The translations under genes were made by a program, and so were the position numbers. Below, piece after piece: positions 1-64,000 of a stretch of 64,000 nucleotides of DNA (positions are counted from its first letter, which is position 1; each line of letters starts with the position of its first letter). Location: assembly GCA_023485685.1 (NCBI GenBank), contig JAMCZK010000013.1, forward strand, positions 442-64,441. Reading direction: 5' to 3'. The stretch comes from Chloroflexota bacterium (GTDB taxonomy: Bacteria > Chloroflexota > Anaerolineae > Anaerolineales > UBA11579). Below the pieces are notes generated by a model. It was not told the origin of the DNA, did no database searches, and saw only the letters and a list, made by a program, of their open reading frames with translations.

Positions 1-631
1 GAATCGTAGCAGCGCTGGTCATCCCCAATTCGTTGAAGGCAAACTCCGCGGCTACACGACCCTGGAAGAGGTCGTTGTGCGCAGTGCGCAGATAGCCAGG
101 CCAGGCATCGGGGTGATCGGGGTTGGTGAGGTCGGGGTTGGTGTTTGACGAGGAAATCATGAGCATGCCGGCTTCAGAGATCAGAGGCATTGCGCCACGT
201 GCTTCGCTGGAGCATGCGGTGCCAATAACGGCTACCACAGAGGGGTCAGCGGCAATCTTGGCACCTGCAGCCTGGCCACCTTCGATGCTGCACAGGCCGT
301 CTTCACCGTCCCACTGGATCGGGTGCCCCAAAAGTTCGAAGTTGATCTCATTGAGCGCAACTTCGGCACCGCGGACGTTAGTGGTCCCAAGGGGTTCAAC
401 GGCACCAGTGACCGGCTGGATCCACGCGAGGTGGATCGGATCGCCGGGGGCGACGGTCACGCAGCCGATAGCATCTGTGCACTCAAAAGCGGCGGCCGGT
501 TCTTCCGCAGCGGGCTCCTCAGCCGCCGGCTCTTCGACGGCGGCAGTGGGGGTGGCGGCAGGCGCACAAGCTGCCAACACCAAGCTGGCAATTGTTAGTA
601 ATGCCAGTAAACCAAATACTTTTTTAGACAT
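1..631 (-). CDS. Branched-chain amino acid (LivJ / Peripla_BP_6 type) ABC transporter substrate-binding lipoprotein; C-terminal part lies outside the window
   Basis: Absent from the ORF track because it runs off the window edge. The reverse-strand ATG at 629-631 is preceded by GGAGG (638-642). Translation MSKKVFGLLALLTIASLVLAACAPAAT... gives a signal peptide with lipobox, then a Pro/Glu/Ala linker, then ...VAVIGTACSSEARGAMPLISEAGMLMISSSNTNPDLT..., typical of LivJ-like binding proteins. The + strand ORF 123-758 is its antisense shadow. Confidence 0.8.
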   Translation of the reverse strand, partial: MSKKVFGLLALLTIASLVLAACAPAATPTAAVEEPAAEEPAAEEPAAAFECTDAIGCVTVAPGDPIHLAWIQPVTGAVEPLGTTNVRGAEVALNEINFELLGHPIQWDGEDGLCSIEGGQAAGAKIAADPSVVAVIGTACSSEARGAMPLISEAGMLMISSSNTNPDLTNPDHPDAWPGYLRTAHNDLFQGRVAAEFAFNELGMTSAATI

Positions 632-1087
632 TCTTACTCCTCCGAAAAACTTGCAAGTTGAAGTTTCTTCCATAGGAAGGGGAAAGCTTGCTATTGGCGA
701 AGGGCTTCTGAGATTATCACCTCCTTCCAACAAAAGGTCTGAAGATTGCTATAGATAAAGGTGCACCCCGGCGCACCTTTGCGTGTCAAGCCTAATATCT
801 TTGTGTGAATGTTAACTAAGAGTTAGATCGAATCTGTCTGTGCGGTTGATTCGACCTATCTATAACCCTTCATTTTACATAACTCCGCGGCCTAGTCAAG
901 GGGATGAGAATTGGGTGACAGTAATACTCAAACACGCCTCAAAAGGGTCAGCGCACTGGGAGCTGCCATGGTAAAATAGAACATGCATACCAGATTTTGC
1001 CTAACGAGGTTTCAATATCTGAAGCAATACGCAAGAATCGAATACTGTATGTTGTGGGGAAAATAGCAGGCGAATTTCTTTTTTTGA

Positions 1088-3031
<1,944 letters not shown>

Positions 3032-3135
3032 TAGACACGGGCCAAAAAATCGAAGTAGATTTGGCAATGATAAGGGGGTCAAACATCTCTAGTTTGTGCA
3101 ATAATTCACATGTATAATCGCAAACTGGAGGCCTA

Positions 3136-4017
3136 ATGAGCGCTACGATTCTGGATGGAAAAGCCCTTGCTGCAAAAGTCCGTGCTGAGACAACAGCAAA
3201 AGTGGCTGCGCGCACGGCCGCCGGGAAAGCGCCACCGGGGTTGGCCACTGTGCTGGTAGGCAACGACCCGGCATCCGAGACTTATGTTCGCAACAAGCGC
3301 AAGTCTAGCGAAGAAGTGGGCATGGTGTCCTTTGGTTATGAAATGCCGGCGGAGACCAGCCAGGAAGAACTGCTTAAACTAATCGCCGAGCTAAATGCTC
3401 GCCCTGAAGTGCATGGAATTTTGGTTCAGGTGCCCCTGCCCAAACAGATCGAGGCGGCCGCCATCCAGTCTGCGATATCTCCGAAAAAAGATGTGGATTG
3501 TTTGCATCCGGAAAATATCGGTTATCTCGCACAAAAGGGACGCGAACCTCGCTTTGTCTCTTGCACTCCCGCTGGCATCATGCGCATGCTGGCTGAAGCC
3601 GGGGTCAAGCTATCCGGGGCTAACGCCGTAGTGCTGGGCCGTTCGAATATTGTGGGCATGCCGATTGCTCTTCTGCTGATCAAGGCAGACGCTACAGTCA
3701 CTGTCGCTCACTCGCGTACACAGGATTTGCCAGCAGTCTGCCGCGAAGCCGATGTATTGGTGGCGGCGGTGGGGAAGGCCGAGATGGTGCGCGGCGAGTG
3801 GGTCAAACCCGGTGCAGTGGTGATCGATGTGGGCGTGAATCGGATGGAGGATGCCAGCGCCAAGCGCGGTTACCGGCTGGTGGGCGATGTAGCCTTCGCG
3901 GAAGCCAGCCAGGTGGCCTCAGCGATTACGCCAGTTCCTGGCGGCGTGGGGCCGATGACCATAGCCATGCTGTTGGAGAATACTTATCACGCAGCGGAAT
4001 TAGCCGGCGGAAGTTAA
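3136..4017 (+). CDS. folD: Bifunctional 5,10-methylenetetrahydrofolate dehydrogenase / cyclohydrolase
   Basis: 293 aa. N-terminus ILDGKALAAKVR, then VGNDPASETYVRNK, GRSNIVGMP and PVPGGVGPMT, matching FolD. Confidence 0.95.
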   Translation: MSATILDGKALAAKVRAETTAKVAARTAAGKAPPGLATVLVGNDPASETYVRNKRKSSEEVGMVSFGYEMPAETSQEELLKLIAELNARPEVHGILVQVPLPKQIEAAAIQSAISPKKDVDCLHPENIGYLAQKGREPRFVSCTPAGIMRMLAEAGVKLSGANAVVLGRSNIVGMPIALLLIKADATVTVAHSRTQDLPAVCREADVLVAAVGKAEMVRGEWVKPGAVVIDVGVNRMEDASAKRGYRLVGDVAFAEASQVASAITPVPGGVGPMTIAMLLENTYHAAELAGGS

Positions 4018-4053
4018 AACCTACTCGCAATCAATTTCGCCTTAGGAGAAATA

Positions 4054-4667
4054 ATGGTTAGGATCGTGTTTTGGATTTCGACCGGTGTCTTGCTAACTGC
4101 GTGTAGCAACGCTGCCGTTCTGCCTTCACCTGAAGTGTTGGCGCCGACTGGAAACAATGTTAGCGAACCTATTACAATCGTGACTTCTACACCCGTCACC
4201 TTGATTTCCGAACTAACAGCTACCACCACCTACACCGTCCCTGATTTAGGTTATGCCTTTGATTATCCGGTTGCCTGGACCATTTCAGCATTGCCTGATG
4301 TGCCCGAATCTGCGGTGACTATCCATAGCTGGGATCCCGCAATGGCAACCGGTGACCGCCCGCAAAGCGAAGGCATCCCTGAGGGCGGCGAAAAGTTGGA
4401 CATCATCCCTCTGTCAATGTTTGACGTGGATTACGATGAGGCGCTACCTTGGTCCGTGAACAGAATGAGGGGAAGTCGTTCACCGAAGAGAACGTAACAT
4501 TGCCCAGCGGCGCTCCCGGCATCCTTTTCGTGTTCGAGCAAAACGAAGATGTCGGGAGTCGCTGTTTACTCGCCGAAGTTAACCATACTGCCATCCTGGC
4601 TTGCGGATTAGCCTGGAAATTCCAATACTTCGAATCGATTGCCTTTTCGTTACACCCGGCGCAGTAA
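4054..4667 (+). pseudogene. Small lipoprotein gene interrupted by one frameshift (or a local sequence error)
   Basis: ORF 4054-4497 starts with a signal peptide and lipobox (VLLTAC). ORF 4449-4667 in another frame continues as plausible protein (VREQNEGKSFTEENVTLPSGAPGILFVFEQ...). The two ORFs overlap around 4449-4497. Confidence 0.45.
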
Positions 4668-4750
4668 CCCCGCAATGAAGCTTATGGGGCTTTTTCGGCT
4701 GTTTGACAAGTAGCCGCGCCTCAGTTACACTAGTTGTCAGACAACTGAAT

Positions 4751-6136
4751 ATGTCTACTCTGCTTATCCGGCGTGCAACTCTATTAGCCACCTTTGATAA
4801 TCAGCGTCATGAGATTGCCGATGCTGGTCTATTCATTCGTGATGGCTTTATCCAACAAGTTGGCCCATCGGCTGAGCTTCCCAACACAGCCGACGAGGTG
4901 CTGGATTTAAGCGACCACGTCGTTCTCCCGGGTTTAATAAACACTCACCACCACTTTTATCAGACGCTGACCCGGGCAGTACCGGCAGCTCAGAACGCCA
5001 ACCTCTTCAATTGGCTCAAGACCTTGTATCCTATCTGGGCCAGGTTGACGCCCGAAGATATCTTCATCTCCACTCAGACAGCCTTGGCTGAGCTAGCCTT
5101 ATCAGGTTGTACCACCGCCTCAGACCATCTCTATGTCTTCCCAAACGGCTCCCGCTTGGAAGATGAAATCGAAGCAGCCGGCGAAGTAGGTCTGCGCTTG
5201 CATGCATCCCGCGGCTCGATGAGCGTCGGGGAAAGCCAGGGTGGCCTACCGCCAGACAGTGTGGTGGAAGATGAAGACACCATTCTTGCGGATAGCAGCC
5301 GCCTAATTGAAAGCCATCACCATGCCGAAGCAGGCGCGATGACCCAAATCGTGCTGGCTCCCTGTTCGCCTTTCAGCGTCTCGCAGGACTTGATGAAAGA
5401 GACAGCCAAGCTGGCCAGGCAGTATCAAGTTCATTTGCATACCCATTTGGCAGAAACGCAGGACGAAGAGCAATATACGCAGGAACATTTTGGATTGCGC
5501 CCGGTTGCCTGGATGGAGACTCTGGGCTGGCTGGGTGAAGATGTTTGGTATGCGCACTCGGTGCACGTGAACGACGAAGAAATTACCAAATATGCGGAGA
5601 TGGGCTGTGGTGTAGCTCATTGCCCTTCTTCCAATATGCGCCTGGCCTCCGGGATTGCCCCGGTCGCCCAGATGATGACGGCGGGCGTGAAAGTGGGCTT
5701 GGGCGTGGACGGATCCGCCAGCAATGATTCTTCGCACATGCTGGCTGAAGCGCGGCAGACGATGTTGCTTTCTCGGCTGGAGGCAGGATTGCGCGGCGCG
5801 TCCCTTTCGGGCAACGATGCACCCGAGCTGATGACCGCGCGCCAATCGCTGGAATTAGCCACGCGCGGCGGAGCAGGCGTGTTGGGGCGCGAGGACATCG
5901 GCTCGCTTGAAGTGGGGAAGTGCGCGGATTTCTTTGCAGTGAATCTCAACCAGTTGGATTTCGCCGGGGCGTTGCACGATCCCCTGGCAGCGCTGGTGTT
6001 TTGCGCGCCGGCTAAAGCGGATTACACAGTGGTCGGCGGCAAATTTGTCGTAAAGGAGGGCCAAATGCAAACCGTGGAGTTGCCTCGTTTGATGGAAAAA
6101 CACCATCGCGCGGCGGCGCGTTTGCTGGCAAATTAA
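4751..6136 (+). CDS. Metal-dependent amidohydrolase / aminohydrolase of the ATZ-TRZ / SsnA / 8-oxoguanine-deaminase-like branch
   Basis: HxH motif in LPGLINTHHHFYQTLTR, followed by HLHTHLAET, AHSVH and GVDGSASND. ATG 4751 (MSTLLIRRATLL...) is preferred over the upstream TTG 4703. Confidence 0.8.
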   Translation: MSTLLIRRATLLATFDNQRHEIADAGLFIRDGFIQQVGPSAELPNTADEVLDLSDHVVLPGLINTHHHFYQTLTRAVPAAQNANLFNWLKTLYPIWARLTPEDIFISTQTALAELALSGCTTASDHLYVFPNGSRLEDEIEAAGEVGLRLHASRGSMSVGESQGGLPPDSVVEDEDTILADSSRLIESHHHAEAGAMTQIVLAPCSPFSVSQDLMKETAKLARQYQVHLHTHLAETQDEEQYTQEHFGLRPVAWMETLGWLGEDVWYAHSVHVNDEEITKYAEMGCGVAHCPSSNMRLASGIAPVAQMMTAGVKVGLGVDGSASNDSSHMLAEARQTMLLSRLEAGLRGASLSGNDAPELMTARQSLELATRGGAGVLGREDIGSLEVGKCADFFAVNLNQLDFAGALHDPLAALVFCAPAKADYTVVGGKFVVKEGQMQTVELPRLMEKHHRAAARLLAN

Positions 6137-6137
6137 T

Positions 6138-6866
6138 ATGCTGAAAACCGGAATCCTCTCAAATCGTTTGCATTCAGAACTTGGAGAACTGATCGCCAAG
6201 ACAAATCCAGGCGAGCGCCTGCCCACTGAGCCCAAGTTGGCGGAGATGCTGGGTGTTTCGCGGGCGACGTTGCGCGAAGCAATGCGCACCTTCGAGACGC
6301 AGGGATTGATCCAGCGGCGTCAAGGGGTGGGCACGTTTGTGGTGCACCCCTCGAGCGTCATTGATACCGGCCTCGAGTTGCTCGAAAGCATCGAAAGTAT
6401 GGCGCAGCGCGTCGGTTTGCCGGTGCGTATGGGCGACTACGAGATCGAGCGCCGCGCGGCTGATCCTGAGGAACACCAGTTGCTGAAAGACTCTCAGGTG
6501 CTTCATGTTTCGCGCGTGATGGAAGCCGAAGGCCGTCCGATTGCCTATTTGGTGGACGTGTTGCCGGATAAGCTCTTCACTGAAGTCGAGTTTCGGCGTG
6601 AGTTTAGCGGCTCGGTGCTGGACTTGTTGCTCAAACAAAGTAGCTTGCGGGTGACCAGCGCGGATACCGAGATTCACGCGGAAGCCGCCGAAACGAATGA
6701 GGCGCGGGCGCTACATATGCAACGCGGCGACGTGGTGCTGCATTTCAAGTCCACCCTGTTTTCGATGGACGGCTCGGTGATCGATCTCTCCCGCTCGTAT
6801 TTCCTTCCCGGCTATTTCCGCTTCCATGTGATCCGCCGCGTCGAACCGCGGCGCCCAACGAGTTAA
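6138..6866 (+). CDS. GntR family (HutC/FarR-like, UTRA effector domain) transcriptional regulator
   Basis: Winged-HTH segment LPTEPKLAEMLGVSRATLREAMRTFETQGLI plus a ~150-aa C-terminal effector domain. The start lies 1 nt after the upstream stop. Confidence 0.85.
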   Translation: MLKTGILSNRLHSELGELIAKTNPGERLPTEPKLAEMLGVSRATLREAMRTFETQGLIQRRQGVGTFVVHPSSVIDTGLELLESIESMAQRVGLPVRMGDYEIERRAADPEEHQLLKDSQVLHVSRVMEAEGRPIAYLVDVLPDKLFTEVEFRREFSGSVLDLLLKQSSLRVTSADTEIHAEAAETNEARALHMQRGDVVLHFKSTLFSMDGSVIDLSRSYFLPGYFRFHVIRRVEPRRPTS

Positions 6867-6892
6867 TCCTTAATCCCAAACCCACGGAGGTT

Positions 6893-7849
6893 GTGATGCG
6901 CAGTTTTGCAGGACGAGATATTCTCTCTTTGAAAGATTTTGAACGCCAGGAATTTTTCCGCGTCTTTGAGATTGCTGAAGACCTGGAACATTTTGCCCGT
7001 GACCGCCAGAACACGGACTTGCTGAAGGAAAAGACGCTGGTCACCGCGTTCTACCAGCCCAGCACCCGCACACGTCTGGCCCACGAAGCGGCCATGATCC
7101 GTTTAGGCGGACAGGTAACCGGCTTCGCCGATGCCAAGATGACCCGTGCCGGCGATTTTTACCAGGAGTCGATCAAGGACACGGTAAAGATGCTGGAGTT
7201 CTACGGGGACGTGATTGTGATGCGCCATTTTCAGCAAGGGGCCCCGCATGAGGCGGCCAAATGGGCCAGTATCCCCATCATCAATGGTGGTGACGGCTGG
7301 GGCGAGCACCCGACCCAGATCCTGACCGACCTCTACACCGTGTGGAAGGAAAAGGGCACCATCGATGGGCTCAAATGGCTTGCCGTAGGGGATATGCGCA
7401 TGCGCACCATGCACTCCTTGGCTTATGGCCTGACTCAATTCGACTGCCCGATCACCTTCGTGGCGCCCCCAGACATGTCCCTGACCAAAGAGTTCAAGGA
7501 TGAATTAAAGCAGTACAGCCTCAACTATAAGGAAGCGGAACATGTCGAACAGGCCATCGCGGAGGCCGACGTCATTCTGGTGGAGCCGGTAGTGCAGCCA
7601 GATTACACGAAATCCCGCGACGAGCGTTCGGGCGACGTGAATTTGACGCCAGCCAACTACAAGATCACCCGCGAACTGCTATCGACAAAGGCTAAATCGG
7701 ACGCCATCTTGCTGCATTCCCTGCCGCGCATGGACGAGATTCCGCCCGATGTAGACATCACCCGCTGGTCGCGCTATTGGCAGGAAGCCTTTAATGGCGT
7801 AGTCATGCGCATGGCGCTTTTGGCGCTAGTTTTAGGCGCCACTGAATGA
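6893..7849 (+). CDS. Aspartate-carbamoyltransferase-like transcarbamylase, substrate uncertain
   Basis: Carbamoyl-phosphate site motifs STRTR, VMRH and EHPTQ, plus HSLPR in place of HPLPR. The canonical R-x-Q-x-E-R aspartate-binding segment is replaced by EPVVQPDY. Confidence 0.75.
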   Translation: MMRSFAGRDILSLKDFERQEFFRVFEIAEDLEHFARDRQNTDLLKEKTLVTAFYQPSTRTRLAHEAAMIRLGGQVTGFADAKMTRAGDFYQESIKDTVKMLEFYGDVIVMRHFQQGAPHEAAKWASIPIINGGDGWGEHPTQILTDLYTVWKEKGTIDGLKWLAVGDMRMRTMHSLAYGLTQFDCPITFVAPPDMSLTKEFKDELKQYSLNYKEAEHVEQAIAEADVILVEPVVQPDYTKSRDERSGDVNLTPANYKITRELLSTKAKSDAILLHSLPRMDEIPPDVDITRWSRYWQEAFNGVVMRMALLALVLGATE

Positions 7850-7861
7850 ATAATGAAGTTT

Positions 7862-7893
7862 GATAGTCAGGTAGTCGTGTAGTCGGATAGTCA
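7862..7893. repeat. Four tandem 8-nt units with a TAGTC core (left flank of four-helix-bundle cassette 1)
   Basis: Reads gatagtca ggtagtcg tgtagtcg gatagtca. It is the inverted counterpart of the array at 8192-8215. Confidence 0.8.
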
Positions 7894-7895
7894 AA

Positions 7896-8198
7896 ATGCC
7901 AAAGATAGAGCGCTTCGAAGACCTGCAAAGCTGGCAGAAAGCTCGTTTGCTAGTAAATCGGATCTATAAACTTACGCTGAATGGTTCATTTTCAAAAGAC
8001 TTTGCTTTGCGAGATCAGATTCGACGATCCGGTGGATCGGTGATGCACAACATAGCGGAAGGTTTTGACGCCGGTTCAGATCTTGAGTTCGTTCGCTTTC
8101 TTAAAATGGCTCGCCGATCGGCAAGTGAAGTTCAATCCCAGTTATATCTGGCAGTTGATCTCAACTACATCAGTCCTGAAGAAATGAATGTCGACTAA
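7896..8198 (+). CDS. Four-helix-bundle protein (23S rRNA intervening-sequence protein / Avd-like family)
   Basis: 100 aa. FEDLQSWQKARLL...IRRSGGSVMHNIAEGF...FLKMARRSASEVQSQLYLA matches the family signature. The ORF is visibly more AT-rich than its neighbours. Confidence 0.85.
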   Translation: MPKIERFEDLQSWQKARLLVNRIYKLTLNGSFSKDFALRDQIRRSGGSVMHNIAEGFDAGSDLEFVRFLKMARRSASEVQSQLYLAVDLNYISPEEMNVD

Positions 8199-8215
8199 TT
8201 GACTAGGAGACTAAG
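8192..8215. repeat. Three tandem 8-nt units with a GACTA core (right flank of cassette 1; inverted relative to 7862-7893)
   Basis: Reads cgactaat tgactagg agactaag. The Shine-Dalgarno AGGAGA of the next gene is embedded in the array. Confidence 0.75.
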
Positions 8216-8216
8216 C

Positions 8217-9200
8217 ATGCAGACTAACTTACGCGGTCGCGATTTCATTAGCGACCTGGACTTTAGCAAGGAAGAAATCGAAACCGTTTTAGATGTAGCC
8301 TGGGACTTGAAGCGCAAGCGCGCCCTTGGGGAGCCGCACGCTCTTTTACGAGACAAGGTGCTGGCCATGCTCTTTTTCTTTTCGAGCACGCGCACTCGCG
8401 GCTCTTTCGAAGCGGGTATGGCTCAATTGGGCGGGCACGCCGCCTTCATTGAATCTCGCACCACCCAGATTTCACATGGGGATACGGAAAAGGAAATGGG
8501 CCATATCTTCGGCCGATATTTCGATGGCATCGCCATCCGCCACGTGGAGTGGGGTGTGGGCAACCGCTACCTCAATCTGGTGGCAGAAGCCTCCGGGGTG
8601 CCGGTGCTCAACATGCAGTGCGAGATCTACCACCCCCACCAATGCCTGGCCGATCTCATGACCATGATGGAGAAGTTCAGCACTCGCAGCTTGCGCGGCA
8701 AGCGCGTAGTGGTTTCCTGGGCTTACGCCTCCAGCTACCTCAAACCTATTTCAGTTCCCCAATCGCTGATTTTGCAGCTGCCTCGCTTCGGCGCAGACGT
8801 TGTACTTTCCCACCCCAAGGGCTTTGAGTTGATGCCAGAGATCATGGATCAAGCCAAGTCGCTTTCCAAGCGATACAAGACTGGCTTTGATGTGGTCCAC
8901 GACATGAAGGAAGGCTTCGAGGACGCCGACGTGGTGTACGCGAAATCCTGGGGACCGCTACTGACGACTTCGGATGTCGCCAAAGGCAAAGAGTTGCAGG
9001 ACGCCAACAAAGATTGGATCACCGATGCCAAGAAGATGGCCGTTGCACACGACGATGCCATCTACATGCATCCACTTCCCGCGGACCGTGACGTGGAAAT
9101 CACCAGCGAAGTCCTGGACGGTCCACAATCGGTTGTGATCGACGAAGCTGAAAACCGCCTGCACGCGCAAAAGGCCGTGATGGCGTTAACGATGTGCTGA
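8217..9200 (+). CDS. Ornithine/aspartate transcarbamylase-fold enzyme (YgeW/OTCase-like), substrate uncertain
   Basis: Motifs STRTR and HPHQCLADL, MHPLPADRD (HPLP rather than the OTCase HCLP), and KSWG where OTCases have SMG. ATG 8217 follows AGGAGA; the track start at 8199 is less likely. Confidence 0.8.
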   Translation: MQTNLRGRDFISDLDFSKEEIETVLDVAWDLKRKRALGEPHALLRDKVLAMLFFFSSTRTRGSFEAGMAQLGGHAAFIESRTTQISHGDTEKEMGHIFGRYFDGIAIRHVEWGVGNRYLNLVAEASGVPVLNMQCEIYHPHQCLADLMTMMEKFSTRSLRGKRVVVSWAYASSYLKPISVPQSLILQLPRFGADVVLSHPKGFELMPEIMDQAKSLSKRYKTGFDVVHDMKEGFEDADVVYAKSWGPLLTTSDVAKGKELQDANKDWITDAKKMAVAHDDAIYMHPLPADRDVEITSEVLDGPQSVVIDEAENRLHAQKAVMALTMC

Positions 9201-9232
9201 GTACATAAGTAAATAGGTACACTGGTACATAA
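9201..9232. repeat. Four tandem 8-nt units with a GTACA core (left flank of four-helix-bundle cassette 2)
   Basis: Reads gtacataa gtaaatag gtacactg gtacataa. It is the inverted counterpart of the array at 9751-9782. Confidence 0.8.
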
Positions 9233-9243
9233 GGCAGGTTATC

Positions 9244-9747
9244 TTGCATCTTATTCGGGCAAATCATCAACCGTCTGGTGGAGATGGGAATAGCAGCTTT
9301 GAGGATCTGCAATGTTATAAACTTGCTCTTGATGTGATGGTCAACGCTCATCAGCTCGCTGTGAATCTGCCGCCACAAGAGAAATATGACTTGGCTCAGC
9401 AAATCCGAAGGGCTTCGAAAGGGATATCTGCAAATATTGCTGAGGGCTACGGCAGGTTCCATTTTCTAGATTCATTGCGATTCTATTCAATGGCAAGGGG
9501 TTCTTTAAATGAGACGCGAAATCATGTGATCACTGCCAAAGTGCTTGGATACATCGAAGAATCCTTTTATCAACAGTTTGTTACACTCATGCGCGAAGCA
9601 GAAAAGACGCTGAATGGACTCATGCGCTATGTGCGTGAACAACGAAGGGGTGGCGACTTATATAAAAACAGCGTGATCCGCGAGGAAGCCGGCACATATG
9701 AAGCTGAATTCTCTGACTATCTGGACGAACTAAGACCCCACGAATGA
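9244..9747 (+). CDS. Four-helix-bundle protein (23S rRNA intervening-sequence protein / Avd-like family)
   Basis: FEDLQCYKLAL...QIRRASKGISANIAEGYGRF...FYSMARGSLNETRNH matches the family signature. TTG is the only in-frame start. The ORF is AT-rich relative to its neighbours. Confidence 0.8.
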   Translation: MHLIRANHQPSGGDGNSSFEDLQCYKLALDVMVNAHQLAVNLPPQEKYDLAQQIRRASKGISANIAEGYGRFHFLDSLRFYSMARGSLNETRNHVITAKVLGYIEESFYQQFVTLMREAEKTLNGLMRYVREQRRGGDLYKNSVIREEAGTYEAEFSDYLDELRPHE

Positions 9748-9750
9748 CCC

Positions 9751-9782
9751 TTATGTACTTATCTACTTGTGTACTAATCTAC
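9751..9782. repeat. Four tandem 8-nt units with a TGTAC/TCTAC core (right flank of cassette 2)
   Basis: Reads ttatgtac ttatctac ttgtgtac taatctac. The innermost unit is the exact reverse complement of gtacataa at 9225-9232. Confidence 0.8.
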
Positions 9783-9808
9783 TCATCGCCAAAGGAGCTT
9801 CCTTCTAA

Positions 9809-10753
9809 ATGACTACCAAACGCGTCGCTGTTGTTGCCGTGGGGGGCAACGCACTCATAAAAGAAAAGGGAAAGCAGTCGGTCCCCGACCAATTTGCCGC
9901 TGCCAGCGAAACGATGGGATACATCGCCGGCATGATTGTAGAAGGTTGGGATGTGGTCGTCACACACGGGAACGGGCCGCAGGTGGGTTTTATCCTGCGC
10001 CGTTCCGAGTTGTCATCCCATGAATTGCACCCGGTGCCGCTGGACTATTGTGGCGCGGATACCCAAGGGGCGATCGGTTACATGTTCCAGCAATCGCTGC
10101 GCAACGAGTTCAAGAAACGCGGCATGAAAAAACATGCAGTAACGGTGGTGACTCAATGTCTGGTGGATAAGAACGATGATGCCTTCAAGAATCCCACGAA
10201 ACCAATCGGCTCGTTCTTGGATGAAAGCACCGCCAAAGCACGTATGGCTGAAGGGAAACATGTCATGGAAGATGCCGGGCGCGGCTGGCGCGAGGTGGTC
10301 GCCTCACCGATACCACAAGAGATCATCGAAGCCCCCGCCATCAAAAAGCTTATCGAGCATGACTTTACGGTGATCGGAGTGGGTGGGGGAGGCATCCCGG
10401 TTATCGAAGATGATGCTGGGGATTTGGTCGGTACGGCGGCCGTAATCGATAAGGATTTCGCCTCCAGCTTGCTGGCGCGCGAAATTAAGGCGGACCTGCT
10501 GCTGATCTCGACTGCGGTAGAGAAGGTTGCTATCAATTTCAACAAACCCAACCAGAAAAATTTGGATCGGATGACAATTGCTGAGGCCGAGCAATACATC
10601 AAGGAGGGCCACTTTGCCAAAGGCAGCATGCTGCCCAAGGTGCAGGCGGCGATCCTGTTTTTGATGGCTGGCGGAAAACAAGCGTTGATCACCGATCCGC
10701 CGAATATCACCAACGCCTTGAATGGGAAGACTGGAACCTGGATCGTTCCTTAG
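9809..10753 (+). CDS. arcC: Carbamate kinase
   Basis: 314 aa. Motifs VVAVGGNAL, VVTHGNGPQVG and GVGGGGIPV, with overall carbamate-kinase length. Confidence 0.93.
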   Translation: MTTKRVAVVAVGGNALIKEKGKQSVPDQFAAASETMGYIAGMIVEGWDVVVTHGNGPQVGFILRRSELSSHELHPVPLDYCGADTQGAIGYMFQQSLRNEFKKRGMKKHAVTVVTQCLVDKNDDAFKNPTKPIGSFLDESTAKARMAEGKHVMEDAGRGWREVVASPIPQEIIEAPAIKKLIEHDFTVIGVGGGGIPVIEDDAGDLVGTAAVIDKDFASSLLAREIKADLLLISTAVEKVAINFNKPNQKNLDRMTIAEAEQYIKEGHFAKGSMLPKVQAAILFLMAGGKQALITDPPNITNALNGKTGTWIVP

Positions 10754-10837
10754 GATAAAACTTTGGCGAAGGTTGGACTTGCATAAGTCTGGCATCAAAT
10801 TCAAACCTTCGCAAGGTTGGAAGGGATTAGGAGAAAA

Positions 10838-12088
10838 GTGAGCAAGTTCCCGGGATACAAGTGTAGTCAGTGTGGTCAGGAATTCAAACCTGACGAAGTC
10901 ACCTACCTGTGCCCCAATGATGGCGGTGTGCTGGACGTCTTGCTTGACATCGACGTGATCAAGAGGACCACTGGACCTCGTGACATCCAGGCTTCATCCG
11001 ACTTCTCCATTTGGCGTTACTTGCCCTTGTTGCCCGTGGGAGATCCCGGGCATACAGGTACACCTTTGCGTTCAGCTGGCTGGACGCCCGTGTATTCCCC
11101 GCCGGCATTAGCTCGGTCTTTAAACATGGGCCAGCTTTGGATCAAAGATGAAAGCAGCAATCCGACCGCTTCTTTCAAAGATCGCGCCAGCGCCTTGCTG
11201 ATTGCCCGCGCCCAGGAGATCGGCGCCAAGGTGATCGTGACGGCCTCCACAGGTAACGCCGGCGCCGCCCTGGCCGGCATGGCGGCTGCCGCCAGCGCCC
11301 GTGCGGTGATCTTCGCTCCCAAGACCGCCCCGCCTGCCAAGGTGGCTCAATTGCTCATCTTTGGCGCCAGCGTCTTCTTGGTGGACGGGAGTTACGGTGA
11401 CGCCGTGGAACTTTCGCGGCAGGCCGCTGATGAATTCGGCTGGTACTGCCGCAACACCGGCTATAACCCGTTCACGGCAGAGGGAAAGAAAACAGCTGCT
11501 CTGGAAATTTGGGAGCAGGTTATAGCCACACAGAAGCTAGATATCCCACTGTCAGTATTTGTTTCCGTGGGAGATGGCAATATCATTTCTGGGATTCATA
11601 AGGGGTTCAAAGACCTACTCGCCTTGGGCTGGATCGAAAAAGTTCCACGCATTTTTGGAGTGCAAGCCGAGGGTTCGGCCGCCATTGCCAATGCCTTCGA
11701 AGCTGGGAAAGAAAAGATTGAGGCGGTGCAAGCTAAGACGATCGCCGACAGCATTTCTGTGGATTTGCCCAGCGATGGGTTGCGTGCGTTGAGGGCTGCC
11801 ACCCACACTGGCGGGGCTTATATCAAAGTCAGCGACGAGTCGATTTTGAAAGCTATTGCCGACCTGGGTCGTTCTGGGATCTTTGCGGAACCTGCCGGAG
11901 CAGCCGCCTTTGCCGGCCTGCGCAAAGCCCTCGAATCGGGTTTAATCGCATCGGGAGATCCCGTTTTGGTGATTAACACGGGCAGTGGTTTGAAAGACGT
12001 GTCCGCAGCGCGCAAAGCAGCCGGGGAAGCGCCCGTTATCGAGCCCACGTTAGCAGCGCTGAAACGCGTTCTTGAGGTGCAGCATTGA
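10838..12088 (+). CDS. Threonine-synthase-family PLP enzyme with an N-terminal zinc ribbon
   Basis: Zinc ribbon CSQCG...CPNDGG, PLP-lysine motif TASFKDRAS, and glycine loops STGNAGAA and GDGN. GTG 10838 follows GGAGAA; the track TTG 10817 is an alternative start. Confidence 0.78.
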   Translation: MSKFPGYKCSQCGQEFKPDEVTYLCPNDGGVLDVLLDIDVIKRTTGPRDIQASSDFSIWRYLPLLPVGDPGHTGTPLRSAGWTPVYSPPALARSLNMGQLWIKDESSNPTASFKDRASALLIARAQEIGAKVIVTASTGNAGAALAGMAAAASARAVIFAPKTAPPAKVAQLLIFGASVFLVDGSYGDAVELSRQAADEFGWYCRNTGYNPFTAEGKKTAALEIWEQVIATQKLDIPLSVFVSVGDGNIISGIHKGFKDLLALGWIEKVPRIFGVQAEGSAAIANAFEAGKEKIEAVQAKTIADSISVDLPSDGLRALRAATHTGGAYIKVSDESILKAIADLGRSGIFAEPAGAAAFAGLRKALESGLIASGDPVLVINTGSGLKDVSAARKAAGEAPVIEPTLAALKRVLEVQH

Positions 12089-13035
12089 GCAAGCCCCCGG
12101 TTTATTCTGTTGTGGCCCCGGTGTACAACGAAGCCGAAACCATACCAGAATTCATCGCCCGCACTACAGCGGTGATGAAAAAGATGGGAGAACCCTGGGA
12201 GCTGGTCATCGTAGATGATGGTTCCAAGGACCGCACCAGCAAAATCATCCAGCAGCATGCGGCCAAAGACAAGCACATCCACCCTTTGCTGTTCGCGCGC
12301 AATTTTGGACACCAGATCGCGGTGACCGCGGGGATGGATCATGCCCTAGGGCAAGCGGTGATCTTGATCGACGGCGATCTGCAGGATCCCCCCGAAGTGA
12401 TTCCGGAGTTGATCGCCAACTGGCGCGACGGTTATGAAGTGGTGTACGCCGTACGCCGCCAGCGTAAAGGGGAATCCTTCTTCAAACGCTTCACTGCATC
12501 TGCTTTCTATCGGCTGATCAATCGCATTACCGAGATCGACATCCCCCTGGATGCCGGTGATTTCCGTTTGATGGATCGCCGCGTGGTGGACGTGCTCAAC
12601 CAGATGCGAGAGCATCACCGCTTTTTGCGGGGTATGTCTGCCTGGGTGGGTTTCCGCCAAGTCGGTGTTCCTTATGATCGCGCGGCGCGCTTTGCAGGCG
12701 AGACGCATTACACATTAGGGCGCATGATTCGGCTGGCGCTCACCGCCATCACCGGCTTCTCATTCTTTCCACTGCAACTAGCGACTTATCTTGGTTTTAT
12801 TTCCGCAGGAATTGCTTTGCTCGCAATCCCCGTTGTGGTTTATTTACGTTTGGTGGGCAGTGCCGCATTTTTCGGACAGGCGACCACACTGATCGCCGTA
12901 TTGTTCTTTGGCGGCGCACAACTGATCTCCCTTGGCATTTTGGGCGAATATATCGGCCGTCTATACGATGAGGCGCGCGGCCGCCCGCTTTACATCTTGC
13001 GCCAACCCCCTGAAGAACCTAAGAAAGGAAAATAG
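12085..13035 (+). CDS. GT2 polyprenyl-phosphate glycosyltransferase (DPM1/ArnC-like) with two C-terminal TM helices
   Basis: YSVVAPVYNEAETI, VIVDDGSKDRT and DGDLQDPPE (DxD). The TTG start overlaps the stop of the upstream gene (12085-12088). Confidence 0.85.
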   Translation: MSKPPVYSVVAPVYNEAETIPEFIARTTAVMKKMGEPWELVIVDDGSKDRTSKIIQQHAAKDKHIHPLLFARNFGHQIAVTAGMDHALGQAVILIDGDLQDPPEVIPELIANWRDGYEVVYAVRRQRKGESFFKRFTASAFYRLINRITEIDIPLDAGDFRLMDRRVVDVLNQMREHHRFLRGMSAWVGFRQVGVPYDRAARFAGETHYTLGRMIRLALTAITGFSFFPLQLATYLGFISAGIALLAIPVVVYLRLVGSAAFFGQATTLIAVLFFGGAQLISLGILGEYIGRLYDEARGRPLYILRQPPEEPKKGK

Positions 13036-13039
13036 TTGC

Positions 13040-14500
13040 ATGATCGATTTAACCATGATGGAGGAGCGACTCAAGCATGGCGTTGAGCGCGCTCGGCAGC
13101 AAAACATTGTCATCCCAACATATGCCCAACAAAAAGACCCGACGAAAGCCCCCGGCAAGATCAAGGCCGATCTCAAGAACATCGGCTTGTGGGATATCGC
13201 CTCACAGAACTTATTCAGAATTACATGGAAAAATGAGCCGAAAGCCAAAGGTGGCAGTTACGGCGGAGTGAACTACATCGAGTTCCCTTCCAGCCTGACC
13301 GGCGTCCCTGCGCGCATCATCGCCTTAGTAGGCAAATGGTTCCCCACCGGCGCACACAAAGTAGGTGCCGCCTTCAGCTGCCTGGTGCCGCGACTGGTTA
13401 CTGGCCAGTTCGATCCCACTACCCAGAAAGCCGTATGGCCTTCCACCGGCAACTATTGCCGCGGCGGAGCGTATGATTCGGCATTGCTGGCTTGCGAATC
13501 TATTGCCATTTTGCCGGAAGGGATGAGCAAGGAACGTTTTGAGTGGTTGGAAAAAATTGCCGGTGAGACGATCAAAACCCCCGGCAGCGAATCGAACGTG
13601 AAAGAGATCTTCGACAAATGCAAGGAACTGCGTGCTTCCGGCCAGGACTTGATGATCTTCAACCAATTCGAAGAATTCGGCAATTACCTTTGGCACTATG
13701 AGGTAACCGGCCATGCGATGGAAGAGGTTCTGGAGAAGGAACTGGGTAAGGGGACCTATCGCGGCCTGGCTTCGTCTACCGGCTCGGCTGGCACCATCGC
13801 CTGCGGCGATTACATGAAGCAAGTTTTCCCCGCCAGCAAAGTGGCTGCCAGCGAAGCCCTGCAATGCCCCACCTTGCTCGAGAACGGCTTTGGCGCACAT
13901 CGCATCGAGGGCATCGGCGACAAACATGTTCCCTGGATCCACAACCTGAAGAGCACCGATATGGTGGTCGCCATCGACGACAATGCCGTAGTCAATCTGG
14001 CGAGGCTTTTCAATGAGCCAGCCGGGCGCAAGCACTTGGTTAAGAGCGGTGTGCCCGAGGCAATAGTAAACCAACTTGACCTGCTGGGTTTCTCCGGCAT
14101 CAGCAACGTACTCTCCTGCATCAAGATGGCAAAGTATTACGACCTGGGCCCAGACGATGTCTTGCTCACCGTTTTGACCGATTCGATGGAGTTGTATGGC
14201 AGCCGGCTAAAGGAAATGCACGCTGAGGTCGGCGAATATACGGAACTCAATGCCGCAGCCGACCAGGCGCGCTACCTGCTCGGCGAGCGCACCGACAATC
14301 TGTTGGAGTTATCCGAACAAGACCGCCGCCGCATCCACAACCTGAAATACTTTACCTGGGTGGAGCAGCAGGGGAAAACCTACGAAGAGATCCTGGCTCA
14401 GTGGCACGATCCGGATTATTGGACCGGCGTCCAACGCCAGGCGCCTGAAATCGATGCGCTGATCGAGCAGTTCAATGCGCGGGTTGGCCTGCTGAACTAA
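13040..14500 (+). CDS. PLP-dependent enzyme of the tryptophan-synthase-beta / cysteine-synthase fold (PALP family), function unknown
   Basis: Candidate PLP lysine in FPTGAHKVGAA, a STGNYCRGGA loop and STGSAGT. ATG 13040 is preferred; the track start at 12932 would overlap the GT2 gene by 100 nt. Confidence 0.7.
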   Translation: MIDLTMMEERLKHGVERARQQNIVIPTYAQQKDPTKAPGKIKADLKNIGLWDIASQNLFRITWKNEPKAKGGSYGGVNYIEFPSSLTGVPARIIALVGKWFPTGAHKVGAAFSCLVPRLVTGQFDPTTQKAVWPSTGNYCRGGAYDSALLACESIAILPEGMSKERFEWLEKIAGETIKTPGSESNVKEIFDKCKELRASGQDLMIFNQFEEFGNYLWHYEVTGHAMEEVLEKELGKGTYRGLASSTGSAGTIACGDYMKQVFPASKVAASEALQCPTLLENGFGAHRIEGIGDKHVPWIHNLKSTDMVVAIDDNAVVNLARLFNEPAGRKHLVKSGVPEAIVNQLDLLGFSGISNVLSCIKMAKYYDLGPDDVLLTVLTDSMELYGSRLKEMHAEVGEYTELNAAADQARYLLGERTDNLLELSEQDRRRIHNLKYFTWVEQQGKTYEEILAQWHDPDYWTGVQRQAPEIDALIEQFNARVGLLN

Positions 14501-14520
14501 GCACCCCGCTCGTGTACAAT

Positions 14521-14553
14521 AAGCAGGAAGGTTAAAAGCCTTCCTGCTTTTTT
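14521..14553 (+). terminator. Rho-independent terminator closing the 6.9-14.5 kb operon
   Basis: aagcaggaagg-ttaaaag-ccttcctgctt, an 11-bp stem running into a T6 tract. Confidence 0.75.
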
Positions 14554-14560
14554 ATTTCCC

Positions 14561-15142
14561 ATGGTTGACCTGTCTTCACCGAACGATCTGGTTTTAGTGG
14601 CCTTCTTGCCATCACCCAAGGACTTGGAGATCGCTCGCGTTTTGGGTTGGTACCGCATCCCCCTCCGCAGCGCGCCCCGTGTCGTGGCGGTGGATAGGCT
14701 GGCTTTCTACCAGCCGGCAACATTTGGTGACGAACACAAGTGGCGTATCGAATTCGTGGCTCCGGTTACTGGCCATGAATTAACCACACGGGGCCAGCTA
14801 TTCAAGGAGAATTTCGACCATCCGCGGGCAAGGGAAGAGTATTTCAAGCTGCAACTGGGGCCTCTTCAGGCGCTGCCCCAACCGATTCCTGCGGGAGATT
14901 GGAAACGCATCACCTTTTTGTATACAACTGGCGAGCGACTGCTAAGCGCAAAAACAATCGACGACCTTAGCGTGCACGATGAGGAACGCCAGGTGCTGTG
15001 GAAGGCCTTGCGCGAACGCGCCGAAAAAGAGCAGCAATACGGCGCGGATCATCTGCCCGAGTTTCCCTGGGACCCGGAATTGCTGGCATTTTTTGGCATG
15101 CGGGGTTCCGGCGCCCTTTACTTTGGTGACAATACCGAATAG
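14561..15142 (+). CDS. Hypothetical cytoplasmic protein
   Basis: 193-aa ORF with protein-like composition, placed 2 nt before the hydantoinase start. No family recognised. Confidence 0.55.
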   Translation: MVDLSSPNDLVLVAFLPSPKDLEIARVLGWYRIPLRSAPRVVAVDRLAFYQPATFGDEHKWRIEFVAPVTGHELTTRGQLFKENFDHPRAREEYFKLQLGPLQALPQPIPAGDWKRITFLYTTGERLLSAKTIDDLSVHDEERQVLWKALRERAEKEQQYGADHLPEFPWDPELLAFFGMRGSGALYFGDNTE

Positions 15143-15144
15143 CC

Positions 15145-16560
15145 ATGCTGCTCATCAAATCCGGAACCCTGGTAACCCATGAAGGCAGTTTTCGCGCCGA
15201 TCTCTTGATTGACGGGGAACAGATCAGCAAAGTCGGCGCGAGTGTCGACGCCCGGGGCGCTGAAGTGGTGGACGCCAGCGGAAAACTGGTGCTGCCCGGC
15301 GGCGTGGATCCTCATACCCACTTTGATCTAGAGATGTTTAACACCGTGTCCTCCGACGATCATTACACGGGCCACAAGGCTGCCGCCTTTGGCGGCACCA
15401 CTACGGTTTTGGATTTCGTTCCTCAACCAGATAAAGGTTCCCTGAGGTCTGGGGTGGACGCCTGGCATGCGAAAGCGGACCCCAAGGCCGCAGTGGATTG
15501 GGGCTTCCACATGAACATCACACGCCTGGAGGAAAGCGTATTAACTGAAATCCCTGCGTTGCTAGATTTGGGCATCAACACGCTCAAAGTGTTTATGGCA
15601 TATAACGGCCGGTTGCGACTGTCGGATGGAGAAATCTTCCAAGTGATGCAATTGGCGCGGGAGCATGGCATGCTCACCATGCTTCATGCAGAAAATGGCG
15701 ACGTGATCGATCTGCTGGTGGCTCAAGCGTTGACGGCCGGGCATCTTTCCCCGGAATGGCATGCGCGCACGCGCCCAGCCTGGGGCGGCGTGGAAGCTGT
15801 TTTGCGCGCGTGTGCCTTGGCGGCGCAATCCGACGCACGCCTCTACATTGTGCACATGAACAGCGCCGGAGAGCTGGATCAGCTCAATTATGCGCGCCAA
15901 CGGGGCGTGCAGGTGATGGGGGAGACCTGCCCCCAATACCTTTTCTTTAGTGAAGAAGATCTTGCCTGCCCAGATGGCGCCAAATGGATTTGTTCACCGC
16001 CCATGCGCACCAAGGCGGATAACGCCGCCTTGTGGACCGGCCTCTCCACCGATCAATTCCAAACTATCGGCACAGACCATTGCCCCTTTTTCTTCGATGG
16101 AACGCAGCCTATCGAATATGAGGGTAAACCCGTTGCCATTCCAGGCAAGGAACTTGGCGCCGGGAACTTCACCCAGATTCCCAATGGGCTCCCCATGGTT
16201 GGAGACCGCTTGCCGATCCTGTGGACTTATGGCGTGGGCGCCGGCAAACTGACCCCGAAACAATTCGTGGCGCTTACCAGCACCAATCCCGCAAAAATCT
16301 TCGGCTTGTACCCGCGCAAAGGCGCTTTGCAACCGGGCTCTGATGCGGATATCGTCATTTGGGATCCTAACCGGGAAATAACGTACGGACGCCTCCACAA
16401 CCATCACCGTACGGATTACAACCTGTTCGAAGACTGGAAATTGAAAGGTTTCCCGGAGAAAGTGTTTTTGCGCGGACATCTCATCGTCGATGGTGACCGC
16501 TGGCTGGGCAAGGCCGGCATGGGTAATTATTTGCCTCGCGGCGAAGTGCAATTTATTTAG
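15145..16560 (+). CDS. D-hydantoinase / dihydropyrimidinase
   Basis: 471 aa. Motifs LPGGVDPHTHF and GGTTTVLDF, a carboxylated-Lys region TLKVFMAY, then MLHAENGD, IVHMN and GTDHCPF. Confidence 0.9.
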   Translation: MLLIKSGTLVTHEGSFRADLLIDGEQISKVGASVDARGAEVVDASGKLVLPGGVDPHTHFDLEMFNTVSSDDHYTGHKAAAFGGTTTVLDFVPQPDKGSLRSGVDAWHAKADPKAAVDWGFHMNITRLEESVLTEIPALLDLGINTLKVFMAYNGRLRLSDGEIFQVMQLAREHGMLTMLHAENGDVIDLLVAQALTAGHLSPEWHARTRPAWGGVEAVLRACALAAQSDARLYIVHMNSAGELDQLNYARQRGVQVMGETCPQYLFFSEEDLACPDGAKWICSPPMRTKADNAALWTGLSTDQFQTIGTDHCPFFFDGTQPIEYEGKPVAIPGKELGAGNFTQIPNGLPMVGDRLPILWTYGVGAGKLTPKQFVALTSTNPAKIFGLYPRKGALQPGSDADIVIWDPNREITYGRLHNHHRTDYNLFEDWKLKGFPEKVFLRGHLIVDGDRWLGKAGMGNYLPRGEVQFI

Positions 16561-16563
16561 CCG

Positions 16564-18096
16564 ATGTTGCTTTTTCTTCCCTTAATTATTTTTGGGGCCA
16601 CGTTAGTGGCCTTGCTGGCCGGCAATCTATTTCAACGCAACTTCCGTTCGAGTTGGCTGCTCAGTGTGAGCGGCGCCGCGCTTTCCTTCCTTGCCTTGCT
16701 TTTCCTTAGATTGCGCCTTCCGTTATCTTTAAGCTTCTCAGCCTGGTGGGCAGGCGAAGGCTTGTTTTCCTCGTCCAGTTTCCTGCTGGATGGCGTAGCC
16801 TGGCTATTTGCCTATATTCTGAGCGGGCTGGTATTGGCTTTTTTCCTGATCCAGGTCCACGAGGCCGTCAGCCAGCAGTGGCTCACTTGGGCATCTAGCC
16901 TTGCCCTGGCGGCGGCCAGCCTGTTAGCTGTCTTCTCGGGTGATTTGCTCACCTGGGCATTTTTCTGGGTCCTGGTCGACGCCATGGCAACTCTCAGCGT
17001 GTTCAGGCAATTCACGAAACCAGAAGAGCGCATTGCCGCGCTTGCCTTTCTCCCGGCGAACATCTCTGCCACTTTCCTCTTGCTGGCTGCCTGGATTCTT
17101 TCTGCCCCGCCAGGCCAAGTCGCCAATCTCCTAGTATTGTTGAGCGCGGCTTTACGCTTGGGAATATTTGCGCTTCGCCATAGTGGCTCAGGAATCACTA
17201 AGGGTTCCAATCCATCCTTCTCCTTGCGCCTTATTTCAATAACCTCGGTTCTGGTTTTGTTGGCTCGTCCCTTGGCAATAGAAGGGTTTGCGTTGATCGC
17301 CGTGCTGGTCCTCCTTTTGCTCCCTGGGCTGAACAGCGCGGTTCGATTTCTGCAGCCCAAGCAAGGAATGGAAACTACCGGATACTTCGAATATGGATTT
17401 GCTACGCTGGTTTTAGCAGCGGCCAGCTTGGGCCGGCCCACTGCAGCCGTCGCTTTTGGTCTGGCGCTGATGGTCGGCAGGAGTTTATTGCTGCTGGTTC
17501 AAAATGCCGGGCGGTTTCGCTGGCCCGTGATCATCTTGTCTGCATTTTTGCTGAGCAGCTTGCCTTTTAGCCCGACAATTTCTGCTAATGAATTCTACGG
17601 ATCTTCATCGATTGCATTTGCTTTCTTCCCTATCCACGCGACGCTGTTGGCCGGATGGCTGCGCCATGCCAGGGCCCAGGCGCCGGAGGAGGCGCTTGCT
17701 GAACCCTGGATGCGTACGATGAGGATGCTTGGTTTGGTCCTACTGCCGGTGACCGTCCTCCTTTTTGGCTTTGGCCTGGCTCCTTCGTTTTCTACGGAGG
17801 CAACTGATTTTTCCTTCTGGCCTGCGATCGTTGTGCTGATCATTGCTGCGCTGTTTTTCATTGCGAGCGAAAAAACCCGTCCTCCGCAAGTTGTCCCACC
17901 AATATACGCAAGTGCGATAGCCACAATCTTCTCCTTGCGCTGGCTGGAAGCCTCGTTCGTTTGGACGCTCAGGGCGCTTGCCTGGTTATTGAATGTGGTT
18001 AGCCGGGTTCTTGAAGGCCAGGCGGGTGTCCTGTGGGCTTTACTGGTGATCGCTCTTTTGCTGTCGCTGGCTTCTCAATTCGCCCTGGCTGGTTAG
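16564..18096 (+). CDS. Polytopic membrane protein, degenerate NuoL/M/N-MrpA/D antiporter-like
   Basis: 510 aa with about 14 predicted hydrophobic spans. The N-terminal pattern LLDGVAWLF...FSGDLLTWAFFWVLVD resembles the antiporter-subunit TM3-5 region, but the conserved WE glutamate is absent. Starts 3 nt after the hydantoinase stop. Confidence 0.5.
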   Translation: MLLFLPLIIFGATLVALLAGNLFQRNFRSSWLLSVSGAALSFLALLFLRLRLPLSLSFSAWWAGEGLFSSSSFLLDGVAWLFAYILSGLVLAFFLIQVHEAVSQQWLTWASSLALAAASLLAVFSGDLLTWAFFWVLVDAMATLSVFRQFTKPEERIAALAFLPANISATFLLLAAWILSAPPGQVANLLVLLSAALRLGIFALRHSGSGITKGSNPSFSLRLISITSVLVLLARPLAIEGFALIAVLVLLLLPGLNSAVRFLQPKQGMETTGYFEYGFATLVLAAASLGRPTAAVAFGLALMVGRSLLLLVQNAGRFRWPVIILSAFLLSSLPFSPTISANEFYGSSSIAFAFFPIHATLLAGWLRHARAQAPEEALAEPWMRTMRMLGLVLLPVTVLLFGFGLAPSFSTEATDFSFWPAIVVLIIAALFFIASEKTRPPQVVPPIYASAIATIFSLRWLEASFVWTLRALAWLLNVVSRVLEGQAGVLWALLVIALLLSLASQFALAG

Positions 18097-18100
18097 TGAT

Positions 18101-18697
18101 ATGGAAAACGGCTTACTCGGTTTTATTGTTTTGCTTTTTTTACTTGGAACTTCGTTAACTTTACTGACCCATCAAGACTGGCGCTGGGTGCTGGCAGCGC
18201 TTGGATTGCAATATTTCTTCGCTTTCCTGCTCATACTACCGTCCTGGCCGTTGGAATTGGCCGCCGTGAAACTTGTCTCTGGTTGGATGTCAGGCGCCGT
18301 TCTTGGGTTGACTCGCCTGAACATAATAAAAGCTCCCAGTGATGCGGAACAGCGACTGCCGACTAGTCCTGCATTTCAAGTCTTATCGGCAGCCCTGGTC
18401 ATCTTAGTGGTCATCGGCGCAGCCCCGGGGTTGGCGGACTGGACTCGGCAACTTAATTTGAACCAGGCCTGGGGAGGGTTGCTGCTCATGGGTATCGGTT
18501 TGCTTCAGGTGGGCCTGAGAGGCAGCAGTTTCCGCAACATCATTGGCTTGTTGAGCTTGTTGTGCGGGTTCGAAATCCTGTATGCAGCCGTTGAAGCTTC
18601 GTTGCTTGTTGCCGCGTTGCTGGGGATCCTGAACCTTGGTATTGCATTCGTTGGCTCGTACTTACTGCTTTCCCCTGGGCTGGATCCCCTGGAATGA
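18101..18697 (+). CDS. Integral membrane protein (about 6 TM), unknown family
   Basis: 198-aa hydrophobic ORF between the two antiporter-like genes. Its stop overlaps the next start (ATGA at 18694-18697). Confidence 0.5.
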   Translation: MENGLLGFIVLLFLLGTSLTLLTHQDWRWVLAALGLQYFFAFLLILPSWPLELAAVKLVSGWMSGAVLGLTRLNIIKAPSDAEQRLPTSPAFQVLSAALVILVVIGAAPGLADWTRQLNLNQAWGGLLLMGIGLLQVGLRGSSFRNIIGLLSLLCGFEILYAAVEASLLVAALLGILNLGIAFVGSYLLLSPGLDPLE

Positions 18698-20136
18698 GTT
18701 CAGCCATCCTTTGGATCATCCTACCCGGCTTGGTTGGTTTGGGATTGTTAATCCTCCGGCGGCAAGGTCAATTTCCATTAATGGCGGCTGGGCTGCTCAG
18801 CCTCTTCCTCGCCTGGGCCGCTTGGCAATTGCCGATCGATCGCGTGTTAAGTATCGGACCGTTTTCCTTCGAGATATTCCCGAGCCTTACTATCTTCGGA
18901 CGTAGCTTTACTTTGTCCGACCTGGATAGACCATTGCTCGCATTCATCTTTTTATTCCAAACCCTATGGTTGTTTGGAACTTTGATCGCCAAGCCTCCAC
19001 GCTTATTCGTCCCCATTAGCCTTATCTGTGTCTGCTTGTTCGTTGCTGCTCTATCCGTTGACCCGTTTCTCTATGCTGCACTTCTCATTGCGCTAGCGGT
19101 GTTATTGCTGATCCCTCTTTTATCGCCGCCGGGTCAACCCGCGGGCCCCGGTGTGTTGCGTTTCCTGATCTTTCAAATCTTTGCGGTGCCTTTTATCCTT
19201 TTTACCGGGTGGATCCTCACTGGAGTAGAGGCCAGTCCGGGCAATCTCAATCTCATCCTGCGCTCCGGATTGCTCCTTCTACTTGGATTTGCTTTCCTGT
19301 TAGCGCTTTTTCCGTTTCATTCCTGGATCCCCATGTTGGCCAAAGAGAGCCACCCATACGTTTTGGGTTTTCTGCTCTTTTTCCTGCCGACCGTCGCCAC
19401 AATCTTTTCATTAAGTTTTTTTGATCGTTATGCTTGGTTGCGCGACAATGGTTTCGTCTTTCAAATCCTGACCTTGATTGGCGGCTTCACGGTCTTGCTC
19501 CCGGGACTCTGGGCGTTGGCGGAGCCCCACCTGGGGCGGCTACTTGGGTTTGCGGCCATGATGGGCGTGGGCTTCAGCCTGCTGGGCATAGGTCTGGCAG
19601 GCCCTCAGGGGGTACAAATTTTCTTCGCGCTGCTGTTACCCCAGGCCATGGCGATATGGGTATTGACCGTTTCCCTCGGCGCTGTCTGGCGCAAGGATTC
19701 CTCATTTGACCTCCAAAGTCTTGCCATCTTCTTTCGCTCATCTCCTTTGGCCTTAGCTACTTTGCTGCTTTCAGTATTCTCGTTATCCGGTCTGCCGCTA
19801 CTGGCTAGTTTTCCGCCACGTATAGCGTTATTTACACAGCTGAGTTCCAGTTCACCCTGGGTTGCAATCGCCGCCTTGGTGGGCTGCCTCGGTCTTGCGG
19901 GCGCCGGTGCGAGGATATTATTCGCGTCGTTGCCCAAAGCAGAAAAGACGCGTCCCGGTTGGGTTGAAGAAGGGGAGTCCCTTGATACTGGCATCAAGAG
20001 TGACATTGCGGATCCATACGTTTGGAGTTTTTTAATGCTTTCTGCAATCGGATTGTTGGGATTCGGTTTGTTTTCACGCCTGTTCCTGGCCGGTGTGCCC
20101 AGCTTGGCCTCTATGTTTCCTCTGCTCTTTCCTTAA
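18694..20136 (+). CDS. Polytopic membrane protein, degenerate NuoN/MrpD antiporter-like
   Basis: 480 aa. LFPFHSWIPMLAKESHP resembles the PF00361 HxWLPxAxxxPTP segment but is divergent. Confidence 0.55.
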   Translation: MSSAILWIILPGLVGLGLLILRRQGQFPLMAAGLLSLFLAWAAWQLPIDRVLSIGPFSFEIFPSLTIFGRSFTLSDLDRPLLAFIFLFQTLWLFGTLIAKPPRLFVPISLICVCLFVAALSVDPFLYAALLIALAVLLLIPLLSPPGQPAGPGVLRFLIFQIFAVPFILFTGWILTGVEASPGNLNLILRSGLLLLLGFAFLLALFPFHSWIPMLAKESHPYVLGFLLFFLPTVATIFSLSFFDRYAWLRDNGFVFQILTLIGGFTVLLPGLWALAEPHLGRLLGFAAMMGVGFSLLGIGLAGPQGVQIFFALLLPQAMAIWVLTVSLGAVWRKDSSFDLQSLAIFFRSSPLALATLLLSVFSLSGLPLLASFPPRIALFTQLSSSSPWVAIAALVGCLGLAGAGARILFASLPKAEKTRPGWVEEGESLDTGIKSDIADPYVWSFLMLSAIGLLGFGLFSRLFLAGVPSLASMFPLLFP

Positions 20137-20211
20137 AAAGCGATCAGAATCCCCACATGCTATAATCGCTCGACCTATCCCAGATCATAACTTTGGCAGG
20201 TCCGCCAGAAA

Positions 20212-21378
20212 ATGGAAAAAGAACAACTCGAAAAAAAAGTGGAATGGCTGGATGCCGAGCGTCGCAAGGCTCTGGAAGCTGTTGCCGCCCTGGAGAAGCG
20301 TCTCGCCGTTCTTGAAAAATCGGTGAATAAAGAAACAGCGTCCGTCAAATCTATTAGTGGTCAAGCTACCCGCATCAACAACCAAGCCGAAAAAATAGCC
20401 GAACTCGATGAACAACTCAAAACCCACCGGTCTGAGACCAGGGCTGAATTCCAGAATCTAGAGAAACAGCGCAAGCAGCAGGAAAAGAGCTTCCAGCAAG
20501 AGCAAAAGGGCCTGAACAGGGTCTTGGAGGATTTTCGAAAGGAAGTCGGCCAATTACAGGCATTGCAAAAGGGGATAAATCAGCACGAAGGGCAGATTGA
20601 AAAGTTGACCGGTAAGCTGGATGTCTTGAAAGAGTCAGTCCAGGATGTGATCACGGGTGAGCAACGACGCACCCAGTTAGCGCGCAGTCTAGAGGAGGCC
20701 AGCAAACAGGATGCCCAAAGACTCACGGAAATGCATGCCGAAGTAGCGGCTTTGTTGACTCGTCTGGAATCGGCAGCTAAACAAACCGAAGGCATCCTGC
20801 TTTCCCAGCGTAAGGTAGATAAACGTATGGATGAAGTAGCAGCCGCGGAGGCCGAACGCCAAAAAGAGCATGACGCTGCATTGGAAAAAGTGGCCTTGGC
20901 GGAATCGGACCGCGAGCACCGCTGGAAGGAATGGGACAAGAGATTCGTGGCCGTCGAGCAACTTGCCGGGGAAGTGGCGGAGCGATTAAAGGAATTCGAT
21001 AGTACTGAATTGGCGCTCAAGCGCGCCCAGACGGCTTTTGATGAATTGGTAGAGAAGATCGACCGGCGAGTGAACGAGCTCAGCGAGATCCAGCGCCTGG
21101 GCGATCAGCGCTTCCGCCAGGAATGGTCGACGTTCCAGGCGGATGCGCAAAAGCGCTGGTCCAGCTTCACCTTGAGCCATGAAGAACAGCAGCGCGAAAC
21201 AGCGCGGCAACGCGAAAAGCTGGCCGACCAGACCTCGCAACTGGAGGACAACTTGCGGGAGTTGCAGGATACGGTGCAGCATTTAAGCGACCAATCCGAG
21301 CGCAGTTTGCAGACCCTCCTTGAAATGGCGCGTGACTCTTTAGCGGAACACGAACGCTTTGTAAGTAATTCGCGGTAA
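20212..21378 (+). CDS. Long coiled-coil protein (Glu/Lys/Gln/Leu-rich), function unknown
   Basis: 388 aa with heptad-like composition throughout and no TM segment or signal peptide. Confidence 0.6.
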   Translation: MEKEQLEKKVEWLDAERRKALEAVAALEKRLAVLEKSVNKETASVKSISGQATRINNQAEKIAELDEQLKTHRSETRAEFQNLEKQRKQQEKSFQQEQKGLNRVLEDFRKEVGQLQALQKGINQHEGQIEKLTGKLDVLKESVQDVITGEQRRTQLARSLEEASKQDAQRLTEMHAEVAALLTRLESAAKQTEGILLSQRKVDKRMDEVAAAEAERQKEHDAALEKVALAESDREHRWKEWDKRFVAVEQLAGEVAERLKEFDSTELALKRAQTAFDELVEKIDRRVNELSEIQRLGDQRFRQEWSTFQADAQKRWSSFTLSHEEQQRETARQREKLADQTSQLEDNLRELQDTVQHLSDQSERSLQTLLEMARDSLAEHERFVSNSR

Positions 21379-21406
21379 ATTCCCACTCGCCCCTATAAAT
21401 AAAATT

Positions 21407-23002
21407 TCAACTTCTCCATACCCAGTGGCCGCCAACCATGGTCGCCAGGAGCTTGATGTGTTGCAGGTCATGCGGCGCAACAGAAAAGGGATCTTCATTT
21501 ACCACGATGAGATCCGCCAGGTAACCGGGCGACAGGCGCCCCAGCCGATTTTCCATGCCGGCCGATCGAGCAGCTCCATAAGTAAAAGCCCCCAGCGCTT
21601 CTTGCAAGCTTAAACGCTGTTCGGGGATCCAGCCTGCGTCTCCAGGGCTACCGTCCGCGCGGCGGCGAGTCACCGCGGCATGGATGCCAAGCCAGGGATT
21701 GGGGGATTCAACCGGTGCATCGGAGCCGAAGGCCAGAACTGCCCCAGCCTCTAGTTGGGTTTTCCAACCGTAGGAATATGGCGCACGTTCGCCCCAATAT
21801 TTATCGGCAGCCTCCATATCGGAGGTGGCATGAATGGGCTGCATCGAAGCAATCAATCCCAATTGGCCAAGACGATCAACGTCATCTGGATGCAGCACCT
21901 GCACATGTTCGATACGATGGCGGCGAGGGGTTAGATAATTCGTCTGCTCGAAAGAGCGTATTTGTTCGAAGGCATTGAGCACCTCGTGATTGGCTCGGTC
22001 GCCAATAGCGTGCACTGCCATTCCCAGTCCTCCCTTGACGGCCTGCTGGCCCCATTCCAATAGCTGCTCGCTATCGACAAACAGCATGCCGCGATTCTGC
22101 GGCTCTCCTTCGTAGGGCTCGAACATCGCCGCCGTGCGCGGACCTAGGGCGCCATCGGCGAATACTTTCACCGCGCCGACGCGTAATAAATCATCGCCGA
22201 ATCCGCTATGCAACCCGATAGCCAAAACGTGTTCCAAATCTTCAATGGGAATACTCTTGAGCGCGCGGAGTTTCAATTCGTCGCGTTCGCGCAGGGTCTG
22301 CAGGGCGCGGAAACAATCTGATCGATCGAAATCATGCACGCTGGTTAAGCCAAAGCTCCAAAGCTTGGATTCGGCGTTCTGGATGGCTTGCACATTATCT
22401 TCGGGCGAGGGCTCGGGGAGAAAAGCAGTAATAAGCCCAAGCGCAGCTTCGAAAAGAATGCCCGTCGGCGTGCCATCTGAATTCCGCTGGATACGGCCAT
22501 TGGGTGGGTCGGGAGTCTCCGTCGTGATCCCTGCGGCCTTGAGCGCGGCGCTATTGACCCAGGCCGCGTGCAGCGATGCCGCCGTAAGAAATACGGGATT
22601 GCGTGGGGCTGCCGCGTCCAGTTGAAAAGCGGTGCCAAAACCTTCCGGCCAGTCATTTTGCTGCCAGCCATGACCCAGAATCCAGGCACTGGGCGGCGTT
22701 TGCGTGGCTCGAGCTGCCACGCGTTCCAGGCATTCAGCCCTGGTTGCCGTGCGGCAATCGAGGGCCTGCAGCATCAACGCGTACTGGCGCAGGTGCAGGT
22801 GGGCGTCGGTTAGACCGGGCAGGACGACGCGTCCCTCGAGGTCTTCGAGTTTGGCCTTGGAAAATTCTTGCTGGAGTGCTTCGACATTTCTCAAAGCGAG
22901 AATACGACTGGAGCAATCTGACCGCTGTTCGATAGCGAGCGCGGTGGCCGTGGGGCGTTGTGGGTTGAGTGTGTAGATGCGGGCGTTGTGCAGAATTAAC
23001 AT
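21407..23002 (-). CDS. Amidohydrolase family protein (Amidohydro_3 / YtcJ-like)
   Basis: 531 aa. Motifs LPGLTDAHLHL, HAIGDRAN, RIEHVQ and FGSDAPVE. Confidence 0.85.
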   Translation of the reverse strand: MLILHNARIYTLNPQRPTATALAIEQRSDCSSRILALRNVEALQQEFSKAKLEDLEGRVVLPGLTDAHLHLRQYALMLQALDCRTATRAECLERVAARATQTPPSAWILGHGWQQNDWPEGFGTAFQLDAAAPRNPVFLTAASLHAAWVNSAALKAAGITTETPDPPNGRIQRNSDGTPTGILFEAALGLITAFLPEPSPEDNVQAIQNAESKLWSFGLTSVHDFDRSDCFRALQTLRERDELKLRALKSIPIEDLEHVLAIGLHSGFGDDLLRVGAVKVFADGALGPRTAAMFEPYEGEPQNRGMLFVDSEQLLEWGQQAVKGGLGMAVHAIGDRANHEVLNAFEQIRSFEQTNYLTPRRHRIEHVQVLHPDDVDRLGQLGLIASMQPIHATSDMEAADKYWGERAPYSYGWKTQLEAGAVLAFGSDAPVESPNPWLGIHAAVTRRRADGSPGDAGWIPEQRLSLQEALGAFTYGAARSAGMENRLGRLSPGYLADLIVVNEDPFSVAPHDLQHIKLLATMVGGHWVWRS

Positions 23003-23025
23003 TCGGATTGTTAGGACGTAATTGC

Positions 23026-23200
23026 CTTATTTTGCCATTCTGAGGAAGCGAGAGCGCTGAAAGCGATCGGGCGAACCGAAGAATCCATGCTTAAGATTTT
23101 TCTGTAATTCCAGCTTATTAATCAAGCCATCTCACGGATGGATTCTTCGCGTCGCACGGCATACCTTCAGCTGCCAGCGCTCGCTCGGAATGGCAATAAG
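23026..23200. repeat. Nested imperfect inverted repeat (~175 nt) in the parB / amidohydrolase intergenic region
   Basis: Outer arms pair as 23026-23031/23195-23200, 23034-23040/23188-23194 and 23054-23059/23175-23180. A perfect 12-bp inner pair is cgaagaatccat (23077-23088) with atggattcttcg (23138-23149). The central loop is AT-rich and 49 nt long. Confidence 0.6.
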
Positions 23201-23213
23201 TATTGATAAAAAA

Positions 23214-24071
23214 TTAGGGCCTGCGTTTAAGAAGGCGGGCAACCAGTGAATCAAGTTCTTCGTCGGAGTAGTAATACAGGGTAATGCGTCCGCCTTTGGC
23301 GCTGTGCTGCAGGCTCACCTTGGTGCCCAAGGCATCGCGGAGTTCGTCTTGTAAGGCGCGGATTTCAGCGGGAGCCGCAGGTTTGCGAACCTTCTTCGGC
23401 TTATAACCCTTCAGTTTGCGCACCAGATCTTCAGTCTGGCGCACGTTGAGGTCCTGAGAAATGATCGTGCGTAGCGCAGCTGACTGCGCCTGGGCGGAAT
23501 CCAAGGCCTTAAGGGCGCGTCCGTGCCCTTCACTGATCTGGCCAGAGGCCAGTGCTTTCTTTACCGCCTCAGAAAGGTCCAACAGACCGATGGTGTTGGT
23601 GATGGCAACCCGGCTTTTGCCCACGCGTTCGGCGATCTGCTCATGAGAAAGCCGGAATTCTTCATGGAGTTGCTGGTAGGCGTCCGCAGCTTCCAGCGGA
23701 CCGAGATCGGCTCGCTGGACGTTTTCCACCAGCGCCACTTCGACCAGCGCCTGGTCGTCCGCTTCTCGCAGAACCACGGGCACTTCCGCTAGCCCGGCCA
23801 GCCGGGCGGCGTGCAGGCGCCGTTCGCCGGCGATCAGCGTGTATTGACCGGGGCCGCTGCGTTTGACGATCAGCGGTTGGATGACTCCGTGTGCCTTGAT
23901 GGAGATCGCAAGTTCGGTCAGTTGCTCTTTGGGAAAGGTGCTGCGCGGCTGGTGAGGGTTCGGCTGGATTTGGTCTATGGGCACTTGCTGTACATCGCTG
24001 AGCTTCAGCGCGCTGTCGCTAGGCGGAATGAGTGCATCCAGCCCTTTGCCGAGACGGATTTTGCCAGCCAT
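23214..24071 (-). CDS. parB: Chromosome partitioning protein ParB/Spo0J
   Basis: 285 aa. ParB box IQPLIV...LIAGERRLHAARLAGL plus an HTH region. Confidence 0.93.
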   Translation of the reverse strand: MAGKIRLGKGLDALIPPSDSALKLSDVQQVPIDQIQPNPHQPRSTFPKEQLTELAISIKAHGVIQPLIVKRSGPGQYTLIAGERRLHAARLAGLAEVPVVLREADDQALVEVALVENVQRADLGPLEAADAYQQLHEEFRLSHEQIAERVGKSRVAITNTIGLLDLSEAVKKALASGQISEGHGRALKALDSAQAQSAALRTIISQDLNVRQTEDLVRKLKGYKPKKVRKPAAPAEIRALQDELRDALGTKVSLQHSAKGGRITLYYYSDEELDSLVARLLKRRP

Positions 24072-24072
24072 C

Positions 24073-24861
24073 TTAGACCTCTAAGGCGATTTTCACGCCG
24101 TCTTGCTCCAGGACTTCTTCGGCCAGGGCGCGGTGGGCTTCCGCGCCCGGGGAGCTGGGGAAATAGGCCAAGATGGGCTGCCCGTGTGAAGGCGCTTCGG
24201 CGAGGCGCACCGAGCGCGGGATGATGGTCACAAAGGCCTGCTTCTTGAAATGGCGGCGAACCTCTTCCACCACTTCTTGTGAAAGGTTGGTGCGGTTATC
24301 GAACATGGTGAGCAGAACGCCACGGATGCGCAGATTAGGAAACAAGGCCCGGCGCACGCGCTCGATGGTGTCCATCAGCATACCCAGACCCTCCAGCGCC
24401 AGGTATTCGCATTGCACTGGGATGATGAGGCCGTCTTGCGCCGCCACCATGCCATTGAGCGTCAGCAAGCCAAGCGAGGGTGGACAGTCGATCAAGATGT
24501 AATCGTAGCGATCTCGGAGAGGCCCCAGCGCCTGCTTCAGGCGGGTCTCGCGCGCCAATTCATTGACTAATTCCACTTCCCCGCCCGCCAAACCAGGGGC
24601 CGCGGGCAACAGCGAGAGTTTGAATTGTTTGTTGTGCAAAATGCTTTCCGCAGCTGGGTGCGTGCCCATTAGAGCTTCGTAGGTTCCACCCTTCACGCTG
24701 GTTTTATCAATGCCAAGGCAAGAGGTGGCGTTGGCCTGAGGGTCGAGGTCCACCAGCAAGACTCGCTGGCCCAGGTTCGCCAGGTAAGCGCCCAGGTTGA
24801 TCGTGGTGGTGGTCTTACCAACACCCCCTTTTTGATTCACCATGGTGTAGATGCGCGCCAT
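24073..24861 (-). CDS. parA: Chromosome partitioning ATPase ParA/Soj
   Basis: Deviant Walker A NQKGGVGKTTT. ATG 24861 (MARIYTMVNQKGG) is preferred over the extended track start 24960. Its stop lies 1 nt before the parB start. Confidence 0.93.
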   Translation of the reverse strand: MARIYTMVNQKGGVGKTTTTINLGAYLANLGQRVLLVDLDPQANATSCLGIDKTSVKGGTYEALMGTHPAAESILHNKQFKLSLLPAAPGLAGGEVELVNELARETRLKQALGPLRDRYDYILIDCPPSLGLLTLNGMVAAQDGLIIPVQCEYLALEGLGMLMDTIERVRRALFPNLRIRGVLLTMFDNRTNLSQEVVEEVRRHFKKQAFVTIIPRSVRLAEAPSHGQPILAYFPSSPGAEAHRALAEEVLEQDGVKIALEV

Positions 24862-24862
24862 G

Positions 24863-25711
24863 CTACAGCGCCTCGGCCATGAGGTCGTAGATCTCGTCCC
24901 GATTGGGCACAGAATCCAGGCCGACACGCTGTACAGAGCGCGCGGCCAGCTGGCTGGCAAAACGTGCTGCCTCTAATGGATCTCCGCTGAGGTGCAAGCG
25001 GATGAAGAAGGCTGCAGCAAAAACATCGCCGGCACCTGTCGTGTCTACAGCATGCACCGCGGGGGCTTCAATTTGATGTTCCTCGCCGTACGCATAGAGT
25101 TTGGCGCCGGCTTCCCCTTCCGTGACGACGAAAATGGGGCAGGCGGCCGCCATGCGTTCGATTTGTTCCGGGTCATTGCCGACATCTTCACGGGCAATAA
25201 CCGCCGCGTCGGCGTGACTCAGCAGCAGGTCCGCCTCTTCCCAATGGGCGACCTGCACTTCACCCGATTGATTCCATTCACGCAGCCAGCCCTGGGGTGT
25301 CAATCCAAGTGTTGAATCTGGAAAATATCGCAAAATGCGCGGTGAGACTTCGCGTGCAACGGGCGCCAGGTGCAGGATGCGCGGCTGGCGCCAGGCTTCG
25401 GGGATCAGGTGGTATTCGAGAAAAGGGGCCTGAACAAGAATTTTTTGCTTGCGACCCTCGGGCGTGTTTCTATTTTCAAACGTGGTGCTTTGGTCCGCGC
25501 CGATGTTGACGATGGGGAGGTCGGCCAACGGGCCCAGTGGCAACTCTTCGGCCCAGGCGGTTACGATTCCTGCGCGCAGCCCGAGAGCTTGCACGGTCAA
25601 CGCGGAATAGGCGGCCGAACCACCGAGGCGCGGGCCCCCCACGGTATTGTCGATGGTGATGTGACCGATAACTAAATAATCGATGGGTTCGAGGCGCGCG
25701 GGAACCTGCAT
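24863..25711 (-). CDS. PfkB-family carbohydrate/nucleoside kinase
   Basis: 282 aa with the C-terminal signature DTTGAGDVFAAAF. Its stop lies 1 nt before the parA start. Confidence 0.85.
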   Translation of the reverse strand: MQVPARLEPIDYLVIGHITIDNTVGGPRLGGSAAYSALTVQALGLRAGIVTAWAEELPLGPLADLPIVNIGADQSTTFENRNTPEGRKQKILVQAPFLEYHLIPEAWRQPRILHLAPVAREVSPRILRYFPDSTLGLTPQGWLREWNQSGEVQVAHWEEADLLLSHADAAVIAREDVGNDPEQIERMAAACPIFVVTEGEAGAKLYAYGEEHQIEAPAVHAVDTTGAGDVFAAAFFIRLHLSGDPLEAARFASQLAARSVQRVGLDSVPNRDEIYDLMAEAL

Positions 25712-25735
25712 GGCGGGATTATACCGCGCAGGTAC

Positions 25736-26533
25736 TTACACCAATTTTCCTAAAAATTTTGTCACGCTGCGATTGAATTCTTCCGGTTGCTCAAGATTAG
25801 GCAGGTGCCCCGCTTTGTCGATGAGGTGCAGGGCATTGTTTGGAATTGCCTTTGCCATCCCTTCTGCTTCCGCGGGCGGGATCACCCGGTCATCTTTGCC
25901 ATGGATGATGAGTACGGGCATGTGTAGGTTGGGAAGCAGGTCGGTGGAGTCGAGCCGGTCGCGCATCGCGGCCAGCGCGGCGATGACGCCTTCAGAGGTC
26001 GCTGTGCGCATGATCGCCTTGAGCTCATTCGCAACCGCCGGCTGATCCTTATAAGTATCGGACGAAAGCAATTTTGGGTACATGCTTTCGGCAACCACAG
26101 AAGCGCCGCTCTCCTTCACTTGGGCGATGGTTTTGTCGCGGGTCGTCTTGCTTTCGGCGGTGTCGGCGCCCGCGCGGGTGGAGGCTAATATCAGGCCGCT
26201 GACGCGCAAAGGGAAGAGACGCGCCGCGGCCAGGGCGATGTAGCCGCCCATGGAAAGCCCGCCGATAACGACTGGATCCATGATGTGGAGCGCGTCTAAC
26301 ACTGAAAGGCAATCCTCGGCATATTGGTCAACGCTAGCGGCACCCTGGCGGGCAGGCGAATCTCCAAAACCTGGCAAATCGGGCGCCAGGACGCGAGCAG
26401 ACTTGGAAAGGCTCTCCAATTGGCCGGCCCACATACGCCCGCTGAAGGGGAAGCCGTGGATCAATAAAAGCGGCAGCCCACGGCCACGTTCTTCGAAGTG
26501 AAGCTTGAAAGTTGCCTTGTTAGCGATGGTCAT
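25736..26533 (-). CDS. Alpha/beta-fold hydrolase
   Basis: HG oxyanion motif LLIHGFP, nucleophile elbow GLSMGG and a C-terminal GHLPNLE. ATG 26533 follows GGAGGA. Confidence 0.85.
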   Translation of the reverse strand: MTIANKATFKLHFEERGRGLPLLLIHGFPFSGRMWAGQLESLSKSARVLAPDLPGFGDSPARQGAASVDQYAEDCLSVLDALHIMDPVVIGGLSMGGYIALAAARLFPLRVSGLILASTRAGADTAESKTTRDKTIAQVKESGASVVAESMYPKLLSSDTYKDQPAVANELKAIMRTATSEGVIAALAAMRDRLDSTDLLPNLHMPVLIIHGKDDRVIPPAEAEGMAKAIPNNALHLIDKAGHLPNLEQPEEFNRSVTKFLGKLV

Positions 26534-26640
26534 TGATCCTCCATACACAACGATGAACCCGGCTTCTTAGTGTAACGTAGATTTGTTCAGGGATATGACA
26601 AGGAAGTTCCATATAAATCTTGAATATCCTAAACTGAACC

Positions 26641-26669
26641 TTGACAAAATTAATAGATATATTTACAAT
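26641..26669 (+). promoter_or_regulatory. Sigma-70-type promoter candidate for the MFS transporter gene
   Basis: TTGACA (26641-26646), a 17-nt spacer, then TACAAT (26664-26669), in an AT-rich divergent intergenic region. Confidence 0.45.
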
Positions 26670-26751
26670 TTCTACGAGTTTTGGTTAAATAATGTACTAT
26701 TTCCTTGTTACATATAAAATATATTGAGACGGGTATTGAAAAAGAGGAAGA

Positions 26752-28059
26752 ATGGCTGAACAATCGTTAGTTGTGATCGGAAAAAACTGGAAGAAGCCCT
26801 TTTTCCTGGTATGGACCGGCCAGGCATTTTCTTTACTCGGCAGCCAATTGGTGCAGTTTGCGCTGATTTGGTACCTTACCAAGCAAACGGGCTCTGCCAC
26901 GGTGTTGGCCACCGCCACGCTGGTGGGTATGTTGCCCTACATTTTCCTGGGCCCGATCGCCGGCTCATTCGTCGACCGCTCGAACCGGCGGCGCATAATG
27001 ATCCTGGCCGACATCGCTATTGCATTGGCCACTTTGCTGTTGGTTGGGCTGTTTGCGCTGGGCTGGGTTCAGATCTGGCATATCTACGCATTGATGTTGT
27101 TGCGCTCGCTGGGGCAATCCTTCCACTCGCCCGCCTTTGCTGCGTCTACATCACTGATGGTGCCTAAGGAGCACCTCGCCCGCATCCAGGGCATCAATCA
27201 GATGCTTAACGGCGGCCTGAATATCGTCTCCGCGCCGCTTGGTGCACTGTTACTGGAGTTGCTGCCCATGCAGGCTGTGCTCTCCGTCGACATCATCACT
27301 GCGTTGATCGCTGTCGCTTCAGTGCTGCCTGTCGCCATCCCGCAGCCCAGGCGCGAGCTTAATGGTGTCGATGGCAAACCCATCGGCTTCTGGGCAGATT
27401 TCCGCGAGGGCTTCCGTTACGTGCTCGGTTGGCCCGGGCTGCTCATCGTAATCCTGATGGCTGCGCTGATCAATTTCCTGCTCACGCCCGCCAGCGCGTT
27501 GATCCCTTTGCTGATCACTGAGCATTTTGGAAAAGGTGTCGTGCAGTTGGGCTGGTTTGAAGGCATATCAGGGGTGGGGGTGATCGTGGGTGGTTTGTTG
27601 CTTGGCGCATGGGGAGGTTTCAAAAAACGCATTGTCACCACCATGGCTGGCCTTGTGGGTTTGGGTCTGCCGTTTGCTTTTATCGGGTTCCTTCCACCAA
27701 ACGGATTCATGATTTCACTTGGGCTTGTACTGGCAGCAGGGTTCATGATTCCCATTGTCAATGGCTCGCTGGACGCCACTATGCAAGCCACCGTGGATCC
27801 CAGCCGCCAAGGTCGCATCTTCACGCTGACCGGCAGCCTGGCGACCGGGATGACACCCATGGGGCTACTTATCGCAGGACCGCTGGCAGACTTGCTTGGC
27901 GTGCAGTCCTGGTTCATCGTGGGTGGCCTGCTTTGCGCGGCGATGGGCGTAGCGGGTTTTTTCATCCCCAGTGTGATGAACATCGAGGCCGGGCGGCCGG
28001 AAAAGCATCCACCATCAGTTGAGATACCCCAAACTGGTGAGGTCAATAAAGCAGTCTAG
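26752..28059 (+). CDS. MFS transporter (12 TM; EntS / macrolide-efflux-like subgroup)
   Basis: 435 aa. Twelve hydrophobic spans and GPIAGSFVDRSNRRR (MFS motif A-like) after TM2. Confidence 0.85.
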   Translation: MAEQSLVVIGKNWKKPFFLVWTGQAFSLLGSQLVQFALIWYLTKQTGSATVLATATLVGMLPYIFLGPIAGSFVDRSNRRRIMILADIAIALATLLLVGLFALGWVQIWHIYALMLLRSLGQSFHSPAFAASTSLMVPKEHLARIQGINQMLNGGLNIVSAPLGALLLELLPMQAVLSVDIITALIAVASVLPVAIPQPRRELNGVDGKPIGFWADFREGFRYVLGWPGLLIVILMAALINFLLTPASALIPLLITEHFGKGVVQLGWFEGISGVGVIVGGLLLGAWGGFKKRIVTTMAGLVGLGLPFAFIGFLPPNGFMISLGLVLAAGFMIPIVNGSLDATMQATVDPSRQGRIFTLTGSLATGMTPMGLLIAGPLADLLGVQSWFIVGGLLCAAMGVAGFFIPSVMNIEAGRPEKHPPSVEIPQTGEVNKAV

Positions 28060-28090
28060 TCATAGACTCTTTCTCTTGAAAATAAAAATT

Positions 28091-28369
28091 CTACTTCACA
28101 CGATATGTTGGGAGCTTGGAAGCAGTTCTTTCGATGATTTTCCTGGCTTCCAGGTCGAGTTTGACCGTCTCTCCATACCAACTGATATTGCCCGAAATTT
28201 TTCCCCTTAAGTTCCGGTGCAACTGATCGAATAACTCCGTGTGGGTGAGCTCTTTTCCTTTCAATGCGAAAAGGATGGCTTTCTTGAGCGTTTCGTAATT
28301 TTGTTTGCTAATCCTTTTTCCACTTTTGCCCTCTAGCGGGTGTTTGGTGAGGATTTTTTCTTCGGCCAT
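28091..28369 (-). CDS. Small hypothetical protein
   Basis: 92-aa lysine-rich ORF, 16 nt downstream of miaB on the same strand. Confidence 0.5.
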   Translation of the reverse strand: MAEEKILTKHPLEGKSGKRISKQNYETLKKAILFALKGKELTHTELFDQLHRNLRGKISGNISWYGETVKLDLEARKIIERTASKLPTYRVK

Positions 28370-28385
28370 TTTTCTCCCTCTTTCG

Positions 28386-29747
28386 TCACGCGCGAATGGG
28401 AATACTCTCTAGCGGCAGCGTGATTGCGGCATCCGTCAGCAGACGGCCTTGCATGGACCAGGGTCCCGTCCAGGTAATCTGCACCGGCAGCATCTGGCCA
28501 CGCAGCTCGCGGTCAGATTGCACGAAGACTAACTTATTGGTCTCAGTGCGGCCCTTCCAGCGACCCTTCACTTCTTCCTCAAACAGCACCTTCACTGTTT
28601 CCCCCAGATAGCGGGCGTTAATCTCGGCCACGATGCCTTCTTGCATCTCTTCAATCGCTTTCAGGCGGCGCAACTTTTCGTCTTCGGGCACGTCGTCAGC
28701 CAGGCGGCGGGCGGCCACGGTGCCTTCGCGCTCCGAGTAGCGCGCCACATGCACCACATCTAGCTTCAGGTCCGCCAACAAATCATACGTGGATCGGAAT
28801 TGCTGTTCTGTTTCTCCGGGAAATCCGAGAATCACATCTGTGGCAATGGCCACATTGGGAATGATCTGGCGGATGCGGGCGATCAGGCGGCCATAATCCT
28901 CAGCGGTATAGCCGCGCTTCATGTTCTCCAATACCTGGTTACCACCCGCTTGGATGGGGACTTCGATATGGGGCATTACTTTAGGCAGTTCGGCTACCGT
29001 TTCCAGAAGCTCGTCGGTCATCCAGTTCGGGTGCGACGTAAGAAAACGGATGCGCTCTATGCCGTCGATTTCGCTCACATGTCTTAGCAGCAAGGGCAGG
29101 CTGGGGCCATCGGGTACGTCTTTTCCGTAGCGATCCACGATCTGGCCGAGGAGGGTGACTTCCTTCACGCCTTGTGATGCCAGTGAACGCACCTCGGCCA
29201 CGATTTCGCCCCACGGCCGGCTGCGCTCGGCGCCGCGGCGGTAGGGGATGATACAGAAGGTGCAGGCGTGTGAGCAGCCAAATACCACGGGCACGTGGGC
29301 GGCTACCAGGCTGCCGCGCTCGTACTCCGGGAGCATCAGATCACCATCCATGAGAGCGAAGCGCTGCTCAGTCTCTTTCAATGCAATGAAGCGACTGTCG
29401 TGCTGGGTGAGGTGTGCGACCAGCGGCCCGGGGTCCGAGGGCGGGGAAAATACATCTACAAAGGGCAATTGCCGGCGCAGCCGGTCCTGGCCTTTAACGC
29501 CCACTAGGCAGCCCATCAGGTTGATGGTGAGGCTGGGATTCTGCTCCTTAAGCGGCTTGAGCGAGGTGACGCGGCCCATGGCCTTGTCCTCGGCTTGTTG
29601 CCGCACCACGCAGGTGTTGAGCACGATCACGTCAGCTTGCTCGATCTGCTCCACGGCGCGATAGCCCAGGCGCTCTAACGCCGAGGCCACTCGCTGCGAA
29701 TCGGCCACGTTCATCTGGCAACCCTCGGTCCAGATGTGATATTTCAT
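28386..29747 (-). CDS. miaB: tRNA-i6A37 methylthiotransferase
   Basis: 453 aa. N-terminal MTTase domain (TEGCQMN), radical-SAM motif CSHACTFCIIP and a C-terminal TRAM domain. Confidence 0.93.
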   Translation of the reverse strand: MKYHIWTEGCQMNVADSQRVASALERLGYRAVEQIEQADVIVLNTCVVRQQAEDKAMGRVTSLKPLKEQNPSLTINLMGCLVGVKGQDRLRRQLPFVDVFSPPSDPGPLVAHLTQHDSRFIALKETEQRFALMDGDLMLPEYERGSLVAAHVPVVFGCSHACTFCIIPYRRGAERSRPWGEIVAEVRSLASQGVKEVTLLGQIVDRYGKDVPDGPSLPLLLRHVSEIDGIERIRFLTSHPNWMTDELLETVAELPKVMPHIEVPIQAGGNQVLENMKRGYTAEDYGRLIARIRQIIPNVAIATDVILGFPGETEQQFRSTYDLLADLKLDVVHVARYSEREGTVAARRLADDVPEDEKLRRLKAIEEMQEGIVAEINARYLGETVKVLFEEEVKGRWKGRTETNKLVFVQSDRELRGQMLPVQITWTGPWSMQGRLLTDAAITLPLESIPIRA

Positions 29748-29861
29748 ATAGAATCCGGATTATATCAATGTGATCCTAATGCTCGTGCATGGGCCTTTAT
29801 CTTTATCATGGAGAAGGCGTGCCCTTAGAGCCTTAATTACAAGGATTTCGGCGGACCACAC

Positions 29862-30272
29862 CTACCAACAGATATCCAGCATGATTTGATAATCTGCTGG
29901 GTCCGCGGGCTGGGAGACCAGCGGATACGGATCGACTTGAACCAGAGTGACCACTTGACTCGGGAGGGTGATCGAACTCATATCGCCTTCAAGTAGCTCG
30001 CCCAGTGTAAGCGTGTATGGTTGTATTTCTGTCCCAAAGTTGCGTCTAAAAGGACTTTTACCTTCCTTGCCAAACGCACATGGCGTCTGCCGGGCAGCGA
30101 CTATCCTCTACTACTTCGAGAAAGGTAATCTTGATCGACCCACCCGCATTGGAGATGCTTTCCCGGGGACTCAGCTCAACGTTGCCTTCTCGAAGTATGT
30201 GAGTCGAGGGTGAACAGGCAGTGAATGATATCAGTGCAACCGCGACGAGTGGAAAAATGCTTTGGCCTTCAT
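29862..30272 (-). pseudogene. Small lipoprotein gene with two compensating frameshifts
   Basis: ATG 30270-30272 gives MKAKAFF, then the frame is lost at an A5/T5 run (30253-30257). The shifted frame reads PLVAVALISFTAC (lipobox)...EVVEDSRCPADAMCVWQG and stops. The original frame resumes near 30061-30069 and reads ...TEIQPYTLTLGEL...DPADYQIMLDICW to the stop at 29862. Confidence 0.5.
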
Positions 30273-30362
30273 TAAAAATCCTATCTGTGAGTTTGTAGGA
30301 TTAACGCCAGATTTATTTCCTATTTTCCCTTACTTTCGTTTGTAAATGGGTAAAATCTGGCG

Positions 30363-31574
30363 ATGTTTTTTCGCCGAATGGCTTTATTTTCAGTAGGTGC
30401 TGTTTTGCTGGCCTTCCTTGTTTACCAAATCCCCTGGGTCCGCCTCCGCGTGGACTGGCGGCTGCAGGTTGCGCAAACCTATATCACCAGCCGCCTGAAC
30501 CCCGCCGGCGCGCTACCTCCGCCGCAGATTGAGAGTTCAGAGATACCTTTTGCGACCGCAAACAGCCCCACTTCGCAACCCCCGACGGCAATTCCGCAGG
30601 CCACCCCGACGCCGCTGCCGTTGTCAGTGCAGTTAACGCCGGCGGAATACGAGTTACAGGGTCCTAACAATTGCGGCCCTGCCACGTTAGCGATGTACCT
30701 GCGTTATTACGGTTGGGATGGCGACCAATATGATATTTCGGACGAGATCAAGCCGGTAACTAGGGACCGCAACGTCAATGTGGACGAGCTCATTTATTAC
30801 ACGAGTAATTGGGCGGGATGGCTGAAATCCACTTTTCGTGTCGGCGGTGACATCGATCTGCTCAAACAATTCCTGGCCGCCGGCATCCCGGTAATGGTGG
30901 AGAAGGGGTATGTCATCGAGATCGATTATTTCTATCAGGATGATTATTGGAACGGGCACTACGCGCTGGTCACCGGATACGATGACGCCGCACAAACCTT
31001 TACGTATCAGGACAGCTACAAAGGCCCCGATGAGCAAATAGATTACGCGGAATTTGATGAATTCTGGCAGCAATTCAACCGCGTATTCATCCTTCTTTAC
31101 CTGCCGGAGCAGGAACAGACAGTTATCAATCTGCTCGGCGCTGACTGGGATGAAGAAGTCAACCGCCAAAATGCTTTGGCTATTGCCCAGGCGGAAACGA
31201 TTTCGGATCCTGACAATGCTTTCCCCTGGTTCAATCTTGGTATGAACCAGGTCTATTTCGAAGATTACGCCGCTGCGGCTGCTTCATTTGACCGCGCCCG
31301 CGAGATCGGCTTGCCGATGCGCATGTTGCGCTACCAGTTCGGTCCTTTTTTCGCGTATTACAATGTCGGGCGTATGGACGATTTGAACGAATTGTTGGAT
31401 TACGCCCTACAGATCACACCCGAATCCGAAGAGGCGTTCATTTGGAAGGGCTGGATGTTGTATCGACAAGGGGACAATAACCGGGCTATCTCGCAGTTTC
31501 TCTTGGCCCAGGAAGCCAATCCCAAATCTGTTTACGTGGCGCAAGCGCTGAGTTTTATGGGCGTGACGCCCTGA
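30363..31574 (+). CDS. Membrane-anchored C39-like cysteine peptidase domain protein with C-terminal TPR repeats
   Basis: N-terminal TM segment and a Pro-rich linker. GPNNCGPATLAMYLRYYGW supplies the catalytic Cys context and NGHYALVTGYDD a His context. TPR-like repeats fill the C-terminus. Confidence 0.65.
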   Translation: MFFRRMALFSVGAVLLAFLVYQIPWVRLRVDWRLQVAQTYITSRLNPAGALPPPQIESSEIPFATANSPTSQPPTAIPQATPTPLPLSVQLTPAEYELQGPNNCGPATLAMYLRYYGWDGDQYDISDEIKPVTRDRNVNVDELIYYTSNWAGWLKSTFRVGGDIDLLKQFLAAGIPVMVEKGYVIEIDYFYQDDYWNGHYALVTGYDDAAQTFTYQDSYKGPDEQIDYAEFDEFWQQFNRVFILLYLPEQEQTVINLLGADWDEEVNRQNALAIAQAETISDPDNAFPWFNLGMNQVYFEDYAAAAASFDRAREIGLPMRMLRYQFGPFFAYYNVGRMDDLNELLDYALQITPESEEAFIWKGWMLYRQGDNNRAISQFLLAQEANPKSVYVAQALSFMGVTP

Positions 31575-31592
31575 TCTATCACACGAGGAAAA

Positions 31593-32030
31593 ATGAAAAA
31601 ATCCGGAGAGCTGATTTGCGCGTTAGCGATCACCGCGATGCTGGCTGCCTGTGGTCCTGCAACGGCCACACCGGAACCTTTTATCGAGCCTGACTACCTG
31701 ATCGAGCAATTAATCCCCCCACTGGAGGCGCCGGAGGGTGCGCAGCAGCTCGGGGGCGGGGGCGGAGGCGGACCCAACGGGATGGGCGTTGGCGCCTTTT
31801 TCATTAGTGACCTGACTATCGGCGAAGTTCATCAGCATTATTACGAACAGCTGGAAGAGGCTGGTTGGCGTTTCATCTCCGAGCAAGATTCGGAAAACGA
31901 AATGATCACATTTTGGGAATTGTCCGATAAGGATGGCGCTGCCTGGTCTGGGAAATTGGAGGTTGTCTTCAGCCCTCCAGATTTCCCCGACACCTATAAA
32001 GTGGATGTCATGATCCTGCTCCCTCGATAA
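31593..32030 (+). CDS. Small lipoprotein, unknown function
   Basis: Signal peptide with lipobox (AMLAAC) and a glycine run. Confidence 0.6.
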   Translation: MKKSGELICALAITAMLAACGPATATPEPFIEPDYLIEQLIPPLEAPEGAQQLGGGGGGGPNGMGVGAFFISDLTIGEVHQHYYEQLEEAGWRFISEQDSENEMITFWELSDKDGAAWSGKLEVVFSPPDFPDTYKVDVMILLPR

Positions 32031-32061
32031 CAAAACACAATCGCCTGCCGTTGTCGTAGAT

Positions 32062-32211
32062 GTGATCCGCAAATTGAAATCCGGCAAGTATCGTCTCTAT
32101 TCGAAGAAGAAAGATCCCAAAACCGGCAAACGACGCAATCTTGGCACTTTCAATACACGTGCAGCTGCCGAAAAGCACGAACGCGAGGTCCAGTATTTCA
32201 AACGACAATAA
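32062..32211 (+). CDS. 49-aa basic small protein (below the ORF-track cutoff)
   Basis: GTG start. Translation VIRKLKSGKYRLYSKKKDPKTGKRRNLGTFNTRAAAEKHEREVQYFKRQ looks protein-like and is followed directly by a strong terminator. The family assignment is from memory only. Confidence 0.45.
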   Translation: MIRKLKSGKYRLYSKKKDPKTGKRRNLGTFNTRAAAEKHEREVQYFKRQ

Positions 32212-32226
32212 TGCGGCAAACGAAAA

Positions 32227-32248
32227 GGGCAGGCTCCAAAACCTGCCC
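32227..32248. terminator. Bidirectional rho-independent terminator between convergent genes
   Basis: gggcagg-ctccaaaa-cctgccc, flanked by an A-run upstream and a T-run downstream. Confidence 0.65.
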
Positions 32249-32277
32249 CTTTTTGCCCTTGGCAAAAAAAAAATCAG

Positions 32278-33822
32278 TTACTGTTCCATTGTCCCAACCC
32301 AGTTCTGTCCAGCGATTTCCAATCTCACCTGATCTTCCTCGAAGCGCATCCATAAAAACATCAGATCCAAACCGGGGCCTTCGTTGTATTCGATGATGAA
32401 GGTTTGTTCATCCACCCACTCGGCGCGGGCTTTGACAATCCTACCGTTCACGCTGTCGCGGTACAACCCATCCAACCCGGCCATATCCAGGCGCGGCTCT
32501 GGCTCGTAGGCTACTTTGAGTTCGAATTGCATTTGATTTGGCTCATCAAAAGTTAGTGCGATGTACTCCAGTAAGGTGTTTGGCTCTCCTACAAACCTCT
32601 TCCCGGAAATCTCGCGTGCGATGTCTGGCAGAGGTGGCACGGGTTCTGTCTCAGGAGCCTGCGCAACCCCGGCTATCGCTTCCTGCAGCAGTGCCTGGCC
32701 TTCAACATTCTCTGGCAGCGCCGGGGCTCCACTCTCTACGTCGCCGACGGACGCTTCGATGAACTGGTCGACCTGACTGGGGTCAAAACCGGCCCCGGTT
32801 TTCACGATGACTACGTCAAATGCAGGCACGACTTGGATCTCTTGACCGCCGCGACCAGAGGCCATGTAAGCAAAGATTTCGTCCAGGTTAACCCACCAGC
32901 CGTATCCGTAGGCCTCGCCATTGTCGGCTACCAGCCGCGGCTTGACCGCGTTTTCCACCCATTTGCGAGAAATTATTTGCTGCCCCTCCCACATTCCATT
33001 GTTCAGCCACAGGTAACCTACCTTGGCCATGTCGCGCGGATACATGGCGAGGTCTCCCCAGCCGTGATTGAACCCTGTGGCATCTGCAGGCCAGTAGACT
33101 TCCTCGATACCAAGTGGATCGAACAGGTTCTCCTGGGCAAACTCTAGAGTGCTCATTCCCGTCGCCTGGGTCAGGATGGCAGACAACATGTGCGAGCCTG
33201 GGCTGCAGTAGTCCCAAACAGTACCAGGTTGGTGAATAGGCTTGAGATCGAGGGTGAACTGCACCCAATCATCACTGGCTTTCATCTGTTGTAATGTAGG
33301 CTCTCCCTCGGATGTCCGATAGCAATCCAACCCCGAACTCATGGTGACGAGATGGCGAACGGTGATCTGTTTCTTCCATTCATCGAGGTTGGCAATGGTC
33401 CGTTCGGGGAAAAAGGAAATCATCGGCGCATCCAGGTCCAGCAAGCCCTTGTCAGCTGCGATACCGATCAATGTAGTTGTGATGCTCTTGGTCACCGAAG
33501 CCACATCATGCAGAGTGGTTCCGTCGTAGGGATAGAAATAGGCATCGAGAAATATTGTTCCATGGCGGACGATCGTGAGGCTGTGGATGGCGGTGCCATT
33601 CGTCTTCATCGTGTTGATGGCAATCGCCAATTTCGCGGAGTCGAATCCCCGGGATTCCGGGGAAGCTGTTTCCCAGCCATTCGTCGGCCAGTAATCGCGG
33701 GTCGGCGCGCTGGCGCGCGGCCAAAAGGTAAAGACGCCCGCGGCGACTAACGAAACGCTGAGAACGGCGAAGATAATTCGAGCCGGACTAAGCCAACTCT
33801 TGCTGCTTAGTGTGTTGCTCAT
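32278..33822 (-). CDS. Membrane-anchored beta-lactamase-fold serine hydrolase (class C / PBP4*-like), paralog A
   Basis: S-x-x-K motif in ASVTKSITT, an N-terminal TM anchor and a ~150-aa C-terminal extra domain. ATG 33822 follows GGAGG. Confidence 0.85.
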   Translation of the reverse strand: MSNTLSSKSWLSPARIIFAVLSVSLVAAGVFTFWPRASAPTRDYWPTNGWETASPESRGFDSAKLAIAINTMKTNGTAIHSLTIVRHGTIFLDAYFYPYDGTTLHDVASVTKSITTTLIGIAADKGLLDLDAPMISFFPERTIANLDEWKKQITVRHLVTMSSGLDCYRTSEGEPTLQQMKASDDWVQFTLDLKPIHQPGTVWDYCSPGSHMLSAILTQATGMSTLEFAQENLFDPLGIEEVYWPADATGFNHGWGDLAMYPRDMAKVGYLWLNNGMWEGQQIISRKWVENAVKPRLVADNGEAYGYGWWVNLDEIFAYMASGRGGQEIQVVPAFDVVIVKTGAGFDPSQVDQFIEASVGDVESGAPALPENVEGQALLQEAIAGVAQAPETEPVPPLPDIAREISGKRFVGEPNTLLEYIALTFDEPNQMQFELKVAYEPEPRLDMAGLDGLYRDSVNGRIVKARAEWVDEQTFIIEYNEGPGLDLMFLWMRFEEDQVRLEIAGQNWVGTMEQ

Positions 33823-33879
33823 GAGGTCCTCCAAACCTTTTCCAGGTCAAATTGAGTTGCCCCTAAGATAGCCAGTATC

Positions 33880-33909
33880 GGTTAGGCTTGTCGCCTAGAA
33901 AAAGTTAGG
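33880..33909 (-). promoter_or_regulatory. Conserved 30-nt upstream box, copy A
   Basis: ggttaggcttgtcgcctagaaaaagttagg matches 35610-35639 at 29 of 30 positions. It lies 57 nt upstream of the start and contains TAGGC-N5-GCCTA. Confidence 0.4.
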
Positions 33910-33925
33910 TTTTAGGTCTGGATAG

Positions 33926-33956
33926 AAAAAGCGCAGGTACATACCTGCGCTTTTTT
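33926..33956. terminator. Bidirectional rho-independent terminator between the two serine-hydrolase paralogs
   Basis: aaaaa-gcgcagg-tacata-cctgcgc-tttttt. Confidence 0.7.
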
Positions 33957-33985
33957 CCTTTCTCCTATTCTTCAGGCTGTTTTTA

Positions 33986-35554
33986 TCAGGGCTCCATGGT
34001 CCCCACGAAAGTCCCCACGTCGGTGATTTTCATCTCCAGTTGATTGCCTTCGAATTTCATCCAGAAGAACAATAGGTTTAGCCCAGGGCCTTCGTTGTAC
34101 TCGATGACAAAGGTTTTTTCATCCACCCATTCGCCGCGGGCAAGGACAGGTTTACCAGAAACGCTTGCTCGGTAAAGGCCATCCAGTCCGACAAGACTCA
34201 CACGCGGTTCAGATTCATTTTGAACTGTAAATTCAAGCCTCGCTTCCCCTGTTTCAGGGAAGGTGAGCGTCAAAGCCGAATTCAAGATGCCGTTGCTCTC
34301 CAAGATGAAGTTCTTGCCTGAAATTTCTTGGACAATCGCCGGCAAGGATGGCACCGGTTCGGCTTCGGGCGCATCCAGGATCGCCACCAGTGCTTCCTGC
34401 AACTGTGCTTGTCCTTCGGGATTCTCCGGCATTCCATTCTCCAGGTCGCCCACTGCAGATCCAAGGTAATTGTCGATCTGTCCCGGGTCGTAGCCTCCGC
34501 CGGTCTTTACAATCACAACATTAAATTCGGGTATTACCTGTATCTCCTGCCCGCCTCGCCCGGAGGCCATATAAGAGAATGGTTCATCATCATTCAGCCA
34601 AATTCCGTAGCCGTAGTCTTGTCCGCGGTCGGTCCCGATTTGTGGGGTGATCGCATTTTCAACCCATTCTCGCGAAACGATCTGTTGGCCATCCCAAGCG
34701 CCTAAATTCAGCCACAGGTACCCGATTTTGGCAGCATCTTGAGGGTACATTGCCAGGTCTCCCCACCCATAGTTGATCCCATTGGAGTCGGCAGGCCAAA
34801 AGACTTCTTCGATGCCCAAGGGCCCAAACAGATGCTTCTGGGCAAAGGCAAGCTCGCTCATTCCCGTTGCCTGCGTAAGGATGGCGGACAACATGTAGGA
34901 ACCTGGGCTGCAGTAGGCGAAGACAGTTCCAGGCTCATGAATTGCCTCGAGGTCGAGGACAAACTGTATCCAGTCATCGCTGGCTCGCATTTCAGCCTGC
35001 GTCCGCTCCTCACCGCCTTTGTCGTCGCAGTGGAGACCAGAGCTCATCGTCATAAGATCGCGTACAGTGATCTGCTCCTTCCATTCGTTGCGATTGGCGA
35101 TCGTTCGCTCGGGGAAGAATGAAACCATGCTGTCGTCCAGGTTCAAGTATCCTTTGTCGATGGCAATGCCGATAAGAGTTGTTGTGACGCTCTTGGTTGC
35201 GGATGCCATGTCATGCAGCGTGGTGCCATCGTATGGATAAAAATAAGCATCCAATACGATCTGGCCATTTCGCATGACCAACCAACTGTGCATCGGGGTT
35301 TCATTGCGCTTTACGGTGTCAAGCACTGTCGCCAACTTGGCCGAATCCAGTCCCAGCGACTCTGGTGAGGCGAATTGCCATCCCTCCGTCGGCCAGTAGT
35401 CTGCGGCTGGCACGTTCGCCTGCGGAAGGGCGACAGACGCGGTTGCCCGCGGCCAAAAATAAAACGCGGCTGCCCCGGCCAGTGAAACCCCCAATACGAT
35501 AATGATGATTCGGATCGGATTAAGCCAACCCTTGCTGCTGATAATGTTGCTCAT
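33986..35554 (-). CDS. Membrane-anchored beta-lactamase-fold serine hydrolase, paralog B
   Basis: 522 aa, collinear and highly similar to 32278-33822. S-x-x-K in ASATKSVTT. ATG follows AGGAGG. Confidence 0.85.
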   Translation of the reverse strand: MSNIISSKGWLNPIRIIIIVLGVSLAGAAAFYFWPRATASVALPQANVPAADYWPTEGWQFASPESLGLDSAKLATVLDTVKRNETPMHSWLVMRNGQIVLDAYFYPYDGTTLHDMASATKSVTTTLIGIAIDKGYLNLDDSMVSFFPERTIANRNEWKEQITVRDLMTMSSGLHCDDKGGEERTQAEMRASDDWIQFVLDLEAIHEPGTVFAYCSPGSYMLSAILTQATGMSELAFAQKHLFGPLGIEEVFWPADSNGINYGWGDLAMYPQDAAKIGYLWLNLGAWDGQQIVSREWVENAITPQIGTDRGQDYGYGIWLNDDEPFSYMASGRGGQEIQVIPEFNVVIVKTGGGYDPGQIDNYLGSAVGDLENGMPENPEGQAQLQEALVAILDAPEAEPVPSLPAIVQEISGKNFILESNGILNSALTLTFPETGEARLEFTVQNESEPRVSLVGLDGLYRASVSGKPVLARGEWVDEKTFVIEYNEGPGLNLLFFWMKFEGNQLEMKITDVGTFVGTMEP

Positions 35555-35609
35555 GTGTTCCTCCTAACTTTTTTCAGGTAGTCGATTTGAATCCACCATA
35601 GCGGGTAAG

Positions 35610-35639
35610 GGTTAGGGTTGTCGCCTAGAAAAAGTTAGG
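35610..35639 (-). promoter_or_regulatory. Conserved 30-nt upstream box, copy B
   Basis: ggttagggttgtcgcctagaaaaagttagg, 55 nt upstream of the start of paralog B. Confidence 0.4.
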
Positions 35640-35660
35640 GTCTGGTCAAAGACCAGACCC
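35638..35660 (-). terminator. Hairpin terminator candidate after the LuxR-type gene
   Basis: gggtctggtc-aaa-gaccagaccc is a 10-bp perfect stem. On the minus strand, T-rich sequence follows after 4 nt. Confidence 0.5.
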
Positions 35661-35710
35661 TTATTGCGAGCAATCCTCTAAGTAGCTAAAAACTCAATTG
35701 GCGAGGTTGA

Positions 35711-37030
35711 TTAGAGAGGGGTTTGATTTTTGGAAAGAAGGCGAAACTCTCTGGCGCGTACCAGCGCTTGGGTTCGGCTGTTGACCCCCAGCTTGGTATA
35801 GATGTTATTGGTGTGCCACTTTACAGTACCAACCGTCAGGTAAAGTTGATCGGCAATTTCCCTGTTGGAAAGACCCGCGTCAATGAAGCCCAAGACGTCC
35901 TTCTCGCGTTCACTGAGGGGATCGGCCAGGGGGGCAGGTGTCTTCGTTGTTGTTTGGGTGATTCCCAGGTAGGGCTGAATGCCAAAGAACCGACGATCCA
36001 CAAAATGTTGCAATTGTTGACGCGCGGGCTGAAACAAAATGGCGATGATCACGGCGGATGCGGTGAGCATGACCGAGGTGAACTGGTTGCCGAACAGGGC
36101 GATCGATAGATTTTGAAGCAGCAGTGCGGAGCCAAAGAATACGAGACCAAGCAGTAAGGTGAGGAAACTATATACGATGCCGCGATTGATATAGAAGTCG
36201 ATATCCCAAAGGTGGTATCGCAGGATGGAAATGGTGATGACCGTCGGGAGGATCAGCAGAACGACGATCTGTACAAAAGTGCGGAACACTTCGTAGATAA
36301 AGATCACGGAACTTGCCGGTGCAAAGTAATTGAGTGCTGCGAAATGGATGAGGTTCAAGCCATAAGCGATCAGGATAATGACGGCAGTTCCAAACACTAC
36401 CCATTTGATCTGTTGCTGTTGTTCCGCCGACGTAGTTCGGTATCGGTAGATGAGTGCAAGCAGGCCGCTGCCCAGAAAGACCAGGTCGAGGATATCTTCG
36501 GTGGCGTCTCCTGGGAGGAGGTCGAGTTGGACGATCCCTAGATAGATCAGCCATGGCGCTAACAGCCAGCCAATCCACTTCGGCACCACGCGCCCATCCG
36601 GAAAAGAAAACATGAATAACAATGACAAGAAATCCGCCATCATCTCGTAAACACGGAGGGATGGAGGCAATGGTTCGGGTAAATAATTGATCACCCCGTT
36701 GGTCACCCCGATAACAATTAAAGCAGCGGAAAAAAACAACGCCGGTCGGTTATCCCCGCGCCGCCAAAAGATCAACGCAGCCGCGGCAAGAAATCCCGCG
36801 ATGAGCAAGACACGCAAAAAGAGCGCGGTGAAGGACAGGGCTTCAATTACGATGGGCGATAAGTTGAGCAGGGTAAGCTCTTCTGGGGCGGAAGCCAAGA
36901 AAATCGCTTTGTACGACGCTGCGGGGGTCCCAAGAACAATGATCCCCAGGCTCAGAAACAATAGTCCCCACCAAGCGATTCGCGCCCATTTGTTTCCAAA
37001 TGGCAAGGCAACTCCTTTGCGGGAAAGCAA
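35711..37030 (-). CDS. Polytopic membrane protein fused to a C-terminal LuxR/FixJ-type HTH (membrane-bound one-component regulator)
   Basis: About 350 aa with 8-10 hydrophobic spans, then LSEREKDVLGFIDAGLSNREIADQLYLTVGTVKWHTNNIYTKLGV (the GerE/LuxR_C signature). No receiver or kinase domain is present. Confidence 0.75.
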   Translation of the reverse strand: MLSRKGVALPFGNKWARIAWWGLLFLSLGIIVLGTPAASYKAIFLASAPEELTLLNLSPIVIEALSFTALFLRVLLIAGFLAAAALIFWRRGDNRPALFFSAALIVIGVTNGVINYLPEPLPPSLRVYEMMADFLSLLFMFSFPDGRVVPKWIGWLLAPWLIYLGIVQLDLLPGDATEDILDLVFLGSGLLALIYRYRTTSAEQQQQIKWVVFGTAVIILIAYGLNLIHFAALNYFAPASSVIFIYEVFRTFVQIVVLLILPTVITISILRYHLWDIDFYINRGIVYSFLTLLLGLVFFGSALLLQNLSIALFGNQFTSVMLTASAVIIAILFQPARQQLQHFVDRRFFGIQPYLGITQTTTKTPAPLADPLSEREKDVLGFIDAGLSNREIADQLYLTVGTVKWHTNNIYTKLGVNSRTQALVRAREFRLLSKNQTPL

Positions 37031-37118
37031 GAAACAGGCGGGAAGCTTGCATTATATGCCGAAGCTAGCTCTTCTCTTAACTATTTGTTAGAACTTAAAG
37101 CTTATTCGTGCCGGTTTC

Positions 37119-37147
37119 TTGACTTGCCTAGCTGCGCTTGTTAAAAT
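37119..37147 (+). promoter_or_regulatory. Sigma-70-type promoter of the hrcA-grpE-dnaK-dnaJ operon
   Basis: TTGACT (37119-37124), a 17-nt spacer, then TAAAAT (37142-37147). Confidence 0.6.
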
Positions 37148-37162
37148 GGCTGAATGCTGCGT

Positions 37163-37189
37163 TTAGCACTCTCGACCAGAGAGTGCTAA
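37163..37189 (+). promoter_or_regulatory. CIRCE operator (HrcA binding site)
   Basis: Perfect TTAGCACTC-N9-GAGTGCTAA, 14 nt upstream of the hrcA ATG. Confidence 0.92.
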
Positions 37190-37203
37190 AACAAGCCGAA
37201 ATT

Positions 37204-38244
37204 ATGGAACGCCTTAGCGAACGCCAAAAACTGATCCTTGGATTGATTGTGAAGGATTACGTGGAATCCGCTCAGCCGGTCGGCTCGAAGCGCCTCGTCG
37301 AGCATTACGGCTTGGACGTCAGTTCGGCCACCGTGCGCAATGAGATGTTGGAACTCACCGAGAGCGGCTTCCTGCGCCAGCCGTTCACCTCCGCCGGTCG
37401 CGTGCCCACCGAAGAAGGCTTCCGCTTCTTCGTCGGAGAGCTGATGCACCGCCAGGAGCTGCCGGCTTCCACGAAACACACCATCAGCCACCAGTTCTAT
37501 CAGGCCCGCCATGAAGTTCATCAATGGATGCGGCTGGCAGCTTCCGTGCTGGCGGCCCAGGCCAAGGCGGCCTCTCTCATTACCACCCCTCAATCCCAAC
37601 AGGCACGCTTTAAACACTTGGAGCTCATTCTCACCGCCGGCCGCCAGGTGTTGATGGTGCTGGTCCTGGAGAGCGGCCAGGTGATCCAGCAAATGCTGGT
37701 GCTCAAAGACGCCTTCAGCCAGGAAAAACTGAGCAACACCGCCACTCAACTCAATGATCTGTTGCGCGGGTCGACAGCCGCCAACCTGACACCTCCTCCC
37801 GCAGACATGGGCACTTTGGCTAGCGAAATTTATCGGCTGATCAAAGGCGAGTTGCAATCCTTGGAAAAAGGCCTGGGCGGGGAGATCTATCATGATGGTT
37901 GGACCAACGTGCTCGCCGAGCCCGAATTTAGCGAATCCGATGCTGCCCAGCGCGCTCTGCGTGTTCTCGAAGAACGCCCGCTGCTGGACACGCTGCTGAC
38001 CCAAACCATGACCGGCGCCGAGATCGGCGGCGTGCAGGTACTCATCGGCGGCGAAGGCCGCTGGGAAGAATTGAATGACTTTTCGCTGGTGCTGGCGCGC
38101 TATGGCGCGCCCGAGGCCGCCAGTGGTTACGTGGGCGTGCTTGGCCCCATCCGCATGTCCTATGGCCGGGCTGTCTCCGCAGTGGATTATGTGGCCGGCC
38201 TGCTCAGCGAGATGGTGGCCGAATCCATGAGCGCTCACGATTAA
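37204..38244 (+). CDS. hrcA: Heat-inducible transcription repressor HrcA
   Basis: MERLSERQKLILGLIVKDYVESAQPVGSKRL...SSATVRNEM is the HrcA N-terminal wHTH. The track TTG 37138 lies upstream of the predicted transcription start. Confidence 0.93.
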   Translation: MERLSERQKLILGLIVKDYVESAQPVGSKRLVEHYGLDVSSATVRNEMLELTESGFLRQPFTSAGRVPTEEGFRFFVGELMHRQELPASTKHTISHQFYQARHEVHQWMRLAASVLAAQAKAASLITTPQSQQARFKHLELILTAGRQVLMVLVLESGQVIQQMLVLKDAFSQEKLSNTATQLNDLLRGSTAANLTPPPADMGTLASEIYRLIKGELQSLEKGLGGEIYHDGWTNVLAEPEFSESDAAQRALRVLEERPLLDTLLTQTMTGAEIGGVQVLIGGEGRWEELNDFSLVLARYGAPEAASGYVGVLGPIRMSYGRAVSAVDYVAGLLSEMVAESMSAHD

Positions 38245-38254
38245 ACAAGGAGAC

Positions 38255-38872
38255 TTGTTAGAGGCGGGTCCAAGACCGCCCATGATTATGATGAGCGATA
38301 AAAAAGAAGATATAGAAAAAGTAAAGGACTCGGGCGAAGAAGAAGCTCAGGCAGAAATGGTCTCCGAAGGCGGGAGCGTGGCGGAGCAACCCTCCGACGG
38401 CAAGAACGAATTGAGCGCCCTGCAAGAGAAACTCGCTGAAACCGAAGCCAAGGCTGCCGAACACCTGGATGGCTGGCAGCGCGCTCAGGCGGAGTTTTCC
38501 AATTACAAGAAACGCCTCGCCCGCGAGCAGGAGCAACAGGCCGCCGAGGTGCGCGGGCGCGTGCTCAAACGCTACCTGGAGATCGTCGACGATCTTGAGC
38601 TCGCCTTGAAAAACGCTCCGAAAGATGGCCCCGGCGCCGATTGGGCGCAGGGCATCGAATTGATTTACAAGAAACTCGTTTCCTTTTTGGAAAGCGAAGG
38701 GCTGACCCGCATGGATCCATTGGGTGAACCCTTCGATGCGAATCTGCATGAAGCTGTGACTCAAGAAGAAAGCCCCGACCATGAAAGTGGCACCATTATC
38801 GAAGTGCTGCGGCCGGGTTACCTGCTGGCTGAGCGCGTGTTGCGCCCGGCCTCTGTAAAAGTTGCGAAATAA
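38255..38872 (+). CDS. grpE: Nucleotide exchange factor GrpE
   Basis: An acidic N-terminus, a coiled coil, then the C-terminal GrpE signature (PFDANLHEAV...GYLLAERVLRPASVKV). The start is uncertain; ATG 38282-38291 are alternatives. Confidence 0.9.
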   Translation: MLEAGPRPPMIMMSDKKEDIEKVKDSGEEEAQAEMVSEGGSVAEQPSDGKNELSALQEKLAETEAKAAEHLDGWQRAQAEFSNYKKRLAREQEQQAAEVRGRVLKRYLEIVDDLELALKNAPKDGPGADWAQGIELIYKKLVSFLESEGLTRMDPLGEPFDANLHEAVTQEESPDHESGTIIEVLRPGYLLAERVLRPASVKVAK

Positions 38873-38888
38873 TTGAGGAGATATAAAC

Positions 38889-40799
38889 ATGGCAAAAATC
38901 ATCGGCATTGACCTGGGCACCACCAATTCGGTTGGCGCCGTCATGGAAGGCGGCGAACCCGTCGTAATCCCTACTGCGGAAGGCGAACGTCTCGTCCCTT
39001 CTGTGGTAGCCATCAACAAGAACGGTGAACGCATGGTGGGGCGTCAAGCGCGCAACCAGGCGGTGGTGAATCCGGAAAATACGATCTATTCCATCAAGCG
39101 CTTTATGGGACGCAAATACAACGATCCCGAAACCCGCAAGGCGCTTGATGTAGTTCCCTATCACATCGAAAAGGCCGCCAACGAAGGCATCGAAGTCGAG
39201 TTGGCTGGCAAGCGTTACACCCCGCCGGAGATCTCGGCCATGATCCTTGGCAAGATCAAGGCCGACGCCGAAGCCTATCTCGGCGAACCTGTGACCCAGG
39301 CCGTGATCACCGTCCCGGCCTACTTCAACGATGCCCAGCGCAACGCCACGAAAGATGCCGGCAAGATTGCCGGCCTCGAAGTGTTGCGCATCATCAACGA
39401 GCCCACGGCTTCCTCTCTCGCCTACGGACTCGACAAAAAGAAAAACGAGGTCATCGCCGTGTACGACCTGGGCGGTGGCACCTTCGATATTTCCATCCTC
39501 GATGTGGGCGATGGCGTCTTTCAGGTGCGCTCCACCAGCGGCGACACCTTCCTGGGCGGAGATGATTTCGACCAGCGCGTGATCAATTACCTGGCCGAAG
39601 AATTCCAAAAGGAGCAGGGCATCGACCTTCGTAAAGATCGCCAATCCCTGCAACGTTTAAAGGAAGCTGCCGAGAAAGCCAAGATCGAGCTTTCTTCCCT
39701 GCAGCAGACCGAGATCAACCTGCCCTATATCACGGCTGACGCCTCCGGCCCCAAGCACCTGGTCACCAAGCTGACCCGCGCCAAGCTGGAGCAGCTCACC
39801 GGCGATCTCATCGAGCGCACCCTGGGCCCGGTCAAGCAGGCCCTCAAGGACGCCGACCTGAAACCCAGCGATATCAATGAGATCGTACTGGTGGGCGGCA
39901 TGACCCGTATGCCCGCCGTGCAGGAAGCCGTGAGGAAGACTTTCGGCAAGGAACCGCACAAAGGCGTGAACCCCGATGAAGTGGTTGCTATCGGCGCGGC
40001 CATCCAGGCAGGTGTTCTTGGCGGCGACGTGAAGGACATCCTGCTGCTCGACGTGACCCCGCTGACCCTGTCCATCGAGACCCTGGGCGGCGTTTCCACA
40101 CCGCTGATTGAGCGCAATACCACCATCCCTACCCGCAAGAGCCAGATCTTCTCCACCGCCAGCGATAACCAGAACCAGGTGGAAGTGAACGTTCTGCAGG
40201 GCGAGCGCCCCATGGCCGTGGATAACAAGTCCCTGGGCCGCTTCAACCTGGACGGCATTCCGCCCGCGCCGCGCGGCATCCCGCAGATCGAAGTGACCTT
40301 CGACATCGACGCCAACGGCATCCTCAACGTGACCGCTTCCGATAAGGCTACCGGGCGCAGCCAGCACATCACGATCACGGCCTCCTCCGGCCTCTCCGAG
40401 GATGAGGTCGAGCGCATGCGTAAGGACGCCGAAGCCCACGCCGCCGAAGACAAGAAGCGCAAGGACTTGGTCGAGGCGCGTAATACGGGCGACTCCGCGG
40501 CGTACACCGCTGAAAAGACAGTGAAGGATCTGGGCGACAAGGTTTCCGCTGAGCGCAAGAAGGAAATCGAAGACGCGGTTGCCAAACTGCGTGGTTTGCT
40601 GCCCGGTGAAGATGCCGCTGCCATCAAATCCGCTACCGAGGCTCTAATGGAGATTGTCCAGAAGCTGGGCGCCGAGGCTTACCAGGCCGGAGCCCAGGGT
40701 CCTCAAGCCGGTGGCGGGCAGCCCGGAGGCGAGCAAAAACCCGGTGGCGATGGCAAGGGCGGCGAAGATGTGGTGGAGGGGGAGTTTAAAGAGGCGTAA
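38889..40799 (+). CDS. dnaK: Molecular chaperone DnaK (Hsp70)
   Basis: 636 aa. Motifs [18 protein letters not shown] and [10 protein letters not shown], with a Gly-rich C-terminus. Confidence 0.98.
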
Positions 40800-40804
40800 T
40801 TCCA

Positions 40805-40868
40805 TATTGCGTATTGCGTATTACGTAATACGCAATACGTAATACGTAATACGTAATACGTAATACGA
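40805..40868. repeat. Palindromic array of nine 7-nt units (ATTGCGT x2, ATTACGT | AATACGC, AATACGT x4, AATACGA) in the dnaK-dnaJ spacer
   Basis: Perfect 30-nt palindrome at 40810-40839, centred on tacgta. It extends to about 20 bp per arm if one G-U pair is allowed, and extra right-arm units follow. Confidence 0.85.
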
Positions 40869-40874
40869 GTCACC

Positions 40875-41999
40875 TTGCCTAGTAAACGCGACTATTACGA
40901 CATTCTCGGTGTTCACCGTTCCGCCTCGCCGGAGGAGATCAAATCATCCTTCCGGCGTTTGGCGCGCCAGTATCACCCTGACGTCAATAAATCCCACGAC
41001 GCCGAAGAGCGCTTTAAGGAAATCAACGAAGCTTACGCGGTATTAGCCGACCCGCAGAAGCGCGCCGCCTACGACCGTTACGGCCACGCCGGTCTGAATG
41101 GTTTTGGCGGCATGCCCGATTTCACTAACGTGGACCTGGGCGACATCTTCGAAGAATTGTTCGGCTTCGGCTTTGGCCGCCGCTCCGGGCGCCAGCAGCG
41201 CAATGCGCCCCGCCGCGGCGCCGATCTGCAATACAACTTGACCCTCGATTTCGAAGAAGCCGTATTCGGCGTTGAGAAAGAGGTGGAATTCACCCGCGAC
41301 GAAGTCTGCAAGCGCTGCGATGGCGAAGGCGCCGAGCCCGGTACGACTAAATCGAACTGTCCCACCTGCGGCGGCAGCGGCGAAGTGCGCGCTTCGCGCC
41401 AAACGATTTTTGGTTCCATGGTGCAGGTGACCACTTGTCCTAACTGCCGCGGCACGGGCACCATCATTGGCTCTCCCTGCAAAGTTTGCAATGGTCGTGG
41501 CTTGGAACGAAAAACAGTAAAAAAGAAAGTGGATATCCCCGCGGGTGTTGACAGCGGTACTCAAGTACGGCTGAATGGGGAAGGGCAGCCCGGTCTCAAC
41601 GGCGGCCCGCAAGGCGATCTGTACATCGCGCTCAATGTGCGCCCGCACAAATATTTCCATCGCCGCGACGATGACATTTTGCTGGACCTGGACATTAACG
41701 TGGCGCAGGCTACCTTAGGCGGCGAGGTGGAAGTGCCTACTGTGGACGGACCCGCCGAACTCAGCATCCCCGTCGGCGTACAGCCCGGCAAAGTATTGCG
41801 CATGCGCGGCAAAGGCGTGCCGCACCTGCGCGGCTCCGGCCGCGGTGACCAATTGGTCATGGTCAATGTCGCCATCCCGCACAAACTTAACGCCGAACAG
41901 CGCAAGCTCTTCGAGCAGCTCGCCGCCACCATGGGCACCGAAGCTCACCCGCGCGAAAGCGGATTCTTGGACCGATTGAGAGAAGTGTTGGGGGGATAA
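40875..41999 (+). CDS. dnaJ: Co-chaperone DnaJ (Hsp40)
   Basis: J-domain (DYYDILGV...HPD), a G/F region and four CxxCxGxG zinc motifs. TTG start. Confidence 0.95.
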   Translation: MPSKRDYYDILGVHRSASPEEIKSSFRRLARQYHPDVNKSHDAEERFKEINEAYAVLADPQKRAAYDRYGHAGLNGFGGMPDFTNVDLGDIFEELFGFGFGRRSGRQQRNAPRRGADLQYNLTLDFEEAVFGVEKEVEFTRDEVCKRCDGEGAEPGTTKSNCPTCGGSGEVRASRQTIFGSMVQVTTCPNCRGTGTIIGSPCKVCNGRGLERKTVKKKVDIPAGVDSGTQVRLNGEGQPGLNGGPQGDLYIALNVRPHKYFHRRDDDILLDLDINVAQATLGGEVEVPTVDGPAELSIPVGVQPGKVLRMRGKGVPHLRGSGRGDQLVMVNVAIPHKLNAEQRKLFEQLAATMGTEAHPRESGFLDRLREVLGG

Positions 42000-42020
42000 T
42001 CTGGGACTTCATGGCAGTAG

Positions 42021-42057
42021 AAAAAAAAGGCGTAATTTTATTTGCGCCTGTTTTTTT
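42021..42057. terminator. Weak bidirectional terminator between dnaJ and the convergent CHAP-like gene
   Basis: A8, then aggcg, a 12-nt loop, cgcct, then gT7. The stem is short, so confidence is moderate. Confidence 0.45.
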
Positions 42058-42075
42058 GTTAGGGATCTAATTCGG

Positions 42076-42771
42076 CTATGGGAAAAGTCTCCAAAAACTT
42101 ACTGGGTTGCCGGACGGTACAAAGATCGTGCCTAAAGCCACGTTGTTACAGCCTGCCATCGTACGGAAGGTGTTGTCAAATGAATAGAGAGTCCCGTTTT
42201 CTATGATGGACAAACGGTTGCCATTCTCATCAACATCATAATCATTGTCCCAATTTGCACTTTCCATTGAGATCCTCCACCCTTCAATTGTTTTGCCCTC
42301 GATTGTCGCAGTTGTATACTTGGCCGAGTTCACAATCCCTATATGGCCTGCACCATAGCCGATATTGGTAATCAATCGCGAATAAGTTCCATCTCTGAAT
42401 TGCACATAAACTCTCGCCTCGGATTGCATAATAATTACATCGCCAGCTTGCGCGGTGGCGGTGTGTGAGCCAGTTGGATCAGGAGTTTCCAAAGTGCCTC
42501 CAACCTGATATCGCTGCAGGCCACTGTTCTTGGGAATAACCGAATCATTCGACCAATAATCAGCAGTGGCCATTTCCTCGGCGGTATCCCAACTGTGCCC
42601 TGCAATGGCGGGACGAGCCCCACCAATATCATAGAACAGCTTGTTTACCACGTATTCAACACACTGACACCGAGCGGCATCTTGTTTGGCATTTACGTTT
42701 GATGGGATTAAAAGTAAAAGTAATAATGCAATCAATATTACAGTTTTGGTCGGTTTTATTGTATTTTTCAT
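42076..42771 (-). CDS. Secreted CHAP-like cysteine amidase/peptidase domain protein (tentative)
   Basis: Signal peptide, then a Cys context ARCQCVEYVV and a His context GAGHIGIV preceded by GDVIIM, as in CHAP domains. The gene is visibly AT-rich relative to its neighbours. Confidence 0.5.
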   Translation of the reverse strand: MKNTIKPTKTVILIALLLLLLIPSNVNAKQDAARCQCVEYVVNKLFYDIGGARPAIAGHSWDTAEEMATADYWSNDSVIPKNSGLQRYQVGGTLETPDPTGSHTATAQAGDVIIMQSEARVYVQFRDGTYSRLITNIGYGAGHIGIVNSAKYTTATIEGKTIEGWRISMESANWDNDYDVDENGNRLSIIENGTLYSFDNTFRTMAGCNNVALGTIFVPSGNPVSFWRLFP

Positions 42772-43020
42772 TTCTTTCCCTTCCTTTCATTGTTGTTAAG
42801 AGGGACACAGAAGAGGTTACTACTGTTTTAGCGGAAAGTAAATACCGACTTAGCACATTCTTTCGTGTGCGCGTACGGCGTAGCCGCTAATTGCGCGCGG
42901 AAACTTCCATATAACCTCGTTCCGCAGACCCTTCTCGCCTAAAAAACACAAATTGACCCAATACCAGAAAAAAACGTTCATGGGGGTATCCAAGGCACAC
43001 AGCTTGATTTCAGTTTATCC

Positions 43021-43049
43021 TTGACATAGAACAACAGTTCTATTGTTAT
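43021..43049 (+). promoter_or_regulatory. Promoter of the PolB cassette
   Basis: Perfect TTGACA (43021-43026), a 17-nt spacer, then TGTTAT (43044-43049). A 7-bp inverted repeat tctctag-cc-ctagaga (43049-43064) abuts the start codon. Confidence 0.5.
43027..43042 (+). promoter_or_regulatory. LexA (SOS) box of the Gram-positive / Dehalococcoides type
   Basis: TAGAAC-AACA-GTTCTA is a perfect GAAC-N4-GTTC palindrome. It occupies the -35/-10 spacer. Confidence 0.7.
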
Positions 43050-43063
43050 CTCTAGCCCTAGAG

Positions 43064-43654
43064 ATGGCTAGCCAGGCGATCATCCAAATTCCCGGCCCGT
43101 TTGCGTTTTCCAGCGTGCGCCAGATGGTGCCGCTGAGCCAGGGATCGGTATATCTATTCCAGGGGGATAGCGACGTCCTGCAGGCTGCCATGCAGGAGTT
43201 TATCGACCGCCTGGGGATGCGCGGGGCAGTCCAAGTGGTCGTCGGCGGCAACCGCATCTCCTTCGACCATTTGCCGCTGATTCTTGGGGACCAGATCGGC
43301 AGGGTCTACGAGATCATGGACCGCATCCTGGTTTCGCGTGCGGAAACCTGCTATCAAATGCAGGATGTGCTTGCTGCTTTGGAGCCCAGCCCAATACCCA
43401 TCGTGATCACGGACATGCTGGAATCCTTCTATGAAGAAGATCTGACCCCTCAAGAAGTAACTCTCTTGTTGCAAAAGTGCATCAGGCACATTCATAAACT
43501 TAGTGAGGCAGCGCCCGTTCTCATCAGTGCGTGCGGCGATCCTTCTCGTCCCAAGCTGCTTGAGTTGATCGAACAAAACTCGGACGAGCGCTTTTACTTC
43601 CAGCCCTTTGATCATGCCGATGATCTGGTTCAGGTGAATTTGCCGGGAATCTGA
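43064..43654 (+). CDS. RecA-superfamily-like protein lacking a P-loop (ImuA/SulA-like architecture, tentative)
   Basis: 196 aa from ATG 43064; the track TTG 43043 lies inside the -10 region. VYLFQGDSDVLQAAM sits where a Walker A would be, and a Walker-B-like strand IPIVITDMLESF follows. The fold call comes from pattern reading only. Confidence 0.45.
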   Translation: MASQAIIQIPGPFAFSSVRQMVPLSQGSVYLFQGDSDVLQAAMQEFIDRLGMRGAVQVVVGGNRISFDHLPLILGDQIGRVYEIMDRILVSRAETCYQMQDVLAALEPSPIPIVITDMLESFYEEDLTPQEVTLLLQKCIRHIHKLSEAAPVLISACGDPSRPKLLELIEQNSDERFYFQPFDHADDLVQVNLPGI

Positions 43655-43655
43655 A

Positions 43656-44012
43656 ATGGGTCATACGCTTTCGACTGTCACTCAGAATTATCAGCGTTTC
43701 TTGACATACGTGCGGCCCTTCCGACGGGCATTGCGCAAGTCCGACCAGTTGGCGCTGGATGCCTTGCTCGATGAAGCCAATCAGCATTTGCCCGCCGCCG
43801 GTTACGCGGCCAACCTGCTGCCTGGGATCGCCTTCTTGCTTTCCTTGTTGCTGGAAAAACACAAACAGGCAGTGCAGCTTGAAGCTGAACTCGAGAACCA
43901 ACGAATGGATTTCAGGCGTGAGCTGGAAAAAAATCGGAAGGAATTTGCCGCCGAACTTGCCAAACTGCGCACAGAGATCTTCTTGCTTAAGGGCAGCCCC
44001 AATGGCCACTGA
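43656..44012 (+). CDS. 118-aa helical/coiled-coil protein, no recognised family
   Basis: Starts 1 nt after the upstream stop, and its stop overlaps the PolB start by 11 nt. The C-terminal half (QLEAELENQRMDFRRELEKNRKEFAAELAKLRTE) is coiled-coil-like. Confidence 0.6.
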   Translation: MGHTLSTVTQNYQRFLTYVRPFRRALRKSDQLALDALLDEANQHLPAAGYAANLLPGIAFLLSLLLEKHKQAVQLEAELENQRMDFRRELEKNRKEFAAELAKLRTEIFLLKGSPNGH

Positions 44013-46323
44013 ATATTCAGGCTGGATTATGGATGTTTACGCCGACAAAGGTAAGGGCGCCGTGGTCTGGTTCGTTTGCGAGGATGGGCGCCGTCTGCGG
44101 TTTATCCAGGATCTGGCGATCACCTTTTATGTAGGTGGTGATCAGCACGACCTGCGACGATTCTGTGAATACCTAACCAGGTCCCGCTTGCGATTTGAGT
44201 ACATCGAACGCGAGCACCTTTTCCATGGAATGATTGATGTGATCGCCATCCCCGTTCGCAACGGCGCATTGCAGCGATCTTTGTTCCGCAAATTGCATAA
44301 TGTGTTTCCGGATTTGGATTACTACAATGCGGATATTGCTTTGCCGGTTCATTACTTCGTCATCACCAAAACATTTCCCCTCGCCTTCTCCAAAATCTGG
44401 GTGGACGGTCAAAATCGAATTTCCAAAATTTCGGTGCAAGACGACAAATGGGATCTCAAACCCAAGCTCCCTGAACACTTAGTGCGAAAGATGGACGTGG
44501 AACCCACCAGCTCACCCCTTAAATCCTTGCCCTCATCGATCCGCGTCACTTTCGGCAACCAAACAGAAACTATCAGCACAGCAGATCCTGCGAAGTTGCT
44601 GAGGCATTTCGGTGAGTGGATCGAAGTCTATGATCCGGACATCGTTCGCACTCGTTATGGGGATGCCTGGATGTTTCCTTACCTTTTTTCCATCGCGAAG
44701 ACAACCAATATTCCTTTCAACCCCAATCGCGACAAGTCGCGGCAACCTCTACGGATTGAAGCTAATCAGTTTGAAAGCTACGGCCACCTGGTGCATCGGG
44801 ACCAGCAGACTTTGCTTTTTGGTCGCCTTCACCTGGATCCGCAGAACTCAATGGCCTTCAAAGACTGGGGGCTCTTGGGCACTTACGAGACCGCACGCTT
44901 GAGCAATCTTCCGATCCAAAACGCGGCGCGGCGCAGCGCGGGCGGCGCCTTTGTGGGCATGCAGGTGACTGCATCGCTGGAGAAGGGCATCCTGATCCCG
45001 ATTCGCAAAGAACAGCGCGAGCGCTTTAAGAGCGCCACACAAATGATCGCTGCCGATAACGGTGGCGTCATCTTCAAACCGATCACTGGCCTGCATGCCA
45101 ATGTTGCGGAGATCGATTTCTTTTCCATGTATCCGCATATCATGACGGGTTGGAATATTTCCGCGGAAACCGTGGGTGGGATGGGTGCAAACACTCGAAT
45201 TGCGCCAGGCATTGGTGTGCCGATAAACCAGGATGAACCCGGCATTGTGGCGGATGTGCTCAGGCCGATCCTGGCCAAACGTGCCGCGGCTAAAGACCTG
45301 CTGGAAACTGGCAACACTCAAGGCTATGACGAAAATTACCTTCAGACAGCTTACGAATTCTTGAAGGGCCTAGGCTGGGTCTCGTATGGCTATCAAGGCT
45401 TCAGCGGCAACCGCATCGGCAGCATCGAAGCCCACGAAGTGATCAATGCCGTAAGCCGCGATGTGATTCTGCTTGCCAAGGAGGCCGCTGAGGACGCCGG
45501 CTTTGAAGTGCTGCATATCTATGTGGATAGCTTATTTGCAAAAGTGGAAGGAAGAAGTAGAGCGCAAATAAACGAATTGTTGGCCGAGATCAAGAATCGC
45601 ACCGGCTTGAAGGTGGATCTGGAGGGCATACTGCGCTGGATTGCCTTCCTGCCGTCCAAGCAGAACGAGAGCCTGCCTGTGCCGAATTGCTATTTTGGCG
45701 TCTTTGAAAGCGGAGAACTGAAATGCCGCGGCATCATGGCTCGCCGGGGTGACACACCCTTATACATTGCTGATGTGCAAATGGCTGCGATCCGCCTGAT
45801 GGCTGCAAAACAGGATTTAGTCGAACTGCGTAAGCTCATCCCGGAATTAGTGGAGTTCTTTAAATCACGTTACAAAAAGATCGCAAATGGGGAGGTTCCG
45901 CTGGAAAAGCTGGTGATCTCGCAAACATTAAGCCGCAACATCGAAGATTTTAGGGTTATCTCTCCCGCCAGTGCAGCTGCCCGCCAATTGGAGAAAGAAG
46001 GCAAGGTTATCCGTGCCGGGCAAAATGTGGAATTCATTCGTGTGCGGGATGTGCCACATTCGCTTTCCTGGCACCTGGTGCGCGAAGACCAAAAGCCGAA
46101 TCTAGACACGGACTGGTATTGTGAGCAGCTATTGCGTGCTGCAGATGAGGTGCTTTCGCCGCTTGGGGTGCCAAAGGATGTTCTATTAGCCTGGTTTACT
46201 GACCAAGGCGCCTACTGGATACCTGAGGATTATGTGGACAATACGCCTATCACCTGGCCATTGTTGGAAGTCATTAAACGACGATCGAGGATCAGCAATA
46301 TTCGGGTGCCCGCGAAGTTATAG
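44002..46323 (+). CDS. Divergent family-B DNA polymerase with degenerate 3'-5' exonuclease motifs
   Basis: 773 aa from ATG 44002. N-terminus IMDVYADKGKGAVVWF resembles PolB. Motif A is EIDFFSMYPHI, motif B KGLGWVSYG and motif C IYVDSLF (not YGDTDS), with CRGIMARRGD downstream. Exo I is MDVEP, Exo II GDAWMFPYL and Exo III YETAR. Confidence 0.85.
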   Translation: MATEYSGWIMDVYADKGKGAVVWFVCEDGRRLRFIQDLAITFYVGGDQHDLRRFCEYLTRSRLRFEYIEREHLFHGMIDVIAIPVRNGALQRSLFRKLHNVFPDLDYYNADIALPVHYFVITKTFPLAFSKIWVDGQNRISKISVQDDKWDLKPKLPEHLVRKMDVEPTSSPLKSLPSSIRVTFGNQTETISTADPAKLLRHFGEWIEVYDPDIVRTRYGDAWMFPYLFSIAKTTNIPFNPNRDKSRQPLRIEANQFESYGHLVHRDQQTLLFGRLHLDPQNSMAFKDWGLLGTYETARLSNLPIQNAARRSAGGAFVGMQVTASLEKGILIPIRKEQRERFKSATQMIAADNGGVIFKPITGLHANVAEIDFFSMYPHIMTGWNISAETVGGMGANTRIAPGIGVPINQDEPGIVADVLRPILAKRAAAKDLLETGNTQGYDENYLQTAYEFLKGLGWVSYGYQGFSGNRIGSIEAHEVINAVSRDVILLAKEAAEDAGFEVLHIYVDSLFAKVEGRSRAQINELLAEIKNRTGLKVDLEGILRWIAFLPSKQNESLPVPNCYFGVFESGELKCRGIMARRGDTPLYIADVQMAAIRLMAAKQDLVELRKLIPELVEFFKSRYKKIANGEVPLEKLVISQTLSRNIEDFRVISPASAAARQLEKEGKVIRAGQNVEFIRVRDVPHSLSWHLVREDQKPNLDTDWYCEQLLRAADEVLSPLGVPKDVLLAWFTDQGAYWIPEDYVDNTPITWPLLEVIKRRSRISNIRVPAKL

Positions 46324-46350
46324 TGAAAAGCGGATGCTATACTCCGCGCC

Positions 46351-47268
46351 GTGCCCACTGAACCCACTTCCTGGCTGCGCATCTCACTTAGAGTCGACCC
46401 CGAGCTTGCCGAGGCCGTCTCCGAGGTACTCGCCCGCTACATCCCCGGCGGCGTGGTCATCGAGAGCACTGCCATTGAAGCGGACGCCGAAGACATAGGC
46501 CGCGCCGTTGGGCCTCTGCGTGTTTCTGGCTACATCCCCGCGGATGCATACCTAGAAGATACGCGAGCCAACATCGAGCAAGGGTTGCGCTATTTAGCCA
46601 TGATCCAGCCCATCCCCGAACCCAGTTACGAAAGCATCCAGGAGCAAAACTGGATGGAAAGCTGGAAGGAACACTACAGACCGCTGCCCGTCGGCGAGCG
46701 CTTGCTGATTCTGCCTGCCTGGATCCAAATGGAGACTGGTGGCCGCGTGCCCATCCGCATCGAGCCCGGCATGGCCTTCGGTACCGGAGTGCACCCCACG
46801 ACGCAGCTCAGCCTGCAGCTCCTCGAGCACTGCGTGCAGCCGGGCAACTCCGTCATCGACGTGGGCTGCGGTTCCGCCATCCTGGCGATCGCCGCCGCCA
46901 AGCTGGGCGCCGCGCCCGTGGTCGCTGTCGACATTGACTCGCAAGCTTTGGATAACGCGCGCCACAACGTGCAATTGAATAATGTTGACATCGAAATAGG
47001 CCAAGGCTCGGTTGCCGAATTGTTGAAAGGTCAATTTGGATTGCAGCAAGCTGATGTCGTGGTAGCGAACATCCTCGCGAAGGTGCTCATTCGCCTTTTA
47101 GATCAAGAGTTGGCGAGGTTAATGAACCCGAAGGGAATGCTGATCCTCTCCGGGATTCTGGCAGAACAGGAGGATGAGATGAAAAAGAGTTTGGAAAAGG
47201 CAAAGCTACAAATTATTGCAGAGCGTAGGATTGAAGATTGGTTGGGGCTTGCAGTTCGATTTGGGTAG
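46351..47268 (+). CDS. prmA: Ribosomal protein L11 methyltransferase
   Basis: 305 aa with a GTG start. PrmA N-domain, the HPTT motif (GTGVHPTTQL) and the SAM motif VIDVGCGSAILAIAAAKLGA. Confidence 0.9.
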   Translation: MPTEPTSWLRISLRVDPELAEAVSEVLARYIPGGVVIESTAIEADAEDIGRAVGPLRVSGYIPADAYLEDTRANIEQGLRYLAMIQPIPEPSYESIQEQNWMESWKEHYRPLPVGERLLILPAWIQMETGGRVPIRIEPGMAFGTGVHPTTQLSLQLLEHCVQPGNSVIDVGCGSAILAIAAAKLGAAPVVAVDIDSQALDNARHNVQLNNVDIEIGQGSVAELLKGQFGLQQADVVVANILAKVLIRLLDQELARLMNPKGMLILSGILAEQEDEMKKSLEKAKLQIIAERRIEDWLGLAVRFG

Positions 47269-47291
47269 GGGCGGGGTTACCCCGCCCTGTG

Positions 47292-47648
47292 TCACGCCAT
47301 GTCTTTGCCCGTCGGCTGCCAAAGCTCGATAGCATTTCCCTCAGGGTCAGACAGCCGTGCGAATCGCCCGTTTGGATATTCATTTGGATCTGGCTCGACC
47401 TCAATCCCAGCGGTTTGCAATTGCTTGACCATCGCGTCTAGGTCGCGCACCCGAAAGTTAACCATCCACCTTTTCTTGGTTTTCCGAAATGATAGGTATC
47501 GTTCGGAAATGGTTGGAAGATGTAGGCCCCGCTTCTTGCGTCCAGGGCTGATCGTCATAGCTTTGTGGCGTCAGCGCCACCCCGAGATGGTCAACGTACC
47601 ATTTCGCTAAGCCGACTGGATCCCGCCGATCCCAGCTACCTTTTCCAT
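47292..47648 (-). pseudogene. VOC/glyoxalase-family gene with two compensating frameshifts
   Basis: ATG 47646-47648 gives MEKVAGIGGI and then a stop. A shifted frame reads GLAKWYVDHLGVALTPQSYDDQPWTQEAGPT. The original frame resumes as ...WMVNFRVRDLDAMVKQLQTAGIEVEPDPNEYPNGRFARLSDPEGNAIELWQP. Confidence 0.55.
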
Positions 47649-47664
47649 ACCCGCTCCTGTGAAT

Positions 47665-48240
47665 TTACCTTTGCATCCAGCGTTCCAAGCCTTCGGGCGG
47701 CTGGTATGCAGCCAGCGCGTCCAGCAATTCCTCTGGGCGTTCGGCCTGGCTGTATAACTTCTGGTGCTCCCAAAACGTGAAACCTTCTTTGTTGGCATGC
47801 GCCAAGAATTTCAAGAGATCATCGAAGTAGGAGTACACGTTCAATAACCCAACGGGTTTGCGATGAAGCCCGATCTGAGCCCAGGTCAATGTTTCGAACA
47901 GTTCCTCCAGCGTGCCGAATCCTCCGGGAAGCGCCACGAACGCGTCGGCCAGTTCGGCCATGCGCGCCTTGCGAGTATGCATGCCATTCACCAACTCCAG
48001 CCGCGTCAACCGGCTGTGCGCCATGCTGGGCTTGTTGAAGTGTTCGGGCAGCACGCCGATTACCTCGCCACCCGCGTCCAACACGGCATCAGCCACCGCG
48101 CCCATCAACCCCGTGCTGCCGCCGCCAAAGATCAGTTGCAACCTGCGCCCCGCCATCACTTCACCCATATGGCGCGCCACCTCGATGTATTTGGCGCCGA
48201 CCTCGTCGGAGGAACCGCAGAACACGCAAACAGCCTTCAT
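47665..48240 (-). CDS. LOG-family (TIGR00730) nucleotide phosphoribohydrolase
   Basis: 191 aa. Motifs GGGSTGLMG and PGGFGTLEE. Confidence 0.9.
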
Positions 48241-48974
48241 TCCGTTTCTCTTTCTTCTGCTTCTTCCAGTAATTGCTTGTCCTTCTTGCTCAATTCCGCG
48301 TGCTCTAATAAATCGGGTCTGCGCTGGGCGGTGCGCAGCAAGGACTGTTGCCGCCGCCAGCGCACGATGCGGCCGTGATCACCGGATTTTAGAACTTCAG
48401 GAACGGCCCAGCCCCGAAATTCAGGCGGACGCGTGTAGTGTGGGTGCTCCAGTAGGCCGCTTGCGTGTGAATCGGTGATGGCACCGGTCGGGTCACCCAA
48501 AGCGCCTGGAAGCAGCCTTGCTACCGAGTCAATAATGAGTAGTGCGGGCAATTCACCCCCAGTAAGCACATAATCGCCCACCGAAATTTCATCGCTAACC
48601 AAGTGCTCGCGTACTCGCTCGTCCACGCCTTCATAGCGGCCGCAAATCAGCGCAAAGTGCTCGTGTGCGCTCAGTTCTTGAGCCACTTGTTGGTTGAAAA
48701 TCCGGCCTTGAGGACTCAGTAGGATAATGGGAATCACTGGCTCGGCGCCCAAGACTCCCTCCACGGCGGCGAAGATGGGTTCGGGTTTCATCACCATGCC
48801 CCCTCCGCCGCCGTAGGGCTCATCGTCGGTGACCTGGTGCTTGTCGGTGGCGTAATCGCGGATATTGTGCAATTTCACTTCCAGCAATCCCGCCTGCCGG
48901 GCGCGGCCCAGGATGCTGGCATCCAGATAAGGTGGGAACAATTCAGGGAATAGCGTGAACACATCAATGCGCAT
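48237..48974 (-). CDS. trmD: tRNA (guanine37-N1)-methyltransferase
   Basis: 245 aa. TrmD pattern [11 protein letters not shown]...[10 protein letters not shown]...[12 protein letters not shown]...[11 protein letters not shown]. Confidence 0.95.
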
Positions 48975-49105
48975 GGAGGCATAATTCTAACCCCGTCATT
49001 CCGGGGCGCTTGCCCCAAGCCTGATACCGCGGTAATTCAAGCGCTTAATAGTTCTCTCACCGCCTTTCCTTGACGCTGGTTTTGCGCAAACGGTAGAATT
49101 TCCCC

Positions 49106-50398
49106 ATGTATTTGCGAGGCAGCCGCTGGCATATGCAGCGGCAGCGAACCAAACGCCGGACGAACCCGGCGTTTATTGGGTTGCTGGCCATGCTCATTGT
49201 GGCGGCCATTTACTTCAACCAATACGTAGTGCCCACGCTGCCGCTTCCTCAGGCGCCCACGCTCACCCCAACATTGGACCCCGAATCCTACATGAATGCC
49301 GGCGCCGCATCCTTTGCCGAAGGCAACTTGTTGCAGGCGATTACATCTTACGAGCAGGCTGCCATGGCCGATCCCGGCAATCCGGCCATCTATATCGAAC
49401 TGGCCCGCGTACAGGTGCTCGCTGGACGCTATGAAGCGGCGCAAACCAGCGCCAGCAACGCGCTGCTACTCAGCCCAGACAATCCAACGGCTTTGGCCAT
49501 CCTCGGACAGACTCTGAACTTCCTCGGCGACCAAGCTGGCGCAGAAGCGGCGCTCAAACGGGCCTTGGCGCTGGACGCTAACAACGCCATCGCGCATGGA
49601 TATTTCGCGGAATTGTTGGCGGATCGGGAGCAGTATTTGCAGGCAGGAGAGGAATCGCGGCTCGCAGTTGACTTGGACGGTAACTCACTGGAAGTGCGGC
49701 GCTCGCGCGGTTACGTTCTCGAGGCCACTGGTAACTACGCGGAGGCCGCCTTCCAATATGAAGCCGCTCTGGCGATCAACGACCGCATCGCTGATTTGCA
49801 TTTGTCGCTGGGTCGCGCCTATCGCGCCCTGGAACGATACGATGATGCCATCAACGAATTTGTCATTGCTGACTCGCTGAATCCCACGGACCCCCTGCCC
49901 AATACGTACACGGGCCTCATCTACATCACCACTGGTGAATTTGGCAAAGCGGTACAAGCGATGTTGCAAGCCGTCTCGGAGGATCCAGCGAACCCGGTTC
50001 GCTATGCGAACTTGGGAGTGGCGTATTATCGCAATCAACAGCCCATAGAAGCGCTCGACGCGTTGCATTTGGCTATCCGCGGCGGAAATACAGCAGATGG
50101 CGTCGCAGTGTCGGGCTTACTGCTTGACAGTGCCGATGTTGTTCCTTACTTCTATATCTATGGTTTGCTCCTGGCGCGTGCCGGCCGCTGCTCTGAGGCT
50201 CTGCCGATTTCTCAGGTGTTGGGAAACCCGGAAGGCGCCTTCGCCGAGGATGAGGTAGCCGTCAGCAATGCCGAGGAAATGGTTCGCATCTGCGAAGAGC
50301 AAGTTGACGTCCCACTAACGGAAACTCCGCTTCCATCTGCAGTTCCGCAACCCACCGCGCCGGAAGAGATGGTGCCGGCGCCAACCACCACCTATTAA
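49106..50398 (+). CDS. Membrane-anchored TPR-repeat protein
   Basis: Basic N-terminus, one TM segment and at least 7 TPR-like repeats. ATG 49133 is an alternative start. Confidence 0.75.
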   Translation: MYLRGSRWHMQRQRTKRRTNPAFIGLLAMLIVAAIYFNQYVVPTLPLPQAPTLTPTLDPESYMNAGAASFAEGNLLQAITSYEQAAMADPGNPAIYIELARVQVLAGRYEAAQTSASNALLLSPDNPTALAILGQTLNFLGDQAGAEAALKRALALDANNAIAHGYFAELLADREQYLQAGEESRLAVDLDGNSLEVRRSRGYVLEATGNYAEAAFQYEAALAINDRIADLHLSLGRAYRALERYDDAINEFVIADSLNPTDPLPNTYTGLIYITTGEFGKAVQAMLQAVSEDPANPVRYANLGVAYYRNQQPIEALDALHLAIRGGNTADGVAVSGLLLDSADVVPYFYIYGLLLARAGRCSEALPISQVLGNPEGAFAEDEVAVSNAEEMVRICEEQVDVPLTETPLPSAVPQPTAPEEMVPAPTTTY

Positions 50399-50403
50399 CT
50401 GAT

Positions 50404-51717
50404 ATGCGCGTTCGTCAGCGACGCTCCACTCTTTTTCACGATTCGGGTCCCACGTCGAATCCGTATCGATTGATCTTATGGGGCATGTTGATCATGGCTG
50501 GCCTCTACTTGATGTGGAACATCGACACGGGAAAAGTTCAGCCATTATTTCTTCCTACTCCCACGGCCACGCGCAGCGCGATATCCTATCGAGAAGAAGG
50601 GACCGCGTTCTTTGAGGCCGGTAATCTCGACTTGGCAATTCAGGCATATCGAGACGCGTTAGCTGAAAATCCCGATGATTATGTCGGCTGGACAGAATTG
50701 GCGCGCATCCAGACTTATTCCTCAGCTTTGCTAACCCAGGAACGCCAACGCGATCGCCTTGCTGAAGCGCTAGCCAGTATCGACAAAGCTGTCCAGCTTG
50801 CTCCAGAGGACAGCTCGGCCCATGCAGTGCGAGCTTTTGTCTTGGATTGGACCGCGGGCGCCTCAGGAACTACAGCCGAGTACGAGGCAAACATAGCCGA
50901 AGCAAGTACGGAAGCCGTGTTGGCCCTGCAATTGGACAATAACAACGTGCTGGCCTTGGCTTATCAGGCTGAGATTTATGCAGACCAACAGCAATATTCT
51001 CAGGCGGCGGAATACGCTGAGCGCGCAATGGCGCTGGATCCTAATTCACTGGATACGTTGCGCGTGAATGGCTATGTACTGGAATCGACTGAGAATTATG
51101 GTGCGGCCATCGAACAATATAAACAAGCCGCCGCGGTGGCTCCTAACCAAACCTTTTTGTACATCCGCATCGGCCAGAATTATCGCGAACTGGGTTTGTA
51201 CGATGAGGCCCTAGAATATTTCGACCGTGCGGCTAGCATCAACGAAGTGCTGGGCATCGATGACCCATTGCCTTACATTGCTATCGCCAAGACCTATTCC
51301 CGCATGGGCGAATTCTTTGCCGCCGCACTCAATGCTGAAAAAGCCGTCGACCTGGATCCTACCAACCCCGACTGGTACGGCCAGCTAGGCATCATCTACG
51401 ATAGAGCTCGTAACTTCGAGAGCGCCGTGCTGGTCTTGCGTTGCACCGTGGAGGGCTGTTCCGACGTCCAAAACAGTGCCGATAGCGATGGACGCTGGAC
51501 AGTTTCCGTAGAGGGCTTGCCTTTGGATAACAATACGGTGGTGTATTACTACACCTATGGCGCCCGGCTGGCGGCTTTGAACCAGTGCGAGCAGGCCCTG
51601 CCTGTCCTGGATATCGTAAGTTCCACCTATCCTGACGATGCCATCATCATGCTGATTGTCAACGAAAGTTACACAGTATGCGAAAACCTGGCTGCCAGCT
51701 CTAACTCCAACCAATAG
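50404..51717 (+). CDS. Membrane-anchored TPR-repeat protein (paralogous architecture)
   Basis: Same layout as 49106-50398. A Cys-containing tail (CTVEGCSD...CEQALP) parallels the upstream paralog. Confidence 0.75.
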   Translation: MRVRQRRSTLFHDSGPTSNPYRLILWGMLIMAGLYLMWNIDTGKVQPLFLPTPTATRSAISYREEGTAFFEAGNLDLAIQAYRDALAENPDDYVGWTELARIQTYSSALLTQERQRDRLAEALASIDKAVQLAPEDSSAHAVRAFVLDWTAGASGTTAEYEANIAEASTEAVLALQLDNNNVLALAYQAEIYADQQQYSQAAEYAERAMALDPNSLDTLRVNGYVLESTENYGAAIEQYKQAAAVAPNQTFLYIRIGQNYRELGLYDEALEYFDRAASINEVLGIDDPLPYIAIAKTYSRMGEFFAAALNAEKAVDLDPTNPDWYGQLGIIYDRARNFESAVLVLRCTVEGCSDVQNSADSDGRWTVSVEGLPLDNNTVVYYYTYGARLAALNQCEQALPVLDIVSSTYPDDAIIMLIVNESYTVCENLAASSNSNQ

Positions 51718-51783
51718 ATATCAGAGTTTTGTAAGAATTTTTACGGGGAAGGCAGATTTTGGCGTAGTTTTGTCAAGCCCATC

Positions 51784-51811
51784 TTGACTCATATTTCCAA
51801 AATGGTATGAT
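51784..51811 (+). promoter_or_regulatory. Sigma-70-type promoter of groES-groEL
   Basis: TTGACT (51784-51789), a 16-nt spacer, then an extended -10 TGgTATGAT (51803-51811). Confidence 0.6.
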
Positions 51812-51816
51812 TGGAG

Positions 51817-51843
51817 TTAGCACTCAACGAGCTTGAGTGCTAA
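51817..51843 (+). promoter_or_regulatory. CIRCE operator (HrcA binding site)
   Basis: Perfect TTAGCACTC-N9-GAGTGCTAA. Confidence 0.92.
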
Positions 51844-51897
51844 ATCTGTGTAAAACGCCAAAGCGCGTAAAGATATCTAACTTTCAGGAGGCATTGT

Positions 51898-52191
51898 ATG
51901 GCTATATCACTCAAACCGCTCGCCGACCGTGTGTTGGTGGAGCCCATTGAGGACGAGGAAGTCACCCCGGGTGGCATCGTTCTCCCTGAGACCGCCAAGG
52001 AGAAACCCCAGCGCGGCAAAATATTGGCTGTGGGGCCCGGAGGGCGCGATGAGGACGGCAAGCTCATCAGCATGGAAGTGAAGGTGGGCGAAACTGTACT
52101 GTTTGCCAAATACGCCGGCACCGAGATCAAGTTGGAAGGCAAGAAAAGATTGATCTTGCGTCAATCGGATCTGCTGGCAATTGTGGCTTAA
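51898..52191 (+). CDS. groES: Co-chaperonin GroES
   Basis: 97 aa. [10 protein letters not shown]...[24 protein letters not shown]. Confidence 0.97.
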
Positions 52192-52229
52192 TCTGCAAGT
52201 TCATTTGAAATTGTAAGGAGAATCGATTT

Positions 52230-53858
52230 ATGGCAAAGATACTCGCCTTCTCAGAAGAAGCACGCCGCCACCTGTTACGCGGTGTGGACTCCGTTGCCGA
52301 AGCGGTGGTCACCACCTTGGGCCCCAAGGGCCGCAATGTGGCCTTAGACCGAAAATTCGGCGCCCCCACCATCACCCACGACGGTGTGACGGTGGCCAAG
52401 GAAATAGAGCTGGAAGACCCCTTTGAGAATATGGGCGCCCAGCTGCTCAAAGAGGCCGCCTCCAAAACCAATGACATCGCCGGCGACGGCACCACCACCT
52501 CAACGCTGTTGGCGCATGCCATTGTCACCGACGGCATGAAGAACCTGGCTGCCGGCGCCAACCCGATGATGCTTAAGCGCGGCATCGAAGCTGCCACCAA
52601 AGCTGTGGCCGATGAAATCACCAAGACGGCCATTGAGCTGAAGACCAAAGCGGATATCGCTAACGTGGCTTCGGTTTCCGCGCAGGATCGTGAGATCGGC
52701 GAATTGATCGCCGACGTGTTCGATAAGGTCGGCAACGACGGCGTCATCACCGTCGAAGACTCGCAGGGCCTGCAATTCGAGACCGAATACGTCGAAGGTA
52801 TGCAGTTCGATCGCGGCTATCTCTCCGCATACTTCGTCACCAATCCGGAGAATATGGAAGCGGTGATCGAGGATGCCCAGATCCTGATCCACGACAAGAA
52901 GATCTCCGCTGCTCAAGACATGGTGCCCTTGCTGGAGAAGTTGGTCCAGACCGGCAAGCGCAACCTGCTGATCATCGCCGAAGACATCGATGGTGAAGCG
53001 CTGGCTACCCTGGTGCTGAATAAACTGCGCGGCATGCTGAACGTGCTGGCTGTGAAGGCTCCTGGCTTCGGCGACCGCCGCAAGGCGATGCTGCAGGATA
53101 TCGCCATCCTCACCGGCGCCACCGTGATCTCCGAAGAAGTTGGCCGCAAACTGGAATCCGCTACACTGGAAGACCTTGGCCAGGCCGAGAAAGTGGTGTC
53201 CGACAAGGACGATACCACTATCATCGGCGGCAAGGGCGATGCGAAAGCTATCAAAGGCCGCATCGAAGAGATCCGTGTGGAGAAGGAAAACAGCACCAGC
53301 GACTACGACAAAGAGAAGCTAGATGAACGTCTCGCCAAGCTTTCCGGCGGCGTGGCTATCATCCGCGTGGGCGCAGCCACCGAGACCGAGCTGAAGGAAA
53401 AGAAACACCGCGTGGAAGACGCTGTCTCTGCTACCCGCGCTGCCATTGAGGAAGGCATCGTGCCCGGCGGCGGTGTGGCATTGATCAATGCGCGTGCCGC
53501 CCTCAACAAGGTCAAGCCCGAAGACGACGATGCCAAGGTGGGTGTGCAGATCGTCCGCATGGCTCTTGAGATGCCCATGCGTCGCATTGCCGAGAACGCA
53601 GGCCACGATGGGGCGGTAGTCCTCGACACCGTGTTGCGCAAACAGGCAGAGGACAAGAACAAGAACATTGGCTACGACGTGTTGGCCGAAGACTATGTGG
53701 ACATGGTCGAGAAAGGCTGGATCGACCCCGCCAAGGTAACCCGCGGCGCGCTGGAGAATGCAGCTTCCATCGCGGCTATGATCCTGACCACCGAAGCTTT
53801 GATAACCGACAAGCCGGAGAAGGAGAAACCCGCTCCGCCTCCGATGCCGGAATACTAA
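52230..53858 (+). CDS. groEL: Chaperonin GroEL
   Basis: 542 aa. AGDGTTT and the overall Cpn60 sequence. The tail is PPPMPEY rather than a GGM repeat. Confidence 0.98.
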
Positions 53859-53937
53859 GTTGGTGAAAATCTAGTAAAGGGTGATTTTGGAAAAACTGGA
53901 GTAAGCTACTAAAGTACACAGAAAAACAAATCTGTTT

Positions 53938-53980
53938 GCAAAACAGACCCCTGCCCACTACGGGGGTCTGTTTTGCTTTT
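53938..53980 (+). terminator. Rho-independent terminator after groEL
   Basis: A 14-bp stem (gcaaaacagacccc / ggggtctgttttgc) with an 11-nt loop, followed by TTTT. Confidence 0.75.
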
Positions 53981-54336
53981 AAGTTGGAACGTTCATCCCA
54001 AACCTCTTTCAGCGCCTCACACACCAGATTCAGATTGTTTTGTGGCTAAGCGATGCTTACTGTTTCAAATAATGATGAAAGTCGGCTCGCGAGCACAAGG
54101 GAAGCTGTTCATCAGACTCGAGACTGTCTACTAAAAAAGCCACGGTATTTTATCGGCATGAAAGACCCCGTGGTGCCTCAATAGAAAATATTACCGAAGG
54201 GTGGGGCGTTGAGGCAATGCGAGGCCTTGCAAAATTGCAAAGCCTAAATTATCGTTGAGGCTATGACGGGTGGACAGGCAGGGAGATCGGGCGGGAACCA
54301 GAAAGCAACCACACCACAGCATTGGCGAGGAGTGAG

Positions 54337-57300
54337 ATGAAAAACATAGCGTTTTTTCGTATGCTCTTGGGCAGCTTGTTTCTGGTGTTGTTGTTAGGCG
54401 CAGTGTTGCCAATTACGGCGTTGGCGGATGGCGGTAATCCGCCTGCCGATCCTGCTCCAACCGACACGACCAGTGTCGCCGAATCGTCCAATGATGAGGC
54501 TGACGAATCAGAGGTTGTTTCGATTGAACCCTCGTCCTCAGAGGAGTTGCCGGAATTGAACGAAAATGCGGCCAGCGATGCGGGCGGGACTGCGGCCGCC
54601 GATGTTAATGAGATCTCTTCTTCAGTAGAGCTAGATGTTGAAGCTCTCCCCACAGATGGAACGCCAACCCTGGAGGAGGGTGAGGCCGAAATCGCGGGCG
54701 AGACCGCCAACGAGGGGCCAAATCCCGAAAATGTGGCCGCCACCATCCTTGAGGAGGAGCCCGTGGCTGGTCAGCCTGAGGACTTGGCGAGTATTGAAAT
54801 TGCGGTTGCAGACGAAACCGGCGAAGCCCTGCCCTTGGCCTCAGAAGCCGCTGCCGAAATTCTGGCTTCCGGCGATCCGATCTGGTGCCCGGTTTCCGTG
54901 GCGGTGCCGAAGCCGAACAGCGGTGGCTGCACGGCATCATTTACCAGTTTGGCCGATTTGTTCGCTGAATTGACCGCACATCCAAAGAATGTAGATGGCA
55001 CGATATGGATCGAGAAAGACTACAGCAGTGGCGTAGACGCCACGTTGGATGGAGCGAATATCAACCTGGCGACCATGCGCAATTTCAAGCTCACCCTCAA
55101 GGGTGGCTGGAATGGATGCGGCGTTAATCCTCCGGCAACTTGTGTGGGCACTATCGATACATTGAGCCCCTCCGAAATCACTCATCAGGTGAATATCCTC
55201 GCCTGGAACAACGACGTGACCCTTAGCGATCTGCTGATTACCGATGTTTCGGGTGATGGATCTGCGCTGTCGGTAGCAACAACCGGAACGATCACGCTGA
55301 CCCGCGTCGAGGTGAGTGACAACGATGGGCCCGGAGCCCGTTTAGATAATACGGCCGGCACAAAAGACATCAGCATTACTGCCAGCACGTTTAACAACAA
55401 TGCCGATGGCGACGGTCTGAACGTGACTTCGAATGGTTTGGTGACCCTCAAAGATGTAGAGGCAACCCATAACGGAGCCGGCGGCGCTTCCATCAACAAC
55501 GTTTCATTGACTTTGAAAAACGTTACCCTTCTGGGTACCAATGTGTTCTCGGAAAACCTGGGTCACGGTCTGGAGATCCGTAGCAGCGGTCAAGTCAACC
55601 TCAGCAATTTGGTCAACAATGTCAATGGCAACTACGGTTTATGGATTGATAATTCAAGTTCCACAAAGACGGTAATTATTTCTGGGACCAATGAATTCAA
55701 ATTCAACGGCGGGGGATTAAAAGTCCTTTCCAACGGGGCGATCACGATTAACAACATTACCGCCACCAACAACTCGGTCTTCGAAGGGGCGCTTATAGAT
55801 AATTCAGGGGGCCTGGCCGCCAATGTCGCGCTGACAGGCACAAACGTGCTTAATTTCAATCAACTGGATGGATTACACATCTTGAGCAAAGGTGTCATCA
55901 CCCTTAATAAAACGACAGCCAGCGATAATGGTCTAGGCGGAGTAAATGGATATGGCGCGTGGTTAGATAATTCCGATGCCACCTCGGCCAGGGCGATCGT
56001 CATTAATACTGGGACTTTTAGCGACAACCTTGAAGGCGGTCTGCTGGCGACCAGCAAGGGAGCCATTACTATCTCCAAATTGGTTGCGAATGGAAATGAG
56101 GGCACGGGGGCTGAGCTGAGTAATCTGGGCGCCGATCCCCTGGCCCCTCAAAATATCGTGTTGACAGGTTCGGTGGCTGCAAGCCTCAATGAGGGGGCAG
56201 GGCTTGACATCCACAGCCTCGGAGCGATTACCCTGGCTTTGGTAACTGCAAACGGCAATCAAGGGGACGGGGCGATCTTGACCGCAGCAAAATCGGTCAC
56301 GATTACTGGCACGAGTAGTTTCAATGAGAACGGAGCGGCTGGTTTAAGTATCACCAGCAAGGGGTGGATTACGCTAAGCAATATCACCGCAAACTCGAAT
56401 ATCGATCAGGGCGTCTTATTGGATAACAACTTCGAAGGCTCAACTGGAAACGTGAGCATCAACGGCGTCAGCGAGTTCTCGAAAAATCACAAGACCGGAC
56501 TGCAAATATCAACCCGCGGATCTGTCCTGATTACTAATCTTCACGCACTTGGAAACCTGGCCAAGGGAGTCGCCATTGATAATTCTGTCGATGGGTTTCA
56601 AGGTTCCGTAACTGTAGGCACTATGCTGTTAAATTGGTGCAACGAAATTTCCCTGAACGCATCGTCGGGGTTGGAAATCTCCAGCAACGGCACGGTGACT
56701 TTGACCAATGTATGCGCCTCCGGAAATGGCAGGTTCGAAACTCCGGGCTACGGCGCGGTGATCGACAATAGCACCGCCAATTCCCCTAAAGCGGTGGTTT
56801 TGAACGGGGTAAATTCATTTACTGACAACTACACAGGCGGAATCCAAATACTGAGCAATGGAAGCATTAAGGTGGCTAATTTGACCGCCTCCAATAGCAT
56901 CCATGGGTTTGGGGCAACTTTGGATAACGCCAGCGACGTAAACAAACCTCAATCGATTACCTTCACGGGATTCAATCAAGTTTCCGCCAATTATGGAAAC
57001 GGTTTGACCGTGACCACTTACGGCGCCGTCCTCATCAATAACCTGACGGCCAGCAGCAATGGCGCCAACGGCGGCAGCGGATATGGCGCCTGGTTGGATA
57101 ACTGCAATATGATCGATGGCGAATGCAACACCGTGACTCCTCAATCGATCACGCTGACCGGGCGAAACTCTTTTTCAAGCAATATGGGAAACGGGCTCAA
57201 GATACTTGGCCTTGGGGCGATCATGGTTAATAACGTAGGCGCTACCTCCAATAGCGGTACCGGAGCTATCCTGAATAATGATTTCGATGGGGCGGTGGGT

Positions 57301-58758
57301 GGTATCACGATTACGGGAACCTTCAATGTCTTTAGCAATAATGCGAATGGGCTCGAGGGTACCAGCCGGCGCGCCATCAGCATCTCTAATCTAGAAGCCT
57401 CGTCCAATACCGGTTATGGCGCAAGCCTAAGCAATTATGCTAACCCGCCTTCTCCTCAAGGCATAACCATAACCGGGTACGCGATTTTTGATGACAACGG
57501 TAGTGGGCACGGATTGTTTGTAAGAACCTGGGGAGCTATCACCATCCAAAATCTCAGCGCTTCAAATAATGGCGCGCAAGGCGCCACCCTGGATAATGCC
57601 GAGGCCGGCGCAACCGGTGCAGTGACGCTGACAGGAATTCAGACGCTCGTCGACAATGATGGTTCCGGTCTCGAAATTATCAGCAACCGGGCGGTGACGA
57701 TCAGCAACATTACTGCTTCGCTGAACAATAATTACGGGTTATCCATTGACAATAAGGCTGCCGGCCTAGTTTACGATGTGACCCTCACGGGAAGCAATAC
57801 ATTCAGTGAAAATGATCGGATTGGATTGGATATCCGCACCTACGGCGCCATAACGCTCAACAACATCACCGCAAACAAAAATGGCCTTGATGCCTTGGAG
57901 GATTTTGGCTATGGTGCCTATTTGGATAATCAGACCGGCGCGACTACAGCCAAACCGATTACCCTGACAGGCGCCAATACCTTTAATGAGAACTTCGAAG
58001 ACGGCTTACTGGCTCTATCTCTGGGGCAGATCAAGGTGAATTCGCTTTCGGCAATTGGGAATAGCGGCGACGGGGTCAATCTCGATAACCGGTTAGGCAC
58101 GGCCGGCATTGCTTTGACGGGAGTGAATAATTTTCAAGACAATGCGGGTTACGGTTTGCTCGTGCTCAGCCGGGGCAGCATTTCAGTAGTCAACTTGACT
58201 GCCAATCTCAATCGTTCCGGCGGCGCCAAGGTGGATAATTCAGGATCAAGCTTCGCTGCAACTGTGTCCATCAGCGGCATAAATACCTTCAGTGCAAATG
58301 GAACTGTAGATGTCGAAGGAGCGGGTCTGCTGGTAAAAAGTCGCAGCACTATCACATTGAGCAATCTGACTGCCGATGGCAATCTCTTTTATGGCGTCCA
58401 ATTGGACAATCAGACCAATGCGCTGGGAACGCCCTCGATTAGTCTGACAGGCGTCAATTCTTTCTCTGGCAACAGGAGTACGGGATTGTTCGTCCAGGCT
58501 GGCGGAGATGTCAATCTCTCCAAACTGGTTGCCGATGGCAATACCGGGGATGGCCTGTTCGTCGCTTCGGTCAAGAATGTGAGCCTGACCTGCGGGAGTC
58601 TGACGGCCAATGAGGGAACCGGGGTGACCATTTATGCTCTTACCGGAACGGTCACCCTCAAAGGTGTGTTCGCTTACGGAAACGATGATCCCCTGGGCGG
58701 CAACTCCGACGTGCACGCCGGAAAACTGGTGACGTCTCTCGGCTGCCCGCTGAAGTAA
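54337..58758 (+). CDS. Giant secreted protein with about 20 right-handed beta-helix-type repeat units (paralog 1)
   Basis: 1473 aa from ATG 54337, which follows GAGGAG. It has a signal peptide, an acidic Glu/Ala/Pro linker and a Cys module (GDPIWCP...GGC). Then come about 57-aa units of the form (V/I)TLTGxNxFxxNxxxGLxIxSxGAITLxNxTAxxNGxxGxGAxLDN. Confidence 0.8.
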   Translation: MKNIAFFRMLLGSLFLVLLLGAVLPITALADGGNPPADPAPTDTTSVAESSNDEADESEVVSIEPSSSEELPELNENAASDAGGTAAADVNEISSSVELDVEALPTDGTPTLEEGEAEIAGETANEGPNPENVAATILEEEPVAGQPEDLASIEIAVADETGEALPLASEAAAEILASGDPIWCPVSVAVPKPNSGGCTASFTSLADLFAELTAHPKNVDGTIWIEKDYSSGVDATLDGANINLATMRNFKLTLKGGWNGCGVNPPATCVGTIDTLSPSEITHQVNILAWNNDVTLSDLLITDVSGDGSALSVATTGTITLTRVEVSDNDGPGARLDNTAGTKDISITASTFNNNADGDGLNVTSNGLVTLKDVEATHNGAGGASINNVSLTLKNVTLLGTNVFSENLGHGLEIRSSGQVNLSNLVNNVNGNYGLWIDNSSSTKTVIISGTNEFKFNGGGLKVLSNGAITINNITATNNSVFEGALIDNSGGLAANVALTGTNVLNFNQLDGLHILSKGVITLNKTTASDNGLGGVNGYGAWLDNSDATSARAIVINTGTFSDNLEGGLLATSKGAITISKLVANGNEGTGAELSNLGADPLAPQNIVLTGSVAASLNEGAGLDIHSLGAITLALVTANGNQGDGAILTAAKSVTITGTSSFNENGAAGLSITSKGWITLSNITANSNIDQGVLLDNNFEGSTGNVSINGVSEFSKNHKTGLQISTRGSVLITNLHALGNLAKGVAIDNSVDGFQGSVTVGTMLLNWCNEISLNASSGLEISSNGTVTLTNVCASGNGRFETPGYGAVIDNSTANSPKAVVLNGVNSFTDNYTGGIQILSNGSIKVANLTASNSIHGFGATLDNASDVNKPQSITFTGFNQVSANYGNGLTVTTYGAVLINNLTASSNGANGGSGYGAWLDNCNMIDGECNTVTPQSITLTGRNSFSSNMGNGLKILGLGAIMVNNVGATSNSGTGAILNNDFDGAVGGITITGTFNVFSNNANGLEGTSRRAISISNLEASSNTGYGASLSNYANPPSPQGITITGYAIFDDNGSGHGLFVRTWGAITIQNLSASNNGAQGATLDNAEAGATGAVTLTGIQTLVDNDGSGLEIISNRAVTISNITASLNNNYGLSIDNKAAGLVYDVTLTGSNTFSENDRIGLDIRTYGAITLNNITANKNGLDALEDFGYGAYLDNQTGATTAKPITLTGANTFNENFEDGLLALSLGQIKVNSLSAIGNSGDGVNLDNRLGTAGIALTGVNNFQDNAGYGLLVLSRGSISVVNLTANLNRSGGAKVDNSGSSFAATVSISGINTFSANGTVDVEGAGLLVKSRSTITLSNLTADGNLFYGVQLDNQTNALGTPSISLTGVNSFSGNRSTGLFVQAGGDVNLSKLVADGNTGDGLFVASVKNVSLTCGSLTANEGTGVTIYALTGTVTLKGVFAYGNDDPLGGNSDVHAGKLVTSLGCPLK

Positions 58759-58869
58759 GAGGCGGTTGCATCCAAACCCGCCTCTAGCCTGATTGGTTGC
58801 ATTGCGCAACAAGATCTGACGAGCTACCGCTTTCGTGGGCCTAACGGTTTATGGCAAATACCCAGCCTT

Positions 58870-59580
58870 TCAATTAAGAGCTGACCTGTAAGCTTTCAAC
58901 ATAAGCACAGTCTCTGAGCGAAGTTTGTTTTTCACCCAAACCTTTTCCTTCTCCCCCAGCAGCTCGCCCAAGCCTTGCAGGATTTGGTTGTCTTTCACCT
59001 CTTCGATGATAGAGATGCAATCCTCCAAATAGGGCTTGACGGCCTGGCCTGTTCTTAATCGAACCACCTTTTCATCAATGTCCCAGATTTCTTTGGCAAA
59101 AAACCAGATGTCGTATATATCCCGCATCGCAATTTCCTTGCGAGTGGTCAGGGCCGCCAACTTGCTGGCAAATAAATAGGGCTTTTTCCCCACCATCATC
59201 GATATGCCTAAATAATCTTTGAGTTCAAAATGCTCTTCGATGCTGGGTATGAGAAGACGGGTATTGATTTCGATCTTGATGTTCCTGTCCTTTTCCCTGT
59301 AAGTAAGCAGCCAAAACAAAGTGTGCCGCTTTATCTGGCTTTGCTTGATTTGGCAATGCCTTCTGGCAATATTCTGAATGGCTTCGCCTACCCGGGAAAG
59401 AATCTCCTGTTTCGTGGCGAAAAGGTCGAAATCCAAATCCACGGAAAAGCGCGGCAGGCCGTAGAAAATATAAGCGCAGGTGCCTCCTTTCAGGCCTAAA
59501 AGCCCGGCGATGGAGGTCGTCGAATAGATGTCCTGCAAAATCCTTCCCATAATAAGCTGGTGCTTTTCTCTATTCAGCAT
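58870..59580 (-). CDS. AbiEii/AbiGii-family nucleotidyltransferase toxin (type IV TA / abortive infection)
   Basis: 236 aa. LGLKGGTCAYIFYGLPRFSVDLDFDL matches the DUF1814/AbiEii N-terminal signature. The gene is AT-rich. Confidence 0.78.
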   Translation of the reverse strand: MLNREKHQLIMGRILQDIYSTTSIAGLLGLKGGTCAYIFYGLPRFSVDLDFDLFATKQEILSRVGEAIQNIARRHCQIKQSQIKRHTLFWLLTYREKDRNIKIEINTRLLIPSIEEHFELKDYLGISMMVGKKPYLFASKLAALTTRKEIAMRDIYDIWFFAKEIWDIDEKVVRLRTGQAVKPYLEDCISIIEEVKDNQILQGLGELLGEKEKVWVKNKLRSETVLMLKAYRSALN

Positions 59581-60142
59581 ATTCCTTTTGATATCCTATT
59601 AGACGCTTGAGCAACTGCTTGTTTTTATAAATCGAAATTAGCTGTTTGCATTTTGTCCAATCGACCGGGGAAAGGTTATCGAAATAATAGGTTGGGAACA
59701 GATAAATCATGTCGAGGAAGGCTCTTTCGGGCTCGGCGATGCTGTAGTTTTCCTTGAACAGGGTGCCAGCTGGATTGAAAAGGACGACATCCTTGAGTTT
59801 CCTGAACGTGAACTTGTGCCCGTCGACCTGCAGAGCGGCCGAACGCTTGGCAGCCACAAAGATCGTCTCGTAGTGCTGGAAGATCATTCCGGCTTCCCGA
59901 AGAACGGTTTCGAAACTAATGTAGGATGGTGCATAGATACTCGTCGCCAATTCCCTGGGGTTGTAATCTTTGCCAAGGGCGAAGATGCTTCGGCTTAAGC
60001 GAATGAGGATCCCTCGTTTGGCGTAGTAGGCCGCTTTTGCCTTTAGATGATCATAGTTGGTTTCCTGCCAAATGAGGGCCAAATCCTTGAGGGTAACGAC
60101 GGTTTTTTTGGTTTGGTAAAGCCTTACGACTGGATTTCTCAT
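59570..60142 (-). CDS. AbiEi-family antitoxin / transcriptional regulator
   Basis: 190 aa, located upstream of AbiEii with an 11-nt overlap. An N-terminal wHTH-like region and a YISFETVLREAGMI segment are typical of AbiEi. Confidence 0.68.
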   Translation of the reverse strand: MRNPVVRLYQTKKTVVTLKDLALIWQETNYDHLKAKAAYYAKRGILIRLSRSIFALGKDYNPRELATSIYAPSYISFETVLREAGMIFQHYETIFVAAKRSAALQVDGHKFTFRKLKDVVLFNPAGTLFKENYSIAEPERAFLDMIYLFPTYYFDNLSPVDWTKCKQLISIYKNKQLLKRLIGYQKEYAE

Positions 60143-60403
60143 AACTTTATAACACCGAAGCGATAAAATTTATTACTTCCATGATAAATTATTGCGCTGC
60201 GGATGTCAATAGCGGACCCATAATTTGCGAGGTGGGTATAAGGGTTGGCTAAGGAAAGCAGGGACATTTGCCCCTTGCGTTTTTGTAAGGATAGTTTTAG
60301 CATCAAACTCAGATTAAGCCCGAAAGGGAGGAAGGCGGCGGGTTTCTTTGGCCGCAGATTAGTGCTTGATTTTTCCCCTAAGTAGTCTCAAGAAGGAGAA
60401 AAC

Positions 60404-63400
60404 ATGAAACCAGCATTTTTGCGCGTCCTGACCAGCGCCATTCTCTTGGCGTTCCTGTTCGCTGCGGCATTGCCCGCAGCTGCCTTCGCCGACGAAGGCA
60501 CCCCGCCGCCCACGGAGGAACCGGCGCCGCCGCCTGATGACGGCAGCGAGCCGGCCCCCGAGGAGGTTGCCTCTGATCCTGTCGAGGAAGCCGCGCCGAG
60601 CGAAGAGATAGCTCCCGAGACTGTTGAGGAAGCCGCGCCTAGCGAAGAGGTTGCCTCCGATCCTATAGAGGACCCTGCGGCGAGCGAAGAGATTGCTCCC
60701 GTCGAGAGTCCCGAAGAGGCTGCCTCCAGTGAAACTGCGGCAGAACCCGAGGTCGTCGAGGAGCCAGTGGTTGATGAACCAGCCATCGAGGATCCTGGCT
60801 TACTGCTCTCCGAGTTGCCGGAAGGCACTGAAGTGGTGGTGCTGGATGAGGCTGGCGAACCCCTGTCCCTGGCTAGTGAAGAAGCCGCGGATCTGCTTGC
60901 TACTGGCGACCCGATTTGGTGCCCAAGCGGCATGACGCCGGCGGCCGGGCCTGATGTATGGGCTGGAGGATGCTCTCCGTCGTTCTTGGGTCTGGATGAA
61001 CTGGAAGCCTGGCTGTACACGTATGACCCTACAGTCAATGGCGTGATCTGGATCGAAAAGACTTATGCCGATCCGAGCGGGCTTGATCTGGATGGGGGCT
61101 TTCTGACCAACATGGCGATCAAAACCTTGGCGGTTAAAGGCGGGTGGACCGGTTTGGGAACTGCGACAGTTGATACGGCAAATCCCTCCGAGGTAAACGA
61201 CTTTATCTGGATCTATAACTGGGCCAACGATGTGACCCTCAGCGATATCATCATCGATTCAACAGATAATACGGGCCTATATATCGATACCTCTGGCAAG
61301 GTCACTCTTACGCGGGTGGATGCTACCAACAATGACGGACACGGTGCTTATATAGAAAATACTGATGGCACCAAGGACGTAATGATTACTGATGGTGAGT
61401 TTACGGGTAATGGCGAATTTGGTGGCAACGGCTTGGTGGTGTACTCCAAAGGGGCCATCACACTGGCCAACGTGATTGCAAATGAGAACTGGGAGAAAGG
61501 CGCACTGCTGGTTAACTGTGCCTGGGATGATGTATTAGGGTGCACAGGCGCAGCGAGCGCCAAGCCCGTCACCCTGACCAGCGGCGCCTTCGAATTCAAT
61601 TACAACGGGGACAACGGCCTGGAGATCTATTCCGGTGGCGCCATCATGCTCAAAGACATGGACGTGATCGGCAATGCTGGCAGTGGGAACAATGGCCTCT
61701 GGCTGGACAACACAGCCGGCACGGGAATAGTCAGCCTCACCGGCACCAACGTCATTTCGGAGAACGCACCCGGCGGGCTGGTAGTTTTTAGCAATGGAGC
61801 TGTCACGGTTAACAATCTGGTGGCCAATTCCAATGGTTCCTGGTCGGGCGCGTACATCGATAATTCGACCGCCGGTTCAGCGCAACCGGTGACCCTAACT
61901 GGGTTCGTGGAAGCCAAATTCAATGGCCGCGGACTGCATATCCTTTCCAATGGCGTGATCACCCTGAACAACGTGAACGCCTCCAACAATACCAACAATT
62001 GCGAGGAATGCGGCGGCGCCTACCTTAGAAACGATTTTGCGTTCACTTCCGGGGTCAGCATATTGGGCACCAATATCTTCAACGACAACGGCGCCGGCGG
62101 GCTGACTGTTTGGAGTAAGGGAGTTATCAACATCAACAACCTGACGGCCAATGGAAACTCCATGTACTGTGTTTTGAATGAGGACGATGAATGCGATGGG
62201 TTTGACGGCGGCGACGGCGCTTATCTTGATAATCACAATGCTGTTACTCCAATGGCCGTCACCATCACCGTGAGCGGCGGCAACACGGACACCGAGTTGA
62301 AGGGTAATGAGGGTGACGGCATTCAAGTACTAAGCAAGGGTGCGATTAGCCTGAGCGGAGTAGTAGCTTGGAGTAACGGCTACGGCGGCTACCTGGATAA
62401 CTGGTGGGACGGCGCGGTTGGCGGCATCAGCTTCACCGGCTGGGGCGCGAGCTTTAGCTACAACGACAACTATGGGCTTGAGGCGTACAGCAAAAGTGCC
62501 ATTACCGTCGCTCACTTGTATGCCTGGGGTAATGGTGGATACGGGGCTTACATAGAAAATATGGGGAATGTGACCTTTAGCGGAGATAGCAGCTTTGGTG
62601 ATAACGGGGGCAGCGGCCTGGAGATCGCCAGCCATGGCGCTATCTCCCTGAACACCTTGTACGCTGCTCGCAACGCCGGAATAGGTGTTGACCTATACAA
62701 CGCATACGAAGGTATTTCACAAAATGTCAATTTAACAGGTGCTAGCTACGAGTTCCAAGAGAACGCCCTCGGGCTGGTCATCTCTTCCTTTGGCACTATC
62801 ACGATCGCCAACATCAACGCTCATGACAACGGGGACTTTGGCGCAGTGCTGGATAACTGCCTGCAGGAAGGCGGCGCATGCTGGAATCCGGCGGCCAAGA
62901 CAGTTACCTTGACCGGGGACAATACCTTCGAACGCAACGAATGGACTGGCCTGGATATCAGCAGCAAGGGCAGCATCACGATAAATAATGTGATCGCCAG
63001 TGACAACGGCGGGTTTGGCGCCTACTTGGATAACCAGTGGCCAGGCGCCGTTGGCGCAGTTAATGTCAATAACACTCCCACCTATTGGCCGGAATTCTCC
63101 GGCAATGGGATGGACGGCCTGACGATTTACAGTAATGGGGCTGTAACGGTCAAAGACCTGGACGCTTACGATAATGGTTGGTGGGAGGACACATCCTACA
63201 CTTTCGGGTACGGCGTTTATATCAACACTTACGGTAATGTCATGCTGGGTACCAGCCGCTCCGGATGGTGGAATAGCTTGAGCAATAACTTCCTGTCTGG
63301 TTTGGAAATCTACACCAGTGGGACTGTAACGCTCAGCAATCTGACCGCCTGGGGTAATGGTTGGGAAACTGAAGATCCTGAATACATCCCGTACGGCTAT

Positions 63401-64000
63401 GGGGCCTATATATGGAATGCTGATGGAGTTCTGAAAGCCGTCACGCTGAACAGCACCAATGGTGTTAACTATTTCGCTGATAACGCCTCTGGCGGTCTGT
63501 ACATTTACACCGGTGGGGCGGTCACACTCAACAACGTGGAGGCTAGAGACAATGGCATTCGCACGGAGGCCGGAGACGGCGTCCATGTGGATACCTGCCT
63601 CTGGAACGATGTATCGTGTGATATCACCAGCGCGCCGCAGGCTGTGAATGTCAAGGGCAACAATGTATTCGAGAACAACTGGAACAACGGCCTCAGTATC
63701 CAGGCGAAAGGCGCCATCACCGTCAATAACATCGACGCCAATTACAACGGCGATGGGGCTGAGCTATACAACTGGTTCACCGGCCCATCCACGCCGCAGA
63801 ATGTGACCCTAACCGGTTATGGTAACTTCTTCGGCAACTACAACAACGGTCTGGATATCCAAACCTATGGCACCGTGCTAGCTGCTAACCTGGACGCGGA
63901 GGACAATGGGCAGGGAAGTGGAGATTATGGTACCGGCGTTTACATCGATAATTACCTGGGAGTTGTCCATACTCCGAAACCCATTACCCTGACAGGCAAC
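60404..64000 (+). CDS. Giant secreted beta-helix repeat protein (paralog 2), 3' end beyond the window
   Basis: Absent from the ORF track because the frame stays open to the window end (1199 codons). ATG 60404 follows AAGGAG. It has a signal peptide (LPAAAFA), an acidic repeat linker, the same GDPIWCP Cys module, and then repeat units like paralog 1 but richer in Trp, Tyr and Cys. Confidence 0.8.
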   Translation, partial: MKPAFLRVLTSAILLAFLFAAALPAAAFADEGTPPPTEEPAPPPDDGSEPAPEEVASDPVEEAAPSEEIAPETVEEAAPSEEVASDPIEDPAASEEIAPVESPEEAASSETAAEPEVVEEPVVDEPAIEDPGLLLSELPEGTEVVVLDEAGEPLSLASEEAADLLATGDPIWCPSGMTPAAGPDVWAGGCSPSFLGLDELEAWLYTYDPTVNGVIWIEKTYADPSGLDLDGGFLTNMAIKTLAVKGGWTGLGTATVDTANPSEVNDFIWIYNWANDVTLSDIIIDSTDNTGLYIDTSGKVTLTRVDATNNDGHGAYIENTDGTKDVMITDGEFTGNGEFGGNGLVVYSKGAITLANVIANENWEKGALLVNCAWDDVLGCTGAASAKPVTLTSGAFEFNYNGDNGLEIYSGGAIMLKDMDVIGNAGSGNNGLWLDNTAGTGIVSLTGTNVISENAPGGLVVFSNGAVTVNNLVANSNGSWSGAYIDNSTAGSAQPVTLTGFVEAKFNGRGLHILSNGVITLNNVNASNNTNNCEECGGAYLRNDFAFTSGVSILGTNIFNDNGAGGLTVWSKGVININNLTANGNSMYCVLNEDDECDGFDGGDGAYLDNHNAVTPMAVTITVSGGNTDTELKGNEGDGIQVLSKGAISLSGVVAWSNGYGGYLDNWWDGAVGGISFTGWGASFSYNDNYGLEAYSKSAITVAHLYAWGNGGYGAYIENMGNVTFSGDSSFGDNGGSGLEIASHGAISLNTLYAARNAGIGVDLYNAYEGISQNVNLTGASYEFQENALGLVISSFGTITIANINAHDNGDFGAVLDNCLQEGGACWNPAAKTVTLTGDNTFERNEWTGLDISSKGSITINNVIASDNGGFGAYLDNQWPGAVGAVNVNNTPTYWPEFSGNGMDGLTIYSNGAVTVKDLDAYDNGWWEDTSYTFGYGVYINTYGNVMLGTSRSGWWNSLSNNFLSGLEIYTSGTVTLSNLTAWGNGWETEDPEYIPYGYGAYIWNADGVLKAVTLNSTNGVNYFADNASGGLYIYTGGAVTLNNVEARDNGIRTEAGDGVHVDTCLWNDVSCDITSAPQAVNVKGNNVFENNWNNGLSIQAKGAITVNNIDANYNGDGAELYNWFTGPSTPQNVTLTGYGNFFGNYNNGLDIQTYGTVLAANLDAEDNGQGSGDYGTGVYIDNYLGVVHTPKPITLTGN
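60546..60712 (+). repeat. In-frame 42-nt (14-aa) tandem repeats encoding the acidic linker of paralog 2
   Basis: Units at 60584-60625 and 60626-60667 (EEAAPSEE[I/V]A[P/S][E/D]..) plus degenerate flanking copies. Confidence 0.6.

Follow-up and report, generated by a model that had tools for sequence, protein, structure and literature searches.

The region at 4703-16560 of the 64-kb stretch of DNA analyzed here (the window), which comes from an uncultured Anaerolineae (Chloroflexota) bacterium whose MAG is 76% complete, probably encodes the lower, energy-conserving part of a Chloroflexota version of the reductive uric-acid (2,8-dioxopurine) pathway, in a purine-catabolic operon and a second unit that adjoins it. 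The ygeW-hyuA-yqeA-ssnA region of E. coli was solved experimentally in 2025 as an oxygen-free uric-acid/purine pathway, including its chemistry and the YgeW-YqeA coupling to ATP, and the two reports conflict on which ureido group YgeW removes (bioRxiv 10.1101/2025.05.19.654654, 10.1101/2025.04.24.650524). In the initial annotation, the present genes were interpreted as a catabolic cluster resembling that purine locus. This interpretation is supported, and gene order in relatives bears out the resemblance.

Organization of the gene cluster

Profile searches of the ORFs confirmed the annotated row of genes at 4751-16560, all on the + strand with intergenic gaps of -4 to 63 nt. The named genes were all present, and two PF05635 ORFs that had been omitted were added. 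The features are as follows.

4703-4731, +: promoter-like site TTGACA-17 nt-TACACT (10/12 consensus matches)
4732-4746, no strand assigned: perfect palindrome AGTTGTCAGACAACT, putative operator of the HutC-type regulator
4751-6136, +: 8-oxoguanine-deaminase-type amidohydrolase (OGD), first operon gene (NF006055)
6138-6866, +: GntR/HutC-family regulator, winged HTH and UTRA effector domain (PF00392, PF07702)
6893-7849, +: TC1, ATCase-derived "pseudo-ATCase" of the HSLP type
7896-8198, +: four-helix-bundle protein between TC1 and TC2 (PF05635, TIGR02436)
8217-9200, +: TC2, compact YgeW-type (knotted-family) transcarbamylase
9244-9747, +: second four-helix-bundle protein, between TC2 and CK (PF05635)
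9809-10753, +: carbamate kinase, CK (TIGR00746, NF009007)
10817-12088, +: threonine-synthase-like (ThrC-like) PLP enzyme with an N-terminal Cys4 ribbon (ThrC models)
12085-13035, +: GT2 polyprenyl-phosphate glycosyltransferase-like protein (PF00535; PgfS/ArnC-like, below cut-offs)
13037-14500, +: distant CysK/CBS-like fold-type-II PLP enzyme with a C-terminal extension of ~130 aa
14521-14549, +: intrinsic-terminator-like hairpin (stem and T run), end of the first transcription unit
14561-15142, +: conserved hypothetical protein, 193 aa, coupled to the hydantoinase gene
15145-16560, +: D-hydantoinase/dihydropyrimidinase, HyuA-like ring-opening amidohydrolase (TIGR02033)

The promoter-like site, a consensus match rather than a mapped promoter, was the best in 3900-21500, and its position would place the start of the deaminase at ATG 4751 rather than at TTG 4703. 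This first gene had been described as SsnA-like. It is instead an orthologue of 8-oxoguanine deaminase: it scored 685 bits against NF006055 (8-oxoguanine deaminase; cut-off 532) and failed the SsnA models (139-148 bits; cut-offs 444-455), and its PDB matches were 3hpa (599 bits) and the 8-oxoguanine deaminase 7ww2 (561 bits). The core of the palindrome, GTTGTCNGACAAC, occurs only once at 0 mismatches in the 64-kb window. When the motif (G/T)TTGTC(A/T)GACAA(C/T) was scanned in related loci with ≤ 2 mismatches, ~38 instances lay directly 5' of the deaminase gene, and others lay 5' of GntR (9), the CysK-like gene (3; found in L007, L018, and L070), and an ABC binding-protein gene (1). The conserved palindrome thus ties the deaminase, GntR, CysK-like, and transporter genes together as one regulon, to which the GntR protein of the operon would bind. 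After the second PLP gene, where a terminator ending at 14553 had been annotated, a strong hairpin was found, with a 13-pair stem (6 GC pairs) and a 3-nt loop, followed by TTTTATTT.

Conservation in related Chloroflexota

The relatives comprised 80 fetched Chloroflexota loci, the best 80 of at least 593 TC1 matches, and gene order was counted only in those with enough flank (n = 45 downstream or n = 51 upstream). In these best-matching loci, GntR-TC1-TC2-carbamate kinase forms a syntenic module: TC2 was found downstream of TC1 in 42 of 45 loci and CK in 34 of 45, and upstream the GntR gene preceded TC1 in 44 of 51 and the OGD gene in 31 of 51. Given these order counts, the arrangement is not a matter of chance. 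The neighbors of the module were adenine deaminase (26 of the same 51 loci; TIGR01178, 527 bits, cut-off 472), YgeY (TIGR03526, 442 bits, cut-off 321), SsnA (NF005540, 523 bits, cut-off 444), XDH subunits, an F420 LLM oxidoreductase or YgfK, the hydantoinase, and a BMP-type nucleoside ABC importer. An almost complete pathway surrounds TC1-TC2-CK in three divergent loci (L046, L022, and L010). The order in L046 is F420-LLM, YgeY, TC1, TC2, CK, SsnA, XDH, and hydantoinase; that in L022 is XDH, SsnA, TC1, TC2, CK, CysK-like, ThrC-like, XDH FeS/FAD, a YgfK orthologue (38% identity to E. coli YgfK over 1021 residues), and deaminase. Clusters of SsnA with an F420 enzyme in Chloroflexota have been noted previously (bioRxiv 10.1101/2025.05.19.654654). 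The module is also present in the order of Thermoflexus hugenholtzii (L030, L034), a species for which adenine and adenosine were the only medium components consumed (PMC8129789).

The initial annotation listed XDH, YgeY, and selenium components as absent from the window, which is correct. Beyond the window, the same MAG encodes XDH on contig C5, with Mo and FAD/FeS subunits 66% and 58% identical to the cluster-linked ones, together with the selenium-linked maturation genes YqeB (319 bits, cut-off 220) and YqeC/MocA. Its SsnA is on contig C1 (452.7 bits; 63.5% identity to the cluster-linked SsnA of relatives), adjoining an F420:NADPH reductase gene. An isoxanthine reductase (YgfK, UacX, or F420 LLM type), YgeY, and YgeX were not found in this 76%-complete MAG, which weighs against the pathway reading.

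The two transcarbamylases

TC1 retains the carbamoyl-phosphate site (S52, T53, R54, T55, R105, H134, Q137, and L267), but its 80s loop reads TRAGDFYQES where ATCase has KKGE, and the ATCase motifs HPLPR and TRVQKER are changed to HSLPR and EPVVQPD. In the tree it forms a separate clade beside PyrB (SH-aLRT 99). It is 86-94% identical among the 80 fetched loci (best of at least 593 matches), and its conservation exceeds that of PyrB from the same genomes (87-91% vs. 61-72% identity). Such an ATCase-like enzyme already has a named precedent in the pseudo-ATCase of Barba et al. (2013): the orphan A1SH59 of Nocardioides sp. JS614, 66% identical to TC1, adjoins a ygeW homologue, xdhABC, and hyuA (PMC4016543).

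The same broad "pseudo-ATCase" assemblage includes an experimentally supported ureidoglycine carbamoyltransferase, UGTCase (PMC4016543), which raises a Rubrobacter-type allantoin/allantoate route. Here TC1 would resemble UGTCase and convert allantoate and Pi to ureidoglycine and carbamoyl phosphate, TC2 would act on a second ureide (e.g., oxalurate), the hydantoinase would be an allantoinase, and CK would yield ATP. The deaminase product would be urate, and the hydantoinase does have a weaker allantoinase score (TIGR03178, 226 bits), but this is far below the cut-off of 358. Moreover, TC1 is only 33% identical to Rubrobacter UGTCase Q1AS69, which is below its identity to true ATCase, and lacks the UGTCase 80s-loop lysine context. 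Genes for uricase, HIU hydrolase, OHCU decarboxylase, and allantoinase were seen in none of the 80 loci (best of at least 593), and the recurring neighbors (SsnA, YgfK or F420 LLM, YgeY, and Se-type XDH) instead mark the reductive pathway. We therefore regard an allantoate route as improbable.

TC2 starts at ATG 8217, since relatives begin with MQTNLRGRD. The motifs SWAYxxSYxKPxSVPQ, VYxKSWxP, KDW, YMHxLPAD, and NxQC(D/E)I are common to TC2 and E. coli YgeW. TC2 is the best match of YgeW in the MAG (35% identity) and groups with YgeW apart from ArgI/ArgF in the tree, on a long branch (SH-aLRT 82). It fell under every NCBIfam cut-off (OTC, 246 bits vs. 306; AOTC, 246 vs. 288); its scores of 189-195 bits under the curated YgeW models (cut-offs 453-500), like the long branch, count against the pathway reading. 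The top PDB match by score was an OTCase (190 bits), and a homologous OTC and CK pair in T. hugenholtzii has been assigned to the ADI pathway (PMC8129789); TC2 and CK could accordingly belong to an arginine- or agmatine-deiminase-type pathway, with TC2 as the catabolic carbamoyltransferase for ornithine or putrescine and the other genes as unrelated neighbors. This is very unlikely: neither the window nor the loci encode either deiminase, TC2 carries YgeW signatures and neither of the ornithine-site motifs (DxxxSMG, HCLP), relatives have separate ArgI-type genes, and the entire regulon is purine-flavored.

As the initial annotation stated, the two transcarbamylases differ from each other. Neither is biosynthetic, and the result that it named as a refutation, firm clustering with PyrB and ArgF beside pyrC/argBCD-type partners, was not obtained: TC1 and TC2 each have their own clade in the tree, apart from PyrB and from ArgI/ArgF, and the true pyrC-pyrB-pyrFE-pyrD operon is on contig C26. 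Five larger relatives have 4-5 transcarbamylases each, so TC1 and TC2 are additional to PyrB and ArgF.

Among 250 sampled Anaerolineae genomes, TC1 occurred in 47 (19%), nested within the distribution of TC2-like enzymes (194). YgeY lay directly 5' of TC1 in at least 12 of the 47 TC1-positive genomes, and in 7 genomes of 3 families the distance from SsnA to TC1 was no more than 15 kb. SsnA, YgeY, and the ThrC-like enzyme are so widespread (~75-80% of these genomes) that their co-occurrence with TC1 is weakly informative alone. YgeY was equally common with or without TC1 (35 of 47 vs. 166 of 203), so TC1 is no simple replacement for YgeY, and there would be three competing enzymes for the two ureido groups.

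Carbamate kinase, PLP enzymes, and inserted genes

The carbamate kinase (TIGR00746, 381 bits, cut-off 358; NF009007, 412 bits, cut-off 266) is 49% identical to E. coli YqeA. The ThrC-like enzyme scored at or near threshold with ThrC models (PDB ThrC, 180 bits), and more distant ThrC-type matches lie on contigs C25 and C46. Of the 250 Anaerolineae genomes, 189 had an orthologue (50-67% identity), often at 3-8 kb from YgeY, TC2, and SsnA, and 3 had YgeX; the ThrC-like enzyme is a candidate stand-in for YgeX. The CysK-like enzyme, whose best PDB match reached only 61 bits, is encoded in 22-24 of the 80 fetched loci (best of at least 593); in L010 and L022 its gene is flanked by CK and SsnA/XDH.

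The GT2 gene is translationally coupled on either side, and 12-13 relatives have it at the same position. The pathway model assigns it no role, which counts against the model. With the CysK-like gene embedded in the same operon, GT2 would fit an anabolic cluster, in which CK feeds carbamoyl phosphate to two carbamoyltransferases making a ureido amino acid or a carbamoylated envelope component, the PLP enzymes make a diamino-acid acceptor (SbnA/VioB-type), and GT2 attaches the product. In the biosynthesis of zwittermicin and viomycin, OTC-family enzymes do act as carbamoyltransferases on 2,3-diaminopropionate (PMC4581275), and the slower evolution of TC1 relative to PyrB, noted above, would also fit. 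We give such a cluster little credence, as the HutC-type repressor, purine deaminases, nucleoside importer, and XDH/SsnA/YgeY/YgfK linkage point to catabolism, NRPS or other biosynthetic genes are absent, and TC1 is patchy among the 250 Anaerolineae genomes.

The four-helix-bundle ORF at 7896-8198 is probably a hitch-hiking cassette: the MAG holds 11 copies, and the TC1/TC2 slot is filled in ~10 of the 80 fetched relatives (best of at least 593). The second such ORF occupies its slot in only a few relatives.

The hydantoinase unit

The hydantoinase passed TIGR02033 (517 bits, cut-off 393) and is the best match of E. coli HyuA in the MAG (37% identity). The initial annotation counted it as a cluster member. 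The gene is there, but it lies behind the terminator and without an operator, and is module-linked in only ~6 of the 80 fetched loci (best of at least 593), including L046 and L022, where it is beside XDH and SsnA; this counts against the pathway reading. The coupled hypothetical protein has orthologues in 5-6 relatives and no match in Pfam or NCBIfam searches, and its AF2 model (pLDDT 82) gave weak PUA-like (ASCH/YTH) matches only (TM 0.3-0.5).

The match to TIGR02033, a dihydropyrimidinase model, would also fit reductive pyrimidine catabolism. The hydantoinase would then act on dihydrouracil or dihydrothymine, and the transcarbamylases would phosphorolyse N-carbamoyl-beta-alanine, which is similar to carbamoyl-aspartate, or N-carbamoyl-beta-aminoisobutyrate, replacing beta-ureidopropionase. 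For the first-gene deaminase, the substrate would be isocytosine or a cytosine-type base, and members of the 8-oxoguanine-deaminase family can deaminate isocytosine. The position and rare linkage of the hydantoinase speak against this reading as well, the loci showed no dihydropyrimidine dehydrogenase, and the usual partners are adenine deaminase, XDH, SsnA, and YgeY, so that we consider it quite improbable.

Proposed pathway

In the reductive uric-acid pathway that we favor, the HutC-type GntR repressor would gate the operon at 4732-4746, and the deaminase, judging from its orthology, would convert guanine-type bases to urate or xanthine. Reduction of urate and opening of the pyrimidine ring would fall to enzymes encoded elsewhere in the genome, namely the XDH-type Mo hydroxylase with YqeB/YqeC and the SsnA beside the F420:NADPH reductase. 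The HyuA-like hydantoinase would open the hydantoin ring to give 2,3-diureidopropionate, from which TC2 and TC1 may each phosphorolyse one ureido group, and carbamate kinase would convert each carbamoyl phosphate to ATP. In place of YgeX, the ThrC-like and/or CysK-like PLP enzymes would break 2,3-diaminopropionate down to pyruvate and ammonia. E. coli gains only one ATP per purine because YgeY hydrolyses the second ureido group, whereas up to two are proposed here. If this is true, a second, ATCase-derived enzyme could allow these bacteria to obtain ATP from each of the two urea-like groups in a purine.

Gene Organization of the Cluster

According to an ORF map annotated with Pfam and NCBIfam models, all sizeable ORFs between positions 4703 and 16560 of the window lie on the + strand. 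The initial annotation had described this row correctly with respect to its genes and terminator, but had not listed two four-helix-bundle ORFs.

Features of the gene row in the window (bit scores are followed by the curated cut-off)
4751–6136, + strand: 8-oxoguanine-deaminase-type amidohydrolase (NF006055, 685 bits, cut-off 532)
6138–6866, + strand: GntR/HutC regulator (Pfam/NCBIfam)
6893–7849, + strand: TC1, ATCase-like transcarbamylase (Pfam/NCBIfam)
7896–8198, + strand: four-helix-bundle ORF (PF05635)
8217–9200, + strand: TC2, second transcarbamylase (under every curated cut-off)
9244–9747, + strand: second four-helix-bundle ORF (Pfam/NCBIfam)
9809–10753, + strand: carbamate kinase (TIGR00746, 381 > 358; 49% to E. 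coli YqeA)
10817–12088, + strand: ThrC-like PLP enzyme with an N-terminal Cys4 ribbon (Pfam/NCBIfam)
12085–13035, + strand: GT2 (4-nt overlap with the ThrC-like gene; 1 nt to the CysK-like gene)
13037–14500, + strand: distant CysK-like PLP enzyme (Pfam/NCBIfam)
14521–14549: terminator with a 13-bp stem, separating the row into two units
14561–15142, + strand: hypothetical protein, 193 aa (no family match)
15145–16560, + strand: D-hydantoinase/dihydropyrimidinase (TIGR02033, 517 > 393; 37% to E. coli HyuA)

The first gene had been read as SsnA-like, and this reading had to be abandoned: its product reached only 139–148 bits with the SsnA models, for which the cut-offs are 444–455, whereas it passed NF006055, and its matches in the PDB (3hpa, 599 bits; 7ww2, 561 bits) agreed with the latter result. 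The product is a predicted 8-oxoguanine-deaminase orthologue.

The 193-aa protein, whose gene is coupled to the hydantoinase gene, is conserved but had no Pfam or NCBIfam matches. Its AF2 model (pLDDT 82) gave weak matches to PUA-like ASCH/YTH/EVE domains (TM 0.3–0.5, best E 4e-3). Domains of this kind bind modified bases, but the structure matches were too weak to assign such a function. A Pfam search of the hypothetical and membrane proteins at relaxed thresholds yielded nothing usable. The four-helix-bundle genes of PF05635 (“23S rRNA intervening sequence protein”) number eleven in this 1.7-Mb metagenome-assembled genome (MAG), with other copies on contigs C14, C44, C52, C8, C11, C29, C48, and C36. 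The same operon slots are empty in most relatives, so the ORFs at 7896–8198 and 9244–9747 behave like mobile cassettes. The gene for the polyprenyl-phosphate-type GT2 (12085–13035) sits between the two PLP genes with translational coupling, both here and in 12–13 relatives. Past the hydantoinase gene, three hydrophobic ORFs (510, 198, and 480 aa) occupy 16564–20136, the first starting 3 nt after the hydantoinase stop codon and only the last having a weak Proton_antipo_M match. On the – strand, 21407–23002 encodes a 531-aa protein of the broad Amidohydro_3 family (PF07969), to which UacY, the clostridial ureido-hydrolase of the urate pathway, also belongs.

Two Transcarbamylases Distinct From the Biosynthetic Enzymes

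The initial annotation had regarded its own reading as refuted if the transcarbamylases grouped firmly with biosynthetic PyrB and ArgF and had pyrC/argBCD-type partners nearby. The MAG (1.71 Mb, 56 contigs, 76% complete) encodes a third transcarbamylase, located inside a classical pyrC-pyrB-pyrF/E-pyrD operon on contig C26 (3644–8245), and five larger relatives have four or five transcarbamylases per genome. In a maximum-likelihood tree whose references were E. coli PyrB, ArgI, and YgeW and in-genome paralogues only, TC1 formed a separate clade (SH-aLRT 99), placed next to the PyrB clade by a long stem, and the TC2 clade (SH-aLRT 97) joined the lone YgeW reference, from E. coli, at 82 on a long branch, apart from ArgI/ArgF; for PTCase, AOTCase, SOTCase, and the remaining pseudo-ATCase groups, the comparison used only HMM or PDB scores and pairwise identity. 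The separate pyr operon, the transcarbamylase numbers in relatives, and the tree all speak against a PyrB/ArgF role, and the non-biosynthetic reading was upheld. Three side observations concern the pyr locus itself. The genuine PyrB of these Anaerolineae (on C26 and at loci L093 and L097 of relatives) has STRTS where STRTR is usual, pyrF and pyrE are one fused ORF, and a CODH-group-5-like Mo enzyme (906 bits, cut-off 950) is encoded directly upstream of the operon.

The carbamoyl-phosphate residues of TC1 are intact, with STRT and HPTQ kept. The aspartate site, by contrast, has been rebuilt, and the new motifs are invariant among orthologues: KKGE is replaced by TRAGDFYQES, TRVQKER by EPVVQPD, and HPLPR by HSLPR, so that the aspartate-binding K84, R229, and Q231 of ATCase (E. 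coli numbering) and the HPLP motif are absent. For this comparison the alignment without gaps from Barba et al. was preferred to a MAFFT alignment (8-aa insert; R229K, Q231R), which was set aside because the segment concerned is not conserved in actinobacterial A1SH59 or P0012. TC1 passes one ATCase model (TIGR00670, 256.1 bits, cut-off 236.95) and fails another (NF002032, 226 bits, cut-off 263), and the pass is borderline and misleading. Searched against 1.8 billion cluster representatives, the TC1 family reduced to two full-length clusters at 50% identity, beyond which lies a fringe at 44–50% identity with a (T/S)R(A/S)GD(F/Y)Y loop.

“Pseudo-ATCases” were defined by Barba et al. in 2013 (PMC4016543), and one of them is the HSLP-type protein A1SH59 of Nocardioides sp. 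JS614, whose gene adjoins a ygeW homologue, with xdhABC and hyuA (PMC4016543). Using the sequence in Additional file 5 of that study, we found 66% identity between TC1 and A1SH59 (421 bits, 308 residues), compared with 33% to the Rubrobacter ureidoglycine carbamoyltransferase (UGTCase) and 239 bits to the best-matching solved ATCase. TC1 is therefore an orthologue of A1SH59, and neither a UGTCase nor PyrB, despite the TIGR00670 pass. The two orthologues agree in HSLP, in an 80s loop that reads TRAG(D)FYQES, and in having EPVVQxDY where ATCase has TRVQKER. They also agree in setting, the gene adjoining a ygeW homologue with xdhABC/hyuA nearby. A1SH59 was described in 2013 as a single actinobacterial orphan for which no function was proposed, whereas TC1 has at least 593 one-per-species matches, occurs in ∼19% of the sampled Anaerolineae genomes, and is accompanied by carbamate kinase and a conserved regulator and operator. 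TC1 also differs in its unusually slow sequence change: it is 87–91% identical between genomes whose PyrB proteins are 61–72% identical, although the 80 loci analyzed are the best TC1 matches by selection, and TC1 identity in an unbiased sample of the class is 68–91%. This slow change hints at extra constraints, which could come from, for example, a complex.

The allantoate/UGTCase route was weighed in this context and is considered unlikely. UGTCase Rxyl_2847 of Rubrobacter xylanophilus resembles TC1 in being an ATCase-derived catabolic transcarbamylase with an H(T/S)LP motif, encoded in a purine-degradation cluster beside carbamate kinase, and it acts on allantoate, a diureido acid with one carbon fewer than 2,3-diureidopropionate. 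However, TC1 was rejected as a member of this group at 33% identity, UGTCase keeps an AAKEES 80s loop, and its cluster contains uricase and allantoinase of the oxidative route, whereas the neighbors of TC1 are markers of the reductive route.

TC2 is the MAG's best match to E. coli YgeW (35% identity). The two have in common SWAYxxSYxKPxSVPQ, VYxKSWxP, KDW, YMHxLPAD, and NxQC(D/E)I, and in both cases carbamate kinase is encoded downstream. Compared with YgeW, a knotted transcarbamylase (PDB 3q98), TC2 is ∼60 residues shorter, does not have its insertions, and carries HPLP rather than HCLP. It fails the curated YgeW models (TIGR03316, 189 bits, cut-off 500; NF005538, 195.5 bits, cut-off 453). 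From the shared family-specific motifs, TC2 is nevertheless tentatively classed as a putative YgeW-type enzyme. An arginine-deiminase-type pathway was also considered and is thought unlikely here; at least one genome paper has already read the pair of TC2 and carbamate kinase in this way. TC2 does not have the ornithine-site motifs DxxxSMG and HCLP, and it scores 246 bits both with the OTC model (cut-off 306) and with the AOTC model (cut-off 288).

Conservation of the Module in Relatives

TC1 was searched for in one genome per species, which gave at least 593 matches, and the loci of the best 80 were analyzed. Nearly all of these best 80 were from Chloroflexota labeled Anaerolineae, Caldilineae, Ardenticatenales, or Thermoflexales, with 86–94% identity to TC1. 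The source samples of the MAGs with the GntR-TC1-TC2-carbamate kinase module were wastewater, sediment, groundwater, and hot spring. To count neighbors, the proteins of the window were mapped onto the 80 loci and all ORFs of these loci were clustered, and only loci with enough flanking sequence were included.

Neighbors of TC1 among the best 80 matches
GntR: upstream, 44/51 loci
8-oxoguanine-type deaminase: upstream, 31/51 loci
600-aa adenine deaminase: upstream, 26/51 loci
YgeY: upstream, 10/51 loci
TC2: downstream, 42/45 loci
Carbamate kinase: downstream, 34/45 loci
BMP-type ABC importer: downstream, about 24/45 loci
ThrC-like enzyme: downstream, 21/45 loci
CysK-like enzyme: downstream, 12/45 loci
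Xanthine-dehydrogenase-type Mo hydroxylase (XDH): downstream, 5–6/45 loci
Hydantoinase: downstream, 4/45 loci

Cluster representatives exceeded the curated cut-offs for adenine deaminase (527 > 472), YgeY (442 > 321), and SsnA (523 > 444), and the ORF clusters also included XDH subunits and an oxidoreductase of the F420 LLM type. Around the module, nearly the whole pathway was present at three divergent loci. Their gene orders were as follows.

L046: F420-LLM, YgeY, TC1, TC2, carbamate kinase, SsnA, XDH, hydantoinase
L010: XDH, carbamate kinase, TC1, TC2, ThrC-like, CysK-like, F420:NADPH reductase, XDH, SsnA, deaminase
L022: XDH, SsnA, TC1, TC2, carbamate kinase, CysK-like, ThrC-like, XDH FeS and FAD subunits, YgfK orthologue (38% over 1021 residues), deaminase

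The likeness to the E. coli ygeW-hyuA-yqeA-ssnA region that had been noted at the outset is borne out by these loci, which carry the markers of the pathway around the module. Enzymes of the isoxanthine-reductase types adjoin the module as LLM in L046 and L031 and as YgfK in L022. Pyrimidine reduction was also weighed and is considered unlikely; the window encodes an enzyme of the hydantoinase/dihydropyrimidinase type, and the relatives place SsnA, XDH, and YgeY beside the module. Linkage of the hydantoinase gene to the module is weak. Anabolic carbamoylation was a further alternative that we weighed and consider unlikely. We consider it likely that the module belongs to the reductive urate pathway.

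Two further observations were made in these loci. In L102, L103, and L107 (genomes G123, G083, and G040), which come from the same taxonomic order as the genome of the window, the ThrC-like gene closely follows an ORF with an XDH-Mo-like C-terminus, as judged by eye; a TGA in the ThrC-like matches of the same three loci was considered as a selenocysteine codon and rejected, because it lies upstream of the true start, in the spacer. In L074, the stretch between the carbamate kinase and transporter genes encodes a polytopic membrane protein of 677 aa (15604–17637) that matched no family and has homologues in L070 and L083. Together with the GT2, it represents genes of envelope type that recur within the putative purine operon.

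The module also appears to have a common regulatory site. In the window, a promoter-like site at 4703–4731 is followed by the perfect palindrome AGTTGTCAGACAACT, which ends 4 nt before the ATG of the deaminase gene. With ≤ 2 mismatches allowed, about 38 occurrences of the motif among related loci immediately precede the deaminase gene. The motif was also found upstream of GntR in nine loci that have no deaminase at that place, and upstream of the CysK-like gene (three instances) and of the transporter binding-protein gene (one instance). This footprint indicates that the deaminase, GntR, CysK-like, and binding-protein genes form one regulon, and we infer that the palindrome is the putative binding site of the HutC-type protein.

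Distribution of the Remaining Pathway Genes

SsnA is encoded not in the window but elsewhere in the MAG, on contig C1 (4772–6214). Its TIGR03314 score of 452.7 bits is just under the cut-off of 455.5, and it is 63.5% identical to the L046 SsnA, which passes both models and lies beside TC1, TC2, and carbamate kinase. The C1 gene adjoins genes for F420:NADPH reductase and F420 biosynthesis; the row at 2021–6214 comprises, besides SsnA, F420:NADPH reductase, F420 gamma-glutamyl ligase-like, PPOX-class, and nitroreductase-like genes, and, apart from the type of the reductase, these four companions were recognized by visual inspection. Li et al. (bioRxiv 10.1101/2025.05.19.654654) suggest that Chloroflexota run the urate pathway on F420, and this row fits their suggestion. 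Contig C5 encodes XDH Mo and FAD/FeS subunits, 66% and 58% identical to the cluster-linked ones, together with YqeB (TIGR03309, 319 > 220) and a YqeC-MocA fusion (TIGR03172, 150 > 73), and the C5 hydroxylase is a predicted XDH-type enzyme with selenium-linked maturation genes. An XDH FAD subunit and an ABC importer are encoded at the start of contig C49. Adenine deaminase, YgeY, YgeX, and an isoxanthine reductase (YgfK/UacX/F420 LLM) were not found in the MAG, which is 76% complete, and may lie in the part missing from it.

We also examined a fixed sample of 250 Anaerolineae genomes, each ≥ 80% complete; related genomes are not independent, and the counts are descriptive.

Occurrence in 250 Anaerolineae genomes
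TC1: 47/250
TC2-like: 194/250
SsnA: 185/250
YgeY: 201/250
ThrC-like: 189/250
YgeX: 3/250

The distribution of TC1 is nested in that of TC2, which 46 of the 47 TC1-positive genomes have. At least 12 of the TC1-positive genomes have YgeY as the gene immediately upstream of TC1. A replacement of YgeY by TC1 at the genome level was not supported: YgeY occurs in 35/47 TC1-positive and 166/203 TC1-negative genomes; since it is no rarer where TC1 is present, TC1 supplements YgeY rather than replacing it. SsnA occurs in 43/47 TC1-positive and 142/203 TC1-negative genomes, but this co-occurrence is uninformative because SsnA is present in 74% of the class. The only informative measure is physical closeness, and SsnA and TC1 are no more than 15 kb apart in seven genomes that represent three families. 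Many genomes without TC1 (e.g., G204, G086, G236, G126, and G213) encode YgeY, TC2, the ThrC-like enzyme, and SsnA within ∼15 kb of one another. Most Anaerolineae thus have the YgeY/YgeW-type/SsnA set without YgeX, which makes the ThrC-like enzyme the obvious stand-in, and we propose it as a candidate for this role across the class.

Comparison With the Known Urate Pathway and a Proposed Mechanism

The E. coli/clostridial cluster comprises xdhD-ygfM, ygfK, ssnA, hyuA, ygeW, yqeA, ygeY, and ygeX (bioRxiv 10.1101/2025.05.19.654654, 10.1101/2025.04.24.650524). In the published pathway (10.1101/2025.05.19.654654, 10.1101/2025.04.24.650524), urate is converted to isoxanthine by XdhD, the ring is reduced by YgfK, and SsnA forms ureidomethylhydantoin, from which HyuA produces 2,3-diureidopropionate; YgeW with phosphate then removes one ureido group and YgeY the other, 2,3-diaminopropionate is converted to pyruvate by YgeX, and ATP comes from YgeW with YqeA. 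The two groups are at odds over which ureido group YgeW takes (10.1101/2025.05.19.654654, 10.1101/2025.04.24.650524). The pathway (2025) and the pairing of a pseudo-ATCase with ygeW (2013) are thus already known; our literature search found no paper that proposes a function for TC1 or reports this operon from Anaerolineae.

The Chloroflexota genes resemble this cluster in combining a HyuA-type hydantoinase, a YgeW-type transcarbamylase, and carbamate kinase, and, in relatives, SsnA, a Mo hydroxylase with YqeB/YqeC, YgeY, and YgfK adjoin the module. The logic would be the same: a ureido group gives carbamoyl phosphate, which gives ATP. In contrast to the known cluster, an ATCase-derived second transcarbamylase stands next to the YgeW-type one, which is compact and fails the curated YgeW models. 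ThrC-like and CysK-like PLP enzymes are in the place of YgeX, most Chloroflexota probably use an F420-dependent reductase, and the head of the row has an 8-oxoguanine-type deaminase and a HutC-type regulator instead of YgeV, a sigma-54 activator. A further difference is that the genes for the upper pathway are located on other contigs of this MAG.

In the ATCase reaction, the carbamoyl group is added to the alpha-amine of an amino acid whose side chain is short and polar, whereas enzymes of the OTC/YgeW type carbamoylate a distal amine. From this difference in chemistry, the simplest reading is that TC1 would act on the 2-ureido group, yielding albizziin or diaminopropionate as the amine, and TC2 on the 3-ureido group, and that the carbamoyl phosphate from both would pass to carbamate kinase. 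Provided that the module belongs to the urate pathway, we hold this division of labor tentatively, giving it slightly less than an even chance. In a more far-reaching version, TC1, TC2, and carbamate kinase would together phosphorolyse both ureido groups of 2,3-diureidopropionate and double the substrate-level ATP from anaerobic purine breakdown; the slow change of TC1 would reflect a tight multi-enzyme complex channeling labile carbamoyl phosphate, and YgeX would be replaced across Anaerolineae by the ThrC-like protein, a new PLP enzyme that degrades diaminopropionate without being its orthologue. We regard this combination as rather unlikely.

Biological Implications

The anaerobic urate pathway was solved only in 2025, and in gut bacteria only; the module described here would place a modified form of it widely among environmental Chloroflexota. 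The HSLP-type pseudo-ATCase, an orphan known from a single protein since 2013, gains a concrete and testable substrate hypothesis. Because TC1 and TC2 would have to split the two ureido groups between them, the pair bears on the published disagreement over the group taken by YgeW. TC1 orthologues pass TIGR00670 and will therefore be labeled PyrB by annotation pipelines. If true, the two-ATP variant would be relevant to the engineering of urate-degrading probiotics, and to the energy that fermenters harvest from nucleic-acid debris in anoxic sediments and digesters.

Follow-up and report, generated by a model that had tools for sequence, protein, structure and literature searches.

Two genes of the PF05635 family, each lying between inverted arrays of short tandem repeats, occupy successive gaps of an operon for carbamoyltransferases and carbamate kinase in the window analysed here, a stretch of DNA of 64,000 nucleotides. 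The locus raises the question of what such a cassette is, and what keeps the gene and its flanking repeats together. Our results show that a PF05635 gene is usually bracketed by periodic arrays, that the two arms of a cassette co-vary, and that the repeat core tracks the encoded protein. We consider it probable that each cassette is an IVS-type element in an mRNA spacer, with arms that pair as a stem looping the cassette out. These results link two puzzles, the very large PF05635 family and the short intergenic heptamer/octamer arrays, and would carry the notion of an 'intervening sequence' over from rRNA to the mRNAs of operons. They also have a practical side: short-read assemblies break at cassettes and hairpins of this kind, which can also lead to errors in the annotation of operons and spacers.

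Organisation of the operon

The first-pass annotation assigned one cassette to each operon gap, and this is the arrangement found, with cassette 1 between the two carbamoyltransferases (OTC1|OTC2) and cassette 2 between the second of them and carbamate kinase (Table 1). These two are the only copies inside the 64-kb window. The stop codon of carbamoyltransferase 1 is followed by 12 nt and the first repeat unit of cassette 1, and the Shine-Dalgarno (SD) sequence of carbamoyltransferase 2, AGGAG (8205-8209), lies inside the right arm of this cassette. The left arm of cassette 2 takes in the TGA stop of carbamoyltransferase 2, and the 23-nt residual spacer after its right arm holds the SD sequence AAAGGAG (9791-9797).

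As noted at first reading, the cassettes are poorer in GC (0.45-0.46) than their neighbours (0.54-0.56), and GC3 is 0.43 in the cassette genes versus 0.65-0.71 in the neighbour genes. A permissive Rfam scan of positions 7600-10000 gave zero matches. The terminator scan detected no terminator-like site at either arm pair, and an intrinsic terminator was rejected, the arms being AT-rich and not followed by a T run. Promoter-like sites were as frequent as expected from shuffled sequence, and all were on the minus strand.

Table 1. Features of the operon and of the ORF-less hairpin in the window
Feature	Position	Strand	Description
Carbamoyltransferase 1 (OTCace_N + OTCace)	6896..7849	+	Upstream host gene; best NCBIfam match aspartate carbamoyltransferase
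Cassette 1 left arm	7862..7893	+	4 x 8-nt units, TAGTC core: GATAGTCA GGTAGTCG TGTAGTCG GATAGTCA; ends 2 nt before the IVP1 ATG
IVP1 (PF05635/TIGR02436 four-helix-bundle ORF)	7896..8198	+	100 aa, 3'-truncated, GC3 0.43
Cassette 1 right arm	8192..8215	+	3 x 8-nt units, GACTA core: CGACTAAT TGACTAGG AGACTAAG; overlaps the IVP1 stop
Carbamoyltransferase 2 (ornithine/N-acetylornithine type)	8217..9200	+	Host gene
Cassette 2 left arm	9198..9234	+	37 nt; 4 x 8-nt units, GTACA/GTAAA core, at 9201-9232: GTACATAA GTAAATAG GTACACTG GTACATAA
IVP2 (PF05635/TIGR02436 ORF)	9244..9747	+	167 aa, TTG start, GC3 0.43
Cassette 2 right arm	9749..9785	+	4 x 8-nt units, TGTAC/TCTAC core, at 9751-9782: TTATGTAC TTATCTAC TTGTGTAC TAATCTAC
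Carbamate kinase	9809..10753	+	Downstream host gene
ORF-less hairpin	40805..40867	+	dnaK-dnaJ gap; inverted 7-nt arrays TATTGCG x3 / CGTAATA x6

Encoded proteins

Both cassette genes, first described as four-helix-bundle ORFs, match PF05635 (E=1e-31 for IVP1 and 1e-27 for IVP2; 109.6 and 96.4 bits, cut-off 33.8) and TIGR02436 (99.8 and 92.5 bits, cut-off 24). IVP2 covers profile positions 1-106 of the 106 in PF05635 and possesses additional conserved N- and C-terminal extensions; IVP1 covers positions 1-91. One correction to the first-pass annotation concerns the cassette 1 ORF, which is a 3'-truncated copy of 100 aa, compared with about 122 aa in its orthologues. A deletion of about 88 nt has cost the gene its final 22 codons and the right arm about two units. 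The IVP1-type protein is under purifying selection (dN/dS about 0.09).

Among solved structures, 2GSC is the nearest in sequence (IVP2, E=6e-12); it is a homopentameric toroid (PMC4990558). Members of the family have a median pI of 8.8, and IVP1 and IVP2, with 6.6 and 6.1, are not basic. A search with one query gave 2,226 matches at E<=1e-5, and members are found in more than 10 phyla. To our knowledge, the function of PF05635/TIGR02436 proteins is known in DGRs only.

Repeat units of the arms

The 8-nt repeat arms described at first reading are present and lie far beyond chance, and the innermost units of cassette 2 are, as had been stated, exact reverse complements of each other. A repeat search found both arm pairs independently (7857-7877/8192-8212; 9198-9234/9749-9785, the latter 37 nt and 76% complementary), and TRF recovered the 8-nt period. 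In the periodicity scan of the 64 kb, non-coding periodic arrays were restricted to the cassette flanks and the dnaK-dnaJ gap, and shuffled sequence gave about 1 hit per window. An independent Logan assembly of the same region is 99.85% identical over 8.5 kb.

Among the arrays analysed, the design is a conserved 5-nt core with a free spacer of 2-3 nt; identity between the units of an array is 0.82 at core position 5 vs 0.36 at spacer positions. Periods are almost exclusively 7 or 8 and almost never 6 or 9, and the usual array has 3-5 units. The arms of both cassettes consist of at least three head-to-tail 7-8-nt units in non-coding sequence, as in STRR-like repeats.

Pairing between the arms

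The sequences of the two arms change together. Across 20 loci TAGTC pairs with GACTA and TAGTT with AACTA (r=0.93), with core changes on both arms at once, and the cassette 2 cores differ by lineage as GTACA/TGTAC, ACAAGG/CCTTGT and ATAAGT/ACTTAT. The spacers are about 57% complementary between arms, as derived from stem mismatch data, and therefore pairing is selected too. The arms are thus kept complementary under selection while their sequence turns over.

Minimum free energy folds of both whole cassettes pair the arms with each other. The energies of these folds were no better than those of shuffled sequences (z=-0.24 and -0.90), significance residing in the arm-arm duplex only, and for this reason duplex tests were used. 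The arm duplex reaches -26.8 kcal/mol in cassette 1 (z=-3.7) and -32.6 kcal/mol in cassette 2 (z=-5.3), and none of 500 shuffles was as good in either case. Cognate arms have a median duplex energy of -37.6 kcal/mol vs -26.4 for non-cognate arms (p=8e-15). The long imperfect stem suggested by the first-pass annotation is supported at the level of the arm duplex, which beats all shuffles. In 63 stems there was no excess of G-U pairs (54 GU vs 60 AC mismatches); thus nothing points specifically to sense RNA over DNA.

Orthologous loci and empty sites

Both operon gaps hold orthologous cassettes in relatives from the Anaerolineales whose proteins are as little as 56-63% identical. Orthologues of cassette 1 lie between the same carbamoyltransferase pair at loci L002-L012, L015, L021, L023, L024, L027 and L030-L032, and orthologues of cassette 2 lie between OTC2 and carbamate kinase at L012-L015. 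Among the orthologues, IVP2 identity declines in step with that of the host genes. Because of this deep synteny, a recent insertion was rejected, and the cassettes are considered long-term syntenic residents.

The first-pass annotation had called for a comparison with operons lacking the inserts. In relatives without cassette 2 the arms are absent as well and a clean gap of 14-20 nt is left; this empty site retains no hairpin, and no target-site duplication was seen when filled and empty cassette 2 sites were compared.

Exchange of cassettes between genomes

In one genome pair, at loci L002 and L012, whose haplotypes were both confirmed by independent assemblies, cassette 1 is 95.5% identical and its flanks are 83-84% identical; dS is 0.17 for IVP1 and 1.4-1.7 for the flanking genes. 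Other operons hold proteins that are 72-86% identical and are accompanied by the same core, and related genomes carry IVP1-like copies with this core at OTC, Metallophos, xanthine dehydrogenase and coaD gaps. The OTC-site copies do not form a clade, nor do the TAGTC loci. Cassette GC3 is still low (0.25-0.49) after long residence. These data show that the ORF and its arms form one unit in inheritance, exchange and loss.

The repeat core follows the protein phylogeny. Cores are shared by 2-5% of pairs at <55% protein identity and by 92% at >=75%, cross-phylum pairs included. The same core accompanies 68-73% identical proteins in three phyla, and one genome holds two different cores beside two different IVP subfamilies. 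No transposase, recombinase or nuclease domain was found in or beside the cassettes, orthologous loci included. About 77% of loci have co-oriented neighbour genes. The selfish element proposed at first reading has support too: the unit is common to genomes with diverged flanks and to other operons and phyla. It is not a recent insertion.

Census of the family and arrays without the gene

A genome-wide census had been suggested with the first description, and other family members do carry inverted arrays; neither here nor at the sites lacking cassette 2 were the refuting outcomes named in that description observed. Of 74 family loci from many phyla, 53% were positive in the strict paired-array test; the rates were 2% among 164 control genes and 0% among 370 shuffles. 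Roughly half of the family loci were negative under this strict test, and a few are devoid of any arrays. An autocorrelation criterion that demanded a 75% match across four copies gave too low a count of arrays, owing to their variable spacers, and was replaced by a core-chain test. Arrays also flank IVP genes on viral contigs.

Periodic hairpins without an ORF exist too, and arrays are therefore not exclusive to the PF05635 gene. The hairpin in the dnaK-dnaJ gap of the window (-42.8 kcal/mol, z=-7.2) has counterparts of different sequence in the same gap of three relatives, and it is periodic in three of these four cases, the window included. ORF-less TAGTT/AACTA hairpins occur upstream of genes in metagenomes and beside cassettes. 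The reverse test, a scan of metagenomes for TAGTTN3 x4, covered a small sample with many short contigs; the pattern also picks up (TAGT)n microsatellites, many of them in AT-rich, probably non-bacterial DNA, and these were filtered out. The 53 remaining 8-periodic arrays comprised 36 solo arrays, 9 ORF-less hairpins, 6 arrays at contig ends and 2 brackets, one with an IVP gene. By these counts, arrays do not predict the gene.

Proposed explanation and alternatives

In the explanation that we favour, the element consists of a PF05635 gene and two complementary arms of 7-8-nt units. In the operon transcript the arms would pair into an imperfect stem of about 25-37 bp, looping out the 0.35-0.6-kb insert. 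Looping would return the stop codon before the insert and the ribosome-binding site after it to a roughly native spacing, and the operon would therefore tolerate the cassette. Such a stem would probably be a substrate of RNase III, as is that of the Coxiella IVS, and the enzyme may cut the operon mRNA in the same way. Slippage may change array length, and the hairpin-bracketed DNA may be deletable cleanly. The periodicity itself speaks against such a model, since a plain stem needs neither periodic units nor an identical core with drifting spacers. Whole-cassette folds no more stable than shuffles, the lack of a G-U excess, the near-restriction of periods to 7 or 8, the census loci negative in the strict test and the arrays without a gene count against it as well.

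Alternatively, the arms may be termini acting in DNA, either TIR-like or as a hairpin/cruciform, for insertion, homing, swapping or excision, and the RNA stem a by-product. We regard this as possible, if somewhat unlikely. It would fit a cassette that is younger than its flanks at L002 and L012, one subfamily at four kinds of gap, OTC-site copies that are no clade, clean empty sites, a core common to moderately similar proteins across phyla and a GC3 that stays low despite long residence; the stems are also strand-symmetric, given the lack of a GU excess. Against it, the cassettes lack a transposase, recombinase or nuclease domain and a target-site duplication at the cassette 2 site, and most orthologues look vertical, with IVP2 diverging in step with the host genes. 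Moreover, the co-orientation of neighbours and the downstream SD in the arm indicate transcription/translation constraints.

The conserved core with its unconstrained spacer suggests another reading, in which the arrays are periodic binding sites for a ring of the encoded protein, one 5-nt core per subunit, on ssRNA or ssDNA. The bound protein would then be in competition with the pairing of the arms and would govern how the flanking genes are processed or translated; this is compatible with the stem. That every unit on both arms switches core together, that the core tracks protein identity and not the host, that 3-5 units with a period of 7-8 are common, and that the median pI of the family is basic are all in agreement with it, as are the homopentameric toroid of 2GSC (PMC4990558) and the binding of RNA and reverse transcriptase by the homologue Avd. 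Nonetheless, IVP1 and IVP2 themselves are not basic, the co-inheritance of core and ORF is equally explained by a cassette moving as a unit, the complementarity of the spacers shows that pairing is selected as well, and cores drift fast among cassette 2 orthologues. We consider this reading unlikely. A broader version, in which PF05635 proteins are ring-shaped, sequence-specific binders of the 5-nt core that recurs every 7-8 nt in their own flanks, and ORF-less arrays and hairpins of matching core in further operon spacers are targets in trans, appears to us rather improbable. If true, each subfamily with its repeats would be a mobile post-transcriptional (or DNA-level) regulon, which would account for the function of the IVP/S23p/Avd-like family and for STRR, TAACTGA and GGGAATC repeats in several phyla.

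The ORF-less hairpins, in the dnaK-dnaJ gap of the window and three relatives, in metagenomes and beside cassettes, could also mean that periodic hairpins are primarily host operon punctuation, intercistronic stem-loops for differential mRNA stability or translation similar to REP/BIME or cyanobacterial STRR hairpins, and that the ORFs came to occupy their loops secondarily. In agreement with this, Xanthomonas and Anabaena are described as having convergent pairs of heptamers and arrays in operon spacers (PMC4692102). However, it leaves unexplained why the core tracks the ORF phylogeny and why exchange and loss affect arms and ORF jointly, and the empty cassette 2 site keeps no hairpin; its probability appears low to us. 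The shuffle controls, the independent Logan assembly and an architecture kept in dozens of genomes allow us to dismiss ordinary spacer sequence, chance similarity and an assembly artefact as sources of the repeats.

Comparison with known systems

TRAP and HutP form homo-oligomeric rings that read short RNA cores, namely triplets, repeated with a few free nucleotides between them. Their likeness to the cassettes is an analogy only, as the fold is unrelated and the cassette period is 7-8 nt vs 5-7 nt. REP hairpins can stabilise upstream mRNA. Similar to REP/BIME and MITEs, the cassettes are small intercistronic inverted-repeat elements tolerated in operons; unlike these, they have no RAYT/transposase partner and no target-site duplication, and they possess periodic arms and a conserved protein gene. 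Of the characters of MITE/IS-like elements, related copies at different sites were found, and a target-site duplication with a cognate transposase was not.

PF05635 is the commonest Pfam family beside DGR reverse transcriptases (PMC10053308), and Avd is described as binding RNA and the reverse transcriptase in DGRs (in part PMC10053308). Avd, a four-helix-bundle pentamer, is homologous to the cassette proteins; the cassette genes adjoin carbamoyltransferases and carbamate kinase and have no template or variable repeat beside them. Because no reverse transcriptase is encoded near the cassettes, orthologous loci included, a DGR was rejected.

The cyanobacterial STRR were reportedly described by Mazel et al. 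in 1990. Other tandem repeats of this size include the TAACTGA heptamers of Beggiatoaceae, Cyanobacteria and Bacteroidetes (PMC4679880), the intergenic GGGAATC of Xanthomonas and GGGGAYT of Anabaena (PMC4692102), and the short intergenic tandem repeats of Nostoc (bioRxiv 10.1101/2022.06.06.494920). Like the cassette arms, known heptamer/octamer repeats are 7-8-nt tandem units in intergenic or operon spacers, often ending just before a start codon, sometimes as convergent inverted pairs and with variable copy number. The cassette arrays differ in that they bracket an ORF, with which their core co-varies. The terms 'S23' and 'helix bundle' are absent from PMC4679880 and PMC4692102, and 'helix bundle' is absent from bioRxiv 10.1101/2022.06.06.494920. 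Within the part of the literature covered, no paper ties PF05635 genes to flanking periodic arrays beyond the Coxiella IVS.

The closest parallel is the 23S rRNA IVS with an S23p/IVP ORF, of the Leptospira, Coxiella, Brucella and Xanthomonas type. In Coxiella, the IVS carries 3-4 tandem heptamers (GACAGAT) directly upstream of the S23p start, strain-variable in copy number and part of a 28-bp terminal stem, in which RNase III cuts at the first of the repeats (PMC4990558). The 23S IVS-like architecture recognised in the first-pass annotation corresponds to these tandem heptamers in a terminal stem (PMC4990558), and tandem heptamers in an RNase III-cut stem are the reason why we regard the cassettes as IVS-type. 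As in 23S IVSs, a PF05635 ORF is enclosed by terminal inverted repeats able to pair as a long stem, and the truncated IVP1 of the window resembles the decay-prone 23S IVS ORFs. Unlike 23S IVSs, the cassettes lie between protein-coding genes, in the spacer of a polycistronic mRNA and not in 23S helix 25/45; their arms are made up wholly of 7-8-nt units, the SD of the following gene falls within the 3' arm or beside it, and their proteins are under purifying selection.

Inverted repeat arrays in the carbamoyltransferase operon

Two PF05635/TIGR02436 genes lie in adjacent gaps of the operon, IVP1 between carbamoyltransferases 1 and 2 (cassette 1) and IVP2 between carbamoyltransferase 2 and carbamate kinase (cassette 2). 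The inverted 8-nt arrays described around both ORFs in the first-pass annotation were borne out on reading the sequence (see table), and independent repeat detection and TRF also recovered the arms and their period. The innermost units of cassette 2 are perfectly complementary between arms. Two independent scans of the 64-kb window found arrays outside coding low-complexity sequence only at the four cassette flanks and in the dnaK-dnaJ gap, and the shuffled-sequence control gave ~1 weak match per window. Arm-arm duplex energies were -26.8 kcal/mol for cassette 1 and -32.6 kcal/mol for cassette 2, equalled by 0/500 shuffles in each case. The source of the window is a Chloroflexi (Anaerolineales-like) MAG, and an independent Logan assembly reproduced the region at 99.85% identity.

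Coordinates and context of the arrays and related copies
Feature	Position	Units and context
Cassette 1 left arm	7862-7893	four 8-nt units GATAGTCA GGTAGTCG TGTAGTCG GATAGTCA, left of ORF 7896-8198
Cassette 1 right arm	8192-8215	three inverse units CGACTAAT TGACTAGG AGACTAAG; overlaps stop codon of ORF 7896-8198
Cassette 2 left arm	9201-9232	GTACATAA GTAAATAG GTACACTG GTACATAA, left of ORF 9244-9747
Cassette 2 right arm	9751-9782	TTATGTAC TTATCTAC TTGTGTAC TAATCTAC, right of ORF 9244-9747
ORF-less perfect hairpin	40805-40867	inverted 7-nt units TATTGCG x3 / CGTAATA x6; fills dnaK-dnaJ gap
dnaK-dnaJ hairpin of relatives		L225 periodic AGTGA/TCACT; L227 periodic GTAA/TTAC; L221/L224 plain GC hairpin
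IVP1-like copy		C39 peptidase-metallophosphoesterase gap; TAGTT/AACTA arms
IVP1-like copy		gap between two xanthine dehydrogenase subunits; TAGTT/AACTA arms
IVP1-like copy		upstream of coaD; TAGTT/AACTA arms

The proposed Avd/23S-IVS-type assignment also held, as profile matches identify both ORFs as clear family members, and IVP2 matches XCC0516 (2GSC), a solved pentameric four-helix-bundle protein. The claim of low GC was likewise confirmed, with GC3 of 0.43 in both ORFs against 0.65-0.71 in the carbamoyltransferase and carbamate kinase genes on either side. In IVP1 of the window, the last 22 codons, together with about two units of the right arm, were lost in an ~88-nt deletion; this copy is decaying.

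Distribution across the family

The census covered 80 loci encoding relatives in species-representative genomes of Chloroflexota, Acidobacteriota, Bacteroidota, Planctomycetota, Verrucomicrobiota, Nitrospirota, Desulfobacterota, candidate phyla radiation and others. On visual inspection, an upstream tandem array and a downstream inverse array were present in most. Under the strict test, a locus had to show, to the left, two or more chained copies of one exact 5-mer spaced 6-10 nt apart and, to the right, two or more chained copies of the reverse complement of that 5-mer. Such bracketing of other PF05635-like ORFs, raised in the first-pass annotation, was found at 53% of 74 loci, compared with 2% of 164 control genes at these loci and 0% of 370 shuffles; chains of at least 3 occurred at 30%, 1% and 0%, respectively. 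Array periods at loci L021-L100 were almost only 7 or 8 nt, 6 or 9 being very rare. Neighbours were co-oriented in ~77% of cases, and on either strand C is scarce in the 5' arm (10%) and G in the 3' arm (10%). Six relatives were found on viral contigs, most with the same array layout. Judging from sequence comparison, the array-bracketed architecture is probably a property of the PF05635 family.

Both gaps of every orthologue carry short-period arrays, with copy numbers from 3 to 9 and a variable core. Among orthologues, cassette 1 cores are TAGTC/GACTA or TAGTT/AACTA, and those of cassette 2 are GTACA/TGTAC, ACAAGG/CCTTGT or ATAAGT/ACTTAT. Across 20 IVP1-like loci, the final-C fraction of left units correlates with the initial-G fraction of right units (Pearson r=0.93). 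Because the protein identity matrix does not unite the TAGTC loci in one clade, the compensatory core switch occurred more than once. Median duplex energy in the census was -37.6 kcal/mol for cognate arms versus -26.4 kcal/mol for non-cognate arms (p=8e-15). The arms are under selection for complementarity while their sequence turns over.

Residence and mobility of the cassettes

In several Anaerolineales genomes, the closest IVP1 homologues (72-82% identity) occupy the same carbamoyltransferase-carbamoyltransferase gap, and the census added seven further genomes with an IVP1-like gene between these two enzymes. The closest IVP2 homologues (59-79% identity by BLASTP, 56-77% by global alignment) occupy the carbamoyltransferase 2-carbamate kinase gap, and a 4.4-Mb contig carries both cassettes. 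The cassettes are thus old residents of this operon. Cassette 1 is present and cassette 2 absent in three relatives, two of which provide the insert-free operon sought for comparison: a clean 14-20-nt gap holding a Shine-Dalgarno only and no leftover arms. Cassette 2 (9201-9786) begins right after the stop codon and is followed by a 23-nt residual spacer resembling the empty site. Comparison of filled and empty sites shows no target-site duplication. IVP2 identity declines in parallel with that of the host genes, consistent with vertical descent and losses. Where the flanking enzymes share 94-99% identity, IVP1 shares 76-81%, indicating faster evolution of the IVPs, and the IVP proteins are under purifying selection (dN/dS ~0.09). 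One relative without cassette 2 (L011, 5426-5480) has in this gap a direct array of ~five TCAGGAA-like 7-8-nt units, not inverted and with no ORF.

The operon genes of two lineages, L002 and L012, share 83-84% DNA identity with saturated synonymous sites (dS 1.4-1.7); cassette 1 is 95.5% identical (dS 0.17), and the high-identity block comprises arms plus ORF. This pattern is not a chimera, since independent samples and assemblies contained each haplotype. Other operons also hold IVP1-like proteins (72-86% identity) with TAGTT/AACTA arms, and the closest relatives of same-site copies are not one another. Over all census pairs, core sharing rises with protein identity, from 2-5% (<55% identity) through 25% (55-65%) and 54% (65-75%) to 92% (>=75%). 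A GGTTC/GAACC core is common to 68-73% identical proteins of Desulfobacterota, Bacteroidota and Acidobacteriota. From these comparisons, ORF and arms move together. ORF GC3 is low in every host (0.25-0.49), in agreement with a continuing influx from outside.

Arrays without the gene

The dnaK-dnaJ hairpin of the window has an energy of -42.8 kcal/mol (z=-7.2), and three relatives carry a hairpin of unrelated sequence at the same place, two periodic and one plain. Downstream of dnaJ, a 231-aa ORF (42076-42771, minus strand) has a cassette-like GC3 of 0.45 that sets it apart from its neighbours; it lacks an NCBIfam match and may be another foreign gene. A 42-nt tandem repeat (60579-60701, 2.9 copies, 77% matches) lies within a large ORF leaving the window end.

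TAGTT/AACTA hairpins without an ORF adjoin some cassettes (L019, L022, L035) and also occur upstream of metagenome genes. A further complete periodic hairpin, ORF-less and sharing the cassette's own core, was observed in the right gap of L019, L022 and L033 and the left gap of L035; in L019, four TAGT units and four ACTA units separated by a loop lie downstream of the IVP stop. The reverse search of metagenomes with a TAGTTN3 pattern (L102-L220) also matched (TAGT)n microsatellites from AT-rich DNA, a confounding signal that was filtered. After filtering, no family member lay beside most 8-periodic TAGTT arrays; therefore, the gene implies arrays, not the reverse. Many periodic arrays in the metagenome scan sit at the ends of contigs, an indication that they interrupt short-read assembly.

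In L019, the gap separating the Fer2 and molybdopterin subunit genes of xanthine dehydrogenase has CACGGAT / ATCCG(C)G inverted arrays around ~150 nt (10934-11163). Within these brackets lie just a called 27-aa ORF and small hairpins but no family ORF, hence one bracket architecture with different cargo. Another operon spacer of L019 (17554-18039) holds a 96-aa GIY-YIG ORF within a long non-periodic inverted repeat (CGTCATTGCGAG... / ...CTCGCAATGACG). This ORF is another small lodger of intercistronic gaps in the same genomes as the cassettes.

Proposed mechanism

The unit consists of the ORF and its complementary arms, which in the operon transcript would pair into a 25-37-bp imperfect stem. 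The cassette 2 stem starts at the upstream stop codon and leaves 23 nt to the next start codon, similar to the native spacer of 14-20 nt; for cassette 1, the AGGAG of the downstream gene lies inside the last right-arm units. Given these positions, looping out of the insert would restore the native inter-cistron geometry. The Coxiella precedent makes the stem a plausible RNase III site.

Three observations weigh against an RNA-only reading: stem mismatches show no G-U excess, the elements are strand-symmetric and the cassettes show mobility. The core is constant in every unit while the spacers drift (within-array identity 0.82 vs 0.36), and it also follows the protein; a simple stem accounts for neither. 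This leaves room for the encoded, putatively ring-forming protein as a sequence-specific reader of the repeats.

Comparison with known systems

STRRs are known intergenic repeat arrays. Other previously described arrays are TAACTGA intergenic heptamer arrays (PMC4679880), GGGAATC/GGGGAYT arrays, with convergent pairs and the pecE-pecF spacer among them (PMC4692102), and Nostoc heptamers (bioRxiv 10.1101/2022.06.06.494920). The Avd homology of the PF05635 family is also known (PMC10053308). In the literature searched, with partial coverage, we found no link of operon-spacer PF05635 genes to flanking inverted periodic arrays, nor the arm covariation or the core-protein correlation. The family-wide generalisation of array-bracketed PF05635 genes is apparently undescribed before.

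Intervening sequences (IVSs) of 23S rRNA with S23p ORFs are already known, Coxiella heptamers included, and in the Coxiella IVS RNase III cuts the stem at the first repeat (PMC4990558). This founding example fits the family-wide array architecture. An rRNA IVS extends a native helix, to which the looped-out cassette can be likened, and the cassettes of the window are IVS-type cassettes in mRNA spacers, with periodic arms.

Follow-up and report, generated by a model that had tools for sequence, protein, structure and literature searches.

A ten-helix membrane LuxR-type regulator, its putative operator and two adjacent penicillin-binding-protein-fold hydrolase genes in an Anaerolineales genome

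Overview

A 64,000-nt stretch of the genome of an uncultured Anaerolineales bacterium (Chloroflexota; G000; contig JAMCZK010000013.1), hereafter the window, encodes a LuxR-type transmembrane (TM) one-component regulator beside two hydrolase genes. We consider it reasonably probable that this protein binds a box of about 30 bp from the membrane and probably activates the two adjacent genes, with its signal sensed in or at the membrane. The sequence comparisons support a tie between the regulator and the box, and hence the hydrolase genes, since the box travels with the regulator and occupies two genomic sites, and since regulator and hydrolases co-vary within the genus.

A regulator embedded in the membrane

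The regulator gene and its parts are placed as follows.
35711..37006, minus strand: regulator gene, 431 aa (length of cluster P0001; AAAGGAG; ortholog starts)
35984..37006, minus strand: ten-helix transmembrane input domain, residues 1-341 (AlphaFold2 model, alignment)
[quoted passage not shown]
37051..37080, minus strand: candidate regulator promoter, sigma-70-like, TTAAGA-18-TATAAT (sequence)

The maximal open reading frame (35711-37030) starts with the TTG at 37030 and encodes the 439 aa given in the sequence-only reading of this DNA. The TTG at 37006 is likely the true start, since AAAGGAG lies 5 nt upstream of it, the cluster P0001 has the resulting 431 aa, and the ortholog N-termini (MPRISNW...) align to MPFGNKW... 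of the regulator. The candidate promoter region of the gene is without the box, and one copy of the TM-LuxR regulator is present per genome.

Pfam and NCBIfam searches recovered the GerE match (62 bits, cut-off 23.5; residues 370-425 in 439-aa numbering) and no domain beyond it, neither a receiver nor a kinase (HisKA_3 plus HATPase_c). The AlphaFold2 model (pLDDT 86.8) places ten TM helices over residues 3-341, and a hydropathy scan agrees with this count. A 25-residue linker (342-365) joins the TM domain to the HTH and is the sole low-confidence segment of the model (pLDDT <50 at 349-353). Foldseek matched the HTH to the DNA-binding domains of LiaR, VraR, ChrA and GerE with 45-48% identity. 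These features support the identification of the 431-aa protein as a membrane-embedded one-component LuxR-type regulator, much as had been read from the sequence.

Two membrane-anchored hydrolases

Two genes adjoin the regulator gene on the same strand.
33986..35554, minus strand: hydrolase A (A-clade paralog), 522 aa, motif ASATKS (PF00144)
32278..33822, minus strand: hydrolase B (B-clade paralog), 514 aa, motif ASVTKS (PF00144)

Hydrolase B starts with the ATG at 33822 after GGAGG, and an upstream TTG would give 518 aa. The two proteins are collinear and 63% identical, and sequence comparison showed clades A and B to be sister paralogs of old origin, not products of a recent duplication. Both match PF00144 (E 4e-34 and 3e-40; 118.6 and 138.7 bits, cut-off 27). 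Each protein has one hydrophobic anchor at its N-terminus and ends in a further domain of about 110 aa, so that the earlier description of paired serine hydrolases of about 520 aa with SxxK motifs, anchor and extra domain holds. In hydrolase A, the TM anchor (13-33) is followed by a penicillin-binding-protein (PBP)/beta-lactamase-fold domain (55-366) and a lipocalin-like beta domain (415-521), the last being all-beta in the AlphaFold2 model (pLDDT 88.5). S118, K121 and Y214 are invariant across 52 homologs. The second motif reads Y-C-S, and in the third R-G-G takes the place of KTG.

The nearest solved relative is Lsa45 (PDB 8dc1; catalytic domain 27% identical, TM-score 0.87 on the target), and the best relatives also include NylB, Pab87 and the 3-sucCA synthase family. 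Foldseek alignments over both domains were obtained with 2qmi (E 1e-16), 6ksv (7e-15) and 7spn (5e-14) across about 505-520 columns, with an rmsd of 15-17 Å that reflects a different domain orientation. As modelled, the hydrolases have the layout of a PBP-fold catalytic domain plus a beta-barrel C-domain known from Pab87, SurE and IS11. They were rejected as 3-succinylated cholic acid synthases (NF045925), for which they scored 176.7 and 155.2 bits against 800 over model positions 27-314 only, of 498.

The sequence-only reading had suggested an envelope or beta-lactam/peptidoglycan-sensing circuit, in which beta-lactam damage or muropeptides would induce two beta-lactam-hydrolysing or penicillin-binding enzymes. 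The PF00144 fold with its invariant SxxK Ser and Lys and second-motif Tyr, and a catalytic domain predicted to face outward on the peptidoglycan side, are compatible with this idea, as is the resemblance of the HTH to those of LiaR and VraR, two regulators responsive to antibiotics that act on the cell wall. However, the class C beta-lactamase model (NF033085) gave 28 and 36.8 bits, far under its cut-off of 415, and the AmpH model 24-26 bits against 266. By the curated models the enzymes are neither class A nor class C beta-lactamases, and KTG is missing. The best relatives also point elsewhere, Lsa45 being a PBP homolog with esterase activity; no BlaR-type protease, PBP sensor domain or LysR regulator accompanies the genes, and in other clades the same regulator and box precede Acyl_transf_3 genes. 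Beta-lactam or peptidoglycan-fragment sensing is consequently highly improbable, whereas an envelope theme fits the genes linked to the box in relatives, whose products are mostly exported or located in the membrane. The hydrolases are probably esterases, peptidases or acyl-transferases acting on an envelope or extracellular substrate, and two genes annotated as 'beta-lactamase' are here no evidence of antibiotic resistance.

A box shared by the two hydrolase promoters

The intergenic elements of the locus are listed below.
35637..35661, minus strand: terminator hairpin after the regulator gene (-20.5 kcal/mol, z -6.25)
35611..35640, minus strand: box A, CCCTAACTTTTTCTAGGCGACAACCCTAAC (half-sites CCTA / TAGG / CCTA)
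33925..33956, minus strand: terminator hairpin after hydrolase A (-22.3 kcal/mol, z -6.5)
33881..33910, minus strand: box B, ACCTAACTTTTTCTAGGCGACAAGCCTAAC (extra CCTAAA just upstream)
32227..32248, minus strand: terminator hairpin after hydrolase B, common to a convergent small ORF (-19.9 kcal/mol, z -3.3)

Each of the three genes carries its own hairpin followed by a T-run, and the 3' arm and T-run of the regulator terminator overlap the start of box A. The boxes, which start 86 (A) and 88 nt (B) ahead of the hydrolase start codons, agree with each other at 28 of 30 positions; independent termination and nearly identical upstream boxes, both reported before, are thereby borne out. Such identity between paralogs of old divergence argues for selection or gene conversion on the box. 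A position weight matrix scan of the whole 1.71-Mb assembly returned these two sites only (46.6 and 45.1 bits), the next best scoring 14.8 bits, a specificity far beyond chance.

Box A contains a -35-like GCGACA (35619-35624) that matches at 4/6 positions and, after an 18-nt spacer, is followed by a -10-like TATGGT (35595-35600), which makes a weak promoter; behind box B, TATCTT at 33865-33870 is -10-like. The box has the appearance of an operator that overlaps a weak -35 element. In the mechanism that we propose, the membrane-tethered regulator would probably bind CCTA-N8-TAGG-N7-CCTA as a dimer or higher oligomer, over the -35 of the weak promoter GCGACA-N18-TATGGT, with transcription activation as the most likely outcome. 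The regulon in G000 would comprise hydrolases A and B, adjacent genes with a terminator each, whose PBP-fold products are anchored in the membrane, face outward and end in a lipocalin-like C-domain.

The position of the box alone cannot tell activation from repression, and an operator overlapping the -35 is compatible with a repressor that occludes this element until the signal arrives. Alternatively, the HTH could be freed by proteolysis through the flexible 342-365 linker, where the model loses confidence. Such different mechanics are quite unlikely, given that the promoter is weak, that the characterised TM-LuxR proteins are activators working from the membrane (Dong et al. 2022, PMC9734109), and that the locus neighbourhood shows no conserved gene for a site-2-protease or the like among the relatives compared.

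The box and the regulator among relatives

The box lies just 3' of the regulator gene in 11 of the 13 independent ortholog loci with sequence available, among them L001, L003, L055, L057, L006, L007, L009, L051 and L053, and the recognition helix VKWHTNNIYTKL is kept wherever the box is kept. The genes that follow vary from beta-lactamase-fold and Acyl_transf_3 to bactofilin/toastrack-like and lipoprotein genes, and the flanks are unalignable; ortholog regulators with 53-59% identity, the same box and the same recognition helix precede the Acyl_transf_3, bactofilin-like and lipoprotein genes. AT3-hydrolase fusions also occur elsewhere. In G401, a scan with the box pattern gave two matches and none in the reversed control, one site adjoining the regulator and the other preceding, in trans, the gene of a LiaF-TM-like membrane protein.

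Several loci depart from this pattern. The orthologs at L010 and L054 have no box in the sequence available, and L050 has two boxes and a nearby MalT-type LuxR with no TM-LuxR gene within 10 kb, so that another GerE protein may also use the box. In L057, the closest relative, A' has the box and B' follows a terminator without it, which indicates that B can exist without the box. These cases, together with the hrcA...C39 neighbourhood being syntenic in close relatives, would suit a box that is bound by another factor or represents a lineage-specific promoter type, with the membrane LuxR having other targets or no transcriptional role and its adjacency being inherited synteny. This account is very unlikely, since the box follows the regulator despite non-homologous downstream genes, since G000 and G401 each hold only two box sites, and since VKWHTNNIYTKL is conserved along with the box.

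A survey of 23 species genomes of the genus found an intact regulator only in G000 and G406, and the hydrolase only in the same two. In G408, a single deletion scar fuses what is left of the regulator (residues 4-199) to what is left of hydrolase A (residues 449-521). The regulator-hydrolase cassette is thus accessory and patchy. The co-occurrence of regulator and beta-lactamase-fold genes foreseen in the sequence-only reading holds within the genus in that the two co-vary, but the pairing is confined to one clade, and others pair the regulator with Acyl_transf_3. It therefore traces to one evolutionary event, and synteny between closely related genomes carries little weight on its own.

A widespread input domain and its possible signal

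A domain search of the TM region, proposed earlier with known sensor families in mind, matched no Pfam or NCBIfam model, and Foldseek gave no PDB fold among the best 50 of 447 matches, none of the 447 reaching E <= 0.001. A profile search showed instead that the domain belongs to a large unnamed family of 41,390 representative clusters at 50% identity, most members being stand-alone proteins. Homologous TM domains (30-40% identity) are fused elsewhere to GAF-HisKA_3-HATPase kinases, PDZ domains and a Ser/Thr kinase, and a GerE-HTH gene lies directly downstream in 4 to 5 of 14 loci encoding the kinase fusion.

The alignment revealed the conserved motifs FPDGR, YRYR..QQQIKW, LRYHLWDIDFYINR and FQPARQQLQ..DRRFF, all of which fall on the cytoplasmic side in the AlphaFold2 topology, and the outer loops are short. 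This family-wide arrangement makes it probable that the signal is perceived inside the membrane or at the inner face. It is possible, though doubtful, that the ten-helix domain represents an unnamed, very large membrane signal-input family that signals through a HisKA_3 or Ser/Thr kinase, through a GerE HTH (a rare fusion) or with no visible output part. Its signal might then be an inner-leaflet or lipid-linked envelope intermediate, and the shift of targets from AT3 to the PBP fold, together with the AT3-hydrolase fusions, would point to an undescribed Chloroflexota envelope acylation/deacylation pathway. If this is true, the HTH fusion with its readable operator and two target promoters would be the simplest experimental handle on the signal of the family. 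Combined with a 90-nt promoter, the regulator provides a compact reporter for what tens of thousands of uncharacterised membrane proteins detect.

Another explanation is a substrate-induced circuit, in which the TM domain would bind an exogenous ester, amide or peptide substrate of the hydrolases and induce the genes for catabolism or detoxification, with no monitoring of the envelope state. This was shown experimentally for 10-12-TM LuxR regulators adjoining an induced enzyme gene (PMC9734109), the fold of the hydrolases is shared by esterases, nylon-oligomer hydrolases and acyltransferases, and the cassette is patchy, as catabolic modules often are. We nevertheless judge it unlikely, since orthologous regulators with the same box would drive different genes, making a hydrolase substrate improbable as the ancestral signal, and since the predicted cytoplasmic placement of the conserved residues and the short outer loops do not favour an exogenous ligand.

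Comparison with known systems

The locus shares with BlaR1/BlaI, MecR1/MecI and AmpR/AmpC a regulator gene that adjoins a beta-lactamase-fold gene, but it differs in having no M56 protease, PBP sensor domain, BlaI-type repressor or LysR-type regulator, and the regulator itself gave no Peptidase_M56 or penicillin-binding sensor domain in Pfam and NCBIfam searches at E <= 0.1. The earlier view that the circuit is not of these types is therefore upheld. The hydrolases share the SxxK Ser and Lys and the Tyr with Lsa45 of Leptospira interrogans (8dc1), and the whole two-domain layout with a lipocalin C-domain, over about 510 aligned columns, with Pab87 (2qmi), SurE (6ksu) and IS11 (7spn), and differ from all of these in their N-terminal membrane anchor and their Y-C-S and R-G-G motifs.

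LiaFSR and VraSR, envelope-stress two-component systems that pair a HisKA_3 kinase with a NarL-family regulator, resemble the regulator in the DNA-binding domain, and its TM module otherwise occurs on HisKA_3 kinases. Among the genes that carry the box in relatives are ones for LiaF-TM-like and toastrack/bactofilin-like proteins. In contrast, the regulator has no kinase, receiver or phosphorelay, and ten TM helices against the two of the intramembrane-sensing LiaS. With a module that feeds GAF-HisKA_3 kinases elsewhere fused here to a NarL/LiaR-like GerE HTH, it would work as a two-component system contracted to one polypeptide, and the case illustrates how the steps of such a pathway can merge in a single protein of the membrane.

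Among the transmembrane transcription regulators (TTRs) such as ToxR, TcpP and CadC (census in Demey et al. 2023, PMC10269533), it is placed by a DNA-binding domain with at least one TM helix and no phosphorelay, and like them it would be a one-component protein that binds DNA from its anchorage in the cytoplasmic membrane. A classic TTR crosses the membrane once, carries a wHTH of the OmpR type at its N-terminus and has its sensor in the periplasm, whereas this protein crosses ten times, has its GerE HTH at the C-terminus and exposes hardly any mass to the periplasm.

To our knowledge, studies of LuxR regulators embedded in the membrane have so far been confined to gut Coriobacteriia. The architecture has a precedent, since the 10-12-TM LuxR-type activators DadR, HcdR and CadR of Eggerthella lenta were described in 2022 and act from the membrane on adjacent enzyme genes; TM domains within that family share <20% identity (Dong et al. 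2022, PMC9734109). With ten N-terminal helices fused directly to a C-terminal GerE/LuxR HTH, no other signalling domain such as a kinase or receiver, and a neighbouring enzyme gene, the regulator belongs to this class, which is set by architecture. The likeness is one of architecture, and no named Coriobacteriia protein appeared among the matches of the TM-domain homology search, most of which are unnamed. The host is a member of the Anaerolineales with one copy per genome instead of the dozens in Eggerthella; the box-linked genes encode exported PBP-fold hydrolases or AT3 acyltransferases instead of Mo/flavin reductases; and a conserved putative operator can be read for the regulator here. 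The same membrane-LuxR design is built here from a probably different input module, which is widespread, unannotated and common to stand-alone proteins and to the HisKA_3 kinases it normally feeds.

Organization of the regulator and hydrolase cassette

The cassette rather likely comprises a membrane-tethered one-component LuxR-type regulator, probably an activator at a conserved operator-promoter, preceding two exported paralogous hydrolases of the penicillin-binding protein (PBP) fold. The three genes are collinear on the minus strand between 32278 and 37030, and the features of the locus are as follows.

35711–37030, minus strand: regulator open reading frame, 439 aa at maximum
After the regulator gene: hairpin and T-run, -20.5 kcal/mol, z -6.3
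35611–35640: box A, before hydrolase A
33986–35554, minus strand: hydrolase A, 522 aa, PF00144
After hydrolase A: hairpin and T-run, -22.3 kcal/mol, z -6.5
33881–33910: box B, before hydrolase B
32278–33822, minus strand: hydrolase B, 514 aa counted from the ATG behind GGAGG, PF00144
32227–32248, bidirectional: hairpin and T-run after hydrolase B, -19.9 kcal/mol, z -3.3

Because AAAGGAG stands 5 nt before a TTG at 37006, the regulator's own database cluster measures 431 aa and ortholog N-termini start at the equivalent residue, 35711–37006 was taken as the regulator gene. Hydrolases A and B share 63% identity over the full length, and each carries one hydrophobic helix at its N-terminus. The sequence-only reading had described two collinear serine hydrolases of about 520 aa with N-terminal anchors and a terminator for each gene, and both descriptions hold.

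A small basic ORF (32062–32211, plus strand) converges on hydrolase B and has the terminator at 32227–32248 in common with it. The plus strand at 30363–32030 encodes a Peptidase_C39_2 and TPR protein (403 aa) and a lipoprotein-like protein (145 aa), and both genes are kept beside the cassette in the ortholog loci L001, L003, and L057.

The regulator and its membrane input domain

GerE was the sole Pfam match of the regulator (residues 370–425 of the 439-aa frame, E 3.5e-17), and the NCBIfam matches were confined to the HTH of NarL-, FimZ-, CsgD-, and MalT-type proteins. Neither collection detected a receiver, a kinase, or a known sensor domain, in accordance with the earlier description of a polytopic membrane protein carrying a GerE/LuxR HTH without receiver or kinase. 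With 52 homologs as input, AlphaFold2 (pLDDT 86.8, pTM 0.72) predicted ten membrane helices (residues 3–341) with short outer loops, a low-confidence linker (342–365), and a four-helix GerE domain. If the basic N-terminus lies inside and the chain passes the membrane ten times, the HTH would be cytoplasmic, and under that topology the model and the positive-inside rule would place every family-wide conserved motif at the cytoplasmic face. The conserved motifs of the transmembrane (TM) domain are FPDGR, YRYR...QQQIKW, LRYxLWDID..INR, and FQPxRxxLQ..DRRF.

Assignment of the TM region to a known sensor family, a search proposed in the sequence-only reading, was rejected, as Pfam and NCBIfam yielded one spurious match (Cyt_bd_oxida_II, 20 bits versus a cut-off of 35.6) and no fitting model. 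When the full model was compared with the PDB by Foldseek, none of the 447 matches reached E <= 0.001, and the best 50 of the 447 covered the HTH only, corresponding to the DNA-binding domains of LiaR, VraR, ChrA, and GerE with 45–48% identity.

Pfam and NCBIfam have no model for the TM domain. Searched with a profile, 1.84 billion representative proteins yielded 41,390 clusters at E <= 1e-3 and, at E <= 1e-30, 13,200. Homologs at 30–40% identity occur in several contexts, namely stand-alone proteins of ~420–460 aa whose C-terminal end resembles the opening helix and strand of a GAF domain, and fusions to GAF-HisKA_3-HATPase_c kinases, PDZ domains, or a Ser/Thr kinase. Other members of the family, some of 900–1450 aa, have two or three tandem copies of the domain. 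In larger Anaerolineae genomes, stand-alone 10-helix genes (~430–450 aa) also lie one after another in tandem, as many as ~ten together (G437:C1:3817378-3835852; also G380:C29, G235:C106, and G082:C118). The TM-GerE fusion itself is rare: the ~20 clusters found (90% identity) come without exception from Anaerolineales-type metagenome contigs, and none turned up in 400 sampled genomes of the class.

HisKA_3 kinases pair with NarL-family regulators. At 4 to 5 of 14 loci encoding the TM-domain kinases, a GerE-HTH gene lies directly downstream, its HTH being 45–49% identical to that of the regulator; given the established pairing, the regulator reads as such a pathway collapsed into a single polypeptide. 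Two by-products are the most valuable: a very large membrane input domain without a model has been recognized, and a minimal regulator-plus-operator system offers a way to study it.

A putative operator accompanying the regulator

Boxes A and B agree at 28 of 30 positions; box A begins 86 nt, and box B 88 nt, upstream of the start codon of its gene. A weight matrix derived from seven sites and scanned over the 1.71-Mb assembly scored them at 46.6 and 45.1 bits, the next best site reaching 14.8 bits, which upholds the earlier claim of near-identical upstream boxes. The invariant or nearly invariant positions read CCT.(A).C.TT...TAGG.GAC...CCTA.C, giving three CCTA/TAGG half-sites per box at 11–12 bp spacing. 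A -35-like (G/T)(C/T/G)GACA is located between the central and downstream half-sites, 18 nt from a -10-like TAT(G/C/T)GT that follows the box after a spacer. This geometry, known from lux-box promoters, suggests that a putative operator overlaps a weak promoter, through which the membrane-tethered regulator would act on hydrolases A and B, probably activating them. Autoregulation was rejected, since in none of the loci is the regulator gene preceded by a box, and so was a riboswitch or known RNA element, the similar 5' leaders giving no Rfam match at E <= 0.1.

The box was further compared across contigs carrying eleven orthologous regulators and one hydrolase ortholog. In the clade closest to the window (65–74% identity; L057, L001, L003, and L055), the box comes next after the regulator, with a beta-lactamase-fold gene behind it. 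On more basal branches (53–59% identity), the box still follows the regulator and the next gene is different:

L051 and L053: box, then an Acyl_transf_3 (PF01757, AT3) membrane acyltransferase
L009: box, then a small lipoprotein, then Acyl_transf_3
L007: box, then a bactofilin/toastrack-SHOCT protein, then Acyl_transf_3
L006: box, then a lipoprotein

The flanks outside the box are unalignable between these locus groups, and no box was found in the sequence available for L010 and L054. The putative operator thus appears to travel with the regulator, not with the hydrolase. In L054, the regulator ortholog (53% identity) is immediately preceded by a PF00144 gene (747–1994, 415 aa). This gene was left uncounted as a second independent pairing, since it falls in another subfamily, sharing 27% identity with hydrolase A over 153 aa, and shows no box.

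A pattern scan of the relative G401/G406 (<=3 mismatches) gave exactly 2 matches, and the reversed control gave 0. One box adjoins the regulator, and the other, on a different contig, precedes a gene for a membrane protein of 140 aa that weakly matches LiaF-TM (L049 6263–6733, G401 contig 11; E 3.8e-5); a search of the window's genome found no homolog of this protein. Exact-pattern scans of public genome and metagenome collections found one extra site each, most ortholog-bearing contigs being evidently absent from them. The metagenome contig L050 carries two boxes (1033–1062 and a weaker one at 8222–8251, 7 kb downstream) in the vicinity of a LuxR gene of MalT type, whereas the 10 kb seen contain no TM-LuxR, suggesting that related GerE domains may share the putative operator. 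The first of these boxes has a good -10 (TAAAAT) and lies upstream of an FAD amine-oxidase-like gene, two genes beyond which the 906-aa MalT-type regulator is encoded.

Co-variation and paralog history

In the regulator tree, all hydrolase-linked regulators formed one clade (support 100/99) with the AT3-linked ones outside, indicating that the pairing of regulator and beta-lactamase-fold gene arose once. As to the co-occurrence raised earlier, the pairing is found in one clade; basal orthologs adjoin AT3, bactofilin/toastrack-SHOCT, or lipoprotein genes, and nearly all members of the hydrolase family occur without the regulator. Failure of the two to co-occur in other genomes had been named as evidence against the circuit; the pair is present in G406 and is box-linked in L057, L001, L003, and L055. 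Of the 23 species genomes covering the window's genus, the intact regulator was found only in the window's own genome (G000) and G406, and the two-domain hydrolase only in the same pair.

In another relative, G408, hrcA is 89% identical to that of the window and adjoins a deletion scar (L092 3078–3901; G408:C85), in which regulator residues 4–199, frameshifted, run into hydrolase A residues 449–521, with nothing left of the box or of the remainder of either gene. Ancestrally, this site therefore carried the cassette, which the small-genome lineage is now losing as one unit. Neither the Peptidase_C39_2/TPR gene nor the 145-aa lipoprotein-like gene was found within 10 kb of the scar. The genus genomes are closely related and do not count as independent samples; their co-variation fits functional coupling of regulator and hydrolase but falls short of proof.

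A maximum-likelihood tree placed an A clade (window A, L057 A', L001, and others) as sister to a B clade (window B, L057 B', and three others), with several genomes in each. L001 and L003 have the A type only, and L057 has both paralogs with one box, B' following a terminator without a box. A recent tandem duplication behind the identical boxes was consequently rejected. Near-identical boxes and leaders despite 63% protein identity, old clades, and a boxless B' indicate that selection or gene conversion probably acted on the regulatory region in the window, and not merely shared recent ancestry.

The hydrolases

Residues S118, K121, and Y214 are invariant among 52 homologs. Identification as a class C beta-lactamase was rejected (28–37 bits versus a curated cut-off of 415), and the curated AmpH and PBP4B models also reject the hydrolases. 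The best NCBIfam match was the 3-succinylated cholic acid synthase family, restricted to the catalytic domain at 155–177 bits versus a cut-off of 800. The closest solved structure is Lsa45 (sequence E 6.6e-39; fold TM-score 0.87), a penicillin-binding protein with esterase activity according to its depositors, followed by NylB, PIB-1, and EstG as relatives. The extra C-terminal domain claimed earlier appeared in the AlphaFold2 model (pLDDT 88.5) as an all-beta domain (415–521), and whole-length fold matches to Pab87, SurE, and IS11 equate it with the lipocalin-like domain found in their two-domain class.

The hydrolase family gave >1,150 matches at 46–50% identity in Anaerolineae and Actinomycetota, nearly all without this regulator. 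A few ~908-aa proteins (P0172, P0225, and P0226) combine AT3 and an 11th TM helix with a complete hydrolase ectodomain (PBP/beta-lactamase fold, then lipocalin-like domain), in that order; the ectodomain is 50% identical to that of hydrolase A, C-domain included. The SGNH domain of OatA/OafA holds the same position as this hydrolase module (PMC9558356), and the 2022 AT3 review makes no mention of the fusion layout (PMC9558356). The fusion confirms that the hydrolase ectodomain is extracytoplasmic and gives a hint of acyl-group chemistry acting on envelope glycans. A role as extracytoplasmic partner of an AT3 protein in the genus was rejected, as searches of G000 (76% complete) and G406 (92% complete) found no PF01757 gene and the AT3 of the fusion shares only 25% identity with the AT3 genes linked to the box. 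Here, therefore, the hydrolases act alone.

Comparison with known systems

The locus is neither a BlaR/MecR nor an AmpR system, as the sequence-only reading had suggested. The observed LuxR-type regulator, boxes, and hydrolase pair stand, and the interpretation placed on them is supported in part; sensing of beta-lactams or muropeptides gained no specific support. Transmembrane transcription regulators are widespread (PMC10269533, Demey et al.), and polytopic TM-LuxR regulators are already known. The "10-12-TM LuxR" family was set up by architecture, and genetics shows that its Eggerthella lenta representatives DadR, HcdR, and CadR activate adjacent enzyme genes (PMC9734109, Dong et al.). The window regulator fits the architectural definition of this family. 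Four differences set it apart from the Eggerthella proteins: it comes from another phylum, its input module is common to HisKA_3 kinases, its putative targets are exported, and a candidate operator can be read at the locus.
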